In this document: positions 1 to 64,000 of the stretch, piece by piece | Layout: the number at the start of each line of letters is the position of its first letter | How positions within the stretch are numbered: position 1 is the first letter of the stretch | Assembly (NCBI GenBank): GCA_965248535.1 | Contig: CBDFJR010000005.1 | Coordinates: 1,888,001 to 1,952,000 of the forward strand | Direction: 5' to 3' | Source of the DNA: Phormidesmis sp. | Lineage (GTDB): Bacteria; Cyanobacteriota; Cyanobacteriia; Leptolyngbyales; Leptolyngbyaceae | DNA: 64,000 bases | Program-made: the position numbers and the translations under genes | The notes under the pieces: model-generated | What the model saw: the letters and a program-made list of their open reading frames with translations, nothing else | Told to the model about the DNA's origin: nothing | Database searches by the model: none

Positions 1-63
1 TTCTAATGTAGTACTCATTGATCGATCTGCTGATAGTACATCTGGTTTATGAACTCTAAATTT

Positions 64-2142
64 TTAATAGCCTACATAAAGAGGAATGTGCTTTCCGCTG
101 CCCATATAGTTTTGCAGGCTGTGAGGGACTAGGTTACGGGTTACCCCATCTCGGATTTCTCGAACGTAGGTTGTGTAGTTGAGTCCGCTACTATAGTTTA
201 TTTCTGCGAGGCTAATCGAAATTGCAGACTCATTGTTGATGAACATAGGATCGCTTTGTTGTCCACTAGCAGTGGCTGTTGTCGTATAGGCCAATCCGCC
301 TAAGACTTCTGTTTTTCCGCCCGATCGAGTGTCAATGAGAGTACCGCCTCGCTCTGTCTTTAATCCCAAAATCCACAGGCTGCCCCCGTTATTTGTGATG
401 TGAGTGCCCTGATTTTCAACATTAAATTGACGTGCCCAGATCTGCTGGTGATTAAACGTCCAGTTAGAAGATGGATTAGAAGACACATCTTCGAGAAAGA
501 CATCCCCTGTTCCTGTCATGTTACCGGATACATTCAAAGAATGACGAATCACGATCGTCCGTGCCGACGCGTTCTCAAAGGTTGGGTTGGCATAATATCC
601 GCTCTGTAACCGCTCAAACACCACCACTGAGCTACTGCCAGCGACCAGCTTGAAGCCTGGATTAGTGGGGTTAGAGTCGCTGCCAACCACCACATTGGAC
701 TCCGTGCCTAGCACCCGGCGCACATTACTGCGGACGAGCACAGTTCCCCGCAAATCATAACCCCCGGCTGGGAAGTAAACCGTAGTGCGTCCAGAGTCGA
801 TCGCCGCTTGAATGGCTGCGGTGTCATCTTTGCCATCGTTGGGAATGGCTCCATAGGCGACCACATTTGCCCAGGGAGTCGTTGTGGGATCGTCCCAGGG
901 CACATCGGGCGTTTCTCGAATCGGCAAATTTAGCGTTTTCAAGGGAGAAGAAAACTGGCTGGTGACTCCGCCAGAAACAAATTCGGCGATCGTTGGCCCA
1001 ACCTGCGTGCTGGTGGCGTTGCGAATTGCTGCCTGATAGCCGGAGGTCGTGACATTACGCACTAGCAGATCAAGCGGAAAATCGCTCTGGATGGCGGGTT
1101 TGCGCCTTGCACCGCCCATACCTGTCAGCCGGGAATCGATCAGGGTCATCCGTCCGCCCGCATTGTAAACCGCCGTCACCGTGTTTGTGCTAGTCAAGCC
1201 ACGAATGTTAATCACCTGACCTGCGTTGTAGAACCCATACACACTCTGGTTTTTCAGCGTAATATTTTCAAAAGTTTGGCTGTTGACGGTGTGCCCGGTG
1301 CGAATGCCGTACTGGAATCCCTGAATCGTGACATTTTTGATCAAGAGCGGGCCAATCTCGTCCGTAAAGCTCATGTCCAAGCCGTTGATGCCCTGACCAT
1401 CGCCCGATCGAAGGGTGACATCGCGCACGGTGCCCTGGTTGCTGGCGTTAAACTGGAGGGCGATCGCTCCCTCATTCCCAGTTCCGGTGTCCACTGTCAG
1501 GTTACGAATCGAGTTGCGAAACCGTTGGGCCGGACTAGGGCCGGTAAAGATCACAGCCTTTGGAGAATTTGAGCGGGTGAATCCTGCTGCCTTATTTTTG
1601 AGCTTGACGATCGTCCCCTGTTCGCTTTGCCCTTGCAAAATGATGTTTTTGTAGTCATCCCCTTTGCCCGGAGTTCCCGCGGCCCAACTGAGGCGATCGG
1701 ACACCAGATAAACTCCGTTGGGCAAATAAATAATTCGTCCCCCATTAGGATAGGACTTCAAAGCTGCCTGAATTGCAGCCGTATCGTCTGTGATGCCATC
1801 TCCCTTTGCACCAAACTGGGTCTTGACGTTAACCACGCCAGCATCAGCGGGAAAGACGATGTTCTCTGGTGGGAGTGTAGTTGCCAAACTGATCAGAAAG
1901 CTACTCAACGGTGAGGCAGCCATGAGATTGTCCGTGGTAGCGCTTACCAGGTTGGGCTGAAAGGTCAGGGTATAAGCCCCACTGTCGTCGATCGTCCAAC
2001 TGCCACCAAGGGCCGTAATCTGACAAGCAGCGGTATGGGGTGTGTTATTGCTGCTGTTGTTCATACTCACTAACGCCGTCATCTGGTGGACGTTAGAGCC
2101 TGTCGCCAAGATATCGCTGCTATTCAACATTGCTACATTCAT
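64..2142 (-). CDS. Pectate_lyase_3 / GH55-like beta-helix glycanase with two repeated domains
   Basis: Two copies of the motif 'NVKTQFGAKGDGITDDTAAIQAAL' / 'NVVAYGAIPNDGKDDTAAIQAAID...VYFPAGGY'; start codon uncertain. Confidence 0.75.
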   Translation of the reverse strand: MNVAMLNSSDILATGSNVHQMTALVSMNNSSNNTPHTAACQITALGGSWTIDDSGAYTLTFQPNLVSATTDNLMAASPLSSFLISLATTLPPENIVFPADAGVVNVKTQFGAKGDGITDDTAAIQAALKSYPNGGRIIYLPNGVYLVSDRLSWAAGTPGKGDDYKNIILQGQSEQGTIVKLKNKAAGFTRSNSPKAVIFTGPSPAQRFRNSIRNLTVDTGTGNEGAIALQFNASNQGTVRDVTLRSGDGQGINGLDMSFTDEIGPLLIKNVTIQGFQYGIRTGHTVNSQTFENITLKNQSVYGFYNAGQVINIRGLTSTNTVTAVYNAGGRMTLIDSRLTGMGGARRKPAIQSDFPLDLLVRNVTTSGYQAAIRNATSTQVGPTIAEFVSGGVTSQFSSPLKTLNLPIRETPDVPWDDPTTTPWANVVAYGAIPNDGKDDTAAIQAAIDSGRTTVYFPAGGYDLRGTVLVRSNVRRVLGTESNVVVGSDSNPTNPGFKLVAGSSSVVVFERLQSGYYANPTFENASARTIVIRHSLNVSGNMTGTGDVFLEDVSSNPSSNWTFNHQQIWARQFNVENQGTHITNNGGSLWILGLKTERGGTLIDTRSGGKTEVLGGLAYTTTATASGQQSDPMFINNESAISISLAEINYSSGLNYTTYVREIRDGVTRNLVPHSLQNYMGSGKHIPLYVGY

Positions 2143-2382
2143 CGCTATGTTGTACTAGGATTATGGTGAACTCAATGTTAGAGGCGGGAGGAGTTGTTCA
2201 CCCAAGCCAACTTGCTGGGTAACCTCACTTACTAATCAAAGATTACTCTATCTTCAATCATATTCATTTTCTGTGTTCTAGGTAAGCTTGAGTTGCCGAA
2301 TCTAGTTTCAATCCCAGATATCAGTTTTTCGTAAAAAACTCAGAAGACTCGTACCAAATTGCGTTGCCGGAGTACCTCATTA

Positions 2383-3837
2383 CTAAGACTCTTCTCTCCT
2401 ATAAATGTCTAATTCAACAACCTCTTTTTTGTACTGAATAGATAGAGATTTGCCATGTTTATGCCATTTCCCTCCCAATTCAACCTGTAGCAGTGATGAG
2501 TCTTGAGGTCTAACAATTAGAGCTGAAACCTTTTCCTTCTCTTGAGGCGGAATTACTCTAAGGTAAGGTTTGTAAATAACAGTCTTACCTCCTTTCTTGG
2601 CAGCGAAATATGAAATCGGATCGCTGAGAACCCACTCACCAGAGCTAATATTTTCTTGGACAAAAGCTTCAACGCGAAAGTAGTTAGAAGAATTCCAGTT
2701 CAAAACCAGATCGATAAAGTTTAAATAGGGGGAGCTAATGAGAAATAAAACTATAAGAATTCCTAAAATTTGAGAACTCAATCGGCGATCGAGAGTGGTT
2801 TTGAGTAGCTTATCGAAGCTGAAGCAGATGCACACAGCAAGAGGAACAACCACCATCCAGCTATAACCGAACTGAAAGGCACCTGCTAACCGCATTCCGA
2901 GGGGAATCCAGAAAATTGCTGCTAGTCCAAATGAAAGCACTGAAACCCATTTGAACTTCCCTTTGAGAACTTTGTGGATAACTAGTGCGAAACATGAAAT
3001 TACTAAGACTTGAAGAATTCGATTACCAAAAATCCCTCCAATTTTGTCTCTCTGTGAAAAAGCTGAAATCGTGGGATTGTTTATGATTGAGGTTATGAAA
3101 TCATCCCAAACTCCATTAGCAGAGTAGAGAGTATAAGTACACAGAAATCCCACAAATAGTCCAAGAATTATCGCTATAAACTCTTTTAAGAACAACTTCC
3201 GAAGATAAATTAGCAATAAGACGCACAGTACAACTGTATATGCAGATAGCGCTAATCCTCCGAAAGGAAACAAAATACAAACGCCACTGAGAGAGAGATA
3301 ACGGAGCCAAGCTACCTGAACTGAGTATGCAAGTAGAGCCAATAAAGCCAAACTAGCCATCAGGACATCTGGCCGCCCCTGTTCAGCATTATTGGTATAA
3401 CCTAGTTGTAATAGCAGAAGAGTAATTAGAATGAGCCTATTATTTGCCGAGCTTATAAGCCTTAATCTAATTACAGCTTGCCAGAGCATTACTGCACAGG
3501 TCGCTATAAGCACACAATTGAATGAACGCGCTGTATAAATACCAAAACCAAAGAGTTGCATCCATAAATAGAGAAGAAATGAATATAGGGAGGGATAGCC
3601 GGCCCAAAATTTATCTTTTGTTTGAGCAAACCACGCAGACGAAGTGAACCCGTTGCCAAAATATAAATTGGCAGCAGGATCAATGAACATTATCTGATCC
3701 TGCCACGGACTCACGCTTGTCAATCTAAAGACTTGTACAAGACCAATCAATAAGAAGGCAAACAATATGATAACTACGACTACTGTTTCAGAACGGCTTA
3801 CTGTATATTTAGTATCAGGAAAATGTTCGATCTTCAT
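2383..3837 (-). CDS. Polytopic membrane glycosyltransferase, GT-C (ArnT/PMT-like)
   Basis: Many TM segments; 'WQDQ' in first loop, 'YPSLY...W...FG...AR' and 'RPD' motifs typical of GT-C; AT-rich. Confidence 0.65.
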   Translation of the reverse strand: MKIEHFPDTKYTVSRSETVVVVIILFAFLLIGLVQVFRLTSVSPWQDQIMFIDPAANLYFGNGFTSSAWFAQTKDKFWAGYPSLYSFLLYLWMQLFGFGIYTARSFNCVLIATCAVMLWQAVIRLRLISSANNRLILITLLLLQLGYTNNAEQGRPDVLMASLALLALLAYSVQVAWLRYLSLSGVCILFPFGGLALSAYTVVLCVLLLIYLRKLFLKEFIAIILGLFVGFLCTYTLYSANGVWDDFITSIINNPTISAFSQRDKIGGIFGNRILQVLVISCFALVIHKVLKGKFKWVSVLSFGLAAIFWIPLGMRLAGAFQFGYSWMVVVPLAVCICFSFDKLLKTTLDRRLSSQILGILIVLFLISSPYLNFIDLVLNWNSSNYFRVEAFVQENISSGEWVLSDPISYFAAKKGGKTVIYKPYLRVIPPQEKEKVSALIVRPQDSSLLQVELGGKWHKHGKSLSIQYKKEVVELDIYRREES

Positions 3838-3950
3838 TGTTTTCCAGGCATGTAAAGCTAAATTTGCTTAGACTTTAAACGTTTAGATACTTATTAGCTC
3901 AGAAGTAATCGATGATTTGCTGCGTGTGTCTACAGTTAGAGAGTTGAAAA

Positions 3951-4988
3951 CTACCAATTATCAACCCGCATATAATTTTTAGGAATGTATCGGCCAACTC
4001 CGGGGTAACGCTCCCGCCAAGTCAGAGGTTGCTGAAGGTGAAGGGGAAGTTGCTGAGTGAGATCGGCAGTTTGCTTGCGAGAGAGGATCGATCGCTCACA
4101 GTAGAAAGGATTTTTTGGGCGCTGGCTGAAATAGTGAAAGAAAATCGCCGAGCGATCGGTCTTCACAGGCGGTTTTCCCCGATGATAGCAGCGGGCCGTA
4201 TCTGTAAAAACCACGGTTCCAGCCTTGCCAATACAGGAGATTAGCCAGTCGTGAAAGTCCGCATTGAGTAATTGTTGTAGCTCCGAGTTAGTCAAGCCTT
4301 TGAATTTGGGAAGTGTGGCAGTCAACCAATCATTAACCGTGGACTTGACCGTCTGAAACGGGCCGCCAAACTCGTCCACATCATTGAGGTATATAGCAAC
4401 CTTAGTCATCCTCCAGTCTTCTTTATCACGATGCCAGATGCGGGGGCCGACATCTCTGCCATCTGCCACGCTGTAGTAAAATGACAAGCCATCGTAGGCA
4501 ACGGGTAGACCCAGATAAGACTCGACAATTTTTAGAAGTCGTTCCGACAATCCCCAGAAAAAAATCTCTGGGCGCGCCATCAACTGAGCCGCTGTTGCCA
4601 TGAGAGTATGTTTGTGATCATGACCCGGCGATCGAGACTGCTGGGCCAGTTCAGTCGTGATCTGTTGGGCAGAGTCTAAAAGCAGTTGGCTATTCGGAAT
4701 ATCTAAGGCTTCTAAGGAGGTGACACAAACGCCCTCTTGCTCAAGTTGCTCCACGATCGCTCGATCGTTTGAGTCTAGCGGTGGTAGCTGATTTTTGTGT
4801 TGATTAAGCTGCTGTTGATATTGGGGCAACAGCACTGATTGCTCAAACCAATCGCTATTATGAGCTTTACAAGCAATATCCGAAGGAAGGCTTAATACCT
4901 TATTCAATACTCGATTGGTGAGGTGATAAAGCGGGTATAGATTGTTGAGCCGCAGGTGCGAAAGTGAATACAAGTAATTGACACGCAT
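3951..4988 (-). CDS. 2OG-Fe(II) / PhyH-like dioxygenase
   Basis: 'WHRD' HxD motif, 'GPF', 'GKAGTVVFTDT...HRG...R'. Confidence 0.7.
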   Translation of the reverse strand: MRVNYLYSLSHLRLNNLYPLYHLTNRVLNKVLSLPSDIACKAHNSDWFEQSVLLPQYQQQLNQHKNQLPPLDSNDRAIVEQLEQEGVCVTSLEALDIPNSQLLLDSAQQITTELAQQSRSPGHDHKHTLMATAAQLMARPEIFFWGLSERLLKIVESYLGLPVAYDGLSFYYSVADGRDVGPRIWHRDKEDWRMTKVAIYLNDVDEFGGPFQTVKSTVNDWLTATLPKFKGLTNSELQQLLNADFHDWLISCIGKAGTVVFTDTARCYHRGKPPVKTDRSAIFFHYFSQRPKNPFYCERSILSRKQTADLTQQLPLHLQQPLTWRERYPGVGRYIPKNYMRVDNW

Positions 4989-5075
4989 AGTCGTAGATTA
5001 TCTCTCGAAAAAGACCGGATAGCCCTACCTGGTTTAAGCTTTTTAGTCATCTTGAATTAAATCTGTACTCCTGAT

Positions 5076-6242
5076 TTAATGACGACCGATCGCGGTCTGG
5101 TAAATCTCGATTAGCCGTTTGCAATTGTCGGCCGCCGTATACTTCGCCTCAAATTCTGCTCGAACTGTCTGCCGCATCTGGCTTAGTTCTTGGGGATGTT
5201 GTAGAAGCCACTTGATCTGAGTAGCCAAGTCGATCGGGTCGCTAGGACGAAACAGTAGACCTGTGCGCTCATGATCGACGAGTTCAGCGATCGCTCCAAT
5301 GTTTGAAGCCACAACGGGGGTGCCTTTGGCAAAAGCCTCGATCGCCACCCGCCCAAAGGTCTCATACCACTCCGACGGAAACACCAAAAACGCCGCATCG
5401 CCGACAATGCCGTAGACTTCTTCAAATGGTTTGCGTCCCAACCATTCAATCTCCGGCATTTCCTGCATGGCTTCTTTGACTAGACCCGCCATCGGCCCAT
5501 CACCCAAAATTTTGAGAGGAACTTTGCCGTCTAGCTGTCGCCAGGCATCTAGCATCACACCCAAGCCTTTCTCAACCGACAGTCGCCCGACAAACAACCC
5601 ATAGCCGCCCTTACCCTCTCCAGGTTCGGGGGCAGGATGGAGAAAGTTTGTTTTGAAGGCAAACTTTTCGGCGGGTAAGCCGCCCTGGATGAATTTATCC
5701 ATCGCAAACTGGCTGTAGGCAATGAACACATCCACCGCCTGACTCCAGGTGCCCAGCAGGGTGTGAAAGCTGATGGTGGCCGCAACCATCGCACTGGCCG
5801 GGCGACTGCCCCGATAGCAGCCGTGAATCACGCCTGGCAGGGGAATAGGTTGACCCAAGCAGTCTTCACAGACCCGCCCATCGCGGAAAAACAAGGCATT
5901 AGCGCAGAGCAAGCGATAGTTATGCAGGGTTTGCACGACCGGAATCCCTTCATCTTTGGCCGCATAGTAGGCGGCGGGTGAAATCATCGGAAAGGTGTTG
6001 TGAAAATGGGCAATCTGAGGTTTCTCTTGACGAATCAGCGATCGCAGGGACTGATAAACACTGCTGTTCCAGACGGCGTTTTTTGCGACCTGTAGCGGGT
6101 TGGCCCCTTTCAGATCAGCATTATCTAGCGTATAGCGGACAACCTCGTGCCCGTGAGACTCTAGCAAGGCGCTCTCGGTGGCAAAAATTTGTTCCTCGCC
6201 CCCCGGCTGCTGGTAAAAGTTATGAACTGTGAGAATCCGCAT
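5076..6242 (-). CDS. Glycosyltransferase family 4
   Basis: 'MRILTVHNFYQQPGGEE', 'GRLSVEKG', 'ETFGRVAIEA'; start set at ATG 6242. Confidence 0.9.
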   Translation of the reverse strand: MRILTVHNFYQQPGGEEQIFATESALLESHGHEVVRYTLDNADLKGANPLQVAKNAVWNSSVYQSLRSLIRQEKPQIAHFHNTFPMISPAAYYAAKDEGIPVVQTLHNYRLLCANALFFRDGRVCEDCLGQPIPLPGVIHGCYRGSRPASAMVAATISFHTLLGTWSQAVDVFIAYSQFAMDKFIQGGLPAEKFAFKTNFLHPAPEPGEGKGGYGLFVGRLSVEKGLGVMLDAWRQLDGKVPLKILGDGPMAGLVKEAMQEMPEIEWLGRKPFEEVYGIVGDAAFLVFPSEWYETFGRVAIEAFAKGTPVVASNIGAIAELVDHERTGLLFRPSDPIDLATQIKWLLQHPQELSQMRQTVRAEFEAKYTAADNCKRLIEIYQTAIGRH

Positions 6243-7476
6243 TTCTGCCTCCCTGTGCCGAAATTTTCTCGTAGACCTCAACCAAAAATTTGCCCTTGGT
6301 CTCCCAGTTGAAATGCGCGTCAACCCGATGCTGTCCGGCCAATCCTAGGCGCGATCGTAGGGCAGGTTCTTTCACCAATTGCGTCATGGCGATCGCGATC
6401 CCCTGCACCGCTTGTTCGGGATCATGAGCCGGAATCTTAAAGCCCGTCTCCTCAGTCACCTGCACGGCCGGTCCACCCAGATCGAGGCAGATCACGGGTC
6501 GCCCGGAGGCCATCGCCTCTAGGCAGACAAACCCGCCCGACTCATGCAGACTGGGATGCACCAAGGCCAGACAGGTTGCCAACTGCTGAATCAACTCGGT
6601 TCGGGGCATTTCATCCAAAAATTTCACCTGGGGGGCAATGCCTAACTCAGTCGCCAGCGCCTGCAGTCCGGCGGCTTCGGCTCCTTTGCCTACGAGCCAA
6701 TATTCTGCTTCTGGGGGCAGATTAGCCTGAGCAAAGGCCCGCAATCCTAAGTGAAACCCTTTCCAGTGCAGAAACCGCCCGATGCTGATGAACCGAAGCG
6801 GCGCACGATCGGGCAGGGGATACTGCTTTAGCTGGGCCACCTCTTCGGGGAGTAACCCAACCTGGGAAAGGATCTGCACGTTTTTGCCGCCCATGTCCAC
6901 CAGCCGTTCGGCAGTGTCTGGGGTGGTGGCCCAGACCAAGGCGCTGCGCCGAACCGTCATGCGGGTAAACGGATCGCGCTCCCCCACCCATCGGCTCAGG
7001 TTTCGCAGCCTTTCGTAAATTTTTCCGCGTTGGCTGAAGTCCTTCCAGAAGGCAGCGGGAGCCGTTTCGCCGCCGCCCACGGGGCCTAAGATGAACGGGA
7101 TCGGCAGCAGGGATAGGAAACTGGGCGTGGAATACTTCACAAACGTGACATGGTGCGCCAGGTCAAACCCGATCGTGCGGTGCAGCTTGCGGGCCACAAA
7201 ATAGGCCTGAATCTGCCAGAGATAGTAGTGGAGTTGAAAGGCTGCCTGGCCAGACTTCCAGCCTGCGCCCCAAACGGGCAGCGTGAAGTAGACAAAGTGT
7301 AAATTGGGATTTGGGGTTTGCTCAAGGGTGGCTTCGATCGCCTCTCGGCCGTCATCGGGGCGAGTCAGCACCCAGACCTCGTGGAATTTGGCGATTTCCC
7401 AAGCGGTGTTCCAACCTACTCCCAGTTCGGTGCCGCGCCCCGGTTCGCAGGCGTAGGCAGATAGCAAAACCTTCAT
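6220..7476 (-). CDS. Glycosyltransferase family 4
   Basis: 'MKVLLSAYACEPGRGTE', 'HESGGFVCLEAMASG'; ATG overlaps upstream stop (ATGA). Confidence 0.9.
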   Translation of the reverse strand: MKVLLSAYACEPGRGTELGVGWNTAWEIAKFHEVWVLTRPDDGREAIEATLEQTPNPNLHFVYFTLPVWGAGWKSGQAAFQLHYYLWQIQAYFVARKLHRTIGFDLAHHVTFVKYSTPSFLSLLPIPFILGPVGGGETAPAAFWKDFSQRGKIYERLRNLSRWVGERDPFTRMTVRRSALVWATTPDTAERLVDMGGKNVQILSQVGLLPEEVAQLKQYPLPDRAPLRFISIGRFLHWKGFHLGLRAFAQANLPPEAEYWLVGKGAEAAGLQALATELGIAPQVKFLDEMPRTELIQQLATCLALVHPSLHESGGFVCLEAMASGRPVICLDLGGPAVQVTEETGFKIPAHDPEQAVQGIAIAMTQLVKEPALRSRLGLAGQHRVDAHFNWETKGKFLVEVYEKISAQGGRNADSHSS

Positions 7477-8633
7477 TGTGAAACCTCCTGATGACGGGAA
7501 GCAGAGGCTAGAACAGCTTGACAAAAATCGAGATACTGGCGACTGGCATTCAGATAATGAAAGTCCTGCGATCGCTGCCTTGCCTGGTCTCGATAGTGCT
7601 GCTTTTGTTCTGGGTGTGCCAATACTTGCAGAATTCCGGCAGCCAATGCATCGGGATCACCTGCCTGCACCAGCACGCCCGATTTGCCGAATTCTACAAT
7701 ATCCTTCATGCCTCCCGGCGCATCCGTCACCACCACCGCCGCCCCACAGGCCATGGCTTCCTGAAGCGCGATCGGGCAGCCCTCCCAGGCAGAGGCCAGG
7801 ACAAACAGATCACAAGCCGCCATATATCGATAAGGATTGGGATCATAGCCCGGCATCCAAACGGCATCCGCAACGCCCAGTTCTCGACTCAGCGCTTCTA
7901 GCTCTGGCCGCAGCGGGCCCTCACCCAAAATCAATAATCGGGCTGGCATTTTCTGAGTCACCTGAGCAAAGGCCCGCAGCAACCCATCCAGTTGCTTTTG
8001 TTTGGCCAACCGAGCGGCTGTCACAATCACCGGAATCTCAGAATTCTGAAACCAGGGATGGTCGATCGGCTCTTGAGCGCGCTGCTGCACCCGATCGACA
8101 TCGATCGGATTCAAAATCACCTGCATGGGGATCGTAGCCGGGACTTTGAGGGTTTCTACCAAGTCGGTAATCGTGTCTTTAGAAACGCCTACCAACCCAT
8201 CGCTGTGGGGATAGGTGTAGCGCATCAGCACAGGCAAAAACCGCAGGTGGGGCTTGTTTCGGTGTTCGATGCTGGCTTCCAGGCTAATAATGTTGTGTTC
8301 TCCCAAGATCACCTTGGTGTTCACCCCGGCTAGAGAGCGAGCTAAAACCGCCACAACGTTGAAATACCAGGGCATGGGCAGCAGCACGTCGGGCTGATAG
8401 TCTCGCAAATACCGAACCGTGGCAGGCAGCGATGAGGCCGTGCGCTTGACCTTGAGCGGCACGATCGGCATCTCTGGAAACCGGGCTAACTCGGTTTCAC
8501 TCGCATTGAGAATCACCAGATGAGTCTCGGCTCCTAATGCTTGAAAGCCGCGCACCAAATCGGTGCAGAGGTTTGTAAAGGTGCCCCCGCCGATGTCATG
8601 GGTCAAAATAGAAACTTTGGGTGCATTCATCAA
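7473..8633 (-). CDS. Glycosyltransferase family 4
   Basis: 'ARLAKQK', 'SAWEGCPIALQEAMACG'. Confidence 0.9.
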   Translation of the reverse strand: MMNAPKVSILTHDIGGGTFTNLCTDLVRGFQALGAETHLVILNASETELARFPEMPIVPLKVKRTASSLPATVRYLRDYQPDVLLPMPWYFNVVAVLARSLAGVNTKVILGEHNIISLEASIEHRNKPHLRFLPVLMRYTYPHSDGLVGVSKDTITDLVETLKVPATIPMQVILNPIDVDRVQQRAQEPIDHPWFQNSEIPVIVTAARLAKQKQLDGLLRAFAQVTQKMPARLLILGEGPLRPELEALSRELGVADAVWMPGYDPNPYRYMAACDLFVLASAWEGCPIALQEAMACGAAVVVTDAPGGMKDIVEFGKSGVLVQAGDPDALAAGILQVLAHPEQKQHYRDQARQRSQDFHYLNASRQYLDFCQAVLASASRHQEVSQ

Positions 8634-8648
8634 TCTAGTCGTTAACGA

Positions 8649-9806
8649 TTAGGTTTGCAGTTCAGGTTTGCGGGTCGCCATCACCAGCGCTGTCACCTCC
8701 GCCAGACACGTAGCCGCCGCGATCGGGCTATAGTGCGCCATGATTTGCTGCGATCGTTCACCCATGGCCGCGATCGTCTCTGGGTGATCTAAAAACGTCT
8801 GCATTAGAGTTGCTAACTCGTCAGGATCATCTGGCGCAAACACATACCCATTCTCACCGTGGCTCACCAGTTCTGACGTGCCCGCCCCCCGTGAACACAG
8901 GATCGGCTTGCCCAGCAGCATCGCCTCTAGCGTCACCACGCCCCAAGTGTCTTCCTGAGTCGGGAACACAAACACATCGGCGCTTCTAAAATAGCTGCCA
9001 ATCTGGTCATAGCTCACCCGTCCGGCCCAGTGGATACGATCGCTGAGATGGTTTGCCTGACAAAACGCCTCTAGCTCTTCTTGCTGAGACCCACTGCCGA
9101 CAACGAGCAAGGTGTAATTTTCATAACCCCGCTGTTGCAGGGTTGCACAGGCATTCAGCAGCAGCGGCAAGCCCTTGCGGGGGATCAGATGACCCACAAA
9201 TAGAAAAATCGGTTGCTGTAGTGCTGTCAGAGAGGCTTCAGAATCAGCCCCCCCCGGCAGCGTCTTCTCATCGGGAATTTCATAGGGCTGCACAAAGACG
9301 CGATCGGGCTTGGCCCACAGCACCTCAGTCAAATAATCGCGCCCCGCTCGGCTGTTGCTGATGCAGGCATCGGCCATCCAGACCATAAACCGTCGCACCG
9401 TCAGCCGCAGGGCTGAGTGACGGTAGTCTACACCGGGCGAACTGCCCTCATAGGCAATCACCAATCGCCAGCCCATCAACGGCTTGAGTAAAACCGCGAT
9501 CACCGTCCAGATCCCAAACGAACTAGCAAACACAACCTGGGGACGCAGCCGCAGCAGATGACCAATGATCCCCGGCGACAGGTAAGTGAAATTATCGCCA
9601 TAGCTGCTTTCATCTTTGGTCAGTTCAATCACCCGAAACCGACCCACCACTTCTACCTTGAGCGATCCTTCCAGCCCTTTTGCAAATCCGGGAAACAGCC
9701 CAGTGAACACAGTTGTCTGGGGAAATAATCGCGCAAACTCGCTGATGGAGGGTTGCCAATAAAACCACGCTACGGGCAGCAACCAGGCAATACGAAGCTC
9801 ATTCAT
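8649..9806 (-). CDS. Glycosyltransferase family 4
   Basis: 'VGHLIPRKG', 'EDTWGVVTLEAM'; start set at MNELRIAW. Confidence 0.9.
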   Translation of the reverse strand: MNELRIAWLLPVAWFYWQPSISEFARLFPQTTVFTGLFPGFAKGLEGSLKVEVVGRFRVIELTKDESSYGDNFTYLSPGIIGHLLRLRPQVVFASSFGIWTVIAVLLKPLMGWRLVIAYEGSSPGVDYRHSALRLTVRRFMVWMADACISNSRAGRDYLTEVLWAKPDRVFVQPYEIPDEKTLPGGADSEASLTALQQPIFLFVGHLIPRKGLPLLLNACATLQQRGYENYTLLVVGSGSQQEELEAFCQANHLSDRIHWAGRVSYDQIGSYFRSADVFVFPTQEDTWGVVTLEAMLLGKPILCSRGAGTSELVSHGENGYVFAPDDPDELATLMQTFLDHPETIAAMGERSQQIMAHYSPIAAATCLAEVTALVMATRKPELQT

Positions 9807-10246
9807 AAATAGAAGTTGCTGGAATTGATCAAAACCGCTTTCGTCGTTAGACAGTTGTGCTGCTAAACAGAGCATCTATCCAGAGGTAAGTCTGTAGAAA
9901 GCTGCTCTAGTAAATCATAGAGTTGCGAGCAGAGAAATTTAGAAGAAATACGGAACCTTTGCTAAAAACTCATAATCAACCCCACGGGTGATGAGAACAG
10001 ATGCTTAGATCTTAATCAATCTTGCTCAGTCATCTTGCGGAGAGATTGCCTGCTATTTCGATTAAACTTTAAGGAGGATTAATGGTTGACCGCACTTTTG
10101 TGAAGTCTGGGTAAATTGTCTTCCACAGAGTTTCTGCATTTTCTGATAAGGCTCTTAACTATGGAAGTGACTACTTGAGTGGCACGTCCGATCGTGTTGA
10201 TTGCTTAACTCTGTTAACGTCACATCTCTGCAATGGGAACTGAGTA

Positions 10247-11383
10247 ATGACTGAGACTAACCCGCGGGTTGCGTTTTTTATCGGGTGTTTTGGTGGCGGG
10301 GGCATTGAGCGCATTACAGCCCACCTTGCCCATCGCTTTGTCGCCTTAGGGGTGCAGGTTGATCTAGTGTTAGACAAGGGCGGAAGCCCCCATCTGTGGC
10401 GAATGCCTCCCGAAACCCGGATTATCGATTTACAGGCTCCCCGGTTATCGATGAGTCTCCCCGGACTAGTGCGATATTTGCGGCAAGAACGCCCGGCAGC
10501 GCTGCTCTCAGCCGATCATTATTTAAACGAGATTGCGATTTTAGCCCGATCGTGGGCCAGAGTTCCCACTCGGTTGGTCGTGACCGAACACAATCAATTG
10601 TCCAAAACTGCCCGCAACGCTAGTCGGCTCAAAGGTCGGCTAGCTCCTTTGTGTGCTCGATGGCTTTACCCGCAAGCAGACGGCATTGTGGCTGTGTCGC
10701 AGGGGGTTGCTAAAGACCTGGCTCACACGGCCGTTCTGCCGCTAGATCGCATCGAAACGATCTACAATCCGGTCATTAACCCAGAGATGCTGGCCCTGGC
10801 TAAAGAGCCAGTAGAGCATCCCTGGTTTGCACCAGGAGAACCTCCCGTCATTCTAGGGGTTGGCAAACTGGAGGCGCAGAAGGACTTCCCAACCTTGATT
10901 CGGGCATTCGCAACGGTGCGGCGATCGCAGCCTGCCCGCTTGGTGATTCTCGGCTGGGGGCCCGATCGTCCACAGCTAGAAGCGCTCGTTCAGGAGTTGG
11001 GCCTAGAGGATGCGGTGGCCTTCCCTGGCTATGAGCAAAATCCTTATGCTTATATGGCACGATCGGCAGTGTTTGCGCTGTCGTCTGCCTGGGAAGGGTT
11101 GCCAACGGTGTTAATTGAGGCGATGGCCTTAGGCACCCCGGTAGTATCGACCGACTGTGAGAGCGGCCCTGCTGAAATTTTGGCGGGCGGACGCTATGGC
11201 AGCCTGACCCCTGTAGGAGACAGCGAGGCCCTAGCGGGATCTCTGCTTCAAGTTCTGTCAGGAAACCATAAATCTGTCGATCCCACTTGGCTAGAACAGT
11301 TTGGTTTAGAGACGGCAACTCAACGGTATCTAAAGATCTTAGGGATCGCTCCAATGAAAAAACCGCAAGAAAGTCATGGCTAA
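10247..11383 (+). CDS. Glycosyltransferase family 4 (paralog of 7473-8633)
   Basis: 'GGGGIER', 'GKLEAQKD', 'SAWEGLPTVLIEAMALG'. Confidence 0.9.
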   Translation: MTETNPRVAFFIGCFGGGGIERITAHLAHRFVALGVQVDLVLDKGGSPHLWRMPPETRIIDLQAPRLSMSLPGLVRYLRQERPAALLSADHYLNEIAILARSWARVPTRLVVTEHNQLSKTARNASRLKGRLAPLCARWLYPQADGIVAVSQGVAKDLAHTAVLPLDRIETIYNPVINPEMLALAKEPVEHPWFAPGEPPVILGVGKLEAQKDFPTLIRAFATVRRSQPARLVILGWGPDRPQLEALVQELGLEDAVAFPGYEQNPYAYMARSAVFALSSAWEGLPTVLIEAMALGTPVVSTDCESGPAEILAGGRYGSLTPVGDSEALAGSLLQVLSGNHKSVDPTWLEQFGLETATQRYLKILGIAPMKKPQESHG

Positions 11384-11401
11384 TCTCCACCGAGGCACAT
11401 C

Positions 11402-12334
11402 ATGAAGTTGGCTATTTTATTCTGGTTTTATAAAGAACCAGACGTGTGTAAAGATCGCTTAGAACTTTTGCGCCAACACAACCCGACTGCTCTAATTTAT
11501 GGCTTATATGGCGGCAATCCAGACGCAGCTAGCCACTATCAATCTTTGTTAGCTCCCTATCTCAATGATTTCTATGCCTTCACCGAAGATAGAGATTCCC
11601 TCTGGAAATGGCTTCAGGGCGACCTGCTGCTGACCCACTGGTATCGGGAGCGGGGCAAAGATTTAGACTGGGACACGGTGGTGATTGTTCAGTGGGATAT
11701 GTTGGTGTTTGGAGCCGTTGAAGACCTCTTTTCGATGCTGAAGAAAGATCAAATTCTGCTGTCGGGGCTACGACCGATCGCAGAGGTTGAACAGGATTGG
11801 ACTTGGGTCGCTCCCAAAGTTCCAGAACGCAGACACCAATATCTAGAGTTTTTGACTCATGTCCGTGAAACCTATCATTACCACCACGAGCCTCTAGGCT
11901 GCTTATTTATTGTGGTTGGTCTGCCCAGAATCTTTTTAGACAAATACTCCAGCGTAGAACAGCCAGAGCTAGGATTCATTGAATACCGCATCCCCATGTA
12001 TGCCCAAATCTTCGGCATACCTTTTTGTGAAAATCATCCGTTTCAAGCCTGGTGGGTAGATGTCGATCCAAGTTTTCAGGCCAAAAATCCACTTAAGCGA
12101 GCCGTCAACGCGCTGCACCTAAAGTTGAATCCAAACCCCCTAAACCCTGCCCGGCGAGATATTTCTCTCATTCCCATCTACAGGCATTTGTGCAGTCAAA
12201 CAGGTGCTAGAATTTTCCACCCCTACCAGCAGACCTTTCCTATTCAGAAACGGCAAAGAGCAGCCGCATTGCTAAATGAGTTAAAGCAAGACTTTAGTTG
12301 GCTGACTCAAAAACTGACGGGGCAAAAACGGTAG
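11402..12334 (+). CDS. Hypothetical protein, possibly GT-A-like glycan enzyme
   Basis: 310-aa ORF closely following the GT4; 'WDTVVIVQWD' resembles the GT-A DxD region. Confidence 0.5.
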   Translation: MKLAILFWFYKEPDVCKDRLELLRQHNPTALIYGLYGGNPDAASHYQSLLAPYLNDFYAFTEDRDSLWKWLQGDLLLTHWYRERGKDLDWDTVVIVQWDMLVFGAVEDLFSMLKKDQILLSGLRPIAEVEQDWTWVAPKVPERRHQYLEFLTHVRETYHYHHEPLGCLFIVVGLPRIFLDKYSSVEQPELGFIEYRIPMYAQIFGIPFCENHPFQAWWVDVDPSFQAKNPLKRAVNALHLKLNPNPLNPARRDISLIPIYRHLCSQTGARIFHPYQQTFPIQKRQRAAALLNELKQDFSWLTQKLTGQKR

Positions 12335-12355
12335 CAGTGAATCGCCCCATAGGTC

Positions 12356-12652
12356 TTATTGAGGAGCTTTAACCAGCAGGGCTGTCCAGAGATGTGAAGG
12401 ATTTGCGTAGTAGTTGATCACCTCCACTTGATAGCACCCTCGCGAGAGCACTAGATAATCCCCACGATTAATTCTTTTGCCATACCCAGTCATGTGTGCC
12501 TGACTACCGTCGGCGGTTATTTCAAATACATAGTCGATGCCATTTATCTGCTGAGTATAGTTATGGACTTTTGATGAAACGGGTGAGACAAGGGTCAATA
12601 GCCGATCAAGAAAATTTATAGAGGGGACTGTCTGTTCTGGGTCAGTCAACAT
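12356..12652 (-). CDS. Hypothetical protein
   Basis: 98-aa ORF in otherwise non-coding space. Confidence 0.55.
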   Translation of the reverse strand: MLTDPEQTVPSINFLDRLLTLVSPVSSKVHNYTQQINGIDYVFEITADGSQAHMTGYGKRINRGDYLVLSRGCYQVEVINYYANPSHLWTALLVKAPQ

Positions 12653-13220
12653 AAAAATGATTCCACGGTGAATGTGGGAGAGGGATCGAAATCTCAGGGA
12701 GGGCGTTTGCAGAATAACCTAAGCAATTTGAACAGCAGTATAGTCTAGCTACCTTTACCTGTGACAAAAAAATCAAGACTAGTTTAAGAAAGCCGCTGAA
12801 AGTAAGGATGAAAAGCTGTGCCAGTTTTGTTGCCTACACCCAGGGATGAGCGCCAGAATCTGGGGTGTGAATCAACGAGAAGTTTTTACCGTGTATCTTA
12901 CCCTAGCCTGTCTATCGGTTCAAGGCTCCCTGCTGTTTTGATAACGCTGGCTCCCAAATGTCCCAAATCTGCTCTCCAATCGTCAAAAAATGCTTGATCA
13001 GACCTTCGCGCCCGGTTTCAAAGTCCCCTTAATTTTCTTGCGTTGTCGTTCCATCTTGTTCTGTCCAATCCAGCCGATGACTTGAGTATTTTCCCCACCC
13101 GTTGTTCTAAGCTTCAGTGAGAAATGCTACTGAAAAAACTTATAATTCGGGCGATGGATTAACTGGAAGCTGTGTTCTCTCTTAAACATTAAAAGTGGAT
13201 TGCTAGATCCCCTGACTAAA

Positions 13221-14156
13221 ATGAGTAACCAACCGAAGAATCCCTACCTTGCTGCTTTGCGGCCTCGACAATGGACGAAAAATCTGATCGTTTTTGCGGC
13301 CTCTCTATTCTCGTTTAACCTGACTGTTCAAGCGCTATTGGGTAGTCTATTGGCATTTGGACTGTTTTGCTGCACGTCTAGTAGTTTTTATCTGATTAAC
13401 GATCTGGCGGATGTCGAGTCCGATCGCAAGCATCCTGTTAAGTGCAAGAGACCGATCGCGGCGGGGCTGATCAGCGTTCCTATCGCGATGGCAATGGCGG
13501 TTGTGCTGCTGGGCGGCTCTCTGTTGACCGCTTGGCTGTATGACAAACGGTTGGGAGCGGCGATCAGTTGCTATGCGCTGCTTCAGGTTGCTTATAACTT
13601 AAAGCTGAAGCGCACCGTGATCTTAGATGTGGTGGCGATCGCGACTGGATTTGTGCTCAGGGCCTATGGCGGTGCGGCAGCAACCAATGTGGTTCTTTCC
13701 TCTTGGTTTTTGCTCTGCACGGGGATGCTGGCGCTTTTTCTAGGCATCGAAAAGCGGAAAGCCGAGATTCGTCTGGCAGAGTTTAAGGGTGGCCCCACCC
13801 GCGCTGTCTTGAGTCGCTATTCTCAAGATCTTCTCAGCCGCATGGAGAACACGGTGACGACGGGGGCGGTGATGACCTATGCAATTTGGAGTTCGGGGCC
13901 CAATGTGAATGGGGCAACGACTCCGTGGATGCTGCTGACGTTGCCCTTTGTGCTGTATGGAATTTTTCGCTACCAGTTGCTCAGTGACCCGCAAGAAATT
14001 TCTCGGAGAACTGATCTGGGTCAAGAAAAAGGCGGCAAAACAGAGCGCCCCGAAGAAATTTTGCTCACCGATCGTCCGATTTTGCTGACGATATTGGCTT
14101 GGATTTTGACAACACTGGCGATTTTAACGTTGAAGCATCAAGGAGTCATTGATTAA
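13221..14156 (+). CDS. UbiA-family polyprenyl-phosphate phosphoribosyltransferase
   Basis: 'LRPRQWTKN', 'YLINDLADVESDRKHPVKCKRPIAAG', 'KRKAE'. Confidence 0.85.
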   Translation: MSNQPKNPYLAALRPRQWTKNLIVFAASLFSFNLTVQALLGSLLAFGLFCCTSSSFYLINDLADVESDRKHPVKCKRPIAAGLISVPIAMAMAVVLLGGSLLTAWLYDKRLGAAISCYALLQVAYNLKLKRTVILDVVAIATGFVLRAYGGAAATNVVLSSWFLLCTGMLALFLGIEKRKAEIRLAEFKGGPTRAVLSRYSQDLLSRMENTVTTGAVMTYAIWSSGPNVNGATTPWMLLTLPFVLYGIFRYQLLSDPQEISRRTDLGQEKGGKTERPEEILLTDRPILLTILAWILTTLAILTLKHQGVID

Positions 14157-14157
14157 G

Positions 14158-14667
14158 ATGTCCACTCACAAAACTCTTCCACGATCGGCTGATAATTTAA
14201 TGATGCTAGATCTGCATTTGCTCACCGCAAACGGGATCTTAGGGATAATTTTAGATTTAGACAACACGATCGTATCGGAAGACGATCGCTATCTTTCTCC
14301 CGGTGCAGAAGCCTGGATTAGCAAAGCAAAACAGGAAGGATTGAAATTTTTTATCCTCTCCAACGGCAAGCGTCGTCACCGGGTGAAGTTTTGGTCGCAG
14401 AGACTGGATGTGCCTGCCATCAGTCCGGCTCGCAAGCCGTTTCCGTCTTCCTTTCGTAAAGCTTTTAAGAGAATGGGTCTCAAGCCGTTCCAGGTTGTGG
14501 TGATCGGAGACAGCCGTCACACAGATATGCTAGGGGCGTGGTTAGTGGGCTGTCCTAGCATTCAGGTTGCCACACTGCCCCATCCCCTGCGCTGGTGGGA
14601 AAAACTGTTTGGTAAGCGGGTGCAAATTCCCTACCCAGCCGATCTAGAATTGTTGGATTTCACCTGA
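14158..14667 (+). CDS. YqeG-like HAD IIIA phosphatase
   Basis: 'DLDNT', 'LSN', 'ARKP', 'IGD...TD'. Confidence 0.85.
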   Translation: MSTHKTLPRSADNLMMLDLHLLTANGILGIILDLDNTIVSEDDRYLSPGAEAWISKAKQEGLKFFILSNGKRRHRVKFWSQRLDVPAISPARKPFPSSFRKAFKRMGLKPFQVVVIGDSRHTDMLGAWLVGCPSIQVATLPHPLRWWEKLFGKRVQIPYPADLELLDFT

Positions 14668-14687
14668 CAGCAATAGAGGGCTTTAAT

Positions 14688-14850
14688 GCTCAATCATTAC
14701 TAACATCTTGACATCCTCACCGTCTTAAAGGAGCGGTGATTCCTAAGACTCACGACTTAGGTTTCTGCTTCATTGCAACTGCCCTCAAAGCGAATGCTGA
14801 TCCGGTCTTACGTTCGCTCCACAGACTTTCACGGCAAGCCCTGCCGCAAG
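14688..14850 (-). ncRNA. Predicted TnpB omega/reRNA (right-end scaffold plus flanking guide)
   Basis: Established TnpB architecture; hairpins downstream of tnpB ending at TCAA; boundaries approximate. Confidence 0.55.
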
Positions 14851-16034
14851 AATATTATTTGCTGCGTTGATGTCCCGGTCATGGTGTGTCCCGCAACTGG
14901 GGCAGTCCCAGTCTCGAATCTCCAACGGCAACTTATCCACGATGTAACCACAATGCCCACACCGCTTAGAACTCGGAAACCATCGGTCAATCTTGACGAA
15001 GCTGCGACCATACCAATCGCACTTGTATTCAAGCTGTCTGACCAACTCAGACCATGCAGCATCGCTGATGGACTTAGCCAGCTTCCGATTCTTAACCATG
15101 TTCTTCACAGCCAAGTCCTCAACGGCGATGGTTTGGTTTTCACGCACCAATCGAGTTGTCAACTTGTGAAGAAAATCATTTCTCGCATCGCTAATCTCTG
15201 CATAGACTCTAGCGACTTTGATCCGAGCTTTGTGTCGGTTGTTCGACCCTTTTTGCTTGCGACTCAACGCCTTCTGCGCCAAGCGCAGTTTGCGACGCTT
15301 GGCAGCAAAGCCTTTGGGGTTGACAACCTTCTCGCCTGTACTCAGAGCGACCAGGCTAGTGATGCCCAAATCAATTCCAATTTGGTTGGGCGATTCGGGC
15401 AAGGGTTCAACCTCAACATCCACCAGCAGAGAAACCGTCCATCTCCCAGCCGGGGAGAGTTTCACCGTGACGGTGGAGGGTTCAGTACCTTGGGGGAGTT
15501 GTCTACTCCATCGGATATTGAGCGGTTCAGCATCCTTAGCCAGAAATACCTGAGCATCTCTGAACTTAAATGCCGACTTGGTAAATTCAGCACTGCCGCC
15601 GTGATGCTTCTTCTTGAAGTTGGGGTATTGTGCCCGTCCTGCAAAGAAATTGGTAAACGCTTTCTGAAGGTGACGCAATCCCTGTTGCAGAGGAACGCAA
15701 CTCACTTCGTTGAGAAATTGCAAGGCTTCCGCTTTCTTCCACGCGGTCAGCATGGTCGAGGTTTCAGCGTAGCCAACTCGTTCCTGACGCTCGTACCACG
15801 CCTCTGTCCTAGCGGCGAGGGCGCGGTTATACACCAATCGAGTACAGCCCATCGTGCGCCTCAGCAAGGTTTCTTGCTCAGGTGTTGGATAGAAGCGGTA
15901 CTTGAAGGCTTTCTGCGTCATGTCTCACAGTATAGCGTCTATTCTGTGAGAAGCGTGAGAGATTGGGCACTCGATCCAGTGCTCGCTCCTATCCCTCCCT
16001 GTCCTAAAGGATCAGGGTTTCTCGGAGGTTTTCG
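14708..16034 (-). mobile_element. IS200/IS605-family element, tnpB only (IS1341-like), 1327 bp
   Basis: Left-end hairpin 15997-16017; right-end hairpins 14717-14739 and 14742-14761; ends in TCAA on minus strand; no tnpA; left boundary inferred from the reconstructed empty site. Confidence 0.85.
14785..15921 (-). CDS. tnpB: RNA-guided endonuclease TnpB
   Basis: HTH 'KAFKYRFYPTPEQ', RuvC motifs 'GIDLG', 'AVEDL', 'DRDINAA', Zn finger CGHC...CPSC. Confidence 0.95.
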   Translation of the reverse strand: MTQKAFKYRFYPTPEQETLLRRTMGCTRLVYNRALAARTEAWYERQERVGYAETSTMLTAWKKAEALQFLNEVSCVPLQQGLRHLQKAFTNFFAGRAQYPNFKKKHHGGSAEFTKSAFKFRDAQVFLAKDAEPLNIRWSRQLPQGTEPSTVTVKLSPAGRWTVSLLVDVEVEPLPESPNQIGIDLGITSLVALSTGEKVVNPKGFAAKRRKLRLAQKALSRKQKGSNNRHKARIKVARVYAEISDARNDFLHKLTTRLVRENQTIAVEDLAVKNMVKNRKLAKSISDAAWSELVRQLEYKCDWYGRSFVKIDRWFPSSKRCGHCGYIVDKLPLEIRDWDCPSCGTHHDRDINAANNILAAGLAVKVCGANVRPDQHSL

Positions 16035-16376
16035 ATGACCCCTAATGTTCTCTTCACCCTTCTGATTTTGACCACGGTTGGTCTAAACACTGTTGCACAA
16101 ACTTTATTAAAGCTGGGATCGGGTTCTAATCCTCTCAATGGCTATCTTTTGGGTGGGCTGCTGTCCTATGGATTGAGTACGGTTTTCTATATTTTGGTTC
16201 TGGGTAAGTTTAATCTTTCGGTGGCCTATCCCGTCGTGATTGGGTTAACAGTTGCCGCCACCACGCTTGCTGGAGCGATTATTTTGCGGGAAAAAGTTGA
16301 GGTCTCCCAGTGGGTGGGGATCGGACTGATGCTCAGTGGCATCTTGGCGATCGCTTTTGCCAAAGGCAGCAGCTAA
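16035..16376 (+). CDS. SMR/EamA-like small membrane transporter (ArnE/F-like)
   Basis: 4 TM helices, 'AQTLLKLG', 'LSVAYP', 'ILREKV...QWVGIGL'. Confidence 0.8.
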   Translation: MTPNVLFTLLILTTVGLNTVAQTLLKLGSGSNPLNGYLLGGLLSYGLSTVFYILVLGKFNLSVAYPVVIGLTVAATTLAGAIILREKVEVSQWVGIGLMLSGILAIAFAKGSS

Positions 16377-16953
16377 TTGCATAGCCTCAGCGATCGGGAG
16401 CCTGTTGTGGATTTTTAATGAGAGTCGGGGGGAATGCGATCATCACTCAACACCCCCTAGAGTTGGCATGAAGAACGACCGACCACGCTCCTCAAGAGGC
16501 TGCTGAGAGGTCACCCCATCGTTCAAGCCCAAAGCCTTATTCTGGTTAAAGAGAATTAAAGAGAGCCTCCGGGAATATGAAGTTGCTGTGAAAAGGCGGG
16601 ATTACTCTAGTATTCCTACGGAGGATGAAATAATATCGTGCACATACTGCGCCAATGCCCCTCCTGCCAGAGCAGTATTCTCACTGACGGACTACCCAAG
16701 CCCTGCCAAAGTCCTGCCTACATTCTCCAAGTATCTACATAGAAGTTTAGGATTTCTCTCTGTCGGTGGTGATCAGCAGACCTGACTGTTTCCGAAATTC
16801 TTTCTAACAGTCATGATTTCAGAACTAAGCGTCACCTCTATGATTTTCACCAAACCTGAGAGTCCGATTTGTTCCCCTGAGACTTGTAGGTTGATCATTG
16901 GCTCACGCTTTTAGCTCAAACAGTTAACGCTCTCGCTTTCTAGGAAAAAACTC

Positions 16954-17748
16954 ATGTCACAAGCAACTTCCCACTCTCGGTATGTTATTGGTCTTCCCGT
17001 TACCGCTCTGCCGTTTGAGTCACAGATGACGCTGATCCTAGAGTGGGCGAAGCTTCGTCTGAGCAAGGCTGTTTGTATTGCAAATGTTCACATGCTGGTA
17101 GAAGCCTACCGGGATGCTAATTTTGCGTCCGTGTTGCAAGGTGCTGATCTGGTCACTCCTGATGGAATGCCGTTGGTGTGGATGCTGAAGCTATTAGGGT
17201 CGCCCAAGCAAGACCGAGTAGCGGGCTTAGATGTGCTGCAAGCTCTCTACGATCGCGCCACTCAAGCAGGAGTTCAGGTGTTTTTTCTAGGATCGCAGGC
17301 GATGATTCTCGATCGGATGCGTGAGCGATTAAGCCAAGAGTTTCCAGACTTGCAAATCGCTGGCATGGAGCCGCTGCCGTTTCGTCCCATGACCCAGGCA
17401 GAAGATGAAGCGCTGGTGCAAATGCTCAACCAGAGCGGCGCAGGGATTATTTTTGTGTCGCTGGGCTGCCCCAAACAGGAGCTATGGATGGCAAAGCACA
17501 AGCATCGCGTCAATGCCGTGATGATTGGCGTAGGTGGGGCATTTCCGGTCTATGCCGGAATTCACAAACGTGCCCCCAAGCTGGTGCGATCGGCGGGTTT
17601 TGAGTGGCTCTATCGACTATTACAAGAACCAAAACGCCTGTGGGGACGCTATAGCAGCACTATTCCTATCTTTGTTTGGCTTGCCTGTAAGCAGTTGTTG
17701 CTCGATCAGCGTAAGGGATTGATAGAAGACTATAGCGACTCAGTTTAA
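16954..17748 (+). CDS. WecB/TagA/CpsF family glycosyltransferase (GT26)
   Basis: 'ADLVTPDGMP', 'VSLGCPKQE', 'EWLYRLLQEPKRLWGRY'. Confidence 0.92.
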   Translation: MSQATSHSRYVIGLPVTALPFESQMTLILEWAKLRLSKAVCIANVHMLVEAYRDANFASVLQGADLVTPDGMPLVWMLKLLGSPKQDRVAGLDVLQALYDRATQAGVQVFFLGSQAMILDRMRERLSQEFPDLQIAGMEPLPFRPMTQAEDEALVQMLNQSGAGIIFVSLGCPKQELWMAKHKHRVNAVMIGVGGAFPVYAGIHKRAPKLVRSAGFEWLYRLLQEPKRLWGRYSSTIPIFVWLACKQLLLDQRKGLIEDYSDSV

Positions 17749-18086
17749 TTTTTGTAAAGACCTAGCCAAACGGACAACAGAAATAAGATAGCTCGTACCT
17801 GAGTTTTGACTGAAGTAAGGGGGTAACGTGCGCGGCATCATCCGCCAAGTTGCTCCCTTGCGGCTTGATCCTGACAACCCTTGGAAATTACAGTCACCTT
17901 GCGATAATCAGCGCTACACCCAAAGTCTAGAATCTTTAAATAGTAAAGTTGTGCGACGGTCGTGTGCATCCAGACTAAAATGGCATTTCGAGGTGCAAAA
18001 GGGCTAGTTCAACGCTTTACTCAACTTATAGAGTCAGACTTCTAGCCACCAGATCCGTCAGCAACCATGCCGAGAGTGAGTCTAGT

Positions 18087-20354
18087 ATGGAGAACGAAGA
18101 ACTTCAACAGTCAGCGACCCATGCCCCCCGGCGATCGTGGTTGCCCCAAGCTAACTTTGCTCAACTCACTAAGGACGACGAGGGCGGGCTAAACCTGGGC
18201 CAGGTCGTCGCGACTCTGCGCCGAAAGGTGCTGATCATTGCGGGAGTGACCACGGTTGTTGCGTCGGGCGCTCTGCTCAAAGCGCTGAACAGCAAGCCGA
18301 CCTATCAGGCAAGCTTTGAGATTTTGACTAAGCCAATCACCGTCGAAACGCAGGTGATTTCCTCCGTTCCTCAGACCCTCAGCAATAAAGAGGGACAGCA
18401 AGGGGCAGAAAAAGGCGTTGATCCCACCAAGCTAAAAGTGTTGAAGAGCGCGACGATTTTGGCTCCGATCGCTAAGAAACTAGAGCCTGCCTACCCTGGC
18501 ATCAGTTATGACGAAATCGCTGCTGGGCTGGTGGTTACGCCTCTACCCAGCAGCGAGGTGCTCGCAGTGGGCTATCAAGATAAAAACCCCAAAAAGGTTA
18601 AGGCAATCCTCGACCAAGTTGCCGATGCCTATCTGAAGTACAGCCTAGAAGAACGGTTAGCAGATGTGCGGCAAGGAATTGACTTTGTAGATGCTCAACT
18701 GCCGCAGTTGCAAAAGCGAGTTGAAGTGATCCAAGACGAGCTACAGAGTTTTCGTCAACGATATAACCTGATCGATCCAGATACTCAAGGAAAACAACTA
18801 GCAGATCAAACCACAAGAATTGGACAACAGCGATTTGAAGCGCAAGCCAAGCTCAACGAAGTGCAGGTAACCTACCAAAACTTGAGCCGACAGTTAGCAC
18901 AACAAACGAATGCCAGAGGCTCATCTGCATTGAGTGAGAATGCACTCTATCAGAAGCTATTAAGTCAGCTTCTAGAAGTTGAAACGCAGACCGCAAAAGA
19001 CTCATCTCTCTACCAGGACAGCAGCCCCAACATTCAGGTGCTCAGAGATCAGCAAAAAAATCTGATGCCCCTGCTACAGCGCGAAGCACAACGAGTGCAG
19101 GCAGAGCTTGCTGACAAAATTCAAGAACTAGAAGCGCGAAACCAATTTTTGGCTCGCACCGCTACTGACTTAGATCGAGACATTAAACAACTGTCTCTAG
19201 TCGCTCGTCGCTATACCGACATTCAACGAGAGCTAAAAATTGCGACAAACAACTTAGATCAGTTCTTAACTAAGCGAGAAGCTCTGAGAATTGATGCCGG
19301 ACAGCGGAAAACTCCCTGGCAGATTCTAACTCCACCGACTGATCCTTCTCCATCGTCGGCAGATGTCAAGCGCAGTGCTTTGTTAGGAAGCGTCCTGGGT
19401 TTGTTAATGGGAGTAGGCGTTGCACTACTGTTAGACAAGGTGAGCAATGTTCTCTACTCTGCTGAAGAGATCAAGGCATTAAGTAAACTGCCAATTTTAG
19501 GCGTGATTCCCTACAACACTGACCTAGAGGAAACGGAACATTCGTTGGTGTCGATCGACCAAATTACGGCCTTGACTGACATCTCTGGGCTAGTCCATCA
19601 GATGCGTCAACGTTTTGGGTTGAACAATGGCAACAGCACTTCCTACCAGCATGGAACCTCAATCTTTCTAGAAGCCTTTCGATCGCTCTATACCAACATT
19701 CTGCTGATGAGTCCCGATGATCGGATTCGGTCGATCGTCATCAGTTCATCCATTCCTGGTGAAGGTAAATCAACGATCGCAATTTATCTCGCCCAGGCCG
19801 CAGCAGCCCTGGGTCAAAAAGTGCTGTTGGTGGATGCCGACCTGCGGCTGCCTCAACTGCATCAGCGCTTAGAGATGGACAACAGCTTTGGGCTAAGTAC
19901 GATGATTGCTGAAGACCTAGACTTTGAGCGAGTGGTGCAAAAGTCCTTTTTAGACAACAATCTGTCGATCTTGACCGCCGGGCAGGTTCCCCCCGATCCC
20001 ACTCGATTGCTGTCTTCTAAGAAAATGCAGACCTTGATGGAGCGGTTTAAGGAAGCCTACGACCTGGTGATCTATGATATGCCGCCGATCGCCGGGTTAG
20101 CAGATGCCAAACTGCTGGCTCCTAGAGTGGATGGGGTCGTGATGGTCGCGGGACTCAACAAAACAAAAGCTTCTGTGTTGACGCAGACCCTCGAAGGGCT
20201 GAAGCTCTCGGCAGTTCCCGTGCTGGGGATCATCGCCAACGGCTCAAAAGACCAAGACTCTAAGCGAGATGCCTATCATCGGTATTATTATGCAAATGGA
20301 AACAAACCTGCTCAAGCCATGATTGGGGGCAAGACAAAACTGCCAAAGACCTGA
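18087..20354 (+). CDS. wzc: Polysaccharide co-polymerase / tyrosine autokinase (Wzc-like)
   Basis: Two TMs flanking a coiled coil; 'EAFRSLYTN', Walker A 'GEGKST', 'DADLR', C-terminal Tyr cluster 'YHRYYY'. Confidence 0.88.
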   Translation: MENEELQQSATHAPRRSWLPQANFAQLTKDDEGGLNLGQVVATLRRKVLIIAGVTTVVASGALLKALNSKPTYQASFEILTKPITVETQVISSVPQTLSNKEGQQGAEKGVDPTKLKVLKSATILAPIAKKLEPAYPGISYDEIAAGLVVTPLPSSEVLAVGYQDKNPKKVKAILDQVADAYLKYSLEERLADVRQGIDFVDAQLPQLQKRVEVIQDELQSFRQRYNLIDPDTQGKQLADQTTRIGQQRFEAQAKLNEVQVTYQNLSRQLAQQTNARGSSALSENALYQKLLSQLLEVETQTAKDSSLYQDSSPNIQVLRDQQKNLMPLLQREAQRVQAELADKIQELEARNQFLARTATDLDRDIKQLSLVARRYTDIQRELKIATNNLDQFLTKREALRIDAGQRKTPWQILTPPTDPSPSSADVKRSALLGSVLGLLMGVGVALLLDKVSNVLYSAEEIKALSKLPILGVIPYNTDLEETEHSLVSIDQITALTDISGLVHQMRQRFGLNNGNSTSYQHGTSIFLEAFRSLYTNILLMSPDDRIRSIVISSSIPGEGKSTIAIYLAQAAAALGQKVLLVDADLRLPQLHQRLEMDNSFGLSTMIAEDLDFERVVQKSFLDNNLSILTAGQVPPDPTRLLSSKKMQTLMERFKEAYDLVIYDMPPIAGLADAKLLAPRVDGVVMVAGLNKTKASVLTQTLEGLKLSAVPVLGIIANGSKDQDSKRDAYHRYYYANGNKPAQAMIGGKTKLPKT

Positions 20355-20444
20355 GAGACCGTTGGAGAAGTTCTTAGCTGAAAAGCCTTTTCAGCATTGC
20401 CAACTGGAGACTGTGAGGAAATTAATTGACTGACTGCACCTGTT

Positions 20445-21167
20445 ATGGAAGCCCTGATTATTCTAGTGTCTTTAGGAATTGTCTGGCTGATTAGCCCCAA
20501 ACGTCGGCGGCGCAGATTTCTGACTCCGATCACGCTAACCGTGCTGATCTGTCTGGCGATTACGTCACCTTGGGGGGTGGCGCTGGCAACTCAAGGGTTG
20601 ACCGCAACGCTACCGCCAGACTCAGGAGAGGCTGTGCAGGCAAGCGTTGTGTTGGGGCGGGGGGATGAGTTGCGGCAACGACGGCTCGAAGCGGTCGAAA
20701 AGCTGTGGCGACAGCAGCGATCGCCACAGGTGTTTGCGAGCGGGATGCTAGATGCCGAGTTTATGGTAGAACAACTACAAGCCAGTGGGATTAATCAATC
20801 TGCCTTAAGTGGCGAACGCTGCTCTCAGTCTACTGAAGAAAACGCACTGTTCACGTCCGCCGTGCTGCATCCTCAAAGTGTCCAAAAAATTCTGCTCCTA
20901 ACGGACTCTCCCCATATGCTGAGATCGCTACTAGTTTTTCGGGGCTTGGGTTTTACGGTGATTCCCTACCCGATTCCGCTGCCTGATCAGTGGTCGTCGG
21001 GTCGTCGATCGCTGGTGGTGCTGAGAGAATATCTGGGGCTGCTGACCTACTTCGTCACCGATCGCTTTCGGCAACGCAGCCCCGCAGAACTGCAAACTCC
21101 TCGGTCAGATGTGACCCAAAAGCTGGTGGATTGGAACTGTAAACTGCCAATGGCAAATCGCTCATGA
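20445..21167 (+). CDS. YdcF/ElyC (DUF218) family protein
   Basis: 'VVLGRG', 'STEENA', 'LLTDSPHMLRS', 'REYLG'. Confidence 0.85.
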   Translation: MEALIILVSLGIVWLISPKRRRRRFLTPITLTVLICLAITSPWGVALATQGLTATLPPDSGEAVQASVVLGRGDELRQRRLEAVEKLWRQQRSPQVFASGMLDAEFMVEQLQASGINQSALSGERCSQSTEENALFTSAVLHPQSVQKILLLTDSPHMLRSLLVFRGLGFTVIPYPIPLPDQWSSGRRSLVVLREYLGLLTYFVTDRFRQRSPAELQTPRSDVTQKLVDWNCKLPMANRS

Positions 21168-22909
21168 GTGCTGATTTTCTAGATCCTCAAGCGCACTATC
21201 AGCTTGAGCGGGAGCTAGGCCACAATCGGGCGGGCGGACGGGTCACCTACCTGGCGCTCGACCTGCGGACTCAACAACAGGTTGTGATCAAACAATTTCA
21301 GTTTGCCCGCTCAGAGTCAAATTGGGCAGACTACGATTCCTACGATCGTGAGATTCAGCTACTCAAACAACTCAATCATGTTGGGATTCCCAAGTATCTC
21401 GACACGTTTCAAACTCCTGACGGGTTCTGCATGGTGCAGGAGTATAAACCGGCCGCATCGCTGGCGACCGGGCGCAGTCTCACGCCTGAAGAAATCGGCC
21501 GGATCGCGATCGCCGTCCTAGAAATTTTAGTCTATCTACAAAACCGCATCCCGATCATCATTCACCGCGACATCAAACCCGAAAACATTCTCCTAGATGA
21601 GCAAGGACAGGTTTATCTAGTAGATTTTGGCTTTGCCCGCGTCGGTGGAGAAGAAGTTGGCGTGAGCAGCGTGGTCAAGGGAACGCTGGGGTTTATGCCG
21701 CCAGAACAGCTATTCAACCGTCAGCTTACTGAGGCTTCTGACCTCTATGGTCTGGGCATGACGCTGATTTGTCTGCTGACGGGCACCAAGTCCGATCGCA
21801 TCGGGGATGTGGTAGACATCAGCTACCGCGTCAGTTTTAAGCACCTTGTTTCTAAGCTAAATCTTCAGTGGATGAACTGGCTAGAGAAGATGGTGGAGCC
21901 ACGTCATAAGGATCGGTTCCCTAATGCAGTAGTGGCGTTATCTGCGATCCCCATTCTGCCCCTGCGCCCTCCAGAGGCGCAATTTAGCCAGTCTAATCTC
22001 ATCGTGAAGGGAACGCGATCGGACGTGCTCTGCATTCAGTCTGTGGTGATCACCAATCCGATCCCCGATACGCTGCTAGAGGGCAAGTGGGAAGTTGCCT
22101 TCCATCCCCACGACCCCGGCCCAGGGCATCCGTGGATTACGGTAGATCCCGTTTCTTTTGTCAGCAATCGGATCGAGTGCCAGGTTGTGGTTGAAACCCG
22201 CAATCTGATCGCAGGCAAAACCTATCAACGTAAGTTGCTGCTGCATACCAACACGCTAGCCAAGGTCTATCCGCTCAATTTACACATTCAAATGCCGTCA
22301 GTCTCCCGGCAAATCTCGCTGCTGCCGTTGGGTCTGCTGGGTCTGCTGGGGTTTATCTCGCTGGGGGTCAGCAGTCTCATGGCGCGGATTGTGCTAGTTA
22401 TGGGCACCGTTGCCGAAGCAACCGCAATGGCTGGCTTTGGGGCAGTGGTGGGCGCAGCGATCGGGCTACAGCTAGCTGCTTGGAGTCTGCACTCAGCCGG
22501 AATGCGGACGGGGGCAACCGCCAACACCCTGGCCGCGATCTCGATCGGCTTGATTGCCATCACCTGGGTTTTTACGGGCGATCTAGCGCTGGCAGGCTCT
22601 GCCGTGATCCTCGGTGCAGGGGCCGGCGGCATCGGTGGCGCGATCTCAGGGACAGTGGCCGGGGTAATTGTGGAAAATCTGCTCGTCAGAGGCACGCAGA
22701 AATCCTGGGCGATCGCTCTAGCTCTGTTAACCAGCCTATTTGGGAGCGGCTTGGGTTTGGGGCTGGCGATCGGGTTTACCCTCCCTGCGGCGCTGCTAGT
22801 GCTGATCAGTGGCGGTGTTTTGCTCGTTTTGGCAGCCCAATCGGCCCTCCAGCGCACGCAACGGCTCTTGGCGCACCGCAAAGCCGAGCGATACCGAATT
22901 AAACCTTAG
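21164..22909 (+). CDS. Hanks-type Ser/Thr protein kinase with C-terminal Gly-rich membrane region
   Basis: 'VIK', 'HRDIKPEN', 'DFG', 'GTLGFMPPEQ', 'SDLYGLG'. Confidence 0.92.
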   Translation: MSADFLDPQAHYQLERELGHNRAGGRVTYLALDLRTQQQVVIKQFQFARSESNWADYDSYDREIQLLKQLNHVGIPKYLDTFQTPDGFCMVQEYKPAASLATGRSLTPEEIGRIAIAVLEILVYLQNRIPIIIHRDIKPENILLDEQGQVYLVDFGFARVGGEEVGVSSVVKGTLGFMPPEQLFNRQLTEASDLYGLGMTLICLLTGTKSDRIGDVVDISYRVSFKHLVSKLNLQWMNWLEKMVEPRHKDRFPNAVVALSAIPILPLRPPEAQFSQSNLIVKGTRSDVLCIQSVVITNPIPDTLLEGKWEVAFHPHDPGPGHPWITVDPVSFVSNRIECQVVVETRNLIAGKTYQRKLLLHTNTLAKVYPLNLHIQMPSVSRQISLLPLGLLGLLGFISLGVSSLMARIVLVMGTVAEATAMAGFGAVVGAAIGLQLAAWSLHSAGMRTGATANTLAAISIGLIAITWVFTGDLALAGSAVILGAGAGGIGGAISGTVAGVIVENLLVRGTQKSWAIALALLTSLFGSGLGLGLAIGFTLPAALLVLISGGVLLVLAAQSALQRTQRLLAHRKAERYRIKP

Positions 22910-23196
22910 GTGAGTTTACCTAGAAAATTTGTCTCAGGCTTGAAGATTCCGTAAAGATCTTAAGGGGAACTTCCGGTAACTTCTGAAATCACGATAGAAC
23001 GGTGTAGAAGAAATGTGACGAACTCTGCCAAAGTGCTTGACATTCGCGATCGCATCTTGTTGGTGAGAATGCAAGCCGAAGCTTTTACCAGCAGAGCATT
23101 CTATGACTTCTGAGAACGGCACAGGTGACGCTTTTCTCAACCTTTAGATCAGGCTAGTTGCCACCAAAAAGGCAGTTTTTCATAAGAGAACGACCC

Positions 23197-24831
23197 ATGA
23201 TGATTGACGCTCGATCGCTGCCGCCCAACGAGATTCTTGAAACACACGTCTGCATTATTGGCACTGGCCCAGCCGGAATTACCCTAGCGCGAGAGTTTGC
23301 AAACCAGAACTTTCAGGTTTGTCTCGTAGAAAGTGGTGGGCTGGACTATGACCCAGAGACGCAAGCTCTGACGGCAGGCACCAGCATTGGCGATCGCTAC
23401 CCTGATTTAACCCAAAGTCGGCGGCGGCAATTTGGAGGCACCTCTCACTGTTGGGGAGCGCCTAATAGCCACAAAGAGTCCGGCTTTCGATGTTTGCCCT
23501 TAGACGACATTGATTTTGAGCAGCGTGATTGGCTGCCCTATAGCGGCTGGCCCTTTGCTAAGTCTGATCTCGATCCCTTTTATGAGCGGGCGCAACGGGT
23601 CTGTCAGATTGGGCCCTATGCTTACAACGCAGAAGATTGGGAAGACGATCGCACAGAACGACTACCGTTTACCAGCGATCGCATCACCACGACCATGAGC
23701 CAATTTGCCTCCCGGACTCCCTTCACCGATGACTATCGCCGCGAGGTTGATCAAGCCACCAACATCACAACGCTGCTTTATGCCAACGTGGTTGAGCTTG
23801 AAACCGATGCCACGACCCAAGCTGTGACTCGCGTTGCCATTGCCTGTCTATCGGGTCAGAAATTTTGGCTAGCCGCCAAGGTGGTGATTTTGGCCACGGG
23901 TGGGCTGGAAAACGCTCGCTTGCTGCTGGCTTCAAATCGTCAACACCCGGCGGGGCTGGGCAACCAGAACGATGTGGTCGGTCGCTATTTTATGGATCGT
24001 CCGATTCTGAGCGCTAGGCTGATTCCCTATGATGCGTCGTTGTTCGATCGCACTGCTCTCCACGACATTCACTGGGTCAACGGCACTCCGGTCATGGCGC
24101 GAGTCAAGTTGACCGAAGACCTGATGCGTCGCGAACACCTGCTTAATAATGGCGCACAGCTATTTCCCCGCCCCCAACCGCGCCAGCGTGAAGCCACGAT
24201 CGCTCTACGATCGCTGCTGACTTCGGTGCGGCAGGGCAAGCCTACTCAAACGATGTTCAATCACCTGACCGTGGCCCTGCGGGGAGCCGACTATCTTGTG
24301 GCCGCAGGCTTGTGGTCTGCGGTGCGACAGTTGCCCTCGCTGCGCCGGGGTGACTGGTCTTATCTGCCCTACGAAAAACGCCGCTTTTCTGAGTTTGAGA
24401 TTTTCTATCAGCTAGAGCAGGCTCCCGATCCCAACAACCGCGTCAAGCTGAGTTTAGAGCGTGATCGGCTCGGTCAACCTCAAACAGAAGTGCATTGGCG
24501 CTTGAACCCGATCGATATTCAAAATGCCCGTCGCGTTCAGGAAATCTGGGCCGAAGAGTTTGCCCAGGCTGGTTTTGGGGAGTTGCAGTTTGCGCGAGAA
24601 GGAGAACCTCTCAAGTTTGAGAAAGAGGCGATGCACCATCATCTGGGCACAACTCGAATGCACTCCGACCCCAAACAGGGGGTAGTAGATGCCAACTCCT
24701 GTGTTCACGGCATCCCTAATCTGTTTGTCGCAGGGTCTTCAGTGTTTCCAACCGCAGGCTACGCCAACCCCACCCTGACGATCATTGCGCTGGCTCTGAG
24801 GCTAGCAGACCACATTAAAACGGTGGTATGA
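23197..24831 (+). CDS. GMC-family FAD oxidoreductase
   Basis: 'IIGTGPAG', 'ENARLLL', 'HHHLGTTRM', 'ANPTLT'. Confidence 0.9.
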   Translation: MMIDARSLPPNEILETHVCIIGTGPAGITLAREFANQNFQVCLVESGGLDYDPETQALTAGTSIGDRYPDLTQSRRRQFGGTSHCWGAPNSHKESGFRCLPLDDIDFEQRDWLPYSGWPFAKSDLDPFYERAQRVCQIGPYAYNAEDWEDDRTERLPFTSDRITTTMSQFASRTPFTDDYRREVDQATNITTLLYANVVELETDATTQAVTRVAIACLSGQKFWLAAKVVILATGGLENARLLLASNRQHPAGLGNQNDVVGRYFMDRPILSARLIPYDASLFDRTALHDIHWVNGTPVMARVKLTEDLMRREHLLNNGAQLFPRPQPRQREATIALRSLLTSVRQGKPTQTMFNHLTVALRGADYLVAAGLWSAVRQLPSLRRGDWSYLPYEKRRFSEFEIFYQLEQAPDPNNRVKLSLERDRLGQPQTEVHWRLNPIDIQNARRVQEIWAEEFAQAGFGELQFAREGEPLKFEKEAMHHHLGTTRMHSDPKQGVVDANSCVHGIPNLFVAGSSVFPTAGYANPTLTIIALALRLADHIKTVV

Positions 24832-24878
24832 GCTAGAAGCTAGTCTGAACCGTTACTTGAGAAAGTCTCAGAAACAAG

Positions 24879-25973
24879 ATGAAAATTGGTATTGTCGGAG
24901 CCAGTGGATTTGTAGGCAATCGGGCGATCGAACTGCTCCACGCAGGCGAAACAGAGGTGCGAGCGATCGGGCGCTCTACGGCCAGTTTCGATCGGCTAAC
25001 CCGAAAAGATGTGGACTGCCGGGTAGCCAATGCGTTTAACCAAGCAGAGCTAGAGGCGGCGTTTCGCGGCTGTGATGTGGTTATCCACTCGATTTTGGGC
25101 AGTCCAGGATTGATTCGTGGCAGTATGGCTCCCACCTACCAGGCGGCCCAAAACGCTGGAGTGCGCCGGATTCTCTACCTCAGTTCGATGATTGTGCATC
25201 GGCCGGCCCCGGCTCCTGGCACGACTGAAGCCAGCCCCCCCGTCGAACATCAACCTTACCCCGCCCATCCTGCTAAGATCGCCGCCGAGCGATCGCTGCT
25301 GCAACTGCGACAAAAGGGAGCCGTCGAAGTCGTGATTTTTCGACCGGGGATCGTGTTTGGGCCGCGATCGCGCTGGGTTAGCGACCTAGCAGAGCAGCTA
25401 ACTCAGGGAACGGCTTACCTGATTGGTGCTGGCGACGGAATTTGCAACACCGTCTATATTGACAATCTGATTCACGCAATGCGGCTAGCCATGACCGCTC
25501 CGGGTGCAGATGGGGAGGCCTTTTTTGTCGGCGATCGCGAGTCCGTCACTTGGTTTGATTTCTACCGTCCCTTTGCCGAAGCCTATGGGATCGACCCGGC
25601 TCAAATCCCACAGCTTGCCGCGCCTGAATTTACCCAAAGCTCAAAACAACGGCTAAAGCAATCGTTGTGGAATTCTGAATGGATGCAAAAAACTCTGGCA
25701 CTGCTGTCTGATGACTTTAAGCAAGCCTTAAAACAAACAATTCCAAAGCGAAACAAACCGCCGCAACCTTTACCAGAAGAAGTTGTCAAGCAGCCTGTTG
25801 TCACTCAAATGATGGCCGAACTGCAACAATCTCGATATAAGCTGCCCTTTGCTAAAGCCGAGCACCTTTTGGGATATGAGCCGATCGTCACGTTTGAGGA
25901 AGGCTGTCAGCGATCGCTTCAGTGGTTGATTGAAACCAAGCGACTCCCCGCAGCGAAGCCAGTGACCCCGTAG
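24879..25973 (+). CDS. NAD-dependent epimerase/dehydratase (extended SDR)
   Basis: 'GASGFVG', 'YLSS', 'RPGIVFGP'; the usual YxxxK reads HPAK. Confidence 0.85.
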   Translation: MKIGIVGASGFVGNRAIELLHAGETEVRAIGRSTASFDRLTRKDVDCRVANAFNQAELEAAFRGCDVVIHSILGSPGLIRGSMAPTYQAAQNAGVRRILYLSSMIVHRPAPAPGTTEASPPVEHQPYPAHPAKIAAERSLLQLRQKGAVEVVIFRPGIVFGPRSRWVSDLAEQLTQGTAYLIGAGDGICNTVYIDNLIHAMRLAMTAPGADGEAFFVGDRESVTWFDFYRPFAEAYGIDPAQIPQLAAPEFTQSSKQRLKQSLWNSEWMQKTLALLSDDFKQALKQTIPKRNKPPQPLPEEVVKQPVVTQMMAELQQSRYKLPFAKAEHLLGYEPIVTFEEGCQRSLQWLIETKRLPAAKPVTP

Positions 25974-26236
25974 CTGAGTCGGTTTTTCCGCCATTGCATC
26001 AGCGATTTCAATCACTAAGAAACTACGCCATCAAAACAACTGAACCGCTAGATTTTTAGAACTTTTCAAACATGAAGTAGCTGTCAAGATTATCCTAATT
26101 ACGATCCGTATAATCGACGAGGTTAAGCCAGTGTGATATTGTTTAATCGTGAGTAGAAAATATAGTGGCTGCCGGAATATTTGTCTGCTGTATTAATCAG
26201 AATTTTGCAAATTAACCAACCATCAGGTAGTGAGAT

Positions 26237-27112
26237 ATGGGACAGTTCAATCACTTTTTCCTCACAAAATTCAACGTCAGAAGCTTTCAAGATCTCAGAC
26301 CGGGCTGCGAACCTGCCTGGCTAGAAAGACGGTTTAAGCTGTTTGATCAATATTGTTTCCCGTCGGTTTCTAATCAATCTAATCAGAATTTTCAATGGCT
26401 GATGTTCTTTGATGTAGATACCCCAGAGCCGTTTAAGCAAAAGATTGAAAACTATGCTAAACAGTGGAAGAACTTTGTTCCAATCTATCTAGATTGTCCT
26501 TTACCTTACGGTGAGTTTCCCGATGAAGTGAGAGCGATCGTCCGCGACTATATTCCATCTGATTGCGAATATCTGATCACAACCTGGCTGGATAATGACG
26601 ACGCAATTCACAAAAATTACGTCCAGATGATTCAAGATAATTTCAATCATCAAGACGGCGAGACGCTTAACTTTATCTTTGGCTACCAGTTAGCTGAGGG
26701 CAAACTCTATTTTGACTTTGAAGTCTCTAACCACTTCATCAGCCTGGTTGAGAAATACAACCCTGACTCATTCAATACTTGTTTGTGTCGTCCCCACAAA
26801 GAACTTTACGAAGTCTGCCACTCCGCCAAGAAAATTTTGTGTAAGCCAGCCTGGATCGAAGTGGTGCACGGCTCCAACTACATGAACGTTTACCGTCGAG
26901 GGTTTCGAGTTCCGATCGGAGCCATTCCAGACGATTTTTCCATCCAGGCTGACGCGCCGATCGACCAAGAGCAAACCATCCCCTTCTTGCTAGAACAAGC
27001 CAAGATTTCGCTGTTTTTTCCTTACTATTTCCTCAGAAAAGTTTTCCTTCGCATCAAGCACAATCAGTTAGATGAGTTGGGCATGAGTCGCTTTTCCGTC
27101 AGAAACTATTGA
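26237..27112 (+). CDS. Putative rhamnosyltransferase-family glycosyltransferase
   Basis: 'RFKLFDQYCFPSV.NQSNQNFQWL', 'TTWLDNDD'. Confidence 0.75.
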   Translation: MGQFNHFFLTKFNVRSFQDLRPGCEPAWLERRFKLFDQYCFPSVSNQSNQNFQWLMFFDVDTPEPFKQKIENYAKQWKNFVPIYLDCPLPYGEFPDEVRAIVRDYIPSDCEYLITTWLDNDDAIHKNYVQMIQDNFNHQDGETLNFIFGYQLAEGKLYFDFEVSNHFISLVEKYNPDSFNTCLCRPHKELYEVCHSAKKILCKPAWIEVVHGSNYMNVYRRGFRVPIGAIPDDFSIQADAPIDQEQTIPFLLEQAKISLFFPYYFLRKVFLRIKHNQLDELGMSRFSVRNY

Positions 27113-27132
27113 TCAGCAGAACCTAGATACCC

Positions 27133-28257
27133 ATGAAAATTCTCATTACTGGCGGAGCCGGATTCATCGGCAAATGGTTAGTTGAAAAGCTGCCGTCTGA
27201 GGTTGAAATTGTCATTATTGACTCGCTGGACGAGCAAGTTCACCGCACCACTCAAGCGTTTGCCCCTGAGTTGACTGCCCGCGCCAAGTGCATTTGCGCT
27301 GATGTTCAGGCGATCGCCGACTATCGGAGCGAGATCGAAGGCACCGATGTCGTGATTCACCTAGCTGCCCAAACTGGCACCGGGCAATCCATGTATGAAA
27401 TCAGTAAGTATGTGCAGCACAACGCCAACGGCACAGCCCAGCTATTAGAGCTGATTTCGACGCTGGATCACAAGCCACGGCGGATGGTATTGTCGTCTAG
27501 TCGAGCCGTTTATGGCGATGGCGCTTACACCGATGGCAAGTCTGTTCTCTATCCCAAAGGGCGATCGCTAGAGCAGTTGCAGCAGGGAATCTGGGAAGTT
27601 TGCGATGCGGGCGGTCAGCCCCTTGCCCCTCTGCCGATGCACGAAAGCCATCTCACCAAACCGACTTCGGTCTATGGTTTAACTAAGCTTTGGCAAGAGC
27701 AGCTACTGCAAAATTACTGCGAGAGTCAGGCGATTGATCTGGTCACGCTCCGGTTTCAAAATGTGTATGGGCCAAAGCAAGAATTGGGCAACCCTTACAC
27801 AGGCATTATCGGCATTTTCACGAACGCGATCGTCCAGGGCAACCGTCTCGAAGTGTTTGAAGATGGGCTGATGACCCGAGACTTTGTGTTTGTGGGTGAC
27901 GTTGCCGACGCAGTGATTCAATGCGCGATGCACGATAAGCCGTTGAACACAATTCTTAATATCGGTAGCGGTGAAGCCGTCACACTATTGGACGTGATCG
28001 AAACGATCGCTCAAGTGATTGACAAACCCGCAGACTACACCATTTCTAGTCGATTTAGAGTCGGAGATGTGCGCCACGCCGTTTCTGACATGGAAGGCTA
28101 TAAAGCGGCGTTGGGTCAGTGGCTACCGACCTCTCTCAGAGATGGAATCGCTCAATATTTAGAGTGGTATTTAGGGCAAAAACCGCTAGACCAGTCTACC
28201 CTGCAAGCCTCTTTCCAAGAAATGGAGCGCAAAGGGTTATTGATGACGAAACGCTAA
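27133..28257 (+). CDS. NAD-dependent nucleotide-sugar epimerase/dehydratase
   Basis: 'TGGAGFIG', 'YGLTK', 'RFQNVYGP', 'RDFV'. Confidence 0.92.
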   Translation: MKILITGGAGFIGKWLVEKLPSEVEIVIIDSLDEQVHRTTQAFAPELTARAKCICADVQAIADYRSEIEGTDVVIHLAAQTGTGQSMYEISKYVQHNANGTAQLLELISTLDHKPRRMVLSSSRAVYGDGAYTDGKSVLYPKGRSLEQLQQGIWEVCDAGGQPLAPLPMHESHLTKPTSVYGLTKLWQEQLLQNYCESQAIDLVTLRFQNVYGPKQELGNPYTGIIGIFTNAIVQGNRLEVFEDGLMTRDFVFVGDVADAVIQCAMHDKPLNTILNIGSGEAVTLLDVIETIAQVIDKPADYTISSRFRVGDVRHAVSDMEGYKAALGQWLPTSLRDGIAQYLEWYLGQKPLDQSTLQASFQEMERKGLLMTKR

Positions 28258-28289
28258 ATGCACCACTGAGTTTTCAAGCTGTGAACGGG

Positions 28290-29555
28290 ATGAATGTCTT
28301 ACACCTCAGTACATCTGATATCGACAATGGCGGCGCACGGGCAGCCTATCGATTGCATCAAGGGTTGCGATCGCTGGACTGCACCTCGCGGCTGTTGGTG
28401 CGAGCTAAATTCAGTTCTGATGCCACGGTTACAGCAGAGCGATCGCCCCTGACAAAATTGGCTCCCCCCATCTCAGAACTCCCGTTGCGGCTTTACCCCC
28501 AGCGCACTGGAATGTTCTCCCCTCAGTGGTTTCCAGATGTTTTGGCTGCCAGAGTTGCTGAACTCAACCCCGATATCATCAACTTGCATTGGGTTTGCAA
28601 TGGCTATCTCCGCATCGAAACTCTAGCTCAGTTCAAACAGCCGATGGTCTGGACGCTGCACGACCTGTGGCCCTTCACGGGCGGCTGCCACTATAGCCAA
28701 GACTGCGATCGCTATAAGACCTCCTGTGGCTCCTGTCCGCAGTTGCAAAGCACCCGATCGGGAGATCTTTCGCGGTGGGTCTGGCAGCGCAAAGCCAAAG
28801 CCTGGAGGGATCTGAATCTGACGATCGTCGCCTCGTCTCAATGGATGGCGGACTGCGCTCGCTCTAGCTCCCTGTTTAGCGATCGCCGAGTGGAAGTCAT
28901 TCCCTGCTGTCTAGACACCGAAAAATATAAGCCTGTCAATCAGCAGTTTGCCCGTGAGTTGCTAAATCTGCCTCAAGATAAACAGCTAGTTCTGTTTGGG
29001 GCGATTGGGGGAACCAGCGATCGGCGCAAAGGATTTCATCTGCTGCAACCTGCCCTTCAGCAGTTAAGTCAAGCAGGCGGGCATGATCAAATAGAACTAG
29101 TTGTGTTTGGCGCATCTGAGCCGAAACCCGCGATCGACCTAGGGTTCAAGTCCCATTACTTAGGCTACGTTCGTGACGACATTGCGCTGGCGCTCATTTA
29201 TTCTGCCGTAGATGTGATGGTGGTTCCTTCCGTGCAGGAGGCATTTGGTCAAACTGCGTCTGAGGCGCTTTCCTGCGGCACACCAGTTGTTGCCTTTAAC
29301 GCTACTGGTTTAAAAGACATTGTGGATCATCAGCAAACGGGCTATCTAGCAACTCCCTTTGAGGTAGACGATCTAGCAAATGGAATCGCCTGGGTACTAG
29401 AGGATAAAGAGCGTCATCAGAAACTACAGTTTCATGCTCGCAGAAAAAGCTTGAGAGAATTTGCATCAGATGGTTTAGCCCGTCGATATCTCTCACTGTA
29501 CGAAGAAGTTTTGAGGGAGGGTTCGAGTGAGGTTAAAGTAAGAAGCAAGTCTTAG
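28290..29555 (+). CDS. Glycosyltransferase family 4 (WcaC-like)
   Basis: 'GGARAAYRLH', 'WTLHDLWPFTGGCHY', 'EAFGQTASEA'. Confidence 0.9.
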   Translation: MNVLHLSTSDIDNGGARAAYRLHQGLRSLDCTSRLLVRAKFSSDATVTAERSPLTKLAPPISELPLRLYPQRTGMFSPQWFPDVLAARVAELNPDIINLHWVCNGYLRIETLAQFKQPMVWTLHDLWPFTGGCHYSQDCDRYKTSCGSCPQLQSTRSGDLSRWVWQRKAKAWRDLNLTIVASSQWMADCARSSSLFSDRRVEVIPCCLDTEKYKPVNQQFARELLNLPQDKQLVLFGAIGGTSDRRKGFHLLQPALQQLSQAGGHDQIELVVFGASEPKPAIDLGFKSHYLGYVRDDIALALIYSAVDVMVVPSVQEAFGQTASEALSCGTPVVAFNATGLKDIVDHQQTGYLATPFEVDDLANGIAWVLEDKERHQKLQFHARRKSLREFASDGLARRYLSLYEEVLREGSSEVKVRSKS

Positions 29556-29655
29556 CAGTGCATTCATAAATTTTTTGAGTATCAGGCTTGGATGGCCTTA
29601 ATACTCGCTAAGATTGGCAACTTTCAACAAGATGTAGTTTGGAGATTATGAAGCG

Positions 29656-31467
29656 ATGGGATTTCTGTCAAGGTTTCTATATGTCATCCCGGCTAAAAAG
29701 ACAGAACTTATACTGATCGTATTGCTCTTTCTCACAATTTCTGTCTTAGATGCCCTGGGTATTGGGTTAGTCGGGCCATTTGTTGGTTTGGCAGTGCAGC
29801 CAGATCTGATGCGCCGCTATGCTTGGTTATCTGGCTTCTATCAGCAGACAGGAATCAGCATCAATCAATTTATTGCTTTGTTGGGATTAGTCATTATTGT
29901 AATTTTTTACCTCAAATCATTCTTCTATTATCAAATTCAGGGCTACGTGCTGAAGTTTTGCTATGCCCAACAAGTTAAACTGCGCCTTAGACTGCTACGC
30001 ACCTATCTATTGCTGCCTTACACCTTTCATCTAAAAACAAATTCTGCCAACGTCATGCAGAACATTGGCAACGAAACCGCAAACTTTACTTACTCGATCG
30101 CGATTCCTCTTCTGAACTCAATTGCCAATGCTTTTGTTCTGGTTATTCTTTTATTTTTGCTTGCCAAGACAGATGCGTTGGCAACAGCTAGTATTCTAGG
30201 ACTGCTTTTAGTTGCTATTGCTCCGTTTCACTATCTAAGGCATAAAGTCGCTCTTTGGGGAAAGGAAGGAGTTGAAGCTAATACAGAAACACTGCGGATT
30301 ATCCATCACGCGATCGGGGGATTAAAGGAAACGAAAGTGATTGGGTGCGAGGGCTTTTTTGAAAGTCAGCTAAATGCTCAAACTAGCAAGTATGCAAAGG
30401 CAGCAAGCCAATTTCATGTTTTTCAACAGCTTCCACGGATTGTTGTCGAAGTTCTTCTAATCACGTTTGTTGTTGGGTTTGTGTCCTTGTCTTTGGTGGT
30501 TACCCACCGCTCGGAGAGCCTGGTTTCAGTTTTAGGTATCTTCGCAATTGCTTCAGTGCGAATTATGCCATCAGCTAGCCAACTCATCTCATCCATGAGT
30601 ACACTCCGAAATGCCACACCTAGTCTTGATAAGATCTACCTAGATTTGAAAGAGTTAGAGAAGCCAGAGTCCGTTAAGTACGTAAAAATGTACCAGGGTA
30701 GGTCTCTGGATAAATCTCTTAAGGGAGGTTTCAGCAGCTTTGATACCGCCAAGCTAGAAACTCTATCGTTCAAAGATAAGATAGTTCTCAGCAAGATAAA
30801 TTACTGTTACCCTAACGCTCCTTCAAATGCCCTATCTGATGTCTCTTTGACAATCCGTAAGGGAGAAGCGATCGCTTTAATTGGCAAGTCTGGAGCCGGA
30901 AAAACCACCTTAGTAGATATTCTTTTAGGGCTGTTAGTGCCGCAATCAGGGGATATTAAAGTCGATGGTTCTTCGGTGTATGGTTCTCTCCGAGCCTGGC
31001 AAAACTTGATTGGATATATTCCCCAGTCCATTTTTCTCACCGATGACACCATAGAAAGGAACATTGCGTTTGGAGTGGCAGATCATCAAGTTGATCACCA
31101 AAGGTTAGAACGTGCAATTCGCTCGGCTCAACTCTCCGAGCTAATCGAGCAACTGCCAGAGGGTACTCAAACAATGGTTGGCGAACACGGCGTTCGCCTA
31201 TCTGGAGGACAGAGACAGAGAATTGGGATTGCTCGTGCCTTGTACCACGAACGAGAAATTTTAGTACTAGATGAAGCAACTTCTGCACTAGATAACGAGA
31301 CTGAGCAACTGATCAGTGAATCAATTCGGGCATTGAGCGGGACAAAGACGCTGATTATCATTGCTCATCGTCTGACAACGGTTGAGTACTGCGATCGCGT
31401 CTATGCAATGGATAAGGGGCAAATCGTGAAGTGCGGCAGCTATCAAGAAGTCGTTTTAGGAAAATAG
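29656..31467 (+). CDS. ABC exporter, fused TM + ATPase (HepA/PglK/MsbA-like)
   Basis: TM domain; 'GKSGAGKT', 'LSGGQRQR', 'LDEATSALD'. Confidence 0.92.
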   Translation: MGFLSRFLYVIPAKKTELILIVLLFLTISVLDALGIGLVGPFVGLAVQPDLMRRYAWLSGFYQQTGISINQFIALLGLVIIVIFYLKSFFYYQIQGYVLKFCYAQQVKLRLRLLRTYLLLPYTFHLKTNSANVMQNIGNETANFTYSIAIPLLNSIANAFVLVILLFLLAKTDALATASILGLLLVAIAPFHYLRHKVALWGKEGVEANTETLRIIHHAIGGLKETKVIGCEGFFESQLNAQTSKYAKAASQFHVFQQLPRIVVEVLLITFVVGFVSLSLVVTHRSESLVSVLGIFAIASVRIMPSASQLISSMSTLRNATPSLDKIYLDLKELEKPESVKYVKMYQGRSLDKSLKGGFSSFDTAKLETLSFKDKIVLSKINYCYPNAPSNALSDVSLTIRKGEAIALIGKSGAGKTTLVDILLGLLVPQSGDIKVDGSSVYGSLRAWQNLIGYIPQSIFLTDDTIERNIAFGVADHQVDHQRLERAIRSAQLSELIEQLPEGTQTMVGEHGVRLSGGQRQRIGIARALYHEREILVLDEATSALDNETEQLISESIRALSGTKTLIIIAHRLTTVEYCDRVYAMDKGQIVKCGSYQEVVLGK

Positions 31468-31472
31468 AACTT

Positions 31473-32765
31473 ATGAATGTGTTAATCGTCTCAGATTTTC
31501 AAATTTATCCTTTCACCAGTGGAGCTAGCATCGCCCAGTTTGGGATCATTGAGCCATTGAGCAAGAAGTGCAATATAAGCCTTGTAATACCTGAACAGTT
31601 CACTCCAACTGATGAGCAGTTAGATGAGCTAAAGCGGTTAATACCCAGCGTCAAAATCTACACATTAAAGGAATCAAAGTCTGTTCGATTTCAAAATCTC
31701 AAAGGAATCTTGAAGACTATTAAGAAACTTGTTGAACAGGTCTTCTCAAAAAAGAGCAATGAATCAGTCTTCAGCTTAGATGATCAATTAGGCGGGATGC
31801 ACTCTTATCTCTATCCTTTACGATCTAAAAATCATGTTAATAAGATTCTGGACATCATTGAAAAAGATAAAATAGACATCATACAACTAGAATTTGATTC
31901 CAATTTAAACTTAGTCAGTTTGCTTCCTAAAGATGTAAAGAAAGTGTTTATTGAACATGAGTGTCAATTTTATCGGATCGGCACTCATATGAAGGCAAAA
32001 CATATCAATACAGGGTATGCAAGCTATATTTATAACCTTGTCAAGACTGTAGAAGTTTCCTTTCTTGAACAATTTGATGCAATCCTAACGTTTAATGAGG
32101 ATGAAGCCCGTGTTTTAGAGAGCGCCTTACAAAAAAGTAGTAAAGGGGTCGAGATCATCACCTCTCCCTTTCCAGTACTTGACAGGGATTTTGTTGAACT
32201 CGATCGCAGCGAGTTTCATCAGCCAGACAAACTAATTTTTGTAGGATCTGAGTATCATTTCCCCAATAAAGATGGAATCGAATGGTTTCTAGAAGAAACA
32301 GCATTGCGAATTTTTAAGCAATTTGGCTTGCGGCTACATATTGTTAGCGGCTGGAGTCAAGAAACTATAGACAAATATAAGAACCACCCCAGCCAAGTGA
32401 CTTTTACTGGCTACCTTGACAATTTATACCCATTGACTAAAAATAGCATTGCCATAGCTCCAATGAGAATTGGTGGAGGACTTAGAGCAAAGATTTTGTC
32501 GTCTATGGCTCAAGGCACTCCAGTCATCTCTACCACGCACGCTTTATCAGGAATCAGTGCCAAGCATATGGAAAGTGTCATGATTGCCGATGACCCAACC
32601 TCTTTTTGTTCTTCAGTAGATTATTTGCTCTCTGATGTAGACCGCACATTCAACCTTTGCAAAAATGCCCAAGAACTTATGCGCGCAAAGTACTCTCAGT
32701 CTTATGCGTCTGATAGGCGATATAGCCTATATAAAAATCTTTTGGTTTGTGCCAATGAGAGTTAA
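31473..32765 (+). CDS. Glycosyltransferase family 4-like
   Basis: 'FVGS..HFPNKDG..WF', 'PMRIGGGLRAKIL'. Confidence 0.8.
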   Translation: MNVLIVSDFQIYPFTSGASIAQFGIIEPLSKKCNISLVIPEQFTPTDEQLDELKRLIPSVKIYTLKESKSVRFQNLKGILKTIKKLVEQVFSKKSNESVFSLDDQLGGMHSYLYPLRSKNHVNKILDIIEKDKIDIIQLEFDSNLNLVSLLPKDVKKVFIEHECQFYRIGTHMKAKHINTGYASYIYNLVKTVEVSFLEQFDAILTFNEDEARVLESALQKSSKGVEIITSPFPVLDRDFVELDRSEFHQPDKLIFVGSEYHFPNKDGIEWFLEETALRIFKQFGLRLHIVSGWSQETIDKYKNHPSQVTFTGYLDNLYPLTKNSIAIAPMRIGGGLRAKILSSMAQGTPVISTTHALSGISAKHMESVMIADDPTSFCSSVDYLLSDVDRTFNLCKNAQELMRAKYSQSYASDRRYSLYKNLLVCANES

Positions 32766-32997
32766 TACAACGAATCTCGATTTGCCTTACAAAGCTCTGA
32801 CATCAAAGCAATATACTGCGGTAATAGAAGTTACTCTTTAGATAAAAGCTCATGAAAACTGTCGCACTTGTTGGATTGAATGGGTGGGGTTACCAATCAG
32901 TATCTTTCAAGTTCTCTAATACAACGCTGCTGCAATTTGGTTGCCAAGTCACGGCTCTATATCTAGAGCTTTCTGAGCCAAAGGAGGGAATTATTGA

Positions 32998-34014
32998 ATG
33001 GTTATAGTTCGTTTAGAAGGCGGTTTGGGTAACCAAATGTTTGAGTATGCAGCGGCGCGGCGGCTAGCTGAAAAACATTCATCTTCATTAAAAATAGACC
33101 TTTCGTGGCTTGAACATCAACAGCTTCGGAAGTATAAATTGCAGTGCTTCAACATTCGTGAAGAATTTGCCACGCCAAAAGAGATTGAGGCAATTATAGG
33201 TAACTACAGTATCGCTAAGTGGCTGACTTCAAAGACTGTCCGCAAACTTGGGCTTGACCAATCGTGGTCAGATCTAGAGATGGAGCGAGAGATTGCAGCA
33301 ATCATCAGTAGCCATAACTATAGTCTGGCAAAGTGGTGGGCTGCTAGGGTCAGACATAAGCTTGGCGCTTACCATTCAGGTAAGGGGCTGAATCAGAAAG
33401 GAAGATACGTTCGAGAAAAGCACCAGCATTTTGATCCAGATCTGTTGAATGCTTCTGACTATGTTTATCTAGATGGATTTTGGCAGTCGGAAAAATATTT
33501 TTCAGATATTGAAGAAATTCTCAGACAGGAGTTCACGTTAAAACTTCCTCAAAGTGCATTGTTTGATCAAATTTCAGAAGCGATCGCTAGCACTTGTCCT
33601 GTATCCTTGCATATACGGCGCGGCGATATGGCGAATAACCCGGAGACAAACCGATTGCACGGAACTTGCAGCTTAGATTACTACGATCGGGCTGTTCAGC
33701 ACATCGCCAAACATGTCAGTCAGCCGCATTTTTTCATTTTCTCTGATGATCCAATCTGGGTTAAAGAGCATCTAAATTTAAGCTTTCCTTCAACTTTAGT
33801 AAGCTATGGAAGCTCACTACATGACTATGAGGAGTTGCATCTGATGAGCCGATGTCATCATCACATTACTGCGAATAGCTCTTTCAGTTGGTGGGGAGCC
33901 TGGCTAAACCCCAAACCGGACAAAATTGTCATTACCCCTAAAAAGTGGTTTGGAGATTTTGCCGATGACCATGACACGAAGGATTTAATTCCTGATAACT
34001 GGCTCAGGCTCTAG
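32998..34014 (+). CDS. Alpha-1,2-fucosyltransferase (GT11)
   Basis: 'GGLGNQMF', 'GFWQSEKYF', 'HIRRGD', 'ANSSFSWWGAWL'. Confidence 0.92.
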   Translation: MVIVRLEGGLGNQMFEYAAARRLAEKHSSSLKIDLSWLEHQQLRKYKLQCFNIREEFATPKEIEAIIGNYSIAKWLTSKTVRKLGLDQSWSDLEMEREIAAIISSHNYSLAKWWAARVRHKLGAYHSGKGLNQKGRYVREKHQHFDPDLLNASDYVYLDGFWQSEKYFSDIEEILRQEFTLKLPQSALFDQISEAIASTCPVSLHIRRGDMANNPETNRLHGTCSLDYYDRAVQHIAKHVSQPHFFIFSDDPIWVKEHLNLSFPSTLVSYGSSLHDYEELHLMSRCHHHITANSSFSWWGAWLNPKPDKIVITPKKWFGDFADDHDTKDLIPDNWLRL

Positions 34015-34081
34015 ATGAAATAGAAAGCTAGCTCTCTTGAGATTATATTAACTATTCAAGCTGTTTTTGAGGCTCTCAATC

Positions 34082-35050
34082 ATGTCACTGTCCACAGCCG
34101 TAGGATTCATTATCTTCTCACGTTCTAATTTTGTAGAGCAAGTCTTTGAAGTCATTGCTCAAGCAAAGCCTAAAAAATTGTTTGTGATTCAAGATGCTCC
34201 CCGGTTAGATCGCCCCGGTGAAGCCGAAAAATGTGCAGCAGCTAGAGCCGTTATTCAAAAAGTTGACTGGGACTGCGAGGTATTCACCAACTTCTCAGAG
34301 GTGAATTTGGGGCCTGGGCGACGAATCGCAACTGGAATAGATTGGGTTTTTTCTCATGTTGAAGAAGCCATTTTTTTAGAAGAAGATGCATTACCTTCTC
34401 TTTCCTACTTTAGCTTTTGCGAAACGATGCTAGAGCGCTATCGTCATGACAAGCGGGTTATGTCTATTAATGGTTGCAATTATGTCAACCGAAATAGAAC
34501 AAGCGACAGCTATTATTTCTCAAAATATTTTGACTGTTGGGGATGGGCTTTGTGGAAAAGATCCTGGGACTACTATGACTACTATATGAAGAGTTGGCCT
34601 GAATTTCAGCAGTCAGGCTCGCTTGATCAGATCTTTGAAGATCCTTATGAGAAAGAGTATTGGAGAGGAGCATTTGAGCGAATGCACAGAGATCCTCAAG
34701 AAATCAATACCTGGGATATTCAATTGCAGTACGCCATTTGGTCGCAGTCTGGACTCATTGTTTCTCCCAACAAAAATTTGATTGGCAATATTGGTTGTAA
34801 CTTGGCTGATCGAGTTCATCCTTCCGAAACCCATGATCCCAGAGGAGATGTTCCTGTAGAAGACATTTGGGACATCAATCATCCGTCATTTGTAGTCAGG
34901 AACCGGGTTGCTGATCAGAACTTATTTGATGTGATTCATGGTGGAAGGGAAATCCGGCGACGAGATCAGCCTTTCATGAAAACGCTGCGATTCTTATCTT
35001 CACCAGTTCCACCCTCTATGAAAAAGCAACTTAAAGGATTGCTAAAGTAA
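34082..35050 (+). CDS. GT-A glycosyltransferase (HlpA-like)
   Basis: 'NLGPG', 'AIFLEED', 'WGWALW', 'WDIQ'. Confidence 0.8.
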   Translation: MSLSTAVGFIIFSRSNFVEQVFEVIAQAKPKKLFVIQDAPRLDRPGEAEKCAAARAVIQKVDWDCEVFTNFSEVNLGPGRRIATGIDWVFSHVEEAIFLEEDALPSLSYFSFCETMLERYRHDKRVMSINGCNYVNRNRTSDSYYFSKYFDCWGWALWKRSWDYYDYYMKSWPEFQQSGSLDQIFEDPYEKEYWRGAFERMHRDPQEINTWDIQLQYAIWSQSGLIVSPNKNLIGNIGCNLADRVHPSETHDPRGDVPVEDIWDINHPSFVVRNRVADQNLFDVIHGGREIRRRDQPFMKTLRFLSSPVPPSMKKQLKGLLK

Positions 35051-35383
35051 TACTAAGGTTCTGCGCTCTGGAGCGGGTTTTAAGAGAGAATATTGCATGA
35101 ATAGACAGAAGATAGTTTGCTTATTGATCGTCATTTTCTGCTCAGAAGACGGTCATCTAGTTAGAGAGGTATTAACGATCGCTGCGGGTTTCTCGGATCT
35201 AGGCTAGTCTATGAGATTACTGTCGTGACTGACTCTGAACTGACTATACACCTAGAAAAGTTAAGATTTTAGACAATTTTTCTGACATTGCCGTTGTCTA
35301 CGCTGATATTGGGCATTTTGATGGGGTTAATTGCATCTAATTGGTTAAATATATGCTTTTTACACCCCTCAAACGGAGTCCGT

Positions 35384-36268
35384 ATGCTGCCAGATATTGT
35401 TGAAAATACCTATAAAGAAAGTAATAACTATAAAATTACTATTGGTGATAACAAGGGCTGTAAAAGGTGCTTCATATTTTTTTCGGGAAATGGGCTTTAC
35501 TATCCTGAAACTGAAGAGGAGTTTTTGAAAACGATCGTGGTCAAAGATCGATATGAATGGAATAAGTATAGACCCAAGAACTTTAGCAAGCTAATTCAAC
35601 TTCGTGATGTTAAAAAAACTTGGTATCTAGATGGCATTAACCAGCATCTTAACACCATCGATAAAGTTGCCTCCTTTTTAAAGGAAGAAACAAAGGGGCT
35701 TGAAGTCATTTGTGTGGGTAGTTCTGCTGGGGGATACGCCGCAGTTTTGTTCGGCTCACTGTTGAGAGCATCCCATATTTTTACCTTTTCGGGGCAGTTT
35801 AGCCTATTTAATGTGCCTGATTCTTGGTCTGATGACTCATTTCGTCCTTGGTTAGGTGCTCCACTGCTCTCCAACTATAAAAATATCTATGAATATTCAA
35901 AGTTTTATGATCTGAGATCAATTATTCTTCAATCTAAAGTGCCAATTTTTTACTTCTATCCAGCATTTTTTAAAGAAGATACTGATCAACATGATCTTAT
36001 ACTGGACATTGACTGCATTAGAAGTCTTACATTTTCATCGAATAGTCATGGAGTGACCTGTTTACTAATTAACTATCCTGATTTATTTGACATGAACCTA
36101 TCAAAACTGGATAAATTATACCAAAGATATCAAGGAAAACTAATCGGTAGCTTCTTGTTTTCGCTACATATATCTGGATTATTAAAGACATCTAAATATT
36201 TATTTGATCCTAAAAATCGATACTTAGTTAATGATAAACTTAAGAAGTTTTTTAGAAATATTAATTAG
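35384..36268 (+). CDS. Alpha/beta-hydrolase-like protein
   Basis: 'GSSAGGYAA' nucleophile elbow, distal 'HG'; very AT-rich; start uncertain. Confidence 0.6.
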   Translation: MLPDIVENTYKESNNYKITIGDNKGCKRCFIFFSGNGLYYPETEEEFLKTIVVKDRYEWNKYRPKNFSKLIQLRDVKKTWYLDGINQHLNTIDKVASFLKEETKGLEVICVGSSAGGYAAVLFGSLLRASHIFTFSGQFSLFNVPDSWSDDSFRPWLGAPLLSNYKNIYEYSKFYDLRSIILQSKVPIFYFYPAFFKEDTDQHDLILDIDCIRSLTFSSNSHGVTCLLINYPDLFDMNLSKLDKLYQRYQGKLIGSFLFSLHISGLLKTSKYLFDPKNRYLVNDKLKKFFRNIN

Positions 36269-36284
36269 ATCTGGAGGATCTAGA

Positions 36285-37136
36285 ATGCACAGTCAAGAAA
36301 GAATTCGGTTGTCGATCGTCATTCCCTGTTTTAATGACGGGCAGTTTATTAAAGAGGCACTGGCCAGCGCCGAGGCTTATCCAGACCCCATTTACGAAAT
36401 TATTATCGTGAATGATGGCTCTACAGACCCCGTTACGTGCCAGGTTTTCGATGAATTAAGAGGCCAGGGCTACAAGATTATTGATCAACCCAATCAGGGG
36501 CTTTCTGCTGCTAGAAACACTGGAATTAAACTAGCGCGTGGCGAATATATCTTGCCGCTAGATTCAGACAATCGTATTCGACCTGCCTACATCCATACAG
36601 GGATTGAGATTCTAGACAAATTTTCTGATGTTGCGGTTGTATATGGTGATGTCGAGCGGTTTGGGGAAGGAATCGACGATTTGCAGAAAATTCCAGACTT
36701 CAATTTGTCCTACGAAGATGTCAGTTTTGTAAATGGCTTTAGAGGAGTACAGAAAGTTCCAGATTTTAATCTGTCGTGGCTGGTCAATCACAATTATATT
36801 GATGCTTGTGCAGTTTTTCGCAAATCAGTGTGGGAAGAATGTGGGCCCTATGACATGAACATGCCATTCGGGTGCTATGAAGATTGGGATTTTTGGTTGA
36901 GTATTGCCAAAAAAGGATACAAGTTCCATCACGTCCCAGAAGTTTTATTCGATTACAGAGTTAGACCCATTTCACTCAGCACAGCCGCTCGTAGTGAAGA
37001 AAAATCTAAAGTCGTTTGTCGTTATATTGCGTCTAAACACGCGGCTTTATTTCCTAAGGAATATCGTTATTACTTTAACTTCTATCGGGGATGGCTCAAA
37101 GTCCAGCAAAAGTGGCATTCAATTCTTGGGGCTTAG
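36285..37136 (+). CDS. Glycosyltransferase family 2
   Basis: 'SIVIPCFN', 'VNDGSTD', 'ARNTG', 'LDSD', 'EDWDFW'; GGAGG RBS upstream. Confidence 0.92.
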   Translation: MHSQERIRLSIVIPCFNDGQFIKEALASAEAYPDPIYEIIIVNDGSTDPVTCQVFDELRGQGYKIIDQPNQGLSAARNTGIKLARGEYILPLDSDNRIRPAYIHTGIEILDKFSDVAVVYGDVERFGEGIDDLQKIPDFNLSYEDVSFVNGFRGVQKVPDFNLSWLVNHNYIDACAVFRKSVWEECGPYDMNMPFGCYEDWDFWLSIAKKGYKFHHVPEVLFDYRVRPISLSTAARSEEKSKVVCRYIASKHAALFPKEYRYYFNFYRGWLKVQQKWHSILGA

Positions 37137-37153
37137 CTAACGTTCCTCCCTGG

Positions 37154-37927
37154 TCACGCAAAATTTGAGTAGGTGGCTTGGATCAATTTGGCGATCGCTT
37201 CAGGTGCTTCGATCGGCAGCAGATGTCCCGCATTGGGGACAACCACTAGCTGAACATCGGCGATCGTGTCCACAACTTCTCGCTGAAGCAACGACTGCGG
37301 AATGACTGCATCTTCGGCCCCCACGATCACTAAAACGGGAACTTTAATCGCAGCCATGGCGGCCGAAATATTCTGCTGACTGCCACATTCTAGCCAGGCT
37401 TGCCACGCTGCTTGAGACGTGCGGAGATTATCTTGAATGACTTGCTCAAACGCAGCCTCACTTAACGCTTGAGCCGTAATTTTGTGAGCCGTCTCTTCGG
37501 CTGCCGATCGATCGCCGTGAGTATTGAGCAACCGCGATCGCTCTGAGTCGGCGATCGGCTCCGGGGTTGGAGGCGAAGGAGCCAACAAAATCAAGGATTG
37601 CAGCCCTGGCGGTTGAGTGGCTGCTAATGCTAGCGCAACTTTGCCACCCATTGAGTGACCAATCAAACTATAACGCTGGAGATCAAGCTGGCGAATCATT
37701 TCTGCAATCACCCCGGCAACTGCTTCTATAGTGGGATCAGCGATCGGGTCTGAGTCGCCAAAACCGGGAAGATCAGGCGCGATGCAGTGAGCCGTTTCTT
37801 GAAGCTGAGACATCACATCAGACCATGAGGCTGATGATCCGGCAAAATAGTGCAAAAACAGGAGCGATGGAGTTCCTGTTCCGCGCTCGATTATAGTGAG
37901 CCGATGACTGCCTACAACGCGCTGCAT
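37154..37927 (-). CDS. Alpha/beta fold hydrolase
   Basis: 'PDLPGFGDS', 'GHSMGG', 'GAED', 'AGH'. Confidence 0.9.
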   Translation of the reverse strand: MQRVVGSHRLTIIERGTGTPSLLFLHYFAGSSASWSDVMSQLQETAHCIAPDLPGFGDSDPIADPTIEAVAGVIAEMIRQLDLQRYSLIGHSMGGKVALALAATQPPGLQSLILLAPSPPTPEPIADSERSRLLNTHGDRSAAEETAHKITAQALSEAAFEQVIQDNLRTSQAAWQAWLECGSQQNISAAMAAIKVPVLVIVGAEDAVIPQSLLQREVVDTIADVQLVVVPNAGHLLPIEAPEAIAKLIQATYSNFA

Positions 37928-38153
37928 AGTTGCCCCCGTCTAACGGTGATTAATCGTAACAGATTGGGCGATCGTCGTTAAACCCCGATCGTGTGATCCA
38001 AATTAGAACCATCATTTCACCGTCGATTGAGATAAAAAGCTTGGGAACGATCGCATTGGCTGAGCAATCTCTGCCTTTTTGTAGATGTAGAAAATCTCAG
38101 AGACTACGCCTCTCATTAGCTCTTTTATCCTTTACAAAACTCTTTATTCTTTA

Positions 38154-38180
38154 CAAATCCAAAACAGATTTGTCCGCGTA
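38154..38180 (+). promoter_or_regulatory. Candidate ECF-sigma (SigK-like) promoter
   Basis: CAAATCC-N16-CGTA upstream of the DUF4331-like gene. Confidence 0.3.
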
Positions 38181-38191
38181 TATACCTGCGT

Positions 38192-39508
38192 GTGTCCCCT
38201 GAGAACAGCGACCATTTCTCTAAAAATGTTCTTAAAAGGCTGTTTCTGGGTTCACCTAAAGATGAAGCGTGTCAAATGAGGGTAACTATGAGAATTAATG
38301 TCCGGGGTATGACTGATACCCTGACCCGTCAGTGTAGCTCTTTGTTTGAGCAACTGACTCAACGCTGGCTTCGCACCACTGGAATTTTGACGATCGTTTT
38401 ATTGACCGTGTTGGTTAACTTCGCCCTTCCTGCTAGGGCTTCAGATCACCAAGACACGACGTTTTTAGCCACGAAGCTAACCGCCGCCGATCTCACCGAT
38501 CTATTCGTGTTTGAGAGTCCTAGTGATCCCAGCAAGGTGGTCTTAGCAATGGATTTTGACCCCTTGATCACGAAAGGCGAAGTCAGACCCTTTGACCCTG
38601 CTGTTCTCTATCAATTTAAGATTGATAACACGGGTGACAGCGTTGAAGATCTCGTGCTGCAATTTCGGGTGAACGGCAGAGGGCGCGGTCAATCGGTTGC
38701 CGTGTCTGGCCCCAGTCGCCCCGGCAAGATTGGCACCGAGTCAGAACTGGTTCGCGCAACGGGTGTCGGTGGGATCAATCAGACGTTTTCGACTAACAAA
38801 GGGGTCAAAGTTTTTGTAGGAACGCGCAAAGATCCCTTCTTCTTTGATCTAGAGCAGTTCTTTAAGATTTTGCCCGATCGTAACTATCAGCTTCAGCCCA
38901 ACCCCAGCCCACCGCTAACCGTGGTTTCGTTTAGACCACCGGGTCAGGCTCAAGACACGCTGGCTCCGTTTAACGTGCACTCGATCGTGGCCGAGCTACC
39001 CCGATCGCTGTTAGGCAAGGGAAAAATTGGCGTGTGGATGACCACCAGCGTTCAAACTCCTAGAAGCAGAGACAGCTATGTTCAGATTGAGCGGTTAGCC
39101 GTCCCAGCGCTGAATGAACTGTTTATGGACTTTAAAGCTCACAACTTCAGCAACCTTCAGACCCCAACCCGTGACGCGGGCAATCAATCGAGCTTTATTC
39201 GGTCGTTTGTGAAAACGATCGGGCGGCCCCAGGGTATTGCAGATGCAGTCATTTCTGTCGCCATTCCTGATGTGATCAAAGCTGACTTGTCTAAACCAAC
39301 TGGGAGCTATTTTGGCACTCAGTTAGGTCAAAACTTTGGCGGCAGACGACCTAAAGATGATGTGATTGACGTGACAGCATCGGTTGTCTTTGGCAGTGCA
39401 GTGACTGGAATTACGGCGGGTGCGATTCCGGCTTTGACCACTGACAATGTGGCTGCCAATCCTGCCAATTTTCTGCCCGTGTTTCCCTATCTAGGCAAAC
39501 CCCTTTAG
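38192..39508 (+). CDS. Secreted DUF4331-like protein
   Basis: Signal peptide ending ARA|SDH; 'ADLTDLFVF', 'YQFKIDN.GD', 'RKDPFFFDL', 'GGRRPKDDVID', 'FPYLG'; true start probably 38276-38309. Confidence 0.8.
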   Translation: MSPENSDHFSKNVLKRLFLGSPKDEACQMRVTMRINVRGMTDTLTRQCSSLFEQLTQRWLRTTGILTIVLLTVLVNFALPARASDHQDTTFLATKLTAADLTDLFVFESPSDPSKVVLAMDFDPLITKGEVRPFDPAVLYQFKIDNTGDSVEDLVLQFRVNGRGRGQSVAVSGPSRPGKIGTESELVRATGVGGINQTFSTNKGVKVFVGTRKDPFFFDLEQFFKILPDRNYQLQPNPSPPLTVVSFRPPGQAQDTLAPFNVHSIVAELPRSLLGKGKIGVWMTTSVQTPRSRDSYVQIERLAVPALNELFMDFKAHNFSNLQTPTRDAGNQSSFIRSFVKTIGRPQGIADAVISVAIPDVIKADLSKPTGSYFGTQLGQNFGGRRPKDDVIDVTASVVFGSAVTGITAGAIPALTTDNVAANPANFLPVFPYLGKPL

Positions 39509-39513
39509 AGATT

Positions 39514-40872
39514 ATGACTCGACGATCGTTAGGGCTGTTTTGGGGGCTGGTTAGCCTAATCGTTTTGCTGCTGTTAGGGCAGCCGTCTACTCTCGCGCTC
39601 GGCGAGGTGGGCAAAGAACCGTTTTCTGCCCCGCAGGTCGAACAGACCTCAGATCTCGTCTTTCCTGACTATCTAGAGCGCGATGGAATCATCAGCAACT
39701 ATGAGCAGCAGGTGCGTCAATCTCCTGACTCCTTTCTGCTGTTGCGATTGCTGGCTGATCACTATCTCAGACGCTTTCGAGAACGGGCCGACGTAGAAGA
39801 TCTGCTGCGGGCCGAACAGGCAGCCCAACGATCGTTAAAAATCCAACCCCTGCAAAATGGGGTGTCTTCGATGCTTTTGGCCTCAGCGCTGCTCTCTCAG
39901 CATCGGTTTCAAGAAGCTTTGCATGTCGTCACTGAGGCTCAAAAATCGACGTTGGGAGATGCTAGCCTTGCGTCTCTTAAAGCCTCGATTCAGATGGAGT
40001 TGGGTGATTATGAATCGGCCCACGAATTCTTGCAGACTCTACCGTCTGAATCGGACGAAAACTCAGGCTCTAGTGCGGTGCTGGCTCGATATTTAGAGTT
40101 AACTCACCACTTATCGTCAGCGCGGCAACGCATGGACTCAGCCATGCAGCAAATGGACAGGTTCTACACCAACCCAGCCGAGACTCGCGCTTGGTTTCAT
40201 GTGCGGGCGGGAGATTTGGCCTTTGCGGCAGGAGATTTCACCCAGTCTGAGCAGCGATATCGAGAAGCGATCGCCCTTTTTCCTGACGATGTGGCGGCGA
40301 TGACGGGGCTGGCTCGACTCTATGCCGCCCAGCATCGCTGGCCACAAGCTTTAGAAGTCGCCAATCAGGGCATCGATCGGGTGCCCTTAGTCGAAACCTT
40401 GGCTTATAAAGCAGACGCTCAACAAGCTCTAGGAGACTTGCAGGGAGCCGCCGACACCGCCGACTTGATCGAGGTGGTGGCCCGTCTGAGTCAGGTCAAA
40501 GGCATCTACGATCGCGCCCTGGCCGTTTATTATCTCGACCACCACATTCATTTACCCGAAGCCTTAGAGATTGCTCAACGAGAAGTAGCTCTGCGAGACG
40601 ATATCTATGCTGAAGACACGCTGGCTTGGGCGGCCGCCGCCAATGGGCAATGTCAGACAGCCCAACGGGCCATTCAGCAAGCGACGCGCTATGGCACCGA
40701 AGATGCGCTGCTGCGGTTTCATCACGGCATGATTGCGCTGCACTGCGGCGATCGTGAAACCGCCCTTCAACAGTTGAGTGAGGCCCTTCGTCTCAATCCT
40801 CAGTTTCATCACAAATATGCGGCTGAGGCACGTCAAGCTTTAGCCACCCTATCCCCCTCTGAAGTGGAGTAA
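39514..40872 (+). CDS. Exported tetratricopeptide-repeat protein
   Basis: N-terminal signal/TM, multiple TPR-like helices, 'DTLAWA', 'ALRLNPQF'. Confidence 0.85.
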   Translation: MTRRSLGLFWGLVSLIVLLLLGQPSTLALGEVGKEPFSAPQVEQTSDLVFPDYLERDGIISNYEQQVRQSPDSFLLLRLLADHYLRRFRERADVEDLLRAEQAAQRSLKIQPLQNGVSSMLLASALLSQHRFQEALHVVTEAQKSTLGDASLASLKASIQMELGDYESAHEFLQTLPSESDENSGSSAVLARYLELTHHLSSARQRMDSAMQQMDRFYTNPAETRAWFHVRAGDLAFAAGDFTQSEQRYREAIALFPDDVAAMTGLARLYAAQHRWPQALEVANQGIDRVPLVETLAYKADAQQALGDLQGAADTADLIEVVARLSQVKGIYDRALAVYYLDHHIHLPEALEIAQREVALRDDIYAEDTLAWAAAANGQCQTAQRAIQQATRYGTEDALLRFHHGMIALHCGDRETALQQLSEALRLNPQFHHKYAAEARQALATLSPSEVE

Positions 40873-40874
40873 CG

Positions 40875-41219
40875 ATGCAACGACGTTTTTATGGGTTTAA
40901 TCGGCCGTCTGACGTTGCGGTGATTTTTAACGAAATTCAATCGATCGAGGATCTGTGGCAGCTAGAGTTTGACCTCAAAGTGTCAGGAACAACGCTCACT
41001 TATCTGATCCACAGTGCACCTGACGTATTTGTGCTGGATTGTTGGGCAGGCATTCACACAGAGCGATATGTGTTTATGACGACAAAAGCGAATGAACAAT
41101 ATGGGGGGCTGAGTGAGGCAGAACTGTCTAAGGTTAAGGGCTTTAAAGTGCTGACCGCCCCAAAGTCTGAGTTGCTGTTTAACGAGCCAAAGCGCGTTCA
41201 CTCATCTTTTCTCAACTAA
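40875..41219 (+). CDS. Hypothetical protein
   Basis: 114-aa ORF with 2-bp and 5-bp gaps to its neighbours. Confidence 0.6.
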   Translation: MQRRFYGFNRPSDVAVIFNEIQSIEDLWQLEFDLKVSGTTLTYLIHSAPDVFVLDCWAGIHTERYVFMTTKANEQYGGLSEAELSKVKGFKVLTAPKSELLFNEPKRVHSSFLN

Positions 41220-41224
41220 CCTTT

Positions 41225-42763
41225 ATGAAAACTTTGCTGCATTGTCTGACCGCGATCGCTCTGGTTTTTCTGCTCTGGATGCCTTGTGCAAATGCTCATC
41301 CGCTCGGCAATTTCACCATCAATCACTATGCTGGACTTCAAATTGCACCCGATCGAGTAGAAATTGACTATGTTTTAGATATGGCTGAGATTCCAGCGTT
41401 TCAGGAGATTCGTCAGCTTGATGTCGATCGCAATCACAAAGCAGATGCGATCGAGACCGCTCACTATCCAGTCACCAAATGCCGTGAGATCAATTCTGCT
41501 CTCAGTCTGAGGCTCAACAAAAAGCCGCTATCTCTCTCTCTAAGTCGCTCTAGCGTTGAGTTTCCCCCCGGTGTAGGTGGGCTAGAAACGCTGCGGCTCA
41601 CCTGTGGGTTTGAGGGGGCGCTCTCTCAAACAGAACGGCTCAACTCTGCGTCACCGAGCACGATCGCGTTTGAAGACACCTCTTACCCGCAGCGTTTGGG
41701 CTGGCGTGAAATCACGGTGTCGGCTGAGGTTCCGGTGGAGGGCAACTTTATCGCGTCTAGTGTGAGCGATCGCCTGACAAACTATCCCTCTGATCTGTTG
41801 AGCAGCCCTCTAAATCAGCGTCAGGTGGCTTTGACGGTCAACCCATCTGGGCTGGGTGATCAATCCGTTGCGCGATCGCCTGATCTGCCCGCTAGCCAAG
41901 CGAGTCAGCCGTTGATTGGGCGAAGAAATGATGCCTTTACGCGACTGATCACGTTAGAGGATCGCAGCCTAACGGCGACTCTGGTGGCTCTAGCGATCGC
42001 GTTTGTGTGGGGTGGCTTACACGCATTGTCTCCGGGTCACGGTAAAACGATCGTGGGGGCTTATTTAGTCGGGTCTCGCAGTCAGGTTCATCATGCTCTG
42101 GTTTTAGGACTCACCGTAACGCTAACGCACACGATCGGCATTTTTGCGCTGGGGCTGGTGACGCTGGGCACGTCTCGGTTTGTTTTAACTGAAGAGTTGT
42201 ATCCCTGGCTGAACGTGATCTCTGGCGTGCTAGTGACCGGGATTGGATTGAATTTGTTGATTCAGCGATCGCGCATTGCTCAAATTTTGCCTAAATGGAT
42301 CTCGAAACCGCAGCATGATCATGGTCACGAACATCATCATGATCATCACCACAATCATAGTCATGATCATAATCACCATCATCACGATCACGATCATGAT
42401 TCTGAGCATGGACATTCCCATTTGCCGCCCGGTGCCGATGGCTCCCCGATCACCTGGTCGAGCATTTTAGCTCTTGGCATCTCAGGAGGATTGTTGCCCT
42501 GTCCTTCGGCGTTGGTGGTGCTGTTAAGCGCGATCGCCTTGGGTCGAGTCGGTTTTGGGCTGGCTCTAGTGTCTGCGTTTAGCCTAGGTCTAGCCGGAGT
42601 TTTAACCGGAATCGGACTAACGCTCGTCTATGCCAAAGACTGGTTTGAGCGGCTGCCCCTTCAGGCACCTAAAAGCAGACTGTTCCCGGCTATGAGTGCC
42701 TTGTTTATGACGCTGATTGGCTTGGGCATCACAACAAAAGCTCTTTTTGATCACACGCTGTAG
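41225..42763 (+). CDS. NicO/RcnA-type nickel/cobalt permease with N-terminal exported domain and His-rich loop
   Basis: Signal peptide ANA|HPLGNF; 'LHALSPGHGKT'; His/Asp tract at about 42310-42422; 'LPCPSA'. Confidence 0.85.
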   Translation: MKTLLHCLTAIALVFLLWMPCANAHPLGNFTINHYAGLQIAPDRVEIDYVLDMAEIPAFQEIRQLDVDRNHKADAIETAHYPVTKCREINSALSLRLNKKPLSLSLSRSSVEFPPGVGGLETLRLTCGFEGALSQTERLNSASPSTIAFEDTSYPQRLGWREITVSAEVPVEGNFIASSVSDRLTNYPSDLLSSPLNQRQVALTVNPSGLGDQSVARSPDLPASQASQPLIGRRNDAFTRLITLEDRSLTATLVALAIAFVWGGLHALSPGHGKTIVGAYLVGSRSQVHHALVLGLTVTLTHTIGIFALGLVTLGTSRFVLTEELYPWLNVISGVLVTGIGLNLLIQRSRIAQILPKWISKPQHDHGHEHHHDHHHNHSHDHNHHHHDHDHDSEHGHSHLPPGADGSPITWSSILALGISGGLLPCPSALVVLLSAIALGRVGFGLALVSAFSLGLAGVLTGIGLTLVYAKDWFERLPLQAPKSRLFPAMSALFMTLIGLGITTKALFDHTL

Positions 42764-42830
42764 CAATCAAAAACCCGGTCAAACACGACGAGAGAATGAT
42801 GTTCATTCAGTCCTTTAGATAGAGTCAGTC

Positions 42831-43289
42831 ATGCTTAAAGTTGTTCTTGCATCTGCCGCGATCGTGCTGTTGGTTCCTCACCGCGCAATTTCCTCTGAGC
42901 CGCCCTCAGCGATCGCTCAAGACTCGCTGTGCTTTATGGTTAGCTCAACCCATCAAATAACAAATCTGACCCCTCTGTGCAATCTTGAAAACGGGGCGGA
43001 ACTGGCCCCGATCGTGGTGAGCAACCTCAGGTTAGACGTTCCCGATCAGGCGTTTTTGTCTTCCAGCGTTAAAGCCACCGTGACCAATCGCAGCAGTCGT
43101 CCCATTCAGGTCGAGGTTGTGCGGCTACAGGTTAATCGCGCTGATGAAAGGGTGACGATCGTCCCCATTTTTATGAACCAGACTCTAAACCCCGGCGAGT
43201 CAGTTCCGGCAAGCGGATTGTTTGACAAGGCTGAGTTGCGAGAGCAAAACCCTAGCGGACTCAGCCTCAGCTTTCAAAACTGGCAATAG
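42831..43289 (+). CDS. Exported hypothetical protein (Ig-like fold suspected)
   Basis: Signal peptide, 'CFMV...NLTPLC', 'ATVTNRS', 'LNPGES'. Confidence 0.6.
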   Translation: MLKVVLASAAIVLLVPHRAISSEPPSAIAQDSLCFMVSSTHQITNLTPLCNLENGAELAPIVVSNLRLDVPDQAFLSSSVKATVTNRSSRPIQVEVVRLQVNRADERVTIVPIFMNQTLNPGESVPASGLFDKAELREQNPSGLSLSFQNWQ

Positions 43290-43331
43290 TCAACCCTTTT
43301 AGCCCCTAAAACTAGATTGAGACAATCAATT

Positions 43332-43442
43332 ATGAAGCGATTTAGCATCATCTTTCTGATCACTATTCTCTGCATTGTGGGTTACTTTGAAATCAGCCTG
43401 TCCCACTCTGAAGCCCTTTTTTGGCTAAATATCGGCTCGTAG
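43332..43442 (+). CDS. Candidate 36-aa small membrane protein (MKRFSIIFLITILCIVGYFEISLSHSEALFWLNIGS)
   Basis: Read manually; basic N-terminus plus hydrophobic helix; fills the intergenic gap. Confidence 0.35.
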   Translation: MKRFSIIFLITILCIVGYFEISLSHSEALFWLNIGS

Positions 43443-43463
43443 TTCCCAATGTGCGAATTTGGC

Positions 43464-43919
43464 TCAACGGGCGTTTGGCGTTTTTAGCACTTCATCTAAG
43501 AGGCTTCTGGCTGCCTGCGCTTTGGCCAGTGCGGTTTGATGATCGCTGTAGGCGCGCACTAGGCGAAACAGACCGCCCACTCCGGTTTTGAGGTGCTCTA
43601 AATCTTCGCCCGATACCAGTTCTCCATCTAGCATTCTCACAAGCAACGGTTTGATGTCGCCTACTTCTTGCCGCACTTTTTGAAGCTTTTCTACGGTGCT
43701 CAATAGGGTTTTGAGCGCGTTGAGGATGCTGTCAACACTTTGGGGATCTTCCGGTTCAGACAGGGTTTCGACTTCGGGTAAAGGTTCGACTTCGGGCTGG
43801 GGTTCGACTTCGGGTTCGGCGATCGCTACAGTGTCTTGAGGGTCTGACTGTTCAAGATCGGAGGTCACGGGCAATTCTGGTGTGGGCGTGGCAGTTTTAT
43901 CAGGGGTTGTGCGGGCCAT
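43464..43919 (-). CDS. Hypothetical protein with acidic Pro-rich linker
   Basis: Start MARTTP after GAGGA; PEVEP repeats. Confidence 0.7.
   Translation of the reverse strand: MARTTPDKTATPTPELPVTSDLEQSDPQDTVAIAEPEVEPQPEVEPLPEVETLSEPEDPQSVDSILNALKTLLSTVEKLQKVRQEVGDIKPLLVRMLDGELVSGEDLEHLKTGVGGLFRLVRAYSDHQTALAKAQAARSLLDEVLKTPNAR
43762..43820. repeat. Three imperfect 18-bp tandem repeats (TTCGACTTCGGG core) encoding PEVEP/PEVET
   Basis: Seen directly. Confidence 0.8.
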
Positions 43920-43996
43920 GAACGTTTCCTCAAGGGGCTTTTCTAGTGTACCGTGTCGATCTGGGCGTTTTGTAGGCATTTGGCGCGGCGCTGAGT

Positions 43997-45607
43997 TCAC
44001 CGACCCTCAGTTTTCAAAATATTGAGGGCGACGGCCTCGGCGATTTTGATGCCATCGATGCCCGCCGAGAGAATGCCCCCCGCATAGCCAGCCCCTTCGC
44101 CTGCGGGATAAAGTCCTTTGGTGTTGAGACTTTGACCATCGTCTTGACGCTTGATCCGAATCGGGGAAGACGTGCGAGTTTCAACGCCTGTCAACACCGC
44201 ATCATTCATCGCAAAGCCCTGGATCTGCTTGTCAAAAGCAGGTAGCGCTTCACGAATAGCGGCGATCGCATAGTCTGGCAAACTCGACCTCAAATCCCCC
44301 AGACGCACCCCCGGCGTATAAGACGGTCGCACGGTGCCTAAAATCTCGGAAGGACGATCAGCGATGAAATCTCCCACGAGTTGCCCCGGCGCTTCATAGG
44401 TGCCACCGCCTAACTCAAAGGCTCGCTCTTCTAAACGTCGTTGAAACTCAATGCCCGCTAGCGGATGACCGGGATAATCATCGGGCGTAATGCCGACCAC
44501 GATCGCGCTGTTGGCGTTGCGCTCATTGCGAGAATATTGGCTCATGCCATTGGTGACGACCCGCCCCGGCTCTGAGGTTGCCGCCACGACCAGCCCCCCC
44601 GGACACATACAAAAACTATAGACCGATCGCCCATTTGAGCAGTGGTGAACCAGCTTATAGTCAGCCGCCCCTAAAAGCCGATGCCCCGCCTGGTCACCAA
44701 ACCGACAGCGATCGATCAGGGCCTGCGGATGCTCGACTCGAAACCCGATCGAGAAGGGTTTGGCTTCGATATAAACGCCGCGATCGAACAACATCTCAAA
44801 GGTGTCTCTGGCACTGTGACCCACGGCGAGAACGATATGATCGCTGCGGAGATAGTCGCCGTTAGCGAGCGTAACTCCTCGCACCTGTCCCTGATCAATA
44901 TGCAGATCTTCGACGCGACTTTGAAAGTGGATTTCACCCCCCAAAGCTTCAATATTGGCGCGGATCTTTTCCACAATTCCTACTAGTTTAAAGGTGCCAA
45001 TGTGGGGTTTGTTGATATAGAGAATTTCTGGGGAGGCTCCGGCGTTAACCAGTTCAGTGAGCACTTTTCGCCCGTGATGCTGAGAGTCTTTGACCTGGCT
45101 GTAGAGTTTTCCATCTGAGAAGGTGCCTGCTCCGCCTTCGCCAAATTGGGCGTTAGACTCTGGGTTAAAGCCTTTTTTTCGCCAAAACCCAAAGGTGTCT
45201 GCGGTGCGCTCTTTGACGATTTTTCCGCGTTCGAGCACGATCGGGCAAAACCCCATTTGCGCCAACATCAAGGCCGCAAACAACCCACAAGGCCCCGTGC
45301 CAATCACGATCGGGCGAGTGGTCAAATGCTTTGGGGCTTGGGCAACCGGAGTGTAGCTCATGCTGGGCGTGACCCGCACATGAGGATCTTTTTTTAAGCG
45401 TTGCAGCAGCGACTTTTCGTGAGTCGTTTCTACATCTAGAATGTAAACCAGGACAATTTCTTCTTTTTTTCGCGCATCATAACTGCGCTTAAAAATTGAG
45501 TAGTTAGTTAACGCATTGGCTGGAATTTGTAGCTTTTTAAGAATGGCAGTCTTGATCTCGCTTTCAGGATGATCAAGGGGAAGTTTTACTTCGGTTAGTC
45601 GCAACAT
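43997..45607 (-). CDS. NAD(P)/FAD-dependent oxidoreductase (COG2509-like)
   Basis: 'GTGPCG', 'FGEGGAGTFSDGKL', 'FCMCPGG', 'GEGAGYAGGI'. Confidence 0.9.
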   Translation of the reverse strand: MLRLTEVKLPLDHPESEIKTAILKKLQIPANALTNYSIFKRSYDARKKEEIVLVYILDVETTHEKSLLQRLKKDPHVRVTPSMSYTPVAQAPKHLTTRPIVIGTGPCGLFAALMLAQMGFCPIVLERGKIVKERTADTFGFWRKKGFNPESNAQFGEGGAGTFSDGKLYSQVKDSQHHGRKVLTELVNAGASPEILYINKPHIGTFKLVGIVEKIRANIEALGGEIHFQSRVEDLHIDQGQVRGVTLANGDYLRSDHIVLAVGHSARDTFEMLFDRGVYIEAKPFSIGFRVEHPQALIDRCRFGDQAGHRLLGAADYKLVHHCSNGRSVYSFCMCPGGLVVAATSEPGRVVTNGMSQYSRNERNANSAIVVGITPDDYPGHPLAGIEFQRRLEERAFELGGGTYEAPGQLVGDFIADRPSEILGTVRPSYTPGVRLGDLRSSLPDYAIAAIREALPAFDKQIQGFAMNDAVLTGVETRTSSPIRIKRQDDGQSLNTKGLYPAGEGAGYAGGILSAGIDGIKIAEAVALNILKTEGR

Positions 45608-45745
45608 ACTCGATATCTTGAATGACCTCGACTAGGGCACGATCGGACGCGCTGGCAGCAGTCTTTCATTTTAGCTTGTGCGCCTAATCTTTCTAAAACA
45701 GAAACCCTGATCTATTATCGATCTTTAAACAGACCTAAACCTCTC

Positions 45746-47425
45746 ATGTCCTATTTCCCTGAGAATGCCTTAATTATTCAAAGCGATCGCTCTGTTCTCC
45801 TGGAAGTTCACTCGCCTAGAGCGAATGCGGCCCGAGAAGCGATCGCGCCCTTTACCGAACTCGTTAAAAGTCCTGAACACATTCACACTTATAAGATCAC
45901 GCCTCTCAGCGTGTGGAATGCACGAGCCGCCGGAATGCCCGTAGATGAGATGATCGCGGCTCTGCAAGATCACGCTAAATATCCCATGCCCGATGCCGTC
46001 ACCCAGGAAATTGAAGCTTTGGGCAAGCGGTATGGATTAACCGTGATTGAGCGATCGGACGATGAGATTCATCTCTTGCTGAGAACGGCTGATCTGCCCC
46101 TTGCGGAACTGTTGTCTCGCAACGATGATGTGGCTCCGCTGCTGGCAGAGCGTTTGAATGACTGCTTATTTCAAGTCGATGCCGGGTTTCGAGGGCTGCT
46201 CAAACAAGCGCTGTTAGCGGCAGGCTATCCGGCTGAAGATTTAGCGGGCTATGTGACGGGCGACGCTTTGACGATCGAGCTTCGGCGCGTTAGTCGATCG
46301 GGCGCACCGTTTGAGTTGCGCGATTATCAAGAAGCCGCCGCCGATGCGTTTTATCAGGCGGGTCGGGTGCAAGGTGGAAGCGGCGTGATCGTGCTGCCCT
46401 GCGGGGCTGGCAAGACGATGGTGGGCATGGCGGCGATGCTGGCGGTGCAAGAAAACACGCTGGTGCTGACGAGTAGCCTCACCTCGGTTCGGCAATGGCG
46501 ACGCGAATTGCTCGATAAAACCACGCTTTCAGAAGACTCGATCGCTGAATACAGTGGCGAGAGCAAAAACACGGCTCCGGTTACGCTAGCGACCTATCAG
46601 ATTCTCACCTATCGGTCTCAAAAAGATCAGCAGCAGCCTCACTTTGAGTTGTTCAACGCCCGATCGTGGGGCTTAATTATCTACGATGAAGTTCACCTAT
46701 TGCCTGCTCCGGTGTTTCGGGCTACGGCCGAGCTTCAAGCCCGTCGTCGGTTAGGATTGACTGCCACGCTGATCCGGGAAGATGGGCGAGAAGGAGACGT
46801 GTTTGCGCTGATCGGGCCAAAACGCTATGACGTGCCCTGGCGAGAATTGGAAGGACAGGGATTCATCGCCGCCGCCGAATGCACCGAGATTCGGGTGCCG
46901 CAGGATGCAGAAGAGCAAATGAATTATGCGATCGCGCCCAAACGCCAACAGTTTCGCATCGCCGCCGAAAATCCGCGCAAGTTGACAATGATTAAAGAGT
47001 TGCTAGAAAAAGAAGCCGGACATCGGATTTTGATCATTGGCGAATATATTGAACAATTAGAAAAAGTTGCCCACTTAACAAGATTGCCTTTGATCACGGG
47101 TAAAACTTCTCAACGGGAACGCGATCGCCGCTATGAACAGTTTCGCCATCAGCAAATTGATGGATTGATCCTGTCGCGAGTGGGCAACTTTGCGCTAGAT
47201 TTGCCCGATGCTGACGTGCTGATCCAAATATCTGGAAAGTATGGATCTCGTCAAGAAGAAGCCCAACGTTTGGGGCGAGTGTTGCGTCCCAAATCGGATG
47301 GTCGCGTTGCCCAGTTTTATTCGCTGGTGTCGCTGCGAACCTGTGAAGAAGAATTTGCCCGTCATCGGCAGCTATTTTTAGCCGAGCAAGGCTACAGTTA
47401 TCAGATTCAAGTTTTAGAAGAATAG
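45746..47425 (+). CDS. XPB/Ssl2-like DNA repair helicase
   Basis: 'ELVKSPEHIHTY', 'LPCGAGKT', 'DEVH', 'TAT', 'QEEAQRLGRVLRPK'. Confidence 0.92.
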   Translation: MSYFPENALIIQSDRSVLLEVHSPRANAAREAIAPFTELVKSPEHIHTYKITPLSVWNARAAGMPVDEMIAALQDHAKYPMPDAVTQEIEALGKRYGLTVIERSDDEIHLLLRTADLPLAELLSRNDDVAPLLAERLNDCLFQVDAGFRGLLKQALLAAGYPAEDLAGYVTGDALTIELRRVSRSGAPFELRDYQEAAADAFYQAGRVQGGSGVIVLPCGAGKTMVGMAAMLAVQENTLVLTSSLTSVRQWRRELLDKTTLSEDSIAEYSGESKNTAPVTLATYQILTYRSQKDQQQPHFELFNARSWGLIIYDEVHLLPAPVFRATAELQARRRLGLTATLIREDGREGDVFALIGPKRYDVPWRELEGQGFIAAAECTEIRVPQDAEEQMNYAIAPKRQQFRIAAENPRKLTMIKELLEKEAGHRILIIGEYIEQLEKVAHLTRLPLITGKTSQRERDRRYEQFRHQQIDGLILSRVGNFALDLPDADVLIQISGKYGSRQEEAQRLGRVLRPKSDGRVAQFYSLVSLRTCEEEFARHRQLFLAEQGYSYQIQVLEE

Positions 47426-47430
47426 TGGCA

Positions 47431-49083
47431 TCAAAACGGAGTCTCTAGAGTTAGCCGCAGTGCTTGTTTAGACTGCGGATGCTCAAAGCTCAGTTCTCTC
47501 GCGTGAAGACATAAGCGATCGCTACTCCCCTTTCCATAAAGACGATCGCCCACAATCGATACCCCCAAACCCGCTACTGCGTGGACTCGAATTTGATGCG
47601 TCCGTCCGGTGACTGGCGAGAATTCCATTCGCGTTAAATTTCCGGTTCGCACCAGCACTTTGAAGTGAGTCACGCTGGGCTTTCCGCGCTGACGATCGAC
47701 GGTTTGAACAGGTCGATTTTGCGGGTCTCCCCACAGGGGCAGGTCAATCACTCCCCGGTCTTGCGCCACCGCCCCGTTGAGCATTGCTTCGTAGATTTTG
47801 TGAACTTGACGCTGCTGAAATTGCTGACTGAGGTGGCGATAGGTTTGACGATCGCGGGCCAAGACCAAAATTCCAGAAGTGTCTTGATCGAGCCGATGCA
47901 CAGCCATCAGAGAGTCGCCATCCGGTAATAAATGCCGAAGCTGACTTAAAACGCTGTCTTGAGTATCCCGATAACGACCCGGAACTGAGAGCAATCCAGA
48001 GGGTTTGTTGACCACAATTAGCCATTGATCTTCATAGAGAATCGGTAGTGGTTGAGTGATGGGTACGATCGCTTCTTTTTGCGGCAATCCTGATAGCAAA
48101 AAGCCCATTAATGGCTGACAGCGCTCTAGACAAGCACCATAAAATTCTCCCTGAATCTTATGTTCACTGATTGAATCAGCCCCGTACCAAAACTCAGCCA
48201 TTGCTAACGGTTTGAGATGACAAGTTGCTGCATAATGCAACAGTTTTGGAGCACAGCAATCTCCGGTTCCCGTTGGCATTGAGCCGCTAGGCATTAACTG
48301 CTGAAGCGACAGAGATTTTCCAGCAAAATTAGTCAGTGAGTAATGGGCGTGCATCTGAGCTTGAAGTTGACGAGACACCTCTTTACGCTGTTGTTTTAAT
48401 TGCTGAATCCGGCTATCTGCTTGCTCAAGGAAAGATTTAAGCGGCTGCAATTCTGCATCTCGTTGACGTTTGAAGTGTCGGCGATCGCGGCCATCTTGAC
48501 GGCTTTGATCATCCAGTTTTTCAAGCTCTATTTCTAACATTTCTCCCGCAAGAAATTCTAGAAGCCTCTGACGTTGATGTTGTCGTTCCTCCTTGAGTTG
48601 ATGGTGCTGAAAAGTAATGTGCTGGAATTGAGTTTGAGATGCTTTTAGTTGCAATTCATAGCGCGATCGCTCCGGCAAGTTCTGTAAACCAATTAGTTCT
48701 TGCTTAATCGATTCTAAAATTGCTAAAGCATGAGCCTCTTCAAAAGCAACGCGATCGCGTCCTGGAATTGGCGGCACCCATCCCTCAACGATACCATTTC
48801 CGTTCAGCAACCCAGAAAACGCCTTGAGAACTCGCTGTTCGCCGCTAGAAGTCTCAACCAGCAGCACACCATACATTTTGCCTTCTTGAAACGTGTCCAG
48901 CGATCGCATCAAGCCTTTGGCGATCGCTTCTACAAACAAAGTGCGCGGCAGTCGCAATCGTTGACTACTTTGAGGGCAATTACCCTCATACCAATAAGTA
49001 GCTAAATCGTTGACTATGCAATTCTGTTCAACAAAATCTAAAGGAATATGAAGACTTACCTCATTAGATCCAGGGGTCATCAT
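47431..49083 (-). CDS. RluA-family pseudouridine synthase, long form
   Basis: 'NKPSGLLSVPG', 'HRLDQDTSG', 'TGRTHQIRVH', 'LHA'. Confidence 0.92.
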   Translation of the reverse strand: MMTPGSNEVSLHIPLDFVEQNCIVNDLATYWYEGNCPQSSQRLRLPRTLFVEAIAKGLMRSLDTFQEGKMYGVLLVETSSGEQRVLKAFSGLLNGNGIVEGWVPPIPGRDRVAFEEAHALAILESIKQELIGLQNLPERSRYELQLKASQTQFQHITFQHHQLKEERQHQRQRLLEFLAGEMLEIELEKLDDQSRQDGRDRRHFKRQRDAELQPLKSFLEQADSRIQQLKQQRKEVSRQLQAQMHAHYSLTNFAGKSLSLQQLMPSGSMPTGTGDCCAPKLLHYAATCHLKPLAMAEFWYGADSISEHKIQGEFYGACLERCQPLMGFLLSGLPQKEAIVPITQPLPILYEDQWLIVVNKPSGLLSVPGRYRDTQDSVLSQLRHLLPDGDSLMAVHRLDQDTSGILVLARDRQTYRHLSQQFQQRQVHKIYEAMLNGAVAQDRGVIDLPLWGDPQNRPVQTVDRQRGKPSVTHFKVLVRTGNLTRMEFSPVTGRTHQIRVHAVAGLGVSIVGDRLYGKGSSDRLCLHARELSFEHPQSKQALRLTLETPF

Positions 49084-50035
49084 CGTCTTCTAAATCTTCA
49101 TCTTTCAAGGGTTGATTTTGAGAATTGGTGGATGGTTGAATAAGCGCCTCATTCTCCCGATCCTCTAATTTGTCAGTAGAAGATTGGACACTTATTTTAT
49201 CTACCACAGGTTGATCCTGAACATTCACCGTTGGCTGAATAAAATCTTCATCGTCCCAATCTTCTAGAGGGTCAAGTTCAGTTGATTCAGGAGGCTCGAT
49301 CGTGACTTTCGATTCATCCCATTGCTCAACCACATCATAGGTTCTTTCTTTGACTTGTTCCGCTAAAGCCTGAGCTTTTTCTCTGGCTTGTTCTGCCAAG
49401 ATCTGCGCCCGTTCTCTGGCGGTTCCTGTAGCAGTTTTAGCTTGGTTAAATAATGATCGTAGCTCTTGAGTCACCTGACTTTTTTCGTCTTGCAAGAAGT
49501 CCGTCATTTTCGTCAGCTTCTCTTGAATGCCTTCTCGATAAAGGGCAAACGATCGCACCGCCTCTTCAGACACTAACACTCGTCTATTTCCAATCTTCAA
49601 AACATAATTAGATGGCAATAAATAGGCGCTTCCGGTGATGCCACTCCAATCACTCGTGATGAATAAATAATGCTCAATTTCTCCGGTTCTCAGATTGAAC
49701 AAATAATCGATAATTTTCCCAGCTTTATTTCCGTCATCTGTCCAAACTTCCCAATTCACCAATGTCTCAAGCTGCCGAACTTTCTCAACATCGGTGTCAA
49801 CGGGTCTAGAGTTAACGAGAATGCCATTGCCCCCGATCGTGTGCAGTTGATCCAAATTAAACGCCGTTTTTTTCTGCCCTAGCCAGCCCGACTTGCAGAT
49901 AAACCCCAACACTCGATGCACTTTGGGATACATCCACAGCACTTCAACCTGCCCTAACTCCGCCATCGTGGAGCGATTGAGGACAAACTGATTCAACAAT
50001 TCACTCTGTCTAACAACCTCTGGTTGCTGCGCCAT
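49064..50035 (-). CDS. PRC-barrel domain protein
   Basis: Two PRC-like repeats and an acidic tail ending 'DDDPWI'. Confidence 0.75.
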   Translation of the reverse strand: MAQQPEVVRQSELLNQFVLNRSTMAELGQVEVLWMYPKVHRVLGFICKSGWLGQKKTAFNLDQLHTIGGNGILVNSRPVDTDVEKVRQLETLVNWEVWTDDGNKAGKIIDYLFNLRTGEIEHYLFITSDWSGITGSAYLLPSNYVLKIGNRRVLVSEEAVRSFALYREGIQEKLTKMTDFLQDEKSQVTQELRSLFNQAKTATGTARERAQILAEQAREKAQALAEQVKERTYDVVEQWDESKVTIEPPESTELDPLEDWDDEDFIQPTVNVQDQPVVDKISVQSSTDKLEDRENEALIQPSTNSQNQPLKDEDLEDDDDPWI

Positions 50036-50113
50036 ACAAATTTAGACACCGTAAAGTCTTGCCTCTAGTGTATCTTGCCACCCCTAAAATTAAGACGCTA
50101 GATGTCAAAATGG

Positions 50114-50143
50114 TTGACAGAGCCTGTTCTGATTTGGCATACT
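50114..50143 (+). promoter_or_regulatory. Sigma70-type promoter of rplU-rpmA
   Basis: TTGACA-N18-CATACT with TG upstream of the -10. Confidence 0.55.
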
Positions 50144-50241
50144 AGTTGACTGGCTGTCTATCCCTGCTCGGATCAGGTCGGACACTCGAAAAGCGGGATT
50201 TTTCCGCTACCTGTACGGCAACTTTATCAAGGACAATTTTC

Positions 50242-50598
50242 ATGACTGCATACGCAATTATCGAAGCGAGTGGCACTCAGATGCGCGTAGAGCCAGGCCG
50301 GTTCTATGATGTCAATCGCCTCGCAGATGAAGTCGATTCACAACTGACGCTCGATCGGGTTCTGTTTATCAGAAACGAAGGCGACATCACCGTGGGCCAA
50401 CCTCTGGTGGAAGGTGCAACGGTTCAGGCAACGGTGCTCAGACATCTGCGAGGTCGCAAGATTATCGTCTACAAGATGCAGCCCAAGAAAAAGACCCGCA
50501 AAAAGCAAGGTCACCGTCAAGAACTGACTCGCATTATGATCGACTCCATCAGCCTCAACGGGGCGGTGGTTGATTCTAAAGAGCAACCCAGAGGCTAA
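50242..50598 (+). CDS. rplU: 50S ribosomal protein L21
   Basis: 'YAIIEASG', '[14 protein letters not shown]'. Confidence 0.97.
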
Positions 50599-50653
50599 AC
50601 CTCTCTGGGGTGAAGGCTTTTAACTGAAATCTACAGAAACTGTTGAGGAAATT

Positions 50654-50947
50654 ATGGCTCACAAGAAAGGTACAGGCAGTACTCGTAACGGTCGCGACTC
50701 TAACGCTCAACGTCTAGGAGTCAAGCGCTACGGCGGGCAAGTCGTTCTCGCGGGCAACATTCTAGTTCGTCAGCGTGGCACCAAAATTCATCCCGGCAAC
50801 AATGTCGGTCGCGGCAGCGATGACACCCTGTTTGCGCTCATCCCTGGCGTTGTCACCTTTGAACCGATGACCAAAGGTCGCAAAAAAGTCAGTGTCTACG
50901 CAAAAGTTGAAGCGGCTCAACCTGTTGAAGTGGCTCAACCTGTTTAA
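50654..50947 (+). CDS. rpmA: 50S ribosomal protein L27
   Basis: '[16 protein letters not shown]'. Confidence 0.99.
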
Positions 50948-50968
50948 TCGACTTCTAAATAGATTGAT

Positions 50969-50995
50969 AAGCTGCTCACAAGGGGCAGCTTTTTT
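50969..50995 (+). terminator. Rho-independent terminator after rpmA
   Basis: AAGCTGCTC-loop-GGGCAGCTT followed by a T run. Confidence 0.8.
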
Positions 50996-51035
50996 ATGAG
51001 GTGACTGGCAGATTATTCTCCCAGAATTTAGTCAT

Positions 51036-51071
51036 CCTTTACAGTTCGTAATCACTCTAGTGAGCGATCGC
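51036..51071 (+). repeat. 36-bp direct repeat, left copy
   Basis: CCTTTACAGTTCGTAATCACTCTAGTGAGCGATCGC, identical to 54894-54929. Confidence 0.95.
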
Positions 51072-51275
51072 TAGAGATGCTGCACTACGGTAGAGGACAA
51101 AACGAGTGGGTTCGGCATCAAGAATACTGGCGATTAAGGCGACAGCTTGGGTTTCTTGCTCAAAAGCTTGGCGCGCCAATTGTGTAGCCTTCTCTAGAGC
51201 ACCTCTTAAACGAGCGACTACTGCGGCTTCGGCTAAATCCATTGCTTGTTGGTGGAGCACTTGAATCTGGCTCAT
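51057..51275 (-). pseudogene. Cassette-borne helical hypothetical protein, probably 3'-truncated
   Basis: Begins 46 bp past the attC core; its last codons and stop lie inside the 36-bp repeat. Confidence 0.55.
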
Positions 51276-51320
51276 TGGGGTATGCCATTTTGAACTCTTT
51301 GAGACATGGATTGAATGGCG

Positions 51321-52100
51321 ATCTAACGGCTAAAGTGAGCGGCGGCAAGAGGACTAGAACGAAGCGCAAAGGCTATGTATCGTCCGCTCCACTATGTGTC
51401 CGCCCAGCATGGGCGTGAACTAATGGGGTGAAAGTCCCCTGTCGGAGAACCAACGTCCAAAGGAACCCGAAAGTTCCGAGTGACGACAACGACTAGCTTA
51501 AGGCAAGGGCGTTTCCGCGAGGAAGGGTCTGAAGGAAGCTGGAGGCAAACCTGCGAACTGACGGACAGAAACGTCATAGAAGGCTAAGATTCCCGTGGCG
51601 AGTGAGCACAACATCACAAAGCCTTTTGGTTCAGGGAACATAGTAAATGACGCGGTTGTGCAGGGACATTCACGGTCTTATCTGGGGAGATCTGCTCAAA
51701 GGGCGGTTTGGGATTTTATGGGAGTCGGACTGAGGGCGATTTGGAAACGAATCGACAACCCACCGAACCCTACGGAAACCTAAGCAGCGCGTCTAGCGGC
51801 AACGCTAGAGGTAATTGAGCAGAAGTCAGCAGAAGCCATAGTAGCCAAATGCTCATCGTCATGGGTGAGACAGGGTGAAGGGCTGAACGTCAGAGAGCAG
51901 GGAGGAGCCGTAAAGCTCGACGGGGCGATGAACCCGGATGGGGGAGCTAACTTGTCGGCGCTTAATTGCGTCACCAGCCCTGGACATCAATTCTTTGGAG
52001 TTGAAGGGTCTAAACCTCTTTGAGGAAGCGCCCCGTGCGGAGCCGCACGCGGGGTGCTGTGGGAGCGGGGGGAGAAAATCCCCTTGCTACCCGATTAGAC
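51321..52100 (-). other. Integron attC site (about 82-84 bp when rejoined), split by a group II intron
   Basis: Minus strand rejoined: R'' GTCTAAC, L'' AGTGGAGCGG (one extra base), L' CCGCTCACT, R' GTTAGAT. Confidence 0.85.
51398..52095 (+). mobile_element. ORF-less group IIC (attC-targeting) intron, about 698 nt
   Basis: 5' GTCCGCCCAGCATGGGCG; domain V GAAGCGCCCCGTGCGGAGCCGCACGCGGGGTGCTGT; domain VI ending ACCCGAT; no RT ORF; 5' end may be 51398 or 51400. Confidence 0.9.
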
Positions 52101-52149
52101 GCCGTCAGTTACGCAGAATTCCCTGAGTACATGCACGGTATTGGTGCTA

Positions 52150-52818
52150 TTAATCAATAATTACCCTAAAGGTCAAATTGATTCTCGGTTCTACCTTTCT
52201 AGATGTTTTTGGAATTTGATGCTGCCAGAAATGCTGAGTCTCACCAGCCATCAGAAGAAAACTACCATGTGTTAGCTCAACTTCCGCCTTCAGATCTTGG
52301 TCTTGCCTATGCCGAAACATAAATCTTCTTGCTCCTCCGAAACTGACAGAGCCAATTACAGGATTTTCACCTAATTCTGGCTCTGCATCTGTGTGCCAAG
52401 AGATACCATCATTTCCATGACGATAGAGATTCAGCAAAACGCTGTTGAACTCAACCTCTGAAACCTCTTCAATACGCTGCTTCACTTGCAGCAATGTTGG
52501 TGTCCAAGGTTCAGGATCGAGGTGAATACCTGAGAAGGTGTACGATTTATCCTGATCACCATACCAAGCAGTCTTTCGCGGCAAATTGATCTCTTTGCCA
52601 TAAAGCTTCATCTTGTCTTGCCGCCAGTTAATCTCATTCAGCAAGATCTGGAAAATTTCGTTGCTTCTTTGCGAGTCGAAAAAGTTTCGGTAGAAAATAA
52701 CCTTTGCGTCTGGCATAGGTAGGACTTCTCTGACTAATTCATCCTCGGCACTTGTGACCGACTCAAAACCGGAGAACAAGTCCCCTTGAGAAACATTTAC
52801 GGCAGACTTCCTTCTCAT
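52150..52818 (-). CDS. AlkB-family (ALKBH2/3-like) 2OG-Fe(II) dioxygenase
   Basis: 'PRKTAWYGD', 'FNSVLLNLYR.GND...WHTDAE', 'WQHQIPK', 'RINLTFR'. Confidence 0.92.
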   Translation of the reverse strand: MRRKSAVNVSQGDLFSGFESVTSAEDELVREVLPMPDAKVIFYRNFFDSQRSNEIFQILLNEINWRQDKMKLYGKEINLPRKTAWYGDQDKSYTFSGIHLDPEPWTPTLLQVKQRIEEVSEVEFNSVLLNLYRHGNDGISWHTDAEPELGENPVIGSVSFGGARRFMFRHRQDQDLKAEVELTHGSFLLMAGETQHFWQHQIPKTSRKVEPRINLTFRVIID

Positions 52819-52830
52819 AAAGACTTTTCC

Positions 52831-53637
52831 TCAGCTTTGAATCAGGTTCACAGTGAATTGCCTCTCGCATACACCTATTCTACGCTCTTCATACCTTCCG
52901 GTTTTGAAGTAGAACACTTTTTTATAAATCGGCTCCTCAGAAACCACTGAGTTGTAAATTCGACCGGACTGCGAGAACAAGTCATAGAAGTTACTTAATC
53001 TATATCTACGATCGTTATCTGGACTTGTGCAGATAAATCGATTTAAGCCTCGAAAGGAACCAATTATCAACTCGTGTAATTCGTCTAAACTAAACGCTTC
53101 TACATCAATAATGTTTGAGAAAAGGTGAACCTTGATGCTATCCATATCAGAAATCAAATCGCTAGGTTGCAAGTCATCTATGTACTTACTAATTCTACGT
53201 ATGGTAGGAGTAGCATAGGCTTCAGATTGAAGCATTTGACAAGCGAGGTTGTAACCGCGCTCCAACGCTGTAAGCGAAGGCTCTACAAGCGTAATCGAGA
53301 CTACTTCGGGCTTGAGCTTACTCTCGATGAAGTAGTCAATCAAAACACAGGTCGCCAATGCTTGACCACATCCCCAGTCAATGATCTCCAATTTTTTGCC
53401 GTCAGTATAGTGAAAATTAGTTGAGGCAAAGGCTGCATAAAGTTTGTGAAAATGATGCCCACCGTAAAACGCTACATACTGGTCGCATTTTGCCTCGCTA
53501 TCCAACACTGCCGTACCATTAGCTAAAGCACTGAGAACATTTTGAACATTTTGTATATTCTTGCACTTTTCTATGCAGGGCTTGTAGATGCCATCGATAA
53601 ATCTCATGATCCCTTCTTCTGAGTTCGAGATGTTCAT
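52831..53637 (-). CDS. Class I SAM-dependent methyltransferase-like protein
   Basis: 'IIDWGCGQA' motif I, 'TLVEPS', 'HLFSNIIDV'. Confidence 0.6.
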   Translation of the reverse strand: MNISNSEEGIMRFIDGIYKPCIEKCKNIQNVQNVLSALANGTAVLDSEAKCDQYVAFYGGHHFHKLYAAFASTNFHYTDGKKLEIIDWGCGQALATCVLIDYFIESKLKPEVVSITLVEPSLTALERGYNLACQMLQSEAYATPTIRRISKYIDDLQPSDLISDMDSIKVHLFSNIIDVEAFSLDELHELIIGSFRGLNRFICTSPDNDRRYRLSNFYDLFSQSGRIYNSVVSEEPIYKKVFYFKTGRYEERRIGVCERQFTVNLIQS

Positions 53638-53786
53638 GTAGAAGGCTCAAAAAATGTAAGACTTCTATCGGCTAGACTGCCCAAGCTACCTTCTAGATTA
53701 AACAATTACTTCAGTGATGGTTCTCCAGATTCTCAAATGTCAGGATTGCACAAGGCTGAAGTGGCAATCTCACCAACAACTCAGGC

Positions 53787-53950
53787 GTATAACTACTATT
53801 TCTGCCGTTTGAACTCCTATCAAACAGGATAAATGCCTCTCTCAGAGAAATTATGCCGTATGGAAACCGGATAACTCCCATTTTTTTAGGAATCATCCTG
53901 AATTCTCACAGGATAACTCTCCACTTTCGGGTAATTATACGGAATGGCGC
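53787..53950 (-). other. Cassette entry core site (GTTATAC) plus three 42-bp-periodic dyad sites
   Basis: GGATAA at 53827/53869/53911; inverted T(T/C)AT.C at 53851/53893/53935. Confidence 0.7.
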
Positions 53951-54072
53951 TCAGGTTTTTCGATTCTAAGGGAGCCGCGAGTAAATTGTCTCGTTCCGAT
54001 GAATCAGTCATGGCGCTGAGTCGATCGAGTCCCTGCCGTTGCTCGACTGGAACATAAATTAGGGAGAGTTTA

Positions 54073-54125
54073 CGATCGCCCCCCCTCTTCCACAAAACCC
54101 GATCGCTTCCCTCCCCCACAAAAAT
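54073..54125. repeat. Two imperfect 27-bp tandem units (CGATCGC...CCACAAAA)
   Basis: Seen directly. Confidence 0.5.
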
Positions 54126-54394
54126 CACCATTCCAAAAAACAAAAAACTCTAGTACAATACACCGCAGTGATGGAGTTATGCCCCGAAGCCTGATCTACC
54201 AAATCAGACTCCGAGGACTTCCATCCCTAGTTACCGACTAGTAACTTAGGAGGCGTTCATGATTGTACACCGACAGCTTTGCTATGGGATCTTGAAAGGC
54301 TGGAATCAAGATCCTGCATACAGATTTCCCCCCAACCCAATGTCTGAGAGATCCGTGTTTTTGTCCTCTTTGAATTAATCGAGAGGACAAAACT

Positions 54395-54766
54395 ATGGGA
54401 GTTAGGACGATCGTGCCTAGCTCGATTTCGTTCACCGTTGAGTTACGTTGCTCAATCGAAAAGCGTTATCGAGTCAGTGTTATTTTGGATTTGCAAGAGC
54501 GTTATATTTTCATTCCCTCTGGTGTTATCTCAGACATTAGTGATGTCATTGAAGAGTTTGTGTCTCAGTTAAGTGAGATCGCGTCTAATCAACTGGCATT
54601 CTTGAAATGGGACGGTACGAGTGATTTAACGACGGAGTATCAGATTGTTCGAGTGTTGCCGGGATATCAAGTTGAGCGATCGTTAGCAAAGTTCAACATT
54701 GTCATCGGCAGTGGTTCACTGATTCAAGTGGAGGAGTTGCACGACAAAATCATCATTCAACTCTAG
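54395..54766 (+). CDS. Hypothetical protein
   Basis: 123-aa ORF with GAGGA RBS, inside the island. Confidence 0.6.
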   Translation: MGVRTIVPSSISFTVELRCSIEKRYRVSVILDLQERYIFIPSGVISDISDVIEEFVSQLSEIASNQLAFLKWDGTSDLTTEYQIVRVLPGYQVERSLAKFNIVIGSGSLIQVEELHDKIIIQL

Positions 54767-54893
54767 ATAAAGGGAACGATCGCGAAATTACCTTTTTGAA
54801 GGCTGACCGAAATTAAGCGATCGTTCCTTAATCATCTGAAGGGCTAACATTTTAGATTGAATAGGATGAATCCTCGATCTCATTCCTAATCAC

Positions 54894-54929
54894 CCTTTAC
54901 AGTTCGTAATCACTCTAGTGAGCGATCGC
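54894..54929 (+). repeat. 36-bp direct repeat, right copy
   Basis: Identical to 51036-51071. Confidence 0.95.
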
Positions 54930-54989
54930 ACTCCTGAAAGTTTTAGACTTTATAAGATATCGCCAACATTAGCCAGCTATATCAGCCCT

Positions 54990-55979
54990 ATGTTTCCAAC
55001 TCACCGCCCTCGCCGCCTGCGTGCTCATCCTCAACTGCGCCGGATGGTGCGTGAGACTGTGTTGACTACCAGTGACTTGATCTATCCCTTGTTTGCGGTT
55101 CCGGGTGAGGCGATCGCCAAAGAAGTTCGCTCAATGCCGGGGGTGTTTCAACTCTCGATCGACAAAATCGTTGAAGAAGCTAAAGAAGTCTACGATTTGG
55201 GCATTCCGTCAATTATTTTGTTTGGCATTCCGGCGGATAAAGACACGGATGCAACGGGTGCCTGGCACGATTGCGGCATGATTCAAAAAGCGGCAACGGC
55301 CGTGAAGGAAGCGGTTCCCGATCTGATCGTGATTGCAGACACTTGCCTGTGTGAATATACGCCCCACGGTCACTGTGGTTATCTCGAAGTCGGCGACTTA
55401 TCCGGGCGAGTGCTCAACGACCCAACGTTAGAACTGCTCAAAAAAACGGCGGTTTCTCAAGCCAAAGCAGGTGCTGATATCATTGCGCCTTCTGGCATGA
55501 TGGATGGCTTTGTGCAAGCGGTGCGACAGGGGCTAGACGAAGCAGGATTTCACGATACGCCGATCATGTCTTATGCGGCAAAATATGCGTCCGCCTATTA
55601 TGGGCCATTTCGAGATGCAGCCGAATCGGCTCCTCAGTTTGGCGATCGCCGCACCTACCAAATGGACCCCGGCAACGCTCGTGAAGCGATTAAAGAAATC
55701 GAACTCGATATTGCCGAAGGCGCAGATATGCTGATGGTCAAGCCAGCGCTGTCTTATATGGATGTGATTTATCGCGTCAAGGAAGCGACGAATTTGCCTG
55801 TCGCGGCCTATAACGTGTCGGGCGAATATGCGATGGTAAAGGCCGCTGCCCTCAACGGCTGGATCGATGAAGAGCGCATCGTTCTGGAAACGCTGACCAG
55901 CTTTAAACGGGCAGGTGCAGATTTAATTCTTACCTACCATGCTAAAGATGCGGCTCGTTGGTTGGCTGCTCAGGCTTAA
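54990..55979 (+). CDS. hemB: Porphobilinogen synthase
   Basis: '[11 protein letters not shown]', '[12 protein letters not shown]', 'MVKPA'. Confidence 0.98.
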
Positions 55980-56039
55980 ACGCTAAACTTTCAGACCTGA
56001 ACTCTCCAACAATTCTTTTTTGCTGGAGGGTTTCAGCTT

Positions 56040-56908
56040 CTAGCCTAGACCCAAATGTTGACGCAGAGCGTGGCGCATCGTCTCAACTGGGACAGACTGC
56101 TGTGTCCAGATCTTAAGAGCGATCGCCCCTTGTTGAATCAGCATTTCTAACCCGTCGATCGCGACTCCACCCCGATCGCTAACCTGCTTTAAAAACATTG
56201 TCGGGTTGGGCGTGTAGATCAAGTCATAGGCGATGATCCCCGGTTGATGGCTTTTAGCTGATCAACTTCCGACACCGTGAGGGGAGATTGATCAGCGTGA
56301 GGAGACATTCCGATCGGGGTCGCGTTCACCAATAAATCTGCACGGGGTAATAACTGGGGTAGTGTCTCCCAACCGTGAACGGTTAACCCTAGGGAAGCCT
56401 TCCAACTTTGCAAAAACGCGGCTAGCTTTTGGGCATCTCGCCCGACAATGTGAACTTCAGCACAGCCTAATTCTAGACATCCGGCGACAACGGCTCTAGC
56501 GGCTCCCCCGTTTCCTAAAATCACCGCGACCGATTGACTCCAATCTTGCTGCCGCGATCGCAGCGGCGCTAAAAATCCTTCCGCATCTGTATTGGTGCCG
56601 CTCCAGCCTTTTTGGGTTCGCCAAACCGTATTGACCGCCCCGATCGCCTGCGCTACGTCAGAGATTTCATCCAGCAGGGGCATAATCGTCTGCTTGTGGG
56701 GAATGGTGATGCTAAACCCCTGGATGCCGATCGCGGCAAATCCCTGAATCGCTTGGGCTAAATTTTCGGGCGCGATCGCAAAGGGCAGATATACAAAATC
56801 TGCGCCCATCTCCGCCAGAGCCGCATTGTGCATGATGGGCGAAAGCGAGTGCCCGATCGGGTGCCCAATCACGCCCAGCAGCTTCGTTTTTCCGGTGATT
56901 TGCGTCAT
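56040..56908 (-). pseudogene. aroE: Shikimate dehydrogenase, frameshifted near 56245-56256
   Basis: 'HSLSP.MHN', 'TIPHK', 'GAVNT', 'NTD', 'NATPIG' in one frame; 'AYDLIYTPNPT...DGLEMLIQQG' in another. Confidence 0.9.
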
Positions 56909-58218
56909 GGCTCCGGGTTCAAATAACCCCGGACTCGAAACATCACAGAGTTGGCGTGAGACGGTAACCCTTCAGCCTTGGCCAAAACATCGATCGCATT
57001 GGCGGCTTTTTGCAGCGCGATCGGAGAATATTGCACCAGACTAGAGTGTTTCAAAAAGGTCTCAACGCCCAGAGGTGAGGCATATCGAGCCGACCCCGAC
57101 GTGGGTAATGTGTGGTTAGGCCCTGCCAAATAATCGCCCACCGCTTCAGGAGTTGAGCTTCCTAAGAAGATCGCGCCTGCGTGACGAATATTTTGCAGCA
57201 ACGCCCAGGGATCATCCACTTCCAGTTCTAAATGTTCGGGGGCAAAGTCGTTTGAAAGCTCGGCGGCGGCTTCTAAAGAATCGACGATCGCCACCAAACC
57301 ATAGTGAGCGATCGATTTCTCAGTTAAAGTTCTTCGCGGATGATCCATCAACTGTCGCTCGACCTCATCCACCACTTTTCGCGCTAGCGCTGAGTCAGTC
57401 GTCAACAAAATAGCGGCGGCCATTGGATCGTGCTCTGCTTGCGCTAGCAAATCTGCCGCAATATAGACCGGGTTGGCGGTTTCATCGGCAATAATCAGCA
57501 CCTCAGACGGGCCTGCCAGCGAATCAATACCAACGGTTCCGTAGACCAGTTTTTTAGCCAGCGTCACATAGATGTTGCCGGGGCCCGTGATCACATCTAC
57601 TTTGGGAATGGTTTCTGTGCCATAGGCTAAAGCCGCGATCGCTTGGGCACCCCCGACTCGATAGATCTCGTGCACTCCTGCTTCTTGAGCCGCCACCAAA
57701 ACCGCCGCATTAATTGCCTTGTCTTTGCCGGGTGGGGTCACCATGACAATGCGAGGCACCTGAGCGACTTTGGCCGGAACGGCATTCATCAAGACCGTGC
57801 TGGGATAGCAGGCCAAACCACCGGGGACGTATAGCCCAGCCCGATCAACGGGCGTATAGCGCTTGCCCAAAACAATTTCGTCTTCACCGAAGTGAACCCA
57901 ACTTTTGGGCACTCGCTGTCGATGAAAGGCCTCAATTTGCTGCCGAGCTTGCTGAATGGCCATAAGAAGCTCTTTAGAGACCTGCTGATAAGCGGCATCA
58001 AGCTCAGAACCACTGACTCGCAGTTCTTCAGGCTTAATTTTTTGGTGATCGAACTCTAGGGTGTAATCTAACACCGCTCGATCTCCGAGTCGCTTAACCG
58101 CTTGCAGCACCTCCCGAACCGTCGCTTCTTTGTGAACAACCTGGTCGTCGTGAGTGCGATCGCAAATTCGTCGCAGTTCAGTTTTAGCCTCAGTCCACTG
58201 AGTGATGATTCGCAACAT
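56905..58218 (-). CDS. hisD: Histidinol dehydrogenase
   Basis: 'GPGNIYV', 'AGPSE', 'AQAEHD', 'APEHLE', 'GPNHTLPT'. Confidence 0.98.
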   Translation of the reverse strand: MLRIITQWTEAKTELRRICDRTHDDQVVHKEATVREVLQAVKRLGDRAVLDYTLEFDHQKIKPEELRVSGSELDAAYQQVSKELLMAIQQARQQIEAFHRQRVPKSWVHFGEDEIVLGKRYTPVDRAGLYVPGGLACYPSTVLMNAVPAKVAQVPRIVMVTPPGKDKAINAAVLVAAQEAGVHEIYRVGGAQAIAALAYGTETIPKVDVITGPGNIYVTLAKKLVYGTVGIDSLAGPSEVLIIADETANPVYIAADLLAQAEHDPMAAAILLTTDSALARKVVDEVERQLMDHPRRTLTEKSIAHYGLVAIVDSLEAAAELSNDFAPEHLELEVDDPWALLQNIRHAGAIFLGSSTPEAVGDYLAGPNHTLPTSGSARYASPLGVETFLKHSSLVQYSPIALQKAANAIDVLAKAEGLPSHANSVMFRVRGYLNPEP

Positions 58219-58432
58219 GGAGTGTAGAAGTGTCAGACTTGAGATAACCCGTCTAGAAAAAGGGCTTGAACCGTCCTAGCAACCTTGCCAATGCTAGATA
58301 AACCCTATCTTCGTTACTTTAGCTTAACCCGGATTTTTAGAGGTGTATGTGATCGTCCAGATGTTAATGCTATAGTAATTTGTCTAGCGATTCTTGTGTC
58401 CAATAATAGTTAAAGTTCTTCTAGGATTTACT

Positions 58433-58729
58433 GTGGCAAATATTAAATCCGCGATCAAACGCGTTGAAATTGCAGAACGGAACCGTCTCCGTAACAAAGC
58501 ATACAAGTCAGCCGTCCGGACGCTGATGAAAAAGTGCATGGCAGCCGCAGACACCTACGCGGCTAAACCGTCTCCAGAGACCTTAGCGGTGGTCAACACG
58601 ACTCTCTCTTCCGCCTTCAGCAAGATTGACAAAGCGGTGAAGCGTGGAGTCTTGCACCCAAACACGGGTGCCCGCCGAAAATCTCGTCTGTCTAGAGAAG
58701 TCAAAAAGCAAACGGCTCCCGTGTCCTAG
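58433..58729 (+). CDS. rpsT: 30S ribosomal protein S20
   Basis: GTG start, 'ANIKSAIKR', '[13 protein letters not shown]'. Confidence 0.98.
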
Positions 58730-58786
58730 CAGAGTTGCTAAAGCTCCACTGAGGTCGATGATTTTAGGTTTGTCTTGAAGGCGTTC

Positions 58787-59599
58787 ATGCAACTGATTGA
58801 CACCCATGTTCACATCAACTTTGAGGCGTTTAAGCCAGACTTAGAGGCGATCGCGGCTCGTTGGCGAGAAGCAGGACTTGTTCACCTTGTCCACTCTTGT
58901 GTCGAACCTGCCGAATTTGCTGAGATTCAGGCGCTTGCCGATCGCTTCCCTGAGCTTTCCTTCGCCGTGGGGTTACATCCCCTAGACGTTGAAGAAAAGT
59001 GGGTAGAAAGCTCTTCTCAGCAGATTCTTGACTTAGCCAAGTCTGATCCGCGAGTCGTGGCGATCGGGGAAATGGGCCTAGATTTCTTCAAGGCAGACAA
59101 CCGAGCGCAGCAGATCAAGGCGTTTGAGGCGCAGCTTGCGATCGCTCAACACCTCGACTTGCCAGTGATTATTCACTGTAGAGAGGCTGCAAAGCCGATG
59201 GCAGACTTGCTGCGTCGCTTCTGTCAGCAGGGCGGCTCAGTCCGAGGGGTGATGCACTGTTGGGGCGGCACTCCTGAAGAAACACAGTGGTTTCTAGATC
59301 TGGGTTTCTACATCAGTTTCAGTGGCACAGTGACGTTCAAAAAAGCTCTTCAGATTCAAGAATCTGCAAAAATGGTGCCCAGCGATCGTCTCCTGATCGA
59401 AACAGATTGCCCCTTTCTATCGCCCGTTCCCAAACGGGGTGAAAAGCGCAATGAGCCATCTTACGTGCAATACGTGGCTCAACAGGTGGCTCGATTAAGA
59501 GAAACTCCCGTTGAGCAACTAGCTGCCCAAACGACTCAAAACGCTTGCCAACTGTTTGGCTTGACGATTTCTCAGCCCTGTCTTTCTCCCTCAACCTAG
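58787..59599 (+). CDS. tatD: TatD family DNase
   Basis: 'DTHVH', 'GLHP', 'AIGE.GLD', 'HCR', 'ETDCPFL'. Confidence 0.93.
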
Positions 59600-59936
59600 G
59601 TGAGCGAGGTTTGGATCTCACAAATTTGTTGATTCGTCAACCCACAAAACCAATTTGCTGCGCCATAATGTTAGAGAGTGCAAATCATGGCTCATGAACA
59701 GGACTTTCTACCAGGTTTTATGTTCCTCAGTAAAACTTGAATCTGTCAGACGCTCACCTAAATCACCCACCGATTGTTGGAAGAATTGGAAACGAAGCGA
59801 GCAACCAACAACTCACAATTAAATATCCAGGCTTTTGGATTCCTTTCAGGTTTCCAAACTTTTTTGCATTGACCTATTTGTGCAAATAGTATAAAATTCA
59901 GGGTTCGCGCTGGGCGTGACCCTTCTGAGGAGACGC

Positions 59937-62900
59937 ATGACTGAGCAGACATACACCACCCCCGCCTTTGTTTTGCCGGATCTGGTCGAAATTCAACGGG
60001 CTAGCTTTCGCTGGTTTCTTGAAGAAGGCTTGATCGAAGAACTCGACAGCTTTTCACCGATTACTGACTATACAGGCAAGCTTGAGCTTCACTTTTTAGG
60101 CAAAGACTTCAAGCTGAAGCGCCCTAAATATGACGTTGACGAGGCCAAGCGCCGCGACAGCACCTACGCCGTGCAAATGTATGTGCCCACTCGCCTGATC
60201 AATAAAGAGACGGGAGAAATCAAAGAGCAAGAAGTCTTTATTGGCGATTTGCCCCTGATGACCGATCGCGGCACCTTTATCATCAACGGTGCTGAACGAG
60301 TGATTGTCAATCAGATCGTTCGTAGCCCCGGTGTTTACTACAAGTCAGAAACCGACAAAAACGGACGACGCACCTATAATGCCAGCTTGATCCCTAACCG
60401 CGGTGCGTGGCTCAAGTTCGAGACCGATAAAAACGATCTGGTCTGGGTGCGGATTGATAAAACTCGCAAGCTCTCTGCTCAAGTTTTGCTGAAGGCCTTA
60501 GGGTTAAGTGATGGCGAGATTTTTGACGCGCTGCGTCACCCTGAATATTTTCAGAAAACGATCGAGAAAGAAGGTCAGTTTGGCGAAGAAGAAGCGCTGA
60601 TGGAGCTTTACCGCAAACTTCGTCCCGGTGAGCCTCCTACGGTCTCTGGCGGTGCTCAACTTCTAGAGTCTCGTTTCTTTGATCCCAAACGCTACGACTT
60701 GGGCAAAGTAGGACGCTATAAGCTGAACAAAAAGCTTCGCCTCAACGTTCCTGAAGGGGTGCGGGTGCTGACTCCGCAAGATATCTTGTCGGCAATCGAC
60801 TATTTGATCAACCTAGAGTTCGACACGGGAAGTATTGACGATATTGACCACTTAGGCAACCGTCGAGTGCGATCGGTGGGTGAGCTTTTGCAAAACCAGG
60901 TGCGAGTCGGTCTAAACCGCCTAGAGAGAATTATCCGAGAACGCATGACGGTCTCGGATGCTGACTCCCTAACTCCGGCTTCATTAGTCAACCCAAAACC
61001 ACTGGTAGCTGCAATCAAGGAGTTTTTTGGCTCTTCTCAGCTATCGCAGTTTATGGATCAGACCAACCCACTCGCAGAGTTAACCCACAAGCGGCGCATC
61101 AGTGCGCTTGGCCCGGGTGGTTTGACACGAGAACGGGCAGGCTTTGCAGTTCGAGACATTCACCCCTCTCACTACGGGCGAATCTGCCCCATTGAGACTC
61201 CTGAAGGCCCCAACGCAGGTCTGATTGGTTCGTTGGCCACTCACGCTCGTGTGAACGCCTACGGATTCATTGAGACCCCTTACTACGCTGTCGAAAACGG
61301 TCGGGTTGTAAAGGAGAATGCTCCAATCTACATGACGGCCGACGAGGAAGACGATCTGCGGGTTGCCGCAGGTGACATCACGATGGATGAAAACGGCTAC
61401 ATCATCAGCGAAGAGGTGGCCGTTCGCTATCGGCAAGACTTCACGGTTGCCACCCCTCAAGAGGTGGACTACGTAGCGATTTCTCCGGTGCAAATCATCT
61501 CGGTGGCAACGTCGCTGATTCCCTTTTTAGAGCACGATGACGCAAACCGAGCGCTCATGGGGTCAAACATGCAGCGTCAGGCGGTGCCTCTGCTGCGCCC
61601 TGAGCGTCCTTTAGTCGGAACTGGCTTAGAAGCGCAGGCGGCTCGTGACTCTGGGATGGTGGTTGTGAGCCGCACCGATGGCGAAGTCACCTTTGTTGAT
61701 GCCGATCGTATCCGGGTTCGCGATCCTCAAAGTGGCAAAGATATTAGCTACGCTTTGCAGAAATATCAGCGATCGAACCAAGATACTTGTCTAAACCAAC
61801 GCCCGATCGTATTTGTGGGCGACAAAGTGATCGCGGGTCAAATTCTAGCAGATGGCTCGGCCACTGAAAAAGGCGAACTGGCCCTCGGTCAAAACATTCT
61901 CGTGGCCTATATGCCGTGGGAAGGCTACAACTATGAGGACGCGATTCTGATCAGTGAACGCCTAGTTCAAGAAGACGTTTACACCTCCATCCACGTTGAA
62001 AAATTTGAAATTGAGGCCCGTCAAACCAAGCTAGGGCCCGAAGAAATCACCCGTGAAATTCCCAACGTTGGTGAAGATGCCCTGCGGCAGCTAGACGAGA
62101 CAGGCATTATTCGCATCGGGGCGTGGGTCGAGTCAGGTGACATTCTCGTCGGCAAAGTGACTCCCAAAGGAGAATCTGATCAGCCTCCTGAAGAGAAACT
62201 ACTGCGCGCCATTTTTGGTGAGAAAGCTAGAGACGTGCGAGACAATTCCCTGCGGGTGCCCAACGGTGAAAAAGGTCGGATTGTTGATGTGCGCGTGTTC
62301 ACTCGTGAGCAAGGCGACGAACTGCCGCCAGGCGCTAACATGGTCGTTCGCGTTTATGTGGCCCAGAAGCGCAAAATCCAGGTCGGAGACAAGATGGCGG
62401 GTCGTCACGGCAACAAAGGGATTATTTCTCGGATTTTGCCGATCGAAGACATGCCCTATCTCCCCGATGGCAAGCCCGTTGACATTGTGCTCAACCCGCT
62501 AGGGGTGCCGAGCCGGATGAACGTCGGTCAAGTCTATGAGTGTCTGTTAGGCTGGGCGGCTGAAAATCTGAACGTTCGCTTCAAGGTGGTGCCATTTGAC
62601 GAAATGCACGGGGAAGAGAAGTCTAGAGAAACCGTCCACGACAAGATCAGCGAGGCGCAAGACAAGCGGATTAAGTCAACGGGTGGGCAAGACGGCTACT
62701 GGCTGTTTAACCCCGACAACCCTGGCAAGATTCAGGTCTATGACGGGCGGACAGGAGAAGCCTTCGATCGTCCGGTGACCGTCGGCAAAGCCTATATGCT
62801 GAAGCTGGTTCACCTAGTTGACGACAAGATTCACGCTCGTTCGACGGGGCCTTATTCTCTGGTGACTCAGCAACCCTTGGGTGGCAAAGCTCAACAGGGT

Positions 62901-63260
62901 GGTCAGCGATTTGGAGAGATGGAAGTGTGGGCACTGGAGGCGTTTGGTGCTGCCTATACCCTGCAAGAATTGCTGACCGTCAAGTCAGACGATATGCAGG
63001 GACGAAACGAAGCGCTGAACGCGATCGTCAAAGGCAAAGCTATTCCTCGCCCTGGCACCCCAGAGTCCTTCAAGGTGTTGATGCGTGAGCTTCAGTCCCT
63101 CTGTCTTGATGTCGCAGTCCACAAGGTCGAAACCAAAGAAGACGGCAGCAGCAAGGATATGGAAGTTGACCTGATGGCCGACGTGAACAGCCGCCGCGCT
63201 CCGTCTAGACCGACTTACGAATCCATCTCTAGAGATGCGATGGACGACGAAGAAGACTAA
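59937..63260 (+). CDS. rpoB: RNA polymerase subunit beta
   Basis: '[12 protein letters not shown]', 'GGQRFGEME'. Confidence 0.99.
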
Positions 63261-63365
63261 AGAGAGGGGTGGTGAGGGGTCAGACTTTCTCCCTTCGCCA
63301 CCTGGCTGATCTCTTGTTCTCGATACATTTTTCTAGCAGCAATTGAATAGAGGAACCAAGACGCG

Positions 63366-64000
63366 ATGCCCAAGCTAGAGCAGCGATTTGACTATGTAAA
63401 GATTGGTCTGGCATCTCCCGATCGTATCCGTCAGTGGGGAGAAAGAACCTTACCCAACGGGCAAGTCGTGGGTGAAGTCACCAAACCAGAAACCATTAAC
63501 TACCGCACCCTCAAGCCTGAAATGGATGGCTTATTCTGCGAACGAATCTTTGGGCCCGCCAAAGACTGGGAATGCCACTGCGGGAAATATAAGCGGGTGC
63601 GGCACCGCGGCATTGTTTGCGAGCGCTGCGGCGTAGAAGTGACCGAATCGCGAGTGCGTCGTCATCGCATGGGCTATATCAAACTCGCGGCCCCGGTGGC
63701 TCACGTTTGGTATTTGAAGGGCATTCCCAGCTATATGGCAATTTTGCTCGATATGCCCCTGCGGGATGTTGAGCAGATCGTCTACTTTAACGCCTATGTG
63801 GTGCTCAATGCGGGCAACGCAGAGCAGCTAACCTATAAGCAACTGCTCACCGAAGATCAGTGGATTGAAATTGAAGACGAACTCTACAGCGAAGACTCAA
63901 AGCTGTCGGGCATTGAGGTTGGCATCGGCGCAGAAGCGCTTCAGCGCCTGCTGCAAGATATTAAACTCGATAGCGAAGCCGAGCAACTGCGAGAAGACAT
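63366..64000 (+). CDS. rpoC1: RNA polymerase subunit gamma (partial, runs off the window)
   Basis: Read manually: [24 protein letters not shown]...[25 protein letters not shown]. Confidence 0.97.

Follow-up and report, generated by a model that had tools for sequence, protein, structure and literature searches.

A probable fragment of an integron-type cassette array between rpmA and hemB of Phormidesmis, apparently severed within a HIP1 palindrome

CALINs are defined as clusters of at least two attC sites. Their proposed origins are rearrangements that split arrays and integration at secondary sites, and integrons have been recorded in Cyanobacteria (Cury et al. 2016, PMC4889954). Group IIC-attC introns, also reported in CALINs, occupy the bottom strand of attC at TTGT/T, opposite to cassette transcription (PMC7923331; Leon et al. 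2010, PMC3001079). The palindrome HIP1 has been linked to site-specific recombination of plasmids, illegitimate recombination and excision (Elhai 2015, PMC4390886, citing Robinson et al. 1997 and Akiyama et al. 1998 for the last two), and it raises recombination in transformation (bioRxiv 10.1101/2024.09.10.611283). Its function has been debated for three decades, the link to recombination coming mostly from plasmids and constructs (PMC4390886; bioRxiv 10.1101/2024.09.10.611283).

The island described here resembles each of these systems in part. It shares with CALINs and chromosomal arrays an attC with R and L boxes, co-oriented cassette genes and intI genes found only elsewhere in the genome. 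However, it keeps a single attC, its head carries a module present in 17 copies (orf123), and its distal end appears to have been severed by a HIP1 crossover and not at an attC. The intron occupies the bottom strand of attC at a TTGT/T-type site and runs antisense to the cassettes, as group IIC-attC introns do, but this putative member of the class is ~700 nt long, has no reverse-transcriptase ORF and has a 5′ end that deviates from GUGYG. As in the published HIP1 cases, the crossover would lie inside the GCGATCGC / CGATCG palindrome and would have rearranged non-homologous DNA; those cases are plasmids and cloned constructs, whereas this is a natural chromosomal junction, read from comparison only. 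Absence from relatives, perfect direct repeats and lower G+C recall the attL/attR of prophages and genomic islands, yet there is neither an integrase nor a tRNA target, one end falls in a truncated gene and the repeats are native. In natural transformation, homology-facilitated illegitimate recombination combines a homologous anchor with a joint at a short G+C-rich microhomology. The island could represent one such anchor and one such joint, but the simple one-step form leaves the identical last 36 nt unexplained, and no cyanobacterial demonstration was found in the literature consulted.

The window (the whole 64,000-nucleotide stretch of DNA analysed) contains a perfect 36-mer twice, 3858 bp apart from start to start. 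The match extends to 40 nt with one mismatch and to 43 nt with two (Table 1), and when the window was dinucleotide-shuffled 100 times, two matches never arose. Allowing up to 3 mismatches, just these 2 copies occur in the 5.03-Mb genome, so that the 36-mer is no dispersed multi-copy repeat. Both copies contain a TCACT-CT-AGTGA dyad and terminate in GCGATCGC, the left one sitting after the rpmA terminator and the right one 61 nt ahead of the probable ATG of hemB, which agrees with the ORF start in the metagenome contig L053. Spacing, placement and repeat structure are thus as an earlier note on this DNA had described them. That note had not recognised the group II intron, the attC site or the cassette-array nature of the island.

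Table 1. Features of the island and its flanks (positions within the window; a dot denotes no strand).
Feature	Position	Strand	Remarks
rpmA (ribosomal protein L27), left flank	50654..50947	+	ORF; beside rplU, conserved in relatives
rpmA intrinsic terminator	50969..50997 (stem 50969-50991)	+	hairpin and T-run; terminator scan
S1L, left variable spacer	50985..51028	.	'empty-type' allele
Left repeat	51029..51071 (exact 36-mer 51036-51071)	.	ends in HIP1 51064-51071; chimeric
Truncated cassette gene	51057..51275	-	residues 1-70 of a 129-aa family; the repeat then supplies AH-stop
attC site, intron-split	51314..52107	+	bottom strand on +; 5′ part 51314-51397, remainder from 52096
ORF-less group II intron, ~700 nt	51396..52095 (5′ end 51396 or 51398)	+	antisense to cassette genes
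Cassette gene 2	52150..52818	-	AlkB-family 2OG-Fe(II) dioxygenase, ALKBH2/3-like; Pfam PF13532, E 9.8e-38
Cassette gene 1, 268 aa	52831..53637	-	possibly class I SAM methyltransferase-like
'Platform' module, long form	53790..54766	+	non-coding part 53790-54394 and orf123 54395-54766
Locus-unique tail	54767..54847	.	HIP1-like hairpin 54773-54827; common to array-bearing relatives
S1R, right variable spacer	54843..54886	.	array-type allele; 42/44 identical to G002
Right repeat	54887..54929 (exact 36-mer 54894-54929)	.	ends in HIP1 54922-54929; native hemB upstream element
hemB (porphobilinogen synthase), right flank	54990..55979	+	Pfam ALAD, E 3.5e-150

Seven other genomes of the genus, Phormidesmis as judged by protein names, were compared, five of which were readable at the locus and two unreadable. 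Four of the five (G001, G003, G006, G007) have rpmA, the terminator, a spacer, one repeat and hemB in that order; the terminator hairpin is likewise present in these empty-site relatives, and no attC matches were found in them. The expectation of the earlier note that relatives would carry one copy was therefore realised in 4/5 readable genomes. The fifth, G002, has a cassette array at this locus. In G002 and L053, attC sites and cassettes follow directly after the rpmA stop and the repeat is single-copy. Moreover, the right junction (orf123, tail, S1R, repeat, hemB) recurs in G002, in L053 and in contigs of the metagenome run X4. The tail has one copy in the genome, is 93-97% identical in G002 and L053, and does not significantly resemble the ancestral terminator. 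From these comparisons, an array between rpmA and hemB is probably present in a sub-lineage of the genus.

The alignments also bear on the origin of the repeat. The right copy remains homologous to the empty site for ~45 nt past the repeat, and the alignment of S1R to empty sites begins at the T-run; in G009, a genome from another genus, homology begins at the repeat. A 19-nt core of the repeat, CCTTTACAGTTCGTAATCA, is invariant in 6/7 aligned sequences, that of G001 being one base short. The dyad is missing at 4/4 empty sites, and the versions in G002 and L053 are imperfect. On these alignments the direct repeat is native sequence from directly upstream of hemB, in both copies, and not an attachment site.

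Going from hemB to rpmA along the minus strand, the island comprises the platform, a two-gene cassette, an intron-invaded attC and the first part of the next cassette gene. The 3.86-kb segment is likely to be a fragment of a chromosomal integron-type cassette array, namely its proximal end. The attC profile was built from 11 seed sequences, 8 of which had been chosen next to introns; it matched 51314-51397 (nhmmer, 68.4 bits, E 2.4e-20) as the sole site in the window, below the two clustered sites of a CALIN, and gave 34 attC-like matches genome-wide. Two or more attC are found at the same locus in the relatives L020 and L053. Members of the attC family fold into canonical R-box / spacer / L-box hairpins with bulged bases, and the cores of the island attC, ATCTAAC and GT/TAGAC, fit the RYYYAAC / GTTRRRY cores of the R''-L''...L'-R' imperfect palindrome that characterises attC. 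The intron gave Rfam matches above gathering to RF02001 (124 bits), RF01998 (60.2 bits) and, for domains V/VI, RF00029 (49.3 bits), and it contains no ORF for an intron-encoded protein. Seven other full-length copies occur in the genome at 84-85% identity, and related copies with a reverse-transcriptase ORF are found at C2:1673015 and in G002:C53. When the flanks are joined, 6/7 pairs read TTGT/T and the island's own pair reads ATGT/T; GTTGT/T is found at 2/3 intron-less genome sites and at the X4 site. Run X4 carries an intron-less version of the island attC (joint 51397 to 52095), relative to which the 5′ exon of the island is 3 nt shorter. The intron's 5′ end is GUCCG or GUGUC, departing from GUGYG.

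The cassette genes lie on the strand opposite to the intron. The AlkB-like product of cassette gene 2 also matched ALKBH3 in the PDB (E 4.4e-40) and the C-terminal part of PADLOC CARF_2OG (E 4.3e-57). Cassette gene 1 had no sequence match in Pfam, NCBIfam or the PDB; its nearest ESM Atlas clusters are named methyltransferase (score 0.98), offering a class I SAM methyltransferase-like identity as a lead only. The two genes are syntenic also in G003:C140 and in X4. As the earlier note had it, the island lacks an integrase, a transposase and a tRNA: the search of 45000-60000 revealed no tRNA, the 11 ORFs gave neither an integrase nor a transposase in Pfam, NCBIfam showed no recombinase in the island ORFs, and a tblastn search of 51000-55000 with the genome's own IntI gave a best E of 3.5. 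The genome has two intI genes, both on contig C2 (TIGR02249, 466 bits where the cut-off is 265), and their products share 68% identity.

The platform has a conserved non-coding part, including a 39-codon ORF (54259-54378), with a (C)TAAC core as the left edge of the module. There are 17 copies of orf123 in the genome; seven are in long-form modules, all of which start at the same TAAC and have different cassettes beyond. The orf123 leader is better conserved than its ORF, and of 407 homologues all the named ones among the matches listed are from Phormidesmis. A same-strand attC match lies within 10 kb upstream in 11/17 copies, an association that is partly built in because 8/11 profile seeds were picked next to introns, though 5 of the 11 depend on non-seed matches alone. 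The module thus tends to sit at array heads. The TAAC end showed no significant likeness to the attI regions of the two complete integrons (357-396/1000 shuffles reached the score), so that 'array head' here is an assignment by position.

At the left junction, the truncated cassette gene is identical at 63/70 residues to an intact 129-aa ORF of G002, where it lies on a separate contig in a different context. The family comprises 840 proteins at E<=0.001, and nearly all of the 120 listed are 128-132 aa long. Nucleotide homology to the intact gene (51065-51282) starts with the 7 nt that close the repeat, CGATCGC, and in the alignment this heptamer is common to the left junction, the right repeat copy and the intact gene. 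The length of the microhomology is uncertain by ~1 base, as it was read from a 90%-identical orthologue; the corresponding G002 site is TCGATCGC and not a full HIP1. HIP1 occurs at 1.02 per kb, and 0.8% of genome bases lie within the octamer. The left boundary is a junction within HIP1 at which the end of the hemB upstream element meets a CGATCGC inside the next cassette gene, and it was probably made by a crossover in the palindrome and not by the integrase of a mobile element. For the left junction, this agrees with the duplication by HIP1-associated illegitimate recombination that the earlier note had offered as one of two readings. The junction is known from one assembly only, and no intermediate in which the intact 129-aa gene adjoins the island's cassette was found in the relatives compared.

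The left and right copies match at 41/43 positions in the repeat but at only 27/44 in the spacer just upstream (Fisher p 1.6e-4), which makes the left copy a chimera. At 17 variable sites the left copy differs from the right at none, from G002 and L053 at one and from empty-site relatives at 4-7. The C in CACTCT is common to both copies, with G at that base in G002, L053 and G006. The left repeat is thus a mosaic, with a spacer and first 9 nt of empty type and the last 17 variable sites of array type. No close match to S1L was found among the relatives (25-30/44 to each, G003 being closest).

A HIP1-by-HIP1 crossover followed by exchange with an 'empty' allele is, in our judgement, the likeliest explanation. 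In an array-bearing chromosome, two HIP1 sites 3858 bp apart would have undergone an illegitimate crossover, with sister or sibling chromosome copies as partners or through a circular form, setting a spacer-and-repeat copy ahead of the truncated gene. Homologous exchange with DNA of an empty-site allele, in which the crossover on the right fell within the invariant 19-nt core, would then have placed rpmA, the terminator and S1L ahead of that copy, with loss of the distal cassettes. This reading needs two events, and a single event with gene conversion fits nearly as well. In that alternative, a possible though distinctly less favoured one, an empty-site chromosome recombined once with array-bearing DNA, and conversion or heteroduplex repair equalised the last 36 nt; variants are homology-facilitated illegitimate recombination that used hemB as anchor and HIP1 as the joint at the other end, or Campbell-type integration of a HIP1-closed circle via the repeat. 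It yields the same HIP1 junction and accounts for the two differing spacer alleles. Moreover, identity to G002 and L053 is 93-97% at 54620-55020 against 83-93% deeper in hemB, which would suit an incoming array haplotype, and HIP1 aids integration of transforming DNA (bioRxiv 10.1101/2024.09.10.611283). However, the identity profile has no sharp step, and without conversion one copy should show empty-type sites, contrary to the absence of differences between the copies at sites where the two types differ.

Site-specific integration in trans, by IntI at a secondary site or by a HIP1-specific recombinase, would make the repeats attL and attR and allow precise excision. The repeats are perfect, direct, dyad-bearing (5 nt) and end in a palindrome, IntI genes exist elsewhere in the genome, and HIP1-linked site-specific plasmid recombination is described for Synechococcus PCC 7002 (cited in Elhai 2015, PMC4390886). 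It is nevertheless unlikely, since the left end interrupts a 129-codon gene at codon 70, the 36-mer has neither a GTT-type integron core at the junction nor an attC-profile match, the dyad is not conserved at empty or array-bearing sites, there is no further genomic copy of the repeat, and the right-copy homology runs on beyond it. Like an integrative element, the island has a flanking identical core that is single at empty sites; it has no recombinase gene, and its left end is a broken gene. The attL/attR-like scar of the earlier note is not supported, given the truncated gene, the lack of a recombinase gene and the native origin of the repeats. An assembly artefact, in which a 3.86-kb unit from elsewhere or from a circle was threaded through the 36-mer of an empty site, is more improbable still. 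In runs X1 and X2, public contigs (k = 31) do stop exactly at the repeat with its sides unlinked, and the depth of exact-match contigs is about half as great over the cassette as over the flanks, but the assembly has two ~2.45 Mb contigs from reads that were probably far longer than 36 nt, the right junction occurs independently in G002, L053 and X4, and the spacers beside the copies differ as expected of two real loci. Transposon target duplications are far shorter than 36-43 nt. A staggered cut by a transposase or a casposase-like enzyme would place direct repeats around the island, but hardly deserves credence given this length, the absence of a transposase and of terminal inverted repeats at the island ends, the truncated gene, and the spacers upstream of the repeats, which are also homologous to each other and yet diverged.

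Under the favoured HIP1 crossover and exchange, the island would present a natural chromosomal HIP1 crossover junction readable at base level, and a repeat-bounded island may mimic an integrated element yet be the scar of recombination between empty and array haplotypes. The island cannot move by itself; by geometry, it could be deleted through RecA-type recombination between the 36-43-nt repeats, which would restore an rpmA-hemB junction. A bolder proposal, which we consider doubtful, is that HIP1 is a working natural recombination site that moves pieces of integron arrays, with the 3.86-kb head excised or duplicated and re-entering via the 36-nt hemB element. If so, the 17 orf123 modules would be integrase-less satellite integron platforms served in trans by the two IntI, forming a dispersed integron of at least 11 small arrays, with a role for HIP1 in gene flow and for orf123 in cassette capture or expression. 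Two IntI, ~34 attC-like sites, attC-targeting introns and a 17-copy module point to an unusually dispersed integron system in this polar cyanobacterial genus. The G+C of the island is 0.39-0.48 against ~0.50-0.55 in the flanks. An 18-nt tandem duplication is present within rpmA (50906-50941).

The island between the rpmA terminator and hemB is bounded by two exact copies of a 36-nt direct repeat spaced 3858 bp apart, and two 36-mer matches were reached in no shuffle of the window. The repeat can be extended to 43 nt with two mismatches. The earlier note had described a 36-mer pair that bounds a 3.9-kb island and ends at HIP1; positions and shuffles confirm that the pair is real and was correctly described, the HIP1 octamer forming the terminal part of both copies. 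Only these two copies, both in the island flanks, were found genome-wide at up to three mismatches (5.03 Mb, 5 contigs), and the objection that the 36-mer is a dispersed multi-copy repeat therefore does not apply. HIP1 occurs 5135 times in the genome (1.02 per kb, about 65 times expectation), covering 0.8% of bases. The G+C content of the island is 0.39-0.48, compared with about 0.50-0.55 outside. The coordinates of the features discussed are collected in the table.

Features of the island and related elements elsewhere in the genome (C2 and C5 are contigs of the genome under study; other positions are those of the window)
Feature	Position	Strand	Remarks
Left 36-mer copy	51036-51071		downstream of the rpmA terminator
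72-codon ORF	51057-51275	minus	residues 1-70 align at 90% identity with a 129-aa protein of G002
attC site	51314-51397 and 52096 onward		the only one in the window; intron-split; on the minus strand, directly downstream of the AlkB-like gene
ORF-less group II intron	~51396-52095	plus	three Rfam families over gathering scores
AlkB-family dioxygenase	52150-52818	minus	Pfam PF13532 9.8e-38; human ALKBH3 structures 4e-40; PADLOC CARF_2OG C-terminal part 4e-57
268-aa protein	52831-53637	minus	language-model lead to class I methyltransferases; no family match
orf123 module	53790-54766, ~980 nt		123-codon ORF at its end; 17 genome copies of the ORF
Right 36-mer copy	54894-54929		61 nt upstream of the likely hemB start
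intI genes	C2:1131581-1132543	minus	complete
	C2:161466-162425	plus	complete
Other intron copies	C5:44911, C5:793636, C5:933032, C2:156853, C2:1133219, C2:1136162, C2:609292		

The host genus is Phormidesmis, going by the names on homologous proteins, and the locus was compared with that of seven other genomes of the genus. In four of the seven (G001, G003, G006 and G007), rplU-rpmA adjoins hemB, in the order terminator, variable spacer of ~44 nt (S1), one repeat and hemB, so that the single copy anticipated in the earlier note is what these relatives carry. G002 has the island's right junction at a contig start (orf123, tail, S1, repeat, hemB), with rpmA on a separate contig followed by other DNA. 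The locus was not matched in G004 (88% complete), and the G005 contig stops 25 nt beyond the repeat. Scanning metagenomes with an 18-nt core gave six loci, of which the contig L053 alone is window-like: here rpmA and hemB are 2.9 kb apart, the right junction is kept and there is one copy of the repeat. The same core found seven loci in a genome collection (3 in unrelated bacteria, 4 cyanobacterial) with one match each, which were left uncounted given possible overlap with the genomes compared. Contigs of the glacier metagenome run X4 contain the right junction and the cassette of the AlkB-like and 268-aa genes. The four empty genomes, set against G002, L053 and X4, therefore define two states of the locus, empty and array-bearing.

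A 19-nt core upstream of hemB, CCTTTACAGTTCGTAATCA (window 54894-54912 and 51036-51054), is shared unchanged by 6 of 7 aligned sequences, with one base missing in G001, while the sequence around it is variable. Likeness to another genus (G009) starts at this core, which had no match in Rfam and is probably a hemB regulatory element. The rpmA 3′ end has an 18-nt tandem duplication (window 50906-50941), adding six residues to L27, that was not seen among the aligned relatives.

On sequence grounds, the island can be identified as part of an integron array, namely a head fragment. attC sites are defined by an R-box/unpaired spacer/L-box hairpin with bulged bases, and the sites found here fold in this way. 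A common architecture (TAAC core, GAGCGGCGG, variable centre, CCGTCCGCTC, GTTGT/TAG) lies upstream of the intron copies and in three intron-less sites, and a profile built from those sequences located 34 sites in the genome. In G002, matches directly follow the rpmA stop and recur behind a toxin-antitoxin-like pair, and L053 has two; the four empty sites have none. Two integron integrases are encoded in the genome: one reaches 466 bits against the TIGR02249 cut-off of 265, and the other is 68% identical to it. Their genes share a conserved region of ~200 nt on the cassette side; in the minus-strand copy, 3-4 tandem repeats of ~47 nt lie between this region and intI.

The intron that splits the attC site has seven other full-length copies in the genome, at 84-85% identity. 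Relative to the cassette genes it is antisense, and it occupies a TTGT/T-type site. In PMC3001079 and PMC7923331 these two features, orientation and site, are described as characteristic of group IIC-attC introns, also in integrase-less arrays. The same attC is found without the intron in X4 (joint 51397->52095). The island intron starts with GUCCG or GUGUC. Compared with the intron-less site of X4, 3 nt are missing from its 5′ exon. This ORF-less family occupies attC sites at GTTGT/T; a relative whose reverse-transcriptase ORF is frameshifted is found at C2:1673015, and genome G010 has at least seven copies at 86-87% identity.

The position of the orf123 module is, as its surroundings indicate, at array heads. 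A same-strand attC match is found no more than 10 kb upstream of 11 of the 17 copies (random expectation 0.03 per copy), with the limit that 8 of the 11 profile seeds were chosen beside introns and that non-seed matches alone support no more than 5 of these 11 copies. One copy is directly downstream of intI. Seven long forms of the module share a (C)TAAC start, beyond which the genes differ; compared with the attI regions of the two complete integrons, this TAAC end showed no significant likeness. The 320-nt leader is more conserved than the ORF (89-93% against 80-84% DNA identity). Within the leader lies a 39-codon ORF that has a good ribosome-binding site, and among the copies (the 16 further ones include C5:1069506, C5:42630 and C2:1130917) the 3′ end is fixed and the 5′ ends vary from about -250 to -610. 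Homologues of orf123 number 407 and, wherever names exist, come only from this genus; an Atlas search returned no match. This dispersed integron with its 17-copy platform is the wider pattern of most note.

The 72-codon ORF is, by alignment, a truncated gene. With E<=0.001 as the limit, its 129-aa family comprises 840 proteins, and almost every one of the 120 listed has a length of 128-132 aa. The family is present in distant cyanobacterial genera; identity across these is 85-95% and length constant among the matches listed. In G002:C53 (L025:927-1882), the 129-aa gene overlaps an upstream 189-aa ORF and an intron-bearing attC follows, which suggests a widely exchanged two-gene cassette. The 268-aa protein, with no family match and none in a PDB sequence search, is a putative class I methyltransferase as a lead only. 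Together with the ALKBH2/3-like gene (window 52150-53637) it forms one joint cassette with an attC in three sources, the window, G003:C140 (L019 404-1850) and run X4, at 78-94% identity. The putative methylase and demethylase might work as a pair in modification and repair, or in the manner of a toxin and its antidote. For orf123, the 72-aa ORF and the small ORFs, no match came from PADLOC, PHROGs or NCBIfam.

DNA likeness to the intact G002 gene extends over 51065-51282 and ends within the repeat's terminal GCGATCGC. At the break the G002 gene has CGATCGC in common with both the left junction and the right copy, and one side or the other differs. The left junction is a crossover at a 7-nt microhomology, the HIP1 core, and the HIP1-associated illegitimate recombination proposed in the earlier note holds for this junction. 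The right copy, its start set at the T-run, aligns to the empty sites from there to HIP1 (about 82 nt), and its spacer matches G002 at 42 of 44 positions. In contrast, the left spacer is another allele, matching the right spacer at 27/44 and all relatives compared at 25-30/44; its source was not found among them. Despite these spacers, the left and right 43-mers are identical at 41/43 positions (Fisher p 1.6e-4). At 17 variable sites of the repeat end, the left copy differs from the right at none, from G002 and L053 at one and from the empty-site genomes at 4-7, and both copies have C where G002, L053 and G006 carry G. Up to 51035, then, the left copy is of the empty type, and no later than 51055 it has become array-type; such a chimera places the crossover within the invariant 19-nt core. 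These alignments establish that the island's left end is a HIP1 junction and that its left repeat is a mosaic.

We propose that an illegitimate HIP1-by-HIP1 crossover in an array-bearing chromosome would have produced a 3858-bp circle or tandem copy, and that homologous exchange with an empty-type allele, resolved in the repeat core, would have followed. The intermediate predicted by this mechanism was not found among the relatives and metagenome loci compared, and the main rival is a one-step event followed by conversion. Site-specific integration, which would make the repeats the attL/attR-like scar offered in the earlier note as one of two readings, is unlikely: the left end is a HIP1 junction in a truncated gene, and a search of the island for an IntI remnant found none. 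A transposon target duplication was rejected on the same truncated gene and on the divergence of the spacers, as was a misread tandem repeat. Misassembly is likewise unlikely, given that G002, L053 and X4 each show the right junction and that the spacers beside the two copies differ. The k = 31 contigs of four public runs stop at the 36-mer. HIP1 has been connected with illegitimate recombination, with excision and with site-specific recombination of plasmids in work cited in Elhai 2015 (PMC4390886), and with raised recombination in transformation in bioRxiv 10.1101/2024.09.10.611283. The island brings together things of known kinds: a fragment of a CALIN-type array, an intron in an attC site and a rearrangement linked to HIP1.

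At the distal end, the rpmA stop codon lies inside a GGTYTAAC core of the RYYYAAC type (L053:3370-3390, locus L020:1880-1900 and the empty sites of alignment A1). Array-bearing relatives part from the empty-site sequence exactly after the TAAC of this core and are without the ~55 nt between it and the terminator T-run. This divergence gives the distal end of the array the look of one that arose at a secondary integron site. The tail at 54767-54851 resembles the ancestral rpmA 3′ flank and terminator by eye, but the score was equalled in 71-396 of 500 shuffles and is not significant.

In run X1 a joint 52100->53790 (depth 4.4, side 24; intervening letters not given; k = 31 contigs) was unlike the predicted cassette-excision product and was left out of the argument. 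Exact-match contig depth over the cassette (52157-53730) was 10.3 in X1 and 21.9 in X2, compared with 18.6-23.2 and 48.9-60.5 over rpmA, the tail and hemB (50840-51065, 54587-55200). The cassette is thus at about half the flank depth in both runs, by contig depths only, which could stem from mixed strains or cassette-less chromosomes.

Follow-up and report, generated by a model that had tools for sequence, protein, structure and literature searches.

How did a group II intron that carries no reverse transcriptase (RT) gene come to split an attC site in a cyanobacterial chromosome, and does it belong to a mobile family or represent the remains of a past insertion? The question is raised by one feature of a 64-kb window (by which we mean the whole stretch of DNA analyzed, 64,000 nt long; its genome is referred to as G000):

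51398..52095, plus strand: ORF-less group IIC-attC-type group II intron, 698 nt

We consider it very likely that this stretch holds an ORF-less group II intron belonging to the IIC-attC lineage, non-autonomous but with its structure intact, namely a deletion derivative that was inserted in the R'' box of an attC, presumably by an IEP acting in trans. The intron is recognized by matches to three Rfam models, by ten BLAST places in the genome and by termini shared with an IIC-attC intron of a class 1 integron.

When the whole window was scanned at Rfam gathering thresholds, matches to group II models were confined to this stretch, in agreement with the original prediction of a group II intron there: RF02001 (D1-D4-3; 124 bits, cut-off 32) over 51511-51677, RF01998 (D1-D4-1; 60.2 bits, cut-off 35) over 51788-51883, and RF00029 (DV/DVI; 49.3 bits, cut-off 40) over 52026-52095. 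The first two show conserved sequence and structure motifs of domains I-IV, and the third shows canonical domains V and VI with a bulged A, the corresponding helices 33 and 34 both covarying. In the register of the RF00029 alignment, the domain V triad (model positions 4-6) reads CGC, as had been proposed; CGC rather than AGC at this position is a trait of class C introns. The intron ends with CTACCCGAT, whose last base is 52095, its largest ORF has 64 aa, and genome-wide searches with RVT_1 and GIIM detected no RT/maturase domain in the window, so that the description of an element of about 700 nt without reverse transcriptase holds. Its 5' end was correctly read as GTCCG; because GTACG is found in every other copy and in the class 1 integron intron, the C at intron position 3 is private to the window copy. 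Chance resemblance is excluded by the Rfam scores, the ten BLAST places and the covariation described below.

We addressed the integrity of the ribozyme by RNAalifold analysis of an alignment (A1) of eight copies; as the same alignment yielded the structure, the following figures favor it. The consensus folds into six domains with 216 pairs, 55 of which changed on both sides, to be compared with 8-15 when partners are slid by 1-3 columns and with 24.6 +/- 3.0 in shuffled alignments (none of 500 shuffles reached 55); paired cells amount to 96.7%, versus 38-45% in the slid controls. The domain labels are our own assignment from this consensus fold:

51403..51686, plus strand: domain I (helices 2-14, with compensatory changes; contains the RF02001 match)
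51602..51617, plus strand: EBS1 stem-loop (GTGA at 51602-51605, loop GCACAACA at 51606-51613, TCAC at 51614-51617)
51687..51827, plus strand: domain II, tentative (helices 15-19; 17 of 50 pairs changed on both sides)
51829..51876, plus strand: domain III region, tentative (within the RF01998 match)
51888..52025, plus strand: domain IV remnant (aligns to the RT gene start of an RT-bearing relative)
51901-51907, plus strand: SD GGAGGAG, in the domain IV remnant
51928-51930, plus strand: ATG, followed by six IEP codons, in the domain IV remnant
51913-51963, plus strand: invariant hairpin of domain IV (helix 26; 9/9 pairs invariant in 8/8 copies)
52028..52057, plus strand: domain V (RF00029 alignment; pairs 699:728 and 706:721 of helix 33 changed on both sides)
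52061..52092, plus strand: domain VI (RF00029; helix 34, 4 pairs changed on both sides)

The unpaired A of domain VI is 52089, 7 nt from the 3' end. The EBS1 stem-loop lies exactly where a candidate had been pointed out; its loop is invariant in all eight family members and contains ACAA(C) at 51608-51612, complementary to IBS1 (G)TTGT, and two of its four stem pairs are compensatory (212:223 and 213:222, changed on both sides in four of the eight copies). The domain IV remnant tells where the element came from: because it keeps the SD, the ATG and six codons of a lost RT gene, the window intron is a deletion derivative. To judge by its sequence, it arose from an RT-bearing intron by deletion of nearly the whole IEP gene. 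The original prediction had left the choice between a non-autonomous element and an internal deletion derivative, and both halves hold.

At least eight full-length ORF-less copies, window copy included, are present in this genome. Six of them are 700 nt long, share 85% identity with the window copy, and are identical to one another in 15/15 pairwise comparisons while occupying six different sites; the search for ORF-less copies in other attC sites had been suggested with the original prediction. The remaining BLAST places comprise one decayed copy (C2:609290), one fragment that is 96% identical to the window copy, and one RT-bearing relative. That the six copies match perfectly may owe something to polishing of repeats during assembly. 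ORF-less copies also occur in five related genomes: G010 has nine copies that are 0-4 nt apart at nine different sites, and G007 has a copy of the window sublineage in another attC (95.2% identity, 630/662). The family thus covers at least five genera of two families, with a patchy distribution across the phylum, where it was found in at least 2 of 401 sampled genomes, this figure being a lower bound because scoring was limited to the top two candidates of each genome. On these sequence grounds, the ORF-less family is evidently multi-copy, non-autonomous and mobile, and neither of the two outcomes that had been named as fatal to the proposal, domains that do not fold and a single copy without a parent, was found. 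In X1 and X2, Logan contigs are over ten times deeper across 51398-52096 than across its flanks, a reflection of the multi-copy nature only. No Logan contig bridging an empty attC or ligated exons was found, and such contigs cannot show splicing. A related copy, located elsewhere, is present in a contig of RNA library X19; DNA can occur in such a library.

GIIM was found once in the genome and RVT_1 twice; the sole group II RT gene is frameshifted by an imperfect tandem duplication, and the second RVT_1 protein is a retron-type RT. We thus found no intact group II RT in this assembly, which weighs against our preferred explanation. Nor did we find an intact cognate RT in the other five genomes with ORF-less copies, four of these assemblies being fragmented, and the intact RTs encountered belong to G018 and G016, genomes in which no ORF-less copy was found. 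An RT-encoding parent had also been anticipated: an RT-bearing relative does exist in G000 and, because it shares only 76% identity with the window copy in the 5' 447 nt, it is not the direct parent. Mobilization in trans is something that we infer, because the sole group II RT gene is frameshifted, and it would be an event of the past. For the same reason, the window copy is probably stranded now, unless a helper arrives from outside.

Could the window copy then be dead, the fossil of a past insertion that no longer splices or moves at an inactive locus? The genome without an intact group II RT would fit such a relic, as would the private A-to-C change at intron position 3, the status of the window copy as the only full-length representative of its sublineage in G000, and the terminator-like hairpin that follows rpmA upstream on the intron sense strand, combined with the failure to find a promoter-like site. 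However, the window copy retains 213 of the 216 consensus pairs despite 15% divergence from the six-copy lineage, and decay in place would have broken pairs, as in the truly decayed C2:609290 copy, which has lost ten pairs and suffered small deletions. At columns that do not vary otherwise, the window copy has nine private changes (eight if gaps are omitted, a count by which the recently active six-copy lineage has 12), and two of these nine, at positions 68 and 77, form a compensating pair. The occurrence of the same sublineage in another attC, that of G007, also argues against a relic, which we regard as unlikely.

A second possibility is that the host has kept the intron for a function, either as a switch that freezes the cassette or, as has been reported for S.ma.I2, by supplying the downstream gene with an outward promoter. 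Persistence of the family in at least five genera of two families, while cognate RT genes decay, would be in agreement with this proposal, as would the invariant hairpin of domain IV, and outward promoters have been published for IIC-attC introns (PMC3001079; PMC8876359). On the other hand, because a simple sigma-70 scan found no promoter-like site within the intron on either strand, including the minus strand that such a promoter would use, an outward promoter finds no support here; the invariant hairpin is explained equally well as an IEP docking site, and the distribution across the phylum is patchy. We consider a role for the host quite doubtful.

The sites occupied by the family bear on how it spread. 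In all nine G000 sites the layout is RYYYAAC...AGCGG...CCGCT...(T)TGT|T. The genome encodes two integron integrases (IntI; 468 and 466 bits, cut-off 265), and three family copies are located in their arrays, in antisense orientation to them. The 5' exon ends with (T)TGT in 9/9 sites of G000 and 7/9 of G010, the other two G010 sites having TAGT, and the 3' exon begins with T in 9/9 sites of each genome. Leaving the window site aside, the other eight G000 sites show the 5' exon end TTGT (TTG at the 5'-damaged C2:609290) followed by a 3' exon T. The window copy was inserted at ATGT|T and therefore has only three contiguous EBS1-IBS1 pairs, which weighs against our preferred explanation; four of the nine G010 sites likewise have only xTGT. 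Instead of retrohoming, spread as DNA, through cassette shuffling by an integrase, homologous recombination or gene conversion, might be invoked, given that the genome encodes two IntI proteins and no intact RT, and that gene conversion would also yield identical copies. But at each of the nine G000 and nine G010 sites the flanking sequences are different up to the very ends of the intron, every junction reads (T)TGT|T or TAGT|T and so complements the invariant EBS1 loop, and an IntI crossover would shift whole cassettes, not an exact unit of 698-700 nt. Such a crossover also takes place in R', not in R''. We hold DNA-level spread to be highly improbable.

The split attC of the window consists of two parts:

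51318..51397, minus strand: larger part of the split attC, with the R' and L' boxes, the loop, the L'' box and the initial two bases of the R'' complement (layout as in the other occupied sites)
52096..52105, minus strand: remainder of the R'' box, TAGAC on the plus strand (its flanking GCC pairs with the upstream GGC; its first base T is IBS3)

Viewed on the plus strand, 51318..51397 is the 5' exon hairpin, which ends in ...CACTATGT, and ligated exons would read ...CACTATGT joined to TAGACGCC... Removal of the intron joins GT (51396-51397) to TAGAC (52096-52100) and restores GT|TAGAC, just as predicted. This junction, GTTAGAC, is the complement of GTCTAAC, i.e., RYYYAAC, and the minus-strand boxes GTCTAAC ... 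GTTAGAT fit RYYYAAC / GTTRRRY as an imperfect inverted repeat. The reconstituted attC folds with an R box and an L box, the latter with one extra base, and the L-box stem GTGAGCGG/CCGCTCCAC of the target ends 5 nt before the junction, in the place of IBS2. With the flanking genes on the minus strand and the intron on the plus strand, the proposed IIC-attC class, R'' target and antisense orientation are all upheld. A strict attC regular expression returned 17 sites only, many of them spurious, and was replaced by an HMM, which has 38 matches in the genome, among them those in the arrays next to the two intI genes. Counts of GTCTAAC in the window (nine against an expectation of 4.5, a value matched by 5 of 100 shuffles) were uninformative. 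The reconstituted hairpin (-15.2 kcal/mol) is only modestly more stable than shuffled sequences (z -1.6; 20 of 300 did equally well), which weighs against our preferred explanation, and the 5' part of the attC alone folds no better than shuffles.

There is very little chance that the host site is instead a terminator-like or other palindrome occupied by an ordinary group IIC intron: this site is the sole attC-like one in the window, with no integrase nearby and an unremarkable hairpin stability, and terminators can also be targeted by IIC-attC introns (PMC7923331), but an HMM built from attC sites, those of the intI arrays included, with the window site left out finds it as its sole match in the window, in matching orientation (E 6.3e-12; E 4.5e-8 when its near twin is left out as well), the RYYYAAC/GTTRRRY boxes are accompanied by an L box with its extra base in the arm that also bears it in the catB3 attC, and the hairpin is not followed by a T-run on either strand.

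The attC of the window is a lone site, outside any cassette array, and lies with the intron in a strain-specific island of 3.86 kb bounded by direct repeats:

51029..51071, plus strand: left 43-nt direct repeat bounding the island (family D4, 95% identity)
54887..54929, plus strand: right 43-nt direct repeat bounding the island with the attC and the intron
52150..52818, minus strand: cassette-like gene upstream of the attC, for an AlkB-superfamily 2OG-Fe(II) oxygenase (PF13532, E 9.8e-38)
51057..51275, minus strand: ORF of 72 aa on the downstream side of the attC (no family matched)

Scores of the 52150..52818 gene against AlkB equivalogs were far under the cut-offs. The island is absent at four of five same-genus loci. 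A loose end in X2 at 51071, which continues as after 54929, was considered as an island-free allele and rejected, since a contig containing the second 43-nt repeat would look no different; absence in relatives thus rests on the same-genus locus comparison.

These data are compatible with the following course of events. The intron RNA would have been bound by a related IEP supplied in trans, and the complex would have recognized the folded bottom strand of the attC as a 5'-exon hairpin, with EBS1 (ACAA, 51608-51611) pairing to (A)TGT at the end of the exon and EBS3 pairing to the T that opens the 3' exon. Reverse splicing into single-stranded DNA would have been followed by copying into DNA. 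Because its R box is split by 698 bp, the attC would be unusable by the integron integrase, which could no longer fold and cut it, and from this split we infer that the cassette would be locked in place. Given its antisense orientation to the genes, the intron is expected to remain unspliced from the mRNA of its neighbors.

A wider reading, which we offer tentatively and think may well not hold, is that the window copy represents an old lineage of "mini" IIC-attC introns, spread over several genera, which evolved into a non-autonomous parasite living on attC sites. Selection would act on the ribozyme and on the invariant domain IV hairpin that surrounds the former IEP start codon and where the helper RT would dock, and the lineage would outnumber its autonomous relatives and persist alongside broken cognate RTs. 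If so, helpers would be acquired horizontally or from other intron classes, and many attC sites of sedentary cyanobacterial integrons, lone ones included, would be frozen. A 700-nt ribozyme homing to a DNA hairpin with a helper in trans would constitute a natural two-component system for target recognition by IIC introns, and the ORF-less family would offer a means to find out how much of domain IV, and which portion, is required by an IEP. Such a family might also be able to immobilize integron cassettes in environmental bacteria.

How does the window element compare with known systems? The closest are the IIC-attC introns of the S.ma.I2 type. Over its 5' 512 nt, the window intron shares 69% identity (E 4e-42) with an intron located between catB3 and qacEdelta1, antisense in a class 1 integron (NZ_CP031121.1), which starts with GTACGCCCAGCATGGG, follows an exon ending in ATTGT| and ends with CTACCCGAT|TAGAC. 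The family has in common with these introns the GTACGCCCAGCATGGG start, the CTACCCGAT end and a homologous EBS1 stem-loop. The xTGT|T insertion point is likewise shared, matching the published TTGT/T consensus for insertion in R'' on the bottom strand of the attC, in the direction opposed to cassette transcription and hence antisense to the cassettes (PMC7923331; PMC3001079). One of these articles takes a monophyletic clade of IEPs as the criterion for the lineage (PMC3001079); the window element has no IEP, and the RT of an RT-bearing relative shares 52% identity with the ltrA product of the catB3/qacEdelta1 intron. Unlike the window intron, with its 698 nt and no IEP, IIC-attC introns contain an IEP gene and measure about 1.9-2.0 kb, and those described in these articles are RT-bearing and mostly found in proteobacterial integrons (PMC3001079; PMC7923331), whereas the window element lies in a cyanobacterial chromosome, at a lone attC, in a near-identical multi-copy family, and starts with GTCCG. 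A limited search found no ORF-less or cyanobacterial IIC-attC intron in the literature, so that any claim that such introns are not in print is a weak one.

The introns of Thermosynechococcus elongatus are chloroplast-like, of class IIB, and home to sequence-defined sites, whereas the window family is of the IIC-attC type, homes to a DNA hairpin, and is accompanied by a single, broken cognate RT gene. Both have a cyanobacterial host, RT-bearing relatives alongside and spread within the genome, and the ORF-less T. elongatus introns proliferated with IEPs in trans (PMC2882425; PMC4424553). C.te.I1 of Clostridium tetani, a group II intron likewise without an ORF, resides in a genome that has no IEP at all, but it is single-copy and splices from a host gene (PMC4424553); the window family, by comparison, is multi-copy, intergenic and antisense to its neighbors, with a broken cognate IEP gene remaining. 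By analogy only, the family resembles MITE-like elements, in which the enzyme gene is deleted internally, the cis parts are kept and copy number exceeds that of the autonomous parent; these are DNA transposons, in contrast to the RNA-mediated ribozyme of the window. The window element is a little-described, ORF-less and multi-copy variant of the known IIC-attC introns.

Three Rfam models reached their gathering thresholds in the 64-kb window, all of them within the 698-nt interval 51398-52095 on the plus strand and none elsewhere:

51511-51677, plus strand, RF02001 (group-II-D1D4-3), 124 bits (cut-off 32)
51788-51883, plus strand, RF01998 (group-II-D1D4-1), 60.2 bits (cut-off 35)
52026-52095, plus strand, RF00029 (domain V/VI), 49.3 bits (cut-off 40)

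These matches establish the interval as a group II intron, as the original prediction had proposed, and its further details agreed with the sequence: the 5' end at 51398 reads GTCCG, the RF00029 alignment places CGC at the triad position of domain V, the stem-loop GTGA/GCACAACA/TCAC lies exactly at 51602-51617, and excision leaves GT joined to TAGAC. The 3' end at 52095 is CTACCCGAT. The intron was also rightly said to lack a reverse transcriptase (RT), as the longest overlapping ORF has 64 aa and genome-wide RVT_1 and GIIM searches gave no RT/maturase domain match in the window.

The intron had further been placed in the R'' box of an attC, antisense to "the cassettes". On the minus strand, which is that of the neighboring genes, the site reads GTCTAAC ... 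GTTAGAT, matching the R'' and R' consensus boxes, and its internal L box (GTGGAGCGG/CCGCTCAC) has one extra base. This genome (G000) has genes for two integron integrases, with TIGR02249 scores of 467.9 and 466 bits (cut-off 265). An attC HMM seeded with intron-flanking sites, the window's own included, and with four empty look-alikes found 38 sites in G000 at E ≤0.01, including arrays adjoining both integrase (intI) genes, where the matches were oriented as bottom strands should be. Because the seed contained the window site, we rebuilt the HMM without it; the window attC was then the sole match in the window (E 6.3e-12), and it scored E 4.5e-8 when its near twin was left out too. Once reconstituted, the site folds as R box and L box (-15.2 kcal/mol), only modestly better than shuffled sequences (z -1.6; 20 of 300 shuffles equally good). 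The location in an attC is upheld by the HMM built without the window site, but "the cassettes" overstates the context, since the attC HMM searches found no second attC in the window: this is a lone attC, with the following neighbors:

52150-52818, minus strand, AlkB-superfamily oxygenase gene upstream of the attC (PF13532, E 9.8e-38)
51057-51275, minus strand, 72-aa ORF downstream of the attC

The oxygenase, of the 2OG-Fe(II) kind, has a second match, to the 2OG half of PADLOC's CARF_2OG model (4.3e-57). The gene after it encodes a 268-aa protein with only a weak, sub-threshold hint of a methyltransferase (PF13679, E 0.016); the two genes together span 52150-53637 on the minus strand.

Both attC and intron lie inside a 3.86-kb island (51072-54886) with rpmA on one side and hemB on the other, flanked by a 43-nt direct repeat whose copies are 95% identical (51029-54929 including the repeats). 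The rpmA locus was located in five of the seven same-genus relatives searched; in four of these five, hemB comes immediately after rpmA and the repeat region is present once, and in the fifth no hemB match was present within the fetched rpmA locus. Judged from this gene order, the island is a strain-specific insertion, because rpmA abuts hemB in most relatives with the locus. It contains no integrase gene, and its genes are mostly on the minus strand. A terminator-like hairpin (50969-50991) lies 3' of rpmA. Across the whole window, many short repeat families contain the palindrome GCGATCGC, which we take to be the HIP1 signature of cyanobacteria.

Eight ORF-less copies, drawn from five genera, were aligned to give a consensus structure of 216 pairs, from which we assigned the domains of the window copy:

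51403-51686, plus strand, D1
51687-51827, plus strand, D2 (tentative)
about 51829-51876, plus strand, D3 (tentative)
51888-52025, plus strand, D4
52028-52057, plus strand, D5
52061-52092, plus strand, D6, with a bulged A at 52089, 7 nt before the 3' end

In this structure 96.7% of the cells are paired, against 38-45% when partners are slid by 1-3 columns and 91.1 ± 0.4% in shuffles, and 55 pairs have changed on both sides, against 8-15 and 24.6 ± 3.0, respectively (none of 500 shuffles reaches 55); counting covariation on a structure derived from the same alignment favors that structure, but the margin is large. The window copy retains 213 of the 216 pairs despite 15% divergence from a lineage of six identical 700-nt copies in G000; a decayed copy (C2:609290) has 10 pairs broken. 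At otherwise invariant columns it carries nine private changes (eight with gaps omitted), two of which compensate each other, and the gap-omitting count for the six-copy lineage is 12. Because of the retained pairs and the private-change counts, the window copy appears to belong to a ribozyme lineage that evolves separately under selection, and not to be a decaying fossil. One exception to this intact picture is an A-to-C change at intron position 3, private to the window copy.

A BLAST search of G000 with the 698-nt intron returned 10 places:

the window copy, 698 nt
six copies of 700 nt, 85% identity to the window copy
one copy of 691 nt, 84% identity to the window copy
one match to intron positions 1-447 only, 76% identity
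C2:378130-378261, minus strand, 132-nt fragment 96% identical to window-intron positions 443-574

The 132-nt fragment, which no attC match adjoins, is evidence of a second, destroyed copy of the window sublineage. The six 700-nt copies are identical in all 15 pairwise comparisons and occupy six distinct sites, whose flanks diverge immediately outside the intron. Three copies, two of these six and one other, are in the arrays next to the two intI genes and run opposite to the cassettes. Among 41 related genomes, 18 had a match to the window intron, and nearly full-query ORF-less copies were found in G000, G010, G014, G035, G015 (without the 5' part) and G007. The nine copies in G010 are 0-4 nt apart and lie at nine different attC-like sites, with exon ends GTGT (four), TTGT (three) or TAGT (two) and a downstream exon that always starts with T. 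The G007 copy, 95% identical to the window copy, is itself split by another group II intron. In this twintron (contig C509), the insert of ~2.2 kb lies at positions 662/663, where it separates D5 from D6. It starts with GTGCG, and the 546-aa RT that it encodes shares only 31% identity with the IIC-attC type. Farther afield, the 3' 298 nt of the intron were matched in at least two genomes (G000 and one other) of an even sample of 401 from the phylum, with two candidates scored per genome, and one named cyanobacterial record of the plasmid collection has five places of the family (best 86.7% over the whole query). A 2087-nt ice metatranscriptome contig (X19; aligned to window 51415-52098) carries a related ORF-less copy with different flanks and 66 differences over ~600 nt; presence in an RNA library is no proof of transcription.

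Positions 431-549 of the window intron align with the RT-bearing intron of G000 over the end of D3, the D4 5' strand, the SD and the start of the gene for the intron-encoded protein (IEP). Similarity ends after the ATG (51928) and six codons and returns only at D5-D6; what is left of the reading frame ends after 31 codons. This alignment shows the window intron to have originated by deletion from an RT-bearing type. A hairpin around the old start codon (51913-51963) has nine basal pairs invariant in all eight copies. The binding site of the Ll.LtrB IEP is domain IVa; by analogy, the hairpin may have been retained as a putative docking site for a helper RT.

Genome-wide searches of G000 found GIIM once and RVT_1 twice. 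The GIIM-bearing gene is part of a 1997-nt intron (C2:1673018-1675014) in another attC, and an imperfect tandem duplication disrupts its IEP frame near codon 120; this is the only RT-bearing group II intron of G000 (site GTTGT|T). The second RT has no GIIM domain and matches retron-type models (best E 5.5e-134). It has 373 aa (C2:2381100-2382220; best PADLOC match RT-Protease_XI), and the 279-aa protein encoded before it matches TPR weakly. No intact cognate RT was found in the five other genomes with ORF-less copies, four of which have fragmented assemblies: in G010 the gene is in two parts about 8 kb apart and contains an in-frame TGA, in G014 it is in pieces with several stops, G015 and G035 retain only fragments, and G007 has no RT above 31% identity to the cognate type. 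At the G010 locus (C1:2201130-2211013), codons 3-108 lie ~8 kb from codons 104-443, which hold the TGA, and the insert has a 405-aa ORF on the opposite strand. Intact cognate RTs occur in G018 and G016, in which no ORF-less copy was found. Given the precise junctions, mobilization in trans would be the only mechanism that fits, and the window copy is probably stranded at present. With 698 bp splitting its R box, the attC is predicted to have lost the ability to fold as a substrate for IntI. The antisense orientation of the intron relative to the flanking genes should also prevent its splicing from their mRNA. A simple scan detected no outward promoter in the intron.

Earlier work has described IIC-attC introns together with their target and orientation (PMC3001079; PMC7923331; PMC8876359). 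PMC4424553 calls ORF-less bacterial group II introns rare and usually accompanied by related IEPs, PMC2882425 describes group II intron proliferation helped in trans in a thermophilic cyanobacterium, and the PMC8919778 survey counts ORF-less introns, in passages that do not use the word attC. A literature search of incomplete coverage returned no published description of an ORF-less or cyanobacterial IIC-attC intron. The window contributes a second sublineage, 15% divergent and structurally intact, which here occupies a lone attC within a strain-specific island, and a 5'-end change private to the window copy.

That the window intron is a real ORF-less variant of the known IIC-attC introns is well supported. 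Its EBS1 loop, GCACAACA, is unchanged in all eight copies, while the stem covaries (GTGA/TCAC in four, GTTG/CAAC in four). The ACAA(C) of the loop complements (G)TTGT; the window exon end, ATGT, leaves three contiguous EBS1 pairs, as many as at the GTGT sites of G010. All nine occupied sites in G000 read RYYYAAC...AGCGG...CCGCT...(T)TGT|T, and their (T)TGT|T matches the IIC-attC consensus TTGT/T (IBS1/IBS3) in R'' of the attC bottom strand (PMC7923331). The IEP-based clade criterion being inapplicable to an ORF-less element, we assign the intron to the IIC-attC lineage by ribozyme homology and target. Over its 5' 512 nt it shares 69% identity (E 4e-42) with an intron of plasmid NZ_CP031121.1 that lies in antisense orientation between the catB3 and qacEdelta1 genes of a class 1 integron with blaIMP-4, and that can be aligned over all of its first 300 nt. 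The ltrA product of this integron intron shows 52% identity to the intact 444-aa RT from the RT-bearing relative in G018. The RT-bearing relatives have GCACAACA as the homologous EBS1 loop; in the integron intron the loop reads GCACAAGA. The integron intron has the same start as the family, the exon end ATTGT| and the end CTACCCGAT|TAGAC, and the catB3 attC shares with the window attC both the extra base (3' arm, intron-sense strand) and the asymmetric spacers (7 versus 3 nt in the window attC).

Follow-up and report, generated by a model that had tools for sequence, protein, structure and literature searches.

What are the three regularly spaced dyads that lie beside a cassette junction in the genome of this Phormidesmis sp., with no linked integrase next to them? 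The window, that is, the whole 64-kb stretch of DNA analysed here, corresponds to C5:1888001-1952000 of the genome (designated G000; 5.03 Mb in 5 contigs), and the three units described in the first-pass annotation are present in it exactly as quoted, with the form CnGnATAA-N18-TTATnCnG, an exact 42-bp period, and starts at 53825, 53867, and 53909. Dyad 1 (53825-53858) reads CAGGATAA-N18-TTATGCCG, dyad 2 (53867-53900) reads CCGGATAA-N18-TCATCCTG, and dyad 3 (53909-53942) reads CAGGATAA-N18-TTATACGG, the right arm of the last containing a minus-strand TATAAT hexamer; none of the three is assigned a strand. The period claimed for the array is borne out by a scan for the pattern CNGNATAA-N18-TTATNCNG with at most one mismatch, which gave these three spans in the 64-kb window against 0.13 matches expected (0 of 100 shuffles reached three), and by the strongest self-shift of 53794-53960, which was 42 bp (identity, 0.47; shuffle 95th percentile, 0.38). 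The array was not reported by Tandem Repeats Finder, because the spacers are too unlike and the arms alone are similar, and an Rfam search over 53000-55000 returned nothing except a chance snoRNA match (E = 0.96). Toward the cassettes, the dyads are preceded by a constant core region (53794-53824, no strand), near-invariant in 25 copies and carrying the inverted repeat I2, which comprises the 4-bp spacer TACT, an L-box-like ATTTCTGCCG (53798-53807) that may be read as an L box, and a small palindrome CCGTTTGA..TCAAACAGG. A promoter-like site directed toward the cassettes, TCGAAA-18-TATAAT (53934-53963, minus strand; 10/12, a match to the consensus only), overlaps dyad 3 and is a candidate Pc; three promoter-like sites were found in the region against 2.2 expected, a count that is not significant.

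The junction core GTTATAC (53793-53787, minus strand; GTATAAC on the plus strand) is present beside the array, as had been noticed, and the edge of a repeated module falls there. Its proposed role in cassette entry agrees with the finding that variable cassette DNA meets constant platform DNA at this position, and we infer that the crossover G|TT takes place between 53793 and 53792. Alignment of 25 copies from six species showed that the constant sequence starts at ...AAC|TACTATTTCTGCCG; among the 24 flanks available (a contig end truncates the remaining copy), position 1 of the 7-base core at the outer edge is R in 24/24, the following three positions are Y in 19/24, 18/24, and 24/24, and the full RYYYAAC core is found in 13/24. 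The outer edge of the module, which is sharp, thus adjoins an RYYYAAC-type core. Genes terminated by attC, whose presence beside such sites the first-pass annotation had proposed to test, are found on the cassette side of all nine module copies in the genome, the attC-ended cassettes running away from the outer edge in each and the ORFs there being mostly oriented away from the module. Within 9 kb of the nine modules and of both intI genes of the genome, one to three attC-profile matches each are located on the outer side with the expected strand orientation, and no attC-profile match was found on the inner side of any of them; the profile, an nhmmer profile of our own built from seven sites flanking group II intron copies and distinct from the model of IntegronFinder, gave 47 genome matches at E up to 10. 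Furthermore, the core is the exact starting point of one cassette family both beside two type-B modules and beside a different, intI-1 platform, as site-specific insertion at each edge would produce.

In the window, the cassettes with attC run leftward on the minus strand. Cassette 1 contains a 268-aa ORF without a family match (52831-53637, minus strand) as its first gene and an AlkB-like 2OG-Fe(II) oxygenase of 222 aa (52150-52818, minus strand; PF13532, E = 9.8e-38) as its second. Distal to the attC, a 72-aa ORF without a Pfam family (51057-51275, minus strand), which enters the duplicated segment described below, looks like a second cassette lacking an attC of its own; the window island gives one match to the seven-site profile, and the other copies give two or three. 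Searches of Pfam and NCBIfam assigned no family to the 268-aa, 123-aa, 39-codon, 85-aa, 61-aa, 72-aa, and 65-aa ORFs. The attC of cassette 1 has a distal part at 51322-51396 (plus strand; nhmmer E = 5.5e-13, together with the alignment of intron flanks) that is read on the bottom strand, with its R' GTTAGAT at 51344-51338 on the minus strand, and a proximal part at 52099-52149 (minus strand) that comprises the R'' side, in which GTCTAA adjoins the intron, together with the spacer following the stop codon of the AlkB-like gene. The intron is a group II intron of ~720 bp without a long ORF (51381-52098, plus strand), situated inside the attC and antisense to the cassette genes, with Rfam matches to RF02001 (124 bits), RF01998 (60 bits), and RF00029 (49 bits). 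As the intron splits the site, no attC was detected on the minus strand of 45000-53800 in a scan requiring strict R''/R' boxes and folding. The intron has eight near-full copies in the genome, nearly all located 1-5 kb from a platform copy or intI on the cassette side, and its placement in the bottom strand of an attC is that described for group IIC-attC introns, which are inserted opposite to the direction of cassette transcription (PMC3001079).

The island that carries the cassettes and the platform (51072-54850) ends on the right in an AAC-type box, GGGCTAAC (54843-54850, plus strand); four sister species have no such island between rpmA and hemB and so provide the empty site. A segment of ~79 bp from the rpmA-hemB intergenic region is duplicated on either side of the island, with the left copy at 50993-51071 and the right copy at 54851-54929 (neither being assigned a strand); the latter enters the hemB start codon at 54918, and 36 bp of the two copies are identical (51036-51071 and 54894-54929).

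The ~170-bp module (53787-53960), in which the dyads occupy bases 36-156, lies between the crossover core (53793/53792) and the start codon of an intI remnant (53999). It occurs nine times in the genome itself and in 6 of the 40 other genomes searched, namely five of the seven others of the genus and one of another genus (7/41 when the present genome is counted). The profile scan that had been suggested for the units was run on the present genome, and its matches are confined to cassette-junction modules: the profile from 75 aligned units gave 27 forward matches in 5.03 Mb, three per module in the nine modules and none elsewhere. Likewise, all 18 genome matches to the exact dyad pattern, and 24 of the 29 with at most one mismatch, are inside the modules (reversed-pattern control, nine matches). 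A blastn search of the region against the genome further revealed a multi-copy unit of ~980 bp (53790-54766), represented by eight long copies, six of which are intact, one has a small deletion, and one has a 1.26-kb insertion, and by nine short copies starting near 54072-54121; in addition, the first ~150 bp occur alone in a solo copy (C2:2140k), and there is a 47-bp fragment. The long copy with the insertion (L025; C2:1675655-1676916) is split by ~1.26 kb bounded by the inverted repeats GGGCACCTCGA...TCGAGGTGCCC, probably an insertion sequence. Among the short copies, one in the C5:1266469 region directly follows a tRNA gene, and two (C2:1670292 and C5:797958) are preceded by repeat units of the intI-1 type with the intI gene itself absent.

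A multi-copy module with a sharp edge also recalls a MITE or the end of an IS, and the first-pass annotation had named membership in such an element as an objection to an attI-like landing pad. The location of the array in a multi-copy ~980-bp unit touches on this objection; nevertheless, the unit is an integron platform and no MITE or IS. No terminal inverted repeat was found in it, flanking direct repeats are absent from 16 of the 17 unit copies and present only at the window copy, and only its outer edge is sharp, the inner side continuing into intI or its remnant.

The remnant consists of a start codon and ~19 codons (53999-54055, plus strand) with a stop at codon 7 (54017-54019), and its homology ends near 54056. 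Its translation, MNQSWR*VDRVPAVARLEH, corresponds to MNQPLRLVDQIRAVARLEH of the intI on G004:C1009 of a sister species, where an intact gene for a 319-aa protein (TIGR02249, 439.9 bits) is situated 207 nt past the junction of the same module. The present genome has two integron integrases on contig C2 (TIGR02249, 466 and 467 bits; cut-off, 265) and no intI of the G004 type was found in it; a tblastn search with IntI-1 against 53600-54400 gave nothing, the remnant being visible only against the G004-type gene. The linked integrase is therefore missing here because intI was deleted and a remnant left, and, since the eight long copies share a common deletion junction, the platform was multiplied after the loss of intI. 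The earlier suggestion of an attI-like pad without a linked integrase is thus upheld as regards the pad, as the module precedes an intact intI in the sister species, whereas a design independent of an integrase is contradicted by the 19-codon remnant. A 230-bp block that starts at GGCATAA|C is identical between the two intI genes of the genome and is followed in each by its own, differing array of units (C2:1132543-1132943 and C2:161066-161465). From these results we favor, with a probability of about 60%, the reading of the three dyads as repeats that form an array in the attI/intI-promoter region of a chromosomal integron from which intI has been deleted.

Similar arrays are seen upstream of other intI genes. 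All nine intI genes of the genus have upstream DNA with a best self-shift of 39-42 bp, which in seven of them is above the shuffle 95th percentile, and the units upstream of intI-1 align by eye base for base with those of the window. Across the class, TIGR02249 was matched in 69 of 201 sampled genomes at E of 1e-60 or better, in 60 of them above the family cut-off, and the upstream regions of the best 29 loci (L060-L088) were analysed, 27 of which have at least 150 bp of upstream DNA. A significant self-shift was detected in 13 of these 27, in all 13 at 39-42 bp, and no significant shift of 39-42 bp was found in 27 intragenic, 27 downstream, and 19 far-upstream control regions. Placed in register, the class arrays have arms of the GATAAC...GTTATC or ATCTAAC...GTTAGAT type and a junction RYYYAAC|TATnTATT; the arrays elsewhere consist of three to five inverted pairs spanning about 120-200 bp and stop 40-50 bp before the intI start codon. 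In the literature searched, outside subscription journals, we found no paper on Phormidesmis integrons or on repeat arrays in cyanobacterial attI.

It is improbable, in the light of this distribution, that the array is a non-functional relic, made up of tandem attC-derived scars (mini-cassettes or slipped simple-site duplications) from past recombination at attI. Such an origin would account for units whose limits, if taken at ...ATAA|C, resemble a cassette boundary, for arms that resemble R''/R' boxes, and for the fast turnover of arm sequences between platforms. However, conservation over 25 copies in six species is far higher in the arms than in the spacers, and the 39-42-bp period is held in 13 of 27 unrelated cyanobacterial intI loci at this position only, a period that neutral scars would not hold.

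The conservation of the arms themselves gives an indication of what kind of site they form. In 75 units, each position of C-n-G-n-A-T-A-A and of its mirror T-T-A-T-n-C-n-G is kept in 66-74 (88-99%), with variable spacers. In a count by pairs over the 25 copies, 19-25 keep the mirror match at six of the eight arm positions, and 13-19 lack pairing at positions 2 and 4; the covariation score was 0.052 as compared with 0.059 after shuffling, 424 of 500 shuffles being at least as high. Mirror conservation without covariation points to a dyad-symmetric protein site on double-stranded DNA and not to a hairpin. Reading the dyads as single-stranded hairpins (pseudo-attC) or as a resolvase-type res site, which together with the MITE or IS end discussed above is the least probable explanation of those weighed here, would draw on the imperfect palindrome in each unit and on the resemblance of three dyads to a res site; it is opposed by the lack of compensatory changes and by arm positions 2 and 4, which are mostly mismatched, by 34-bp units that have no L boxes, by the absence of any attC-profile match in the module, and by adjacent ORFs in which no serine recombinase or transposase family was found, the intI remnant being the sole recombinase sequence among them.

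A comparison with the attC sites of the same genome suggests which protein may recognize the dyads. Among the R'' 9-mers of attC ending in AAC, of which CGGCATAAC is the commonest, C1 and G3 occur together in 12 of 24, as against 6.5% of all nnnnnTAAC, and the dyad arms appear to be copies of the extended R-box of the genome's own attC sites. The ATTTCTGCCG box beside the crossover, 4 bp from AAC, is similar to the right arms, and in a second type of platform (G002:C38) the box is by eye similar to the arms of that same platform. The first-pass annotation had seen neither RYYYAAC nor attC arms here. It was correct in that the units fail the definition of attC; the arms are nevertheless degenerate RYYYAAC/(G/A)TTRRRY-like boxes, and the view that they are unlike integron cores had to be given up. 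As IntI must recognize the R-boxes of attC that the arms resemble, it is most likely, as far as sequence likeness can tell, that the array binds several IntI monomers at the dyad arms. Several features nonetheless count against this assignment: most right arms start with ATT or TTT and not with the GTT of a true core (G in 8/75), the arms differ between platforms with similar IntI and do not cleanly track the IntI clade, and the half-sites are spaced by 26 bp within a dyad and by 16 bp between dyads, for which we know of no matching characterized IntI site.

These points bear on the alternative that the dyads are operators of a dedicated transcription factor or nucleoid protein, distinct from IntI, which sets the activity of the intI and cassette promoters, the likeness of the arms to R-boxes being either a coincidence or a means of competing with IntI. 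In its favor, a dimeric DNA-binding protein would leave this kind of mirror conservation with no covariation, the arrays overlap the promoter region, ending shortly before the intI start codon, the TATAAT hexamer inside dyad 3 faces the cassettes, and the arrays persist in eight copies without intI. We still consider this alternative unlikely, because the arm sequences vary widely across platforms and genera with the architecture kept, unlike those expected for a single regulator with a fixed motif, and this variation fits the loose tolerance of IntI for RYYYAAC. Besides, no regulator gene is linked, and a cyanobacterial LexA-box consensus has no match in 53780-54010.

A further candidate for a dyad-binding protein is encoded next to the platform. 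The core unit common to all 17 copies starts with a C/A-rich stretch followed by a conserved leader (54072-54258, plus strand). Upstream of the 123-aa ORF, the leader sequence at 54170-54378 (plus strand) has two stems that are invariant and loops that vary between copies, had no Rfam match, and looks like a structured cis-regulatory RNA. The 39-codon frame within it (54259-54378, plus strand) is conserved at the nucleotide level with no excess at third positions, and is probably an RNA or regulatory element and not a protein. It is followed by the multi-copy 123-aa ORF (54395-54766, plus strand), which among the genomes searched is confined to the genus (7/7 sister genomes, with 4-21 matches each, and 0/33 genomes of other genera). 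This ORF is intact in 16 of the 17 copies of the present genome and, as judged from its third-codon-position diversity (0.226 versus 0.083 and 0.034), is under purifying selection. The 39-codon frame and the 123-aa ORF follow intI in six of the seven genus loci with downstream DNA, and in the window they now occupy the position of intI. The AlphaFold2 model of the 123-aa protein had a pLDDT of 35.8 from the single sequence and of 91.1 with an alignment; no convincing structural match was obtained for it (best Foldseek E, 0.08; best VIA-align Z, 4.4), nor any usable match in the ESM Atlas. Two distant matches, in proteins of 2642 and 394 aa, look spurious or of low complexity and were set aside.

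The association of the gene with intI, its purifying selection, and its retention in every intI-deleted platform could suggest that the 123-aa protein binds the dyads as a platform-specific accessory or autoregulatory factor. We regard this as very improbable, as the module occurs without the gene (in the solo copy at C2:2140k, and in genus g3, which is without the protein), periodic arrays are class-wide and the protein, in the genera searched, turned up in this one alone, and the confident model, though of a fold that could be matched to no known one, contains no recognizable DNA-binding fold.

At the other end of the unit, a near-perfect hairpin, GTTAGGGAG-N20-33-CTCCCTAAC, is located ~10 bp past the stop codon of the 123-aa ORF and is absent from the window copy. 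It occurs at nine genome sites, only at unit ends (C2:374832-374875, C5:2447970-2448012, and seven more), and homology between copies ends directly after its AAC. This hairpin was considered as an attC and rejected, its GTT..AAC order being wrong and its stem near-perfect, and it is read as the end of the 123-aa unit.

Returning to the preferred reading, namely an attI repeat array left after deletion of intI, we see about even odds for the following scheme of how IntI would be loaded onto it, which is drawn from sequence features. Each dyad would consist of two extended sequences of the R-box type in inverted orientation, CnGnATAA(C) and (A/G)TTATnCnG, and these arms could be occupied on double-stranded DNA by several IntI monomers; the 42-bp phasing, equivalent to four helical turns, would make successive dyads face the same side of the helix. 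The bound IntI may help attI to synapse with the folded attC, a role that DR1 and DR2 have in attI1, and may also control, by repression or activation, the divergent promoters located in the same 200 bp. In the window, IntI would have to act in trans, contig C2 with its two intact intI genes being the source; such use of IntI-1 or IntI-2 is uncertain, because the genome lacks a G004-type intI and the two proteins are only 55% identical to the G004 protein, as measured over IntI-1. We propose tentatively, and with considerable doubt, the wider view that phased 40-42-bp dyads which load an IntI multimer are a shared architecture of cyanobacterial attI and that orphan platforms are served in trans. 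The eight platforms without intI would then stay active docking sites, each with its own cassettes and a 123-aa companion gene, and their attI sites would form a dispersed network, in place of a single array, for one or two integrases to act on.

Several features by which an attI region is recognized are found at these loci: the site adjoins the 5' end of intI, the crossover is G|TT, the attC cassettes have one orientation, and a cassette is shared between platforms. The AAC core, the constant ~30 bp, and the 40-42-bp phased array of core-like dyads may thus represent a class-wide signature of attI, which would permit attI to be annotated in cyanobacterial genomes and decayed integrons to be separated from other clusters of attC. 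The 170-bp module would offer a defined substrate for the assembly of IntI on double-stranded attI, and the multi-copy orphan platforms suggest that cassette capture may be spread across many chromosomal sites served in trans.

The res sites of Tn3-family serine resolvases contain three dyad-symmetric subsites in about 120 bp, and the array resembles them in this respect; it differs from them in the lack of a linked resolvase, the equal spacing of the dyads, the integron-core-like arms, and the location at a cassette junction. With attC it shares arms that resemble R''/R' boxes, here in inverted order with AAC...(G/A)TT facing inward. An attC, also called a 59-base element, is however an imperfectly palindromic R''-L''...L'-R' sequence of ~57-141 nt that folds, whereas the present units are 34 bp in length, have neither L boxes nor a pairing constraint, and are not placed at the 3' end of a cassette.

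The closest parallel is attI1, in which two extra IntI-binding repeats are described as favoring attI x attC recombination (PMC8946536). As in attI1, the site has the cassette crossover core on one side and the 5' end of intI on the other, and extra core-like copies accompany the simple site, integrase-binding in attI1 and putatively so here. Unlike DR1 and DR2, which are two direct repeats, the array is composed of three inverted pairs, an arrangement that differs from DR-type direct repeats, and it may have an analogous function in spite of the inverted order. It is further distinguished from attI1 by the strict 40-42-bp period, the length of ~120-200 bp, the arms that copy the extended R-box of attC, and the lack of intI in the window copy. 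The same source treats it as an open question why certain integrases depend on accessory sites or host factors (PMC8946536), and attI is stated to be unknown for most integrons and beyond the search capability of IntegronFinder (PMC4889954).

Finally, the locus is comparable to a CALIN or a decayed chromosomal integron in that cassettes and an attC lie without a neighboring intI and with a short intI remnant nearby; intI pseudogenes were reported near 15 of 279 CALINs (Cury et al., PMC4889954). A CALIN, or cluster of attC sites lacking an integron integrase, comprises two or more attC; the window island has a single attC-profile match. It departs from a CALIN in keeping a conserved attI platform that has been multiplied to eight long copies, each with different cassettes, all sharing one deletion junction, and with the conserved 123-aa gene at the former position of intI. 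CALINs, some of them with intI pseudogenes, are thus already known (PMC4889954); new here is the phased dyad array in attI, which, being class-wide, may make cyanobacterial attI recognizable and testable.
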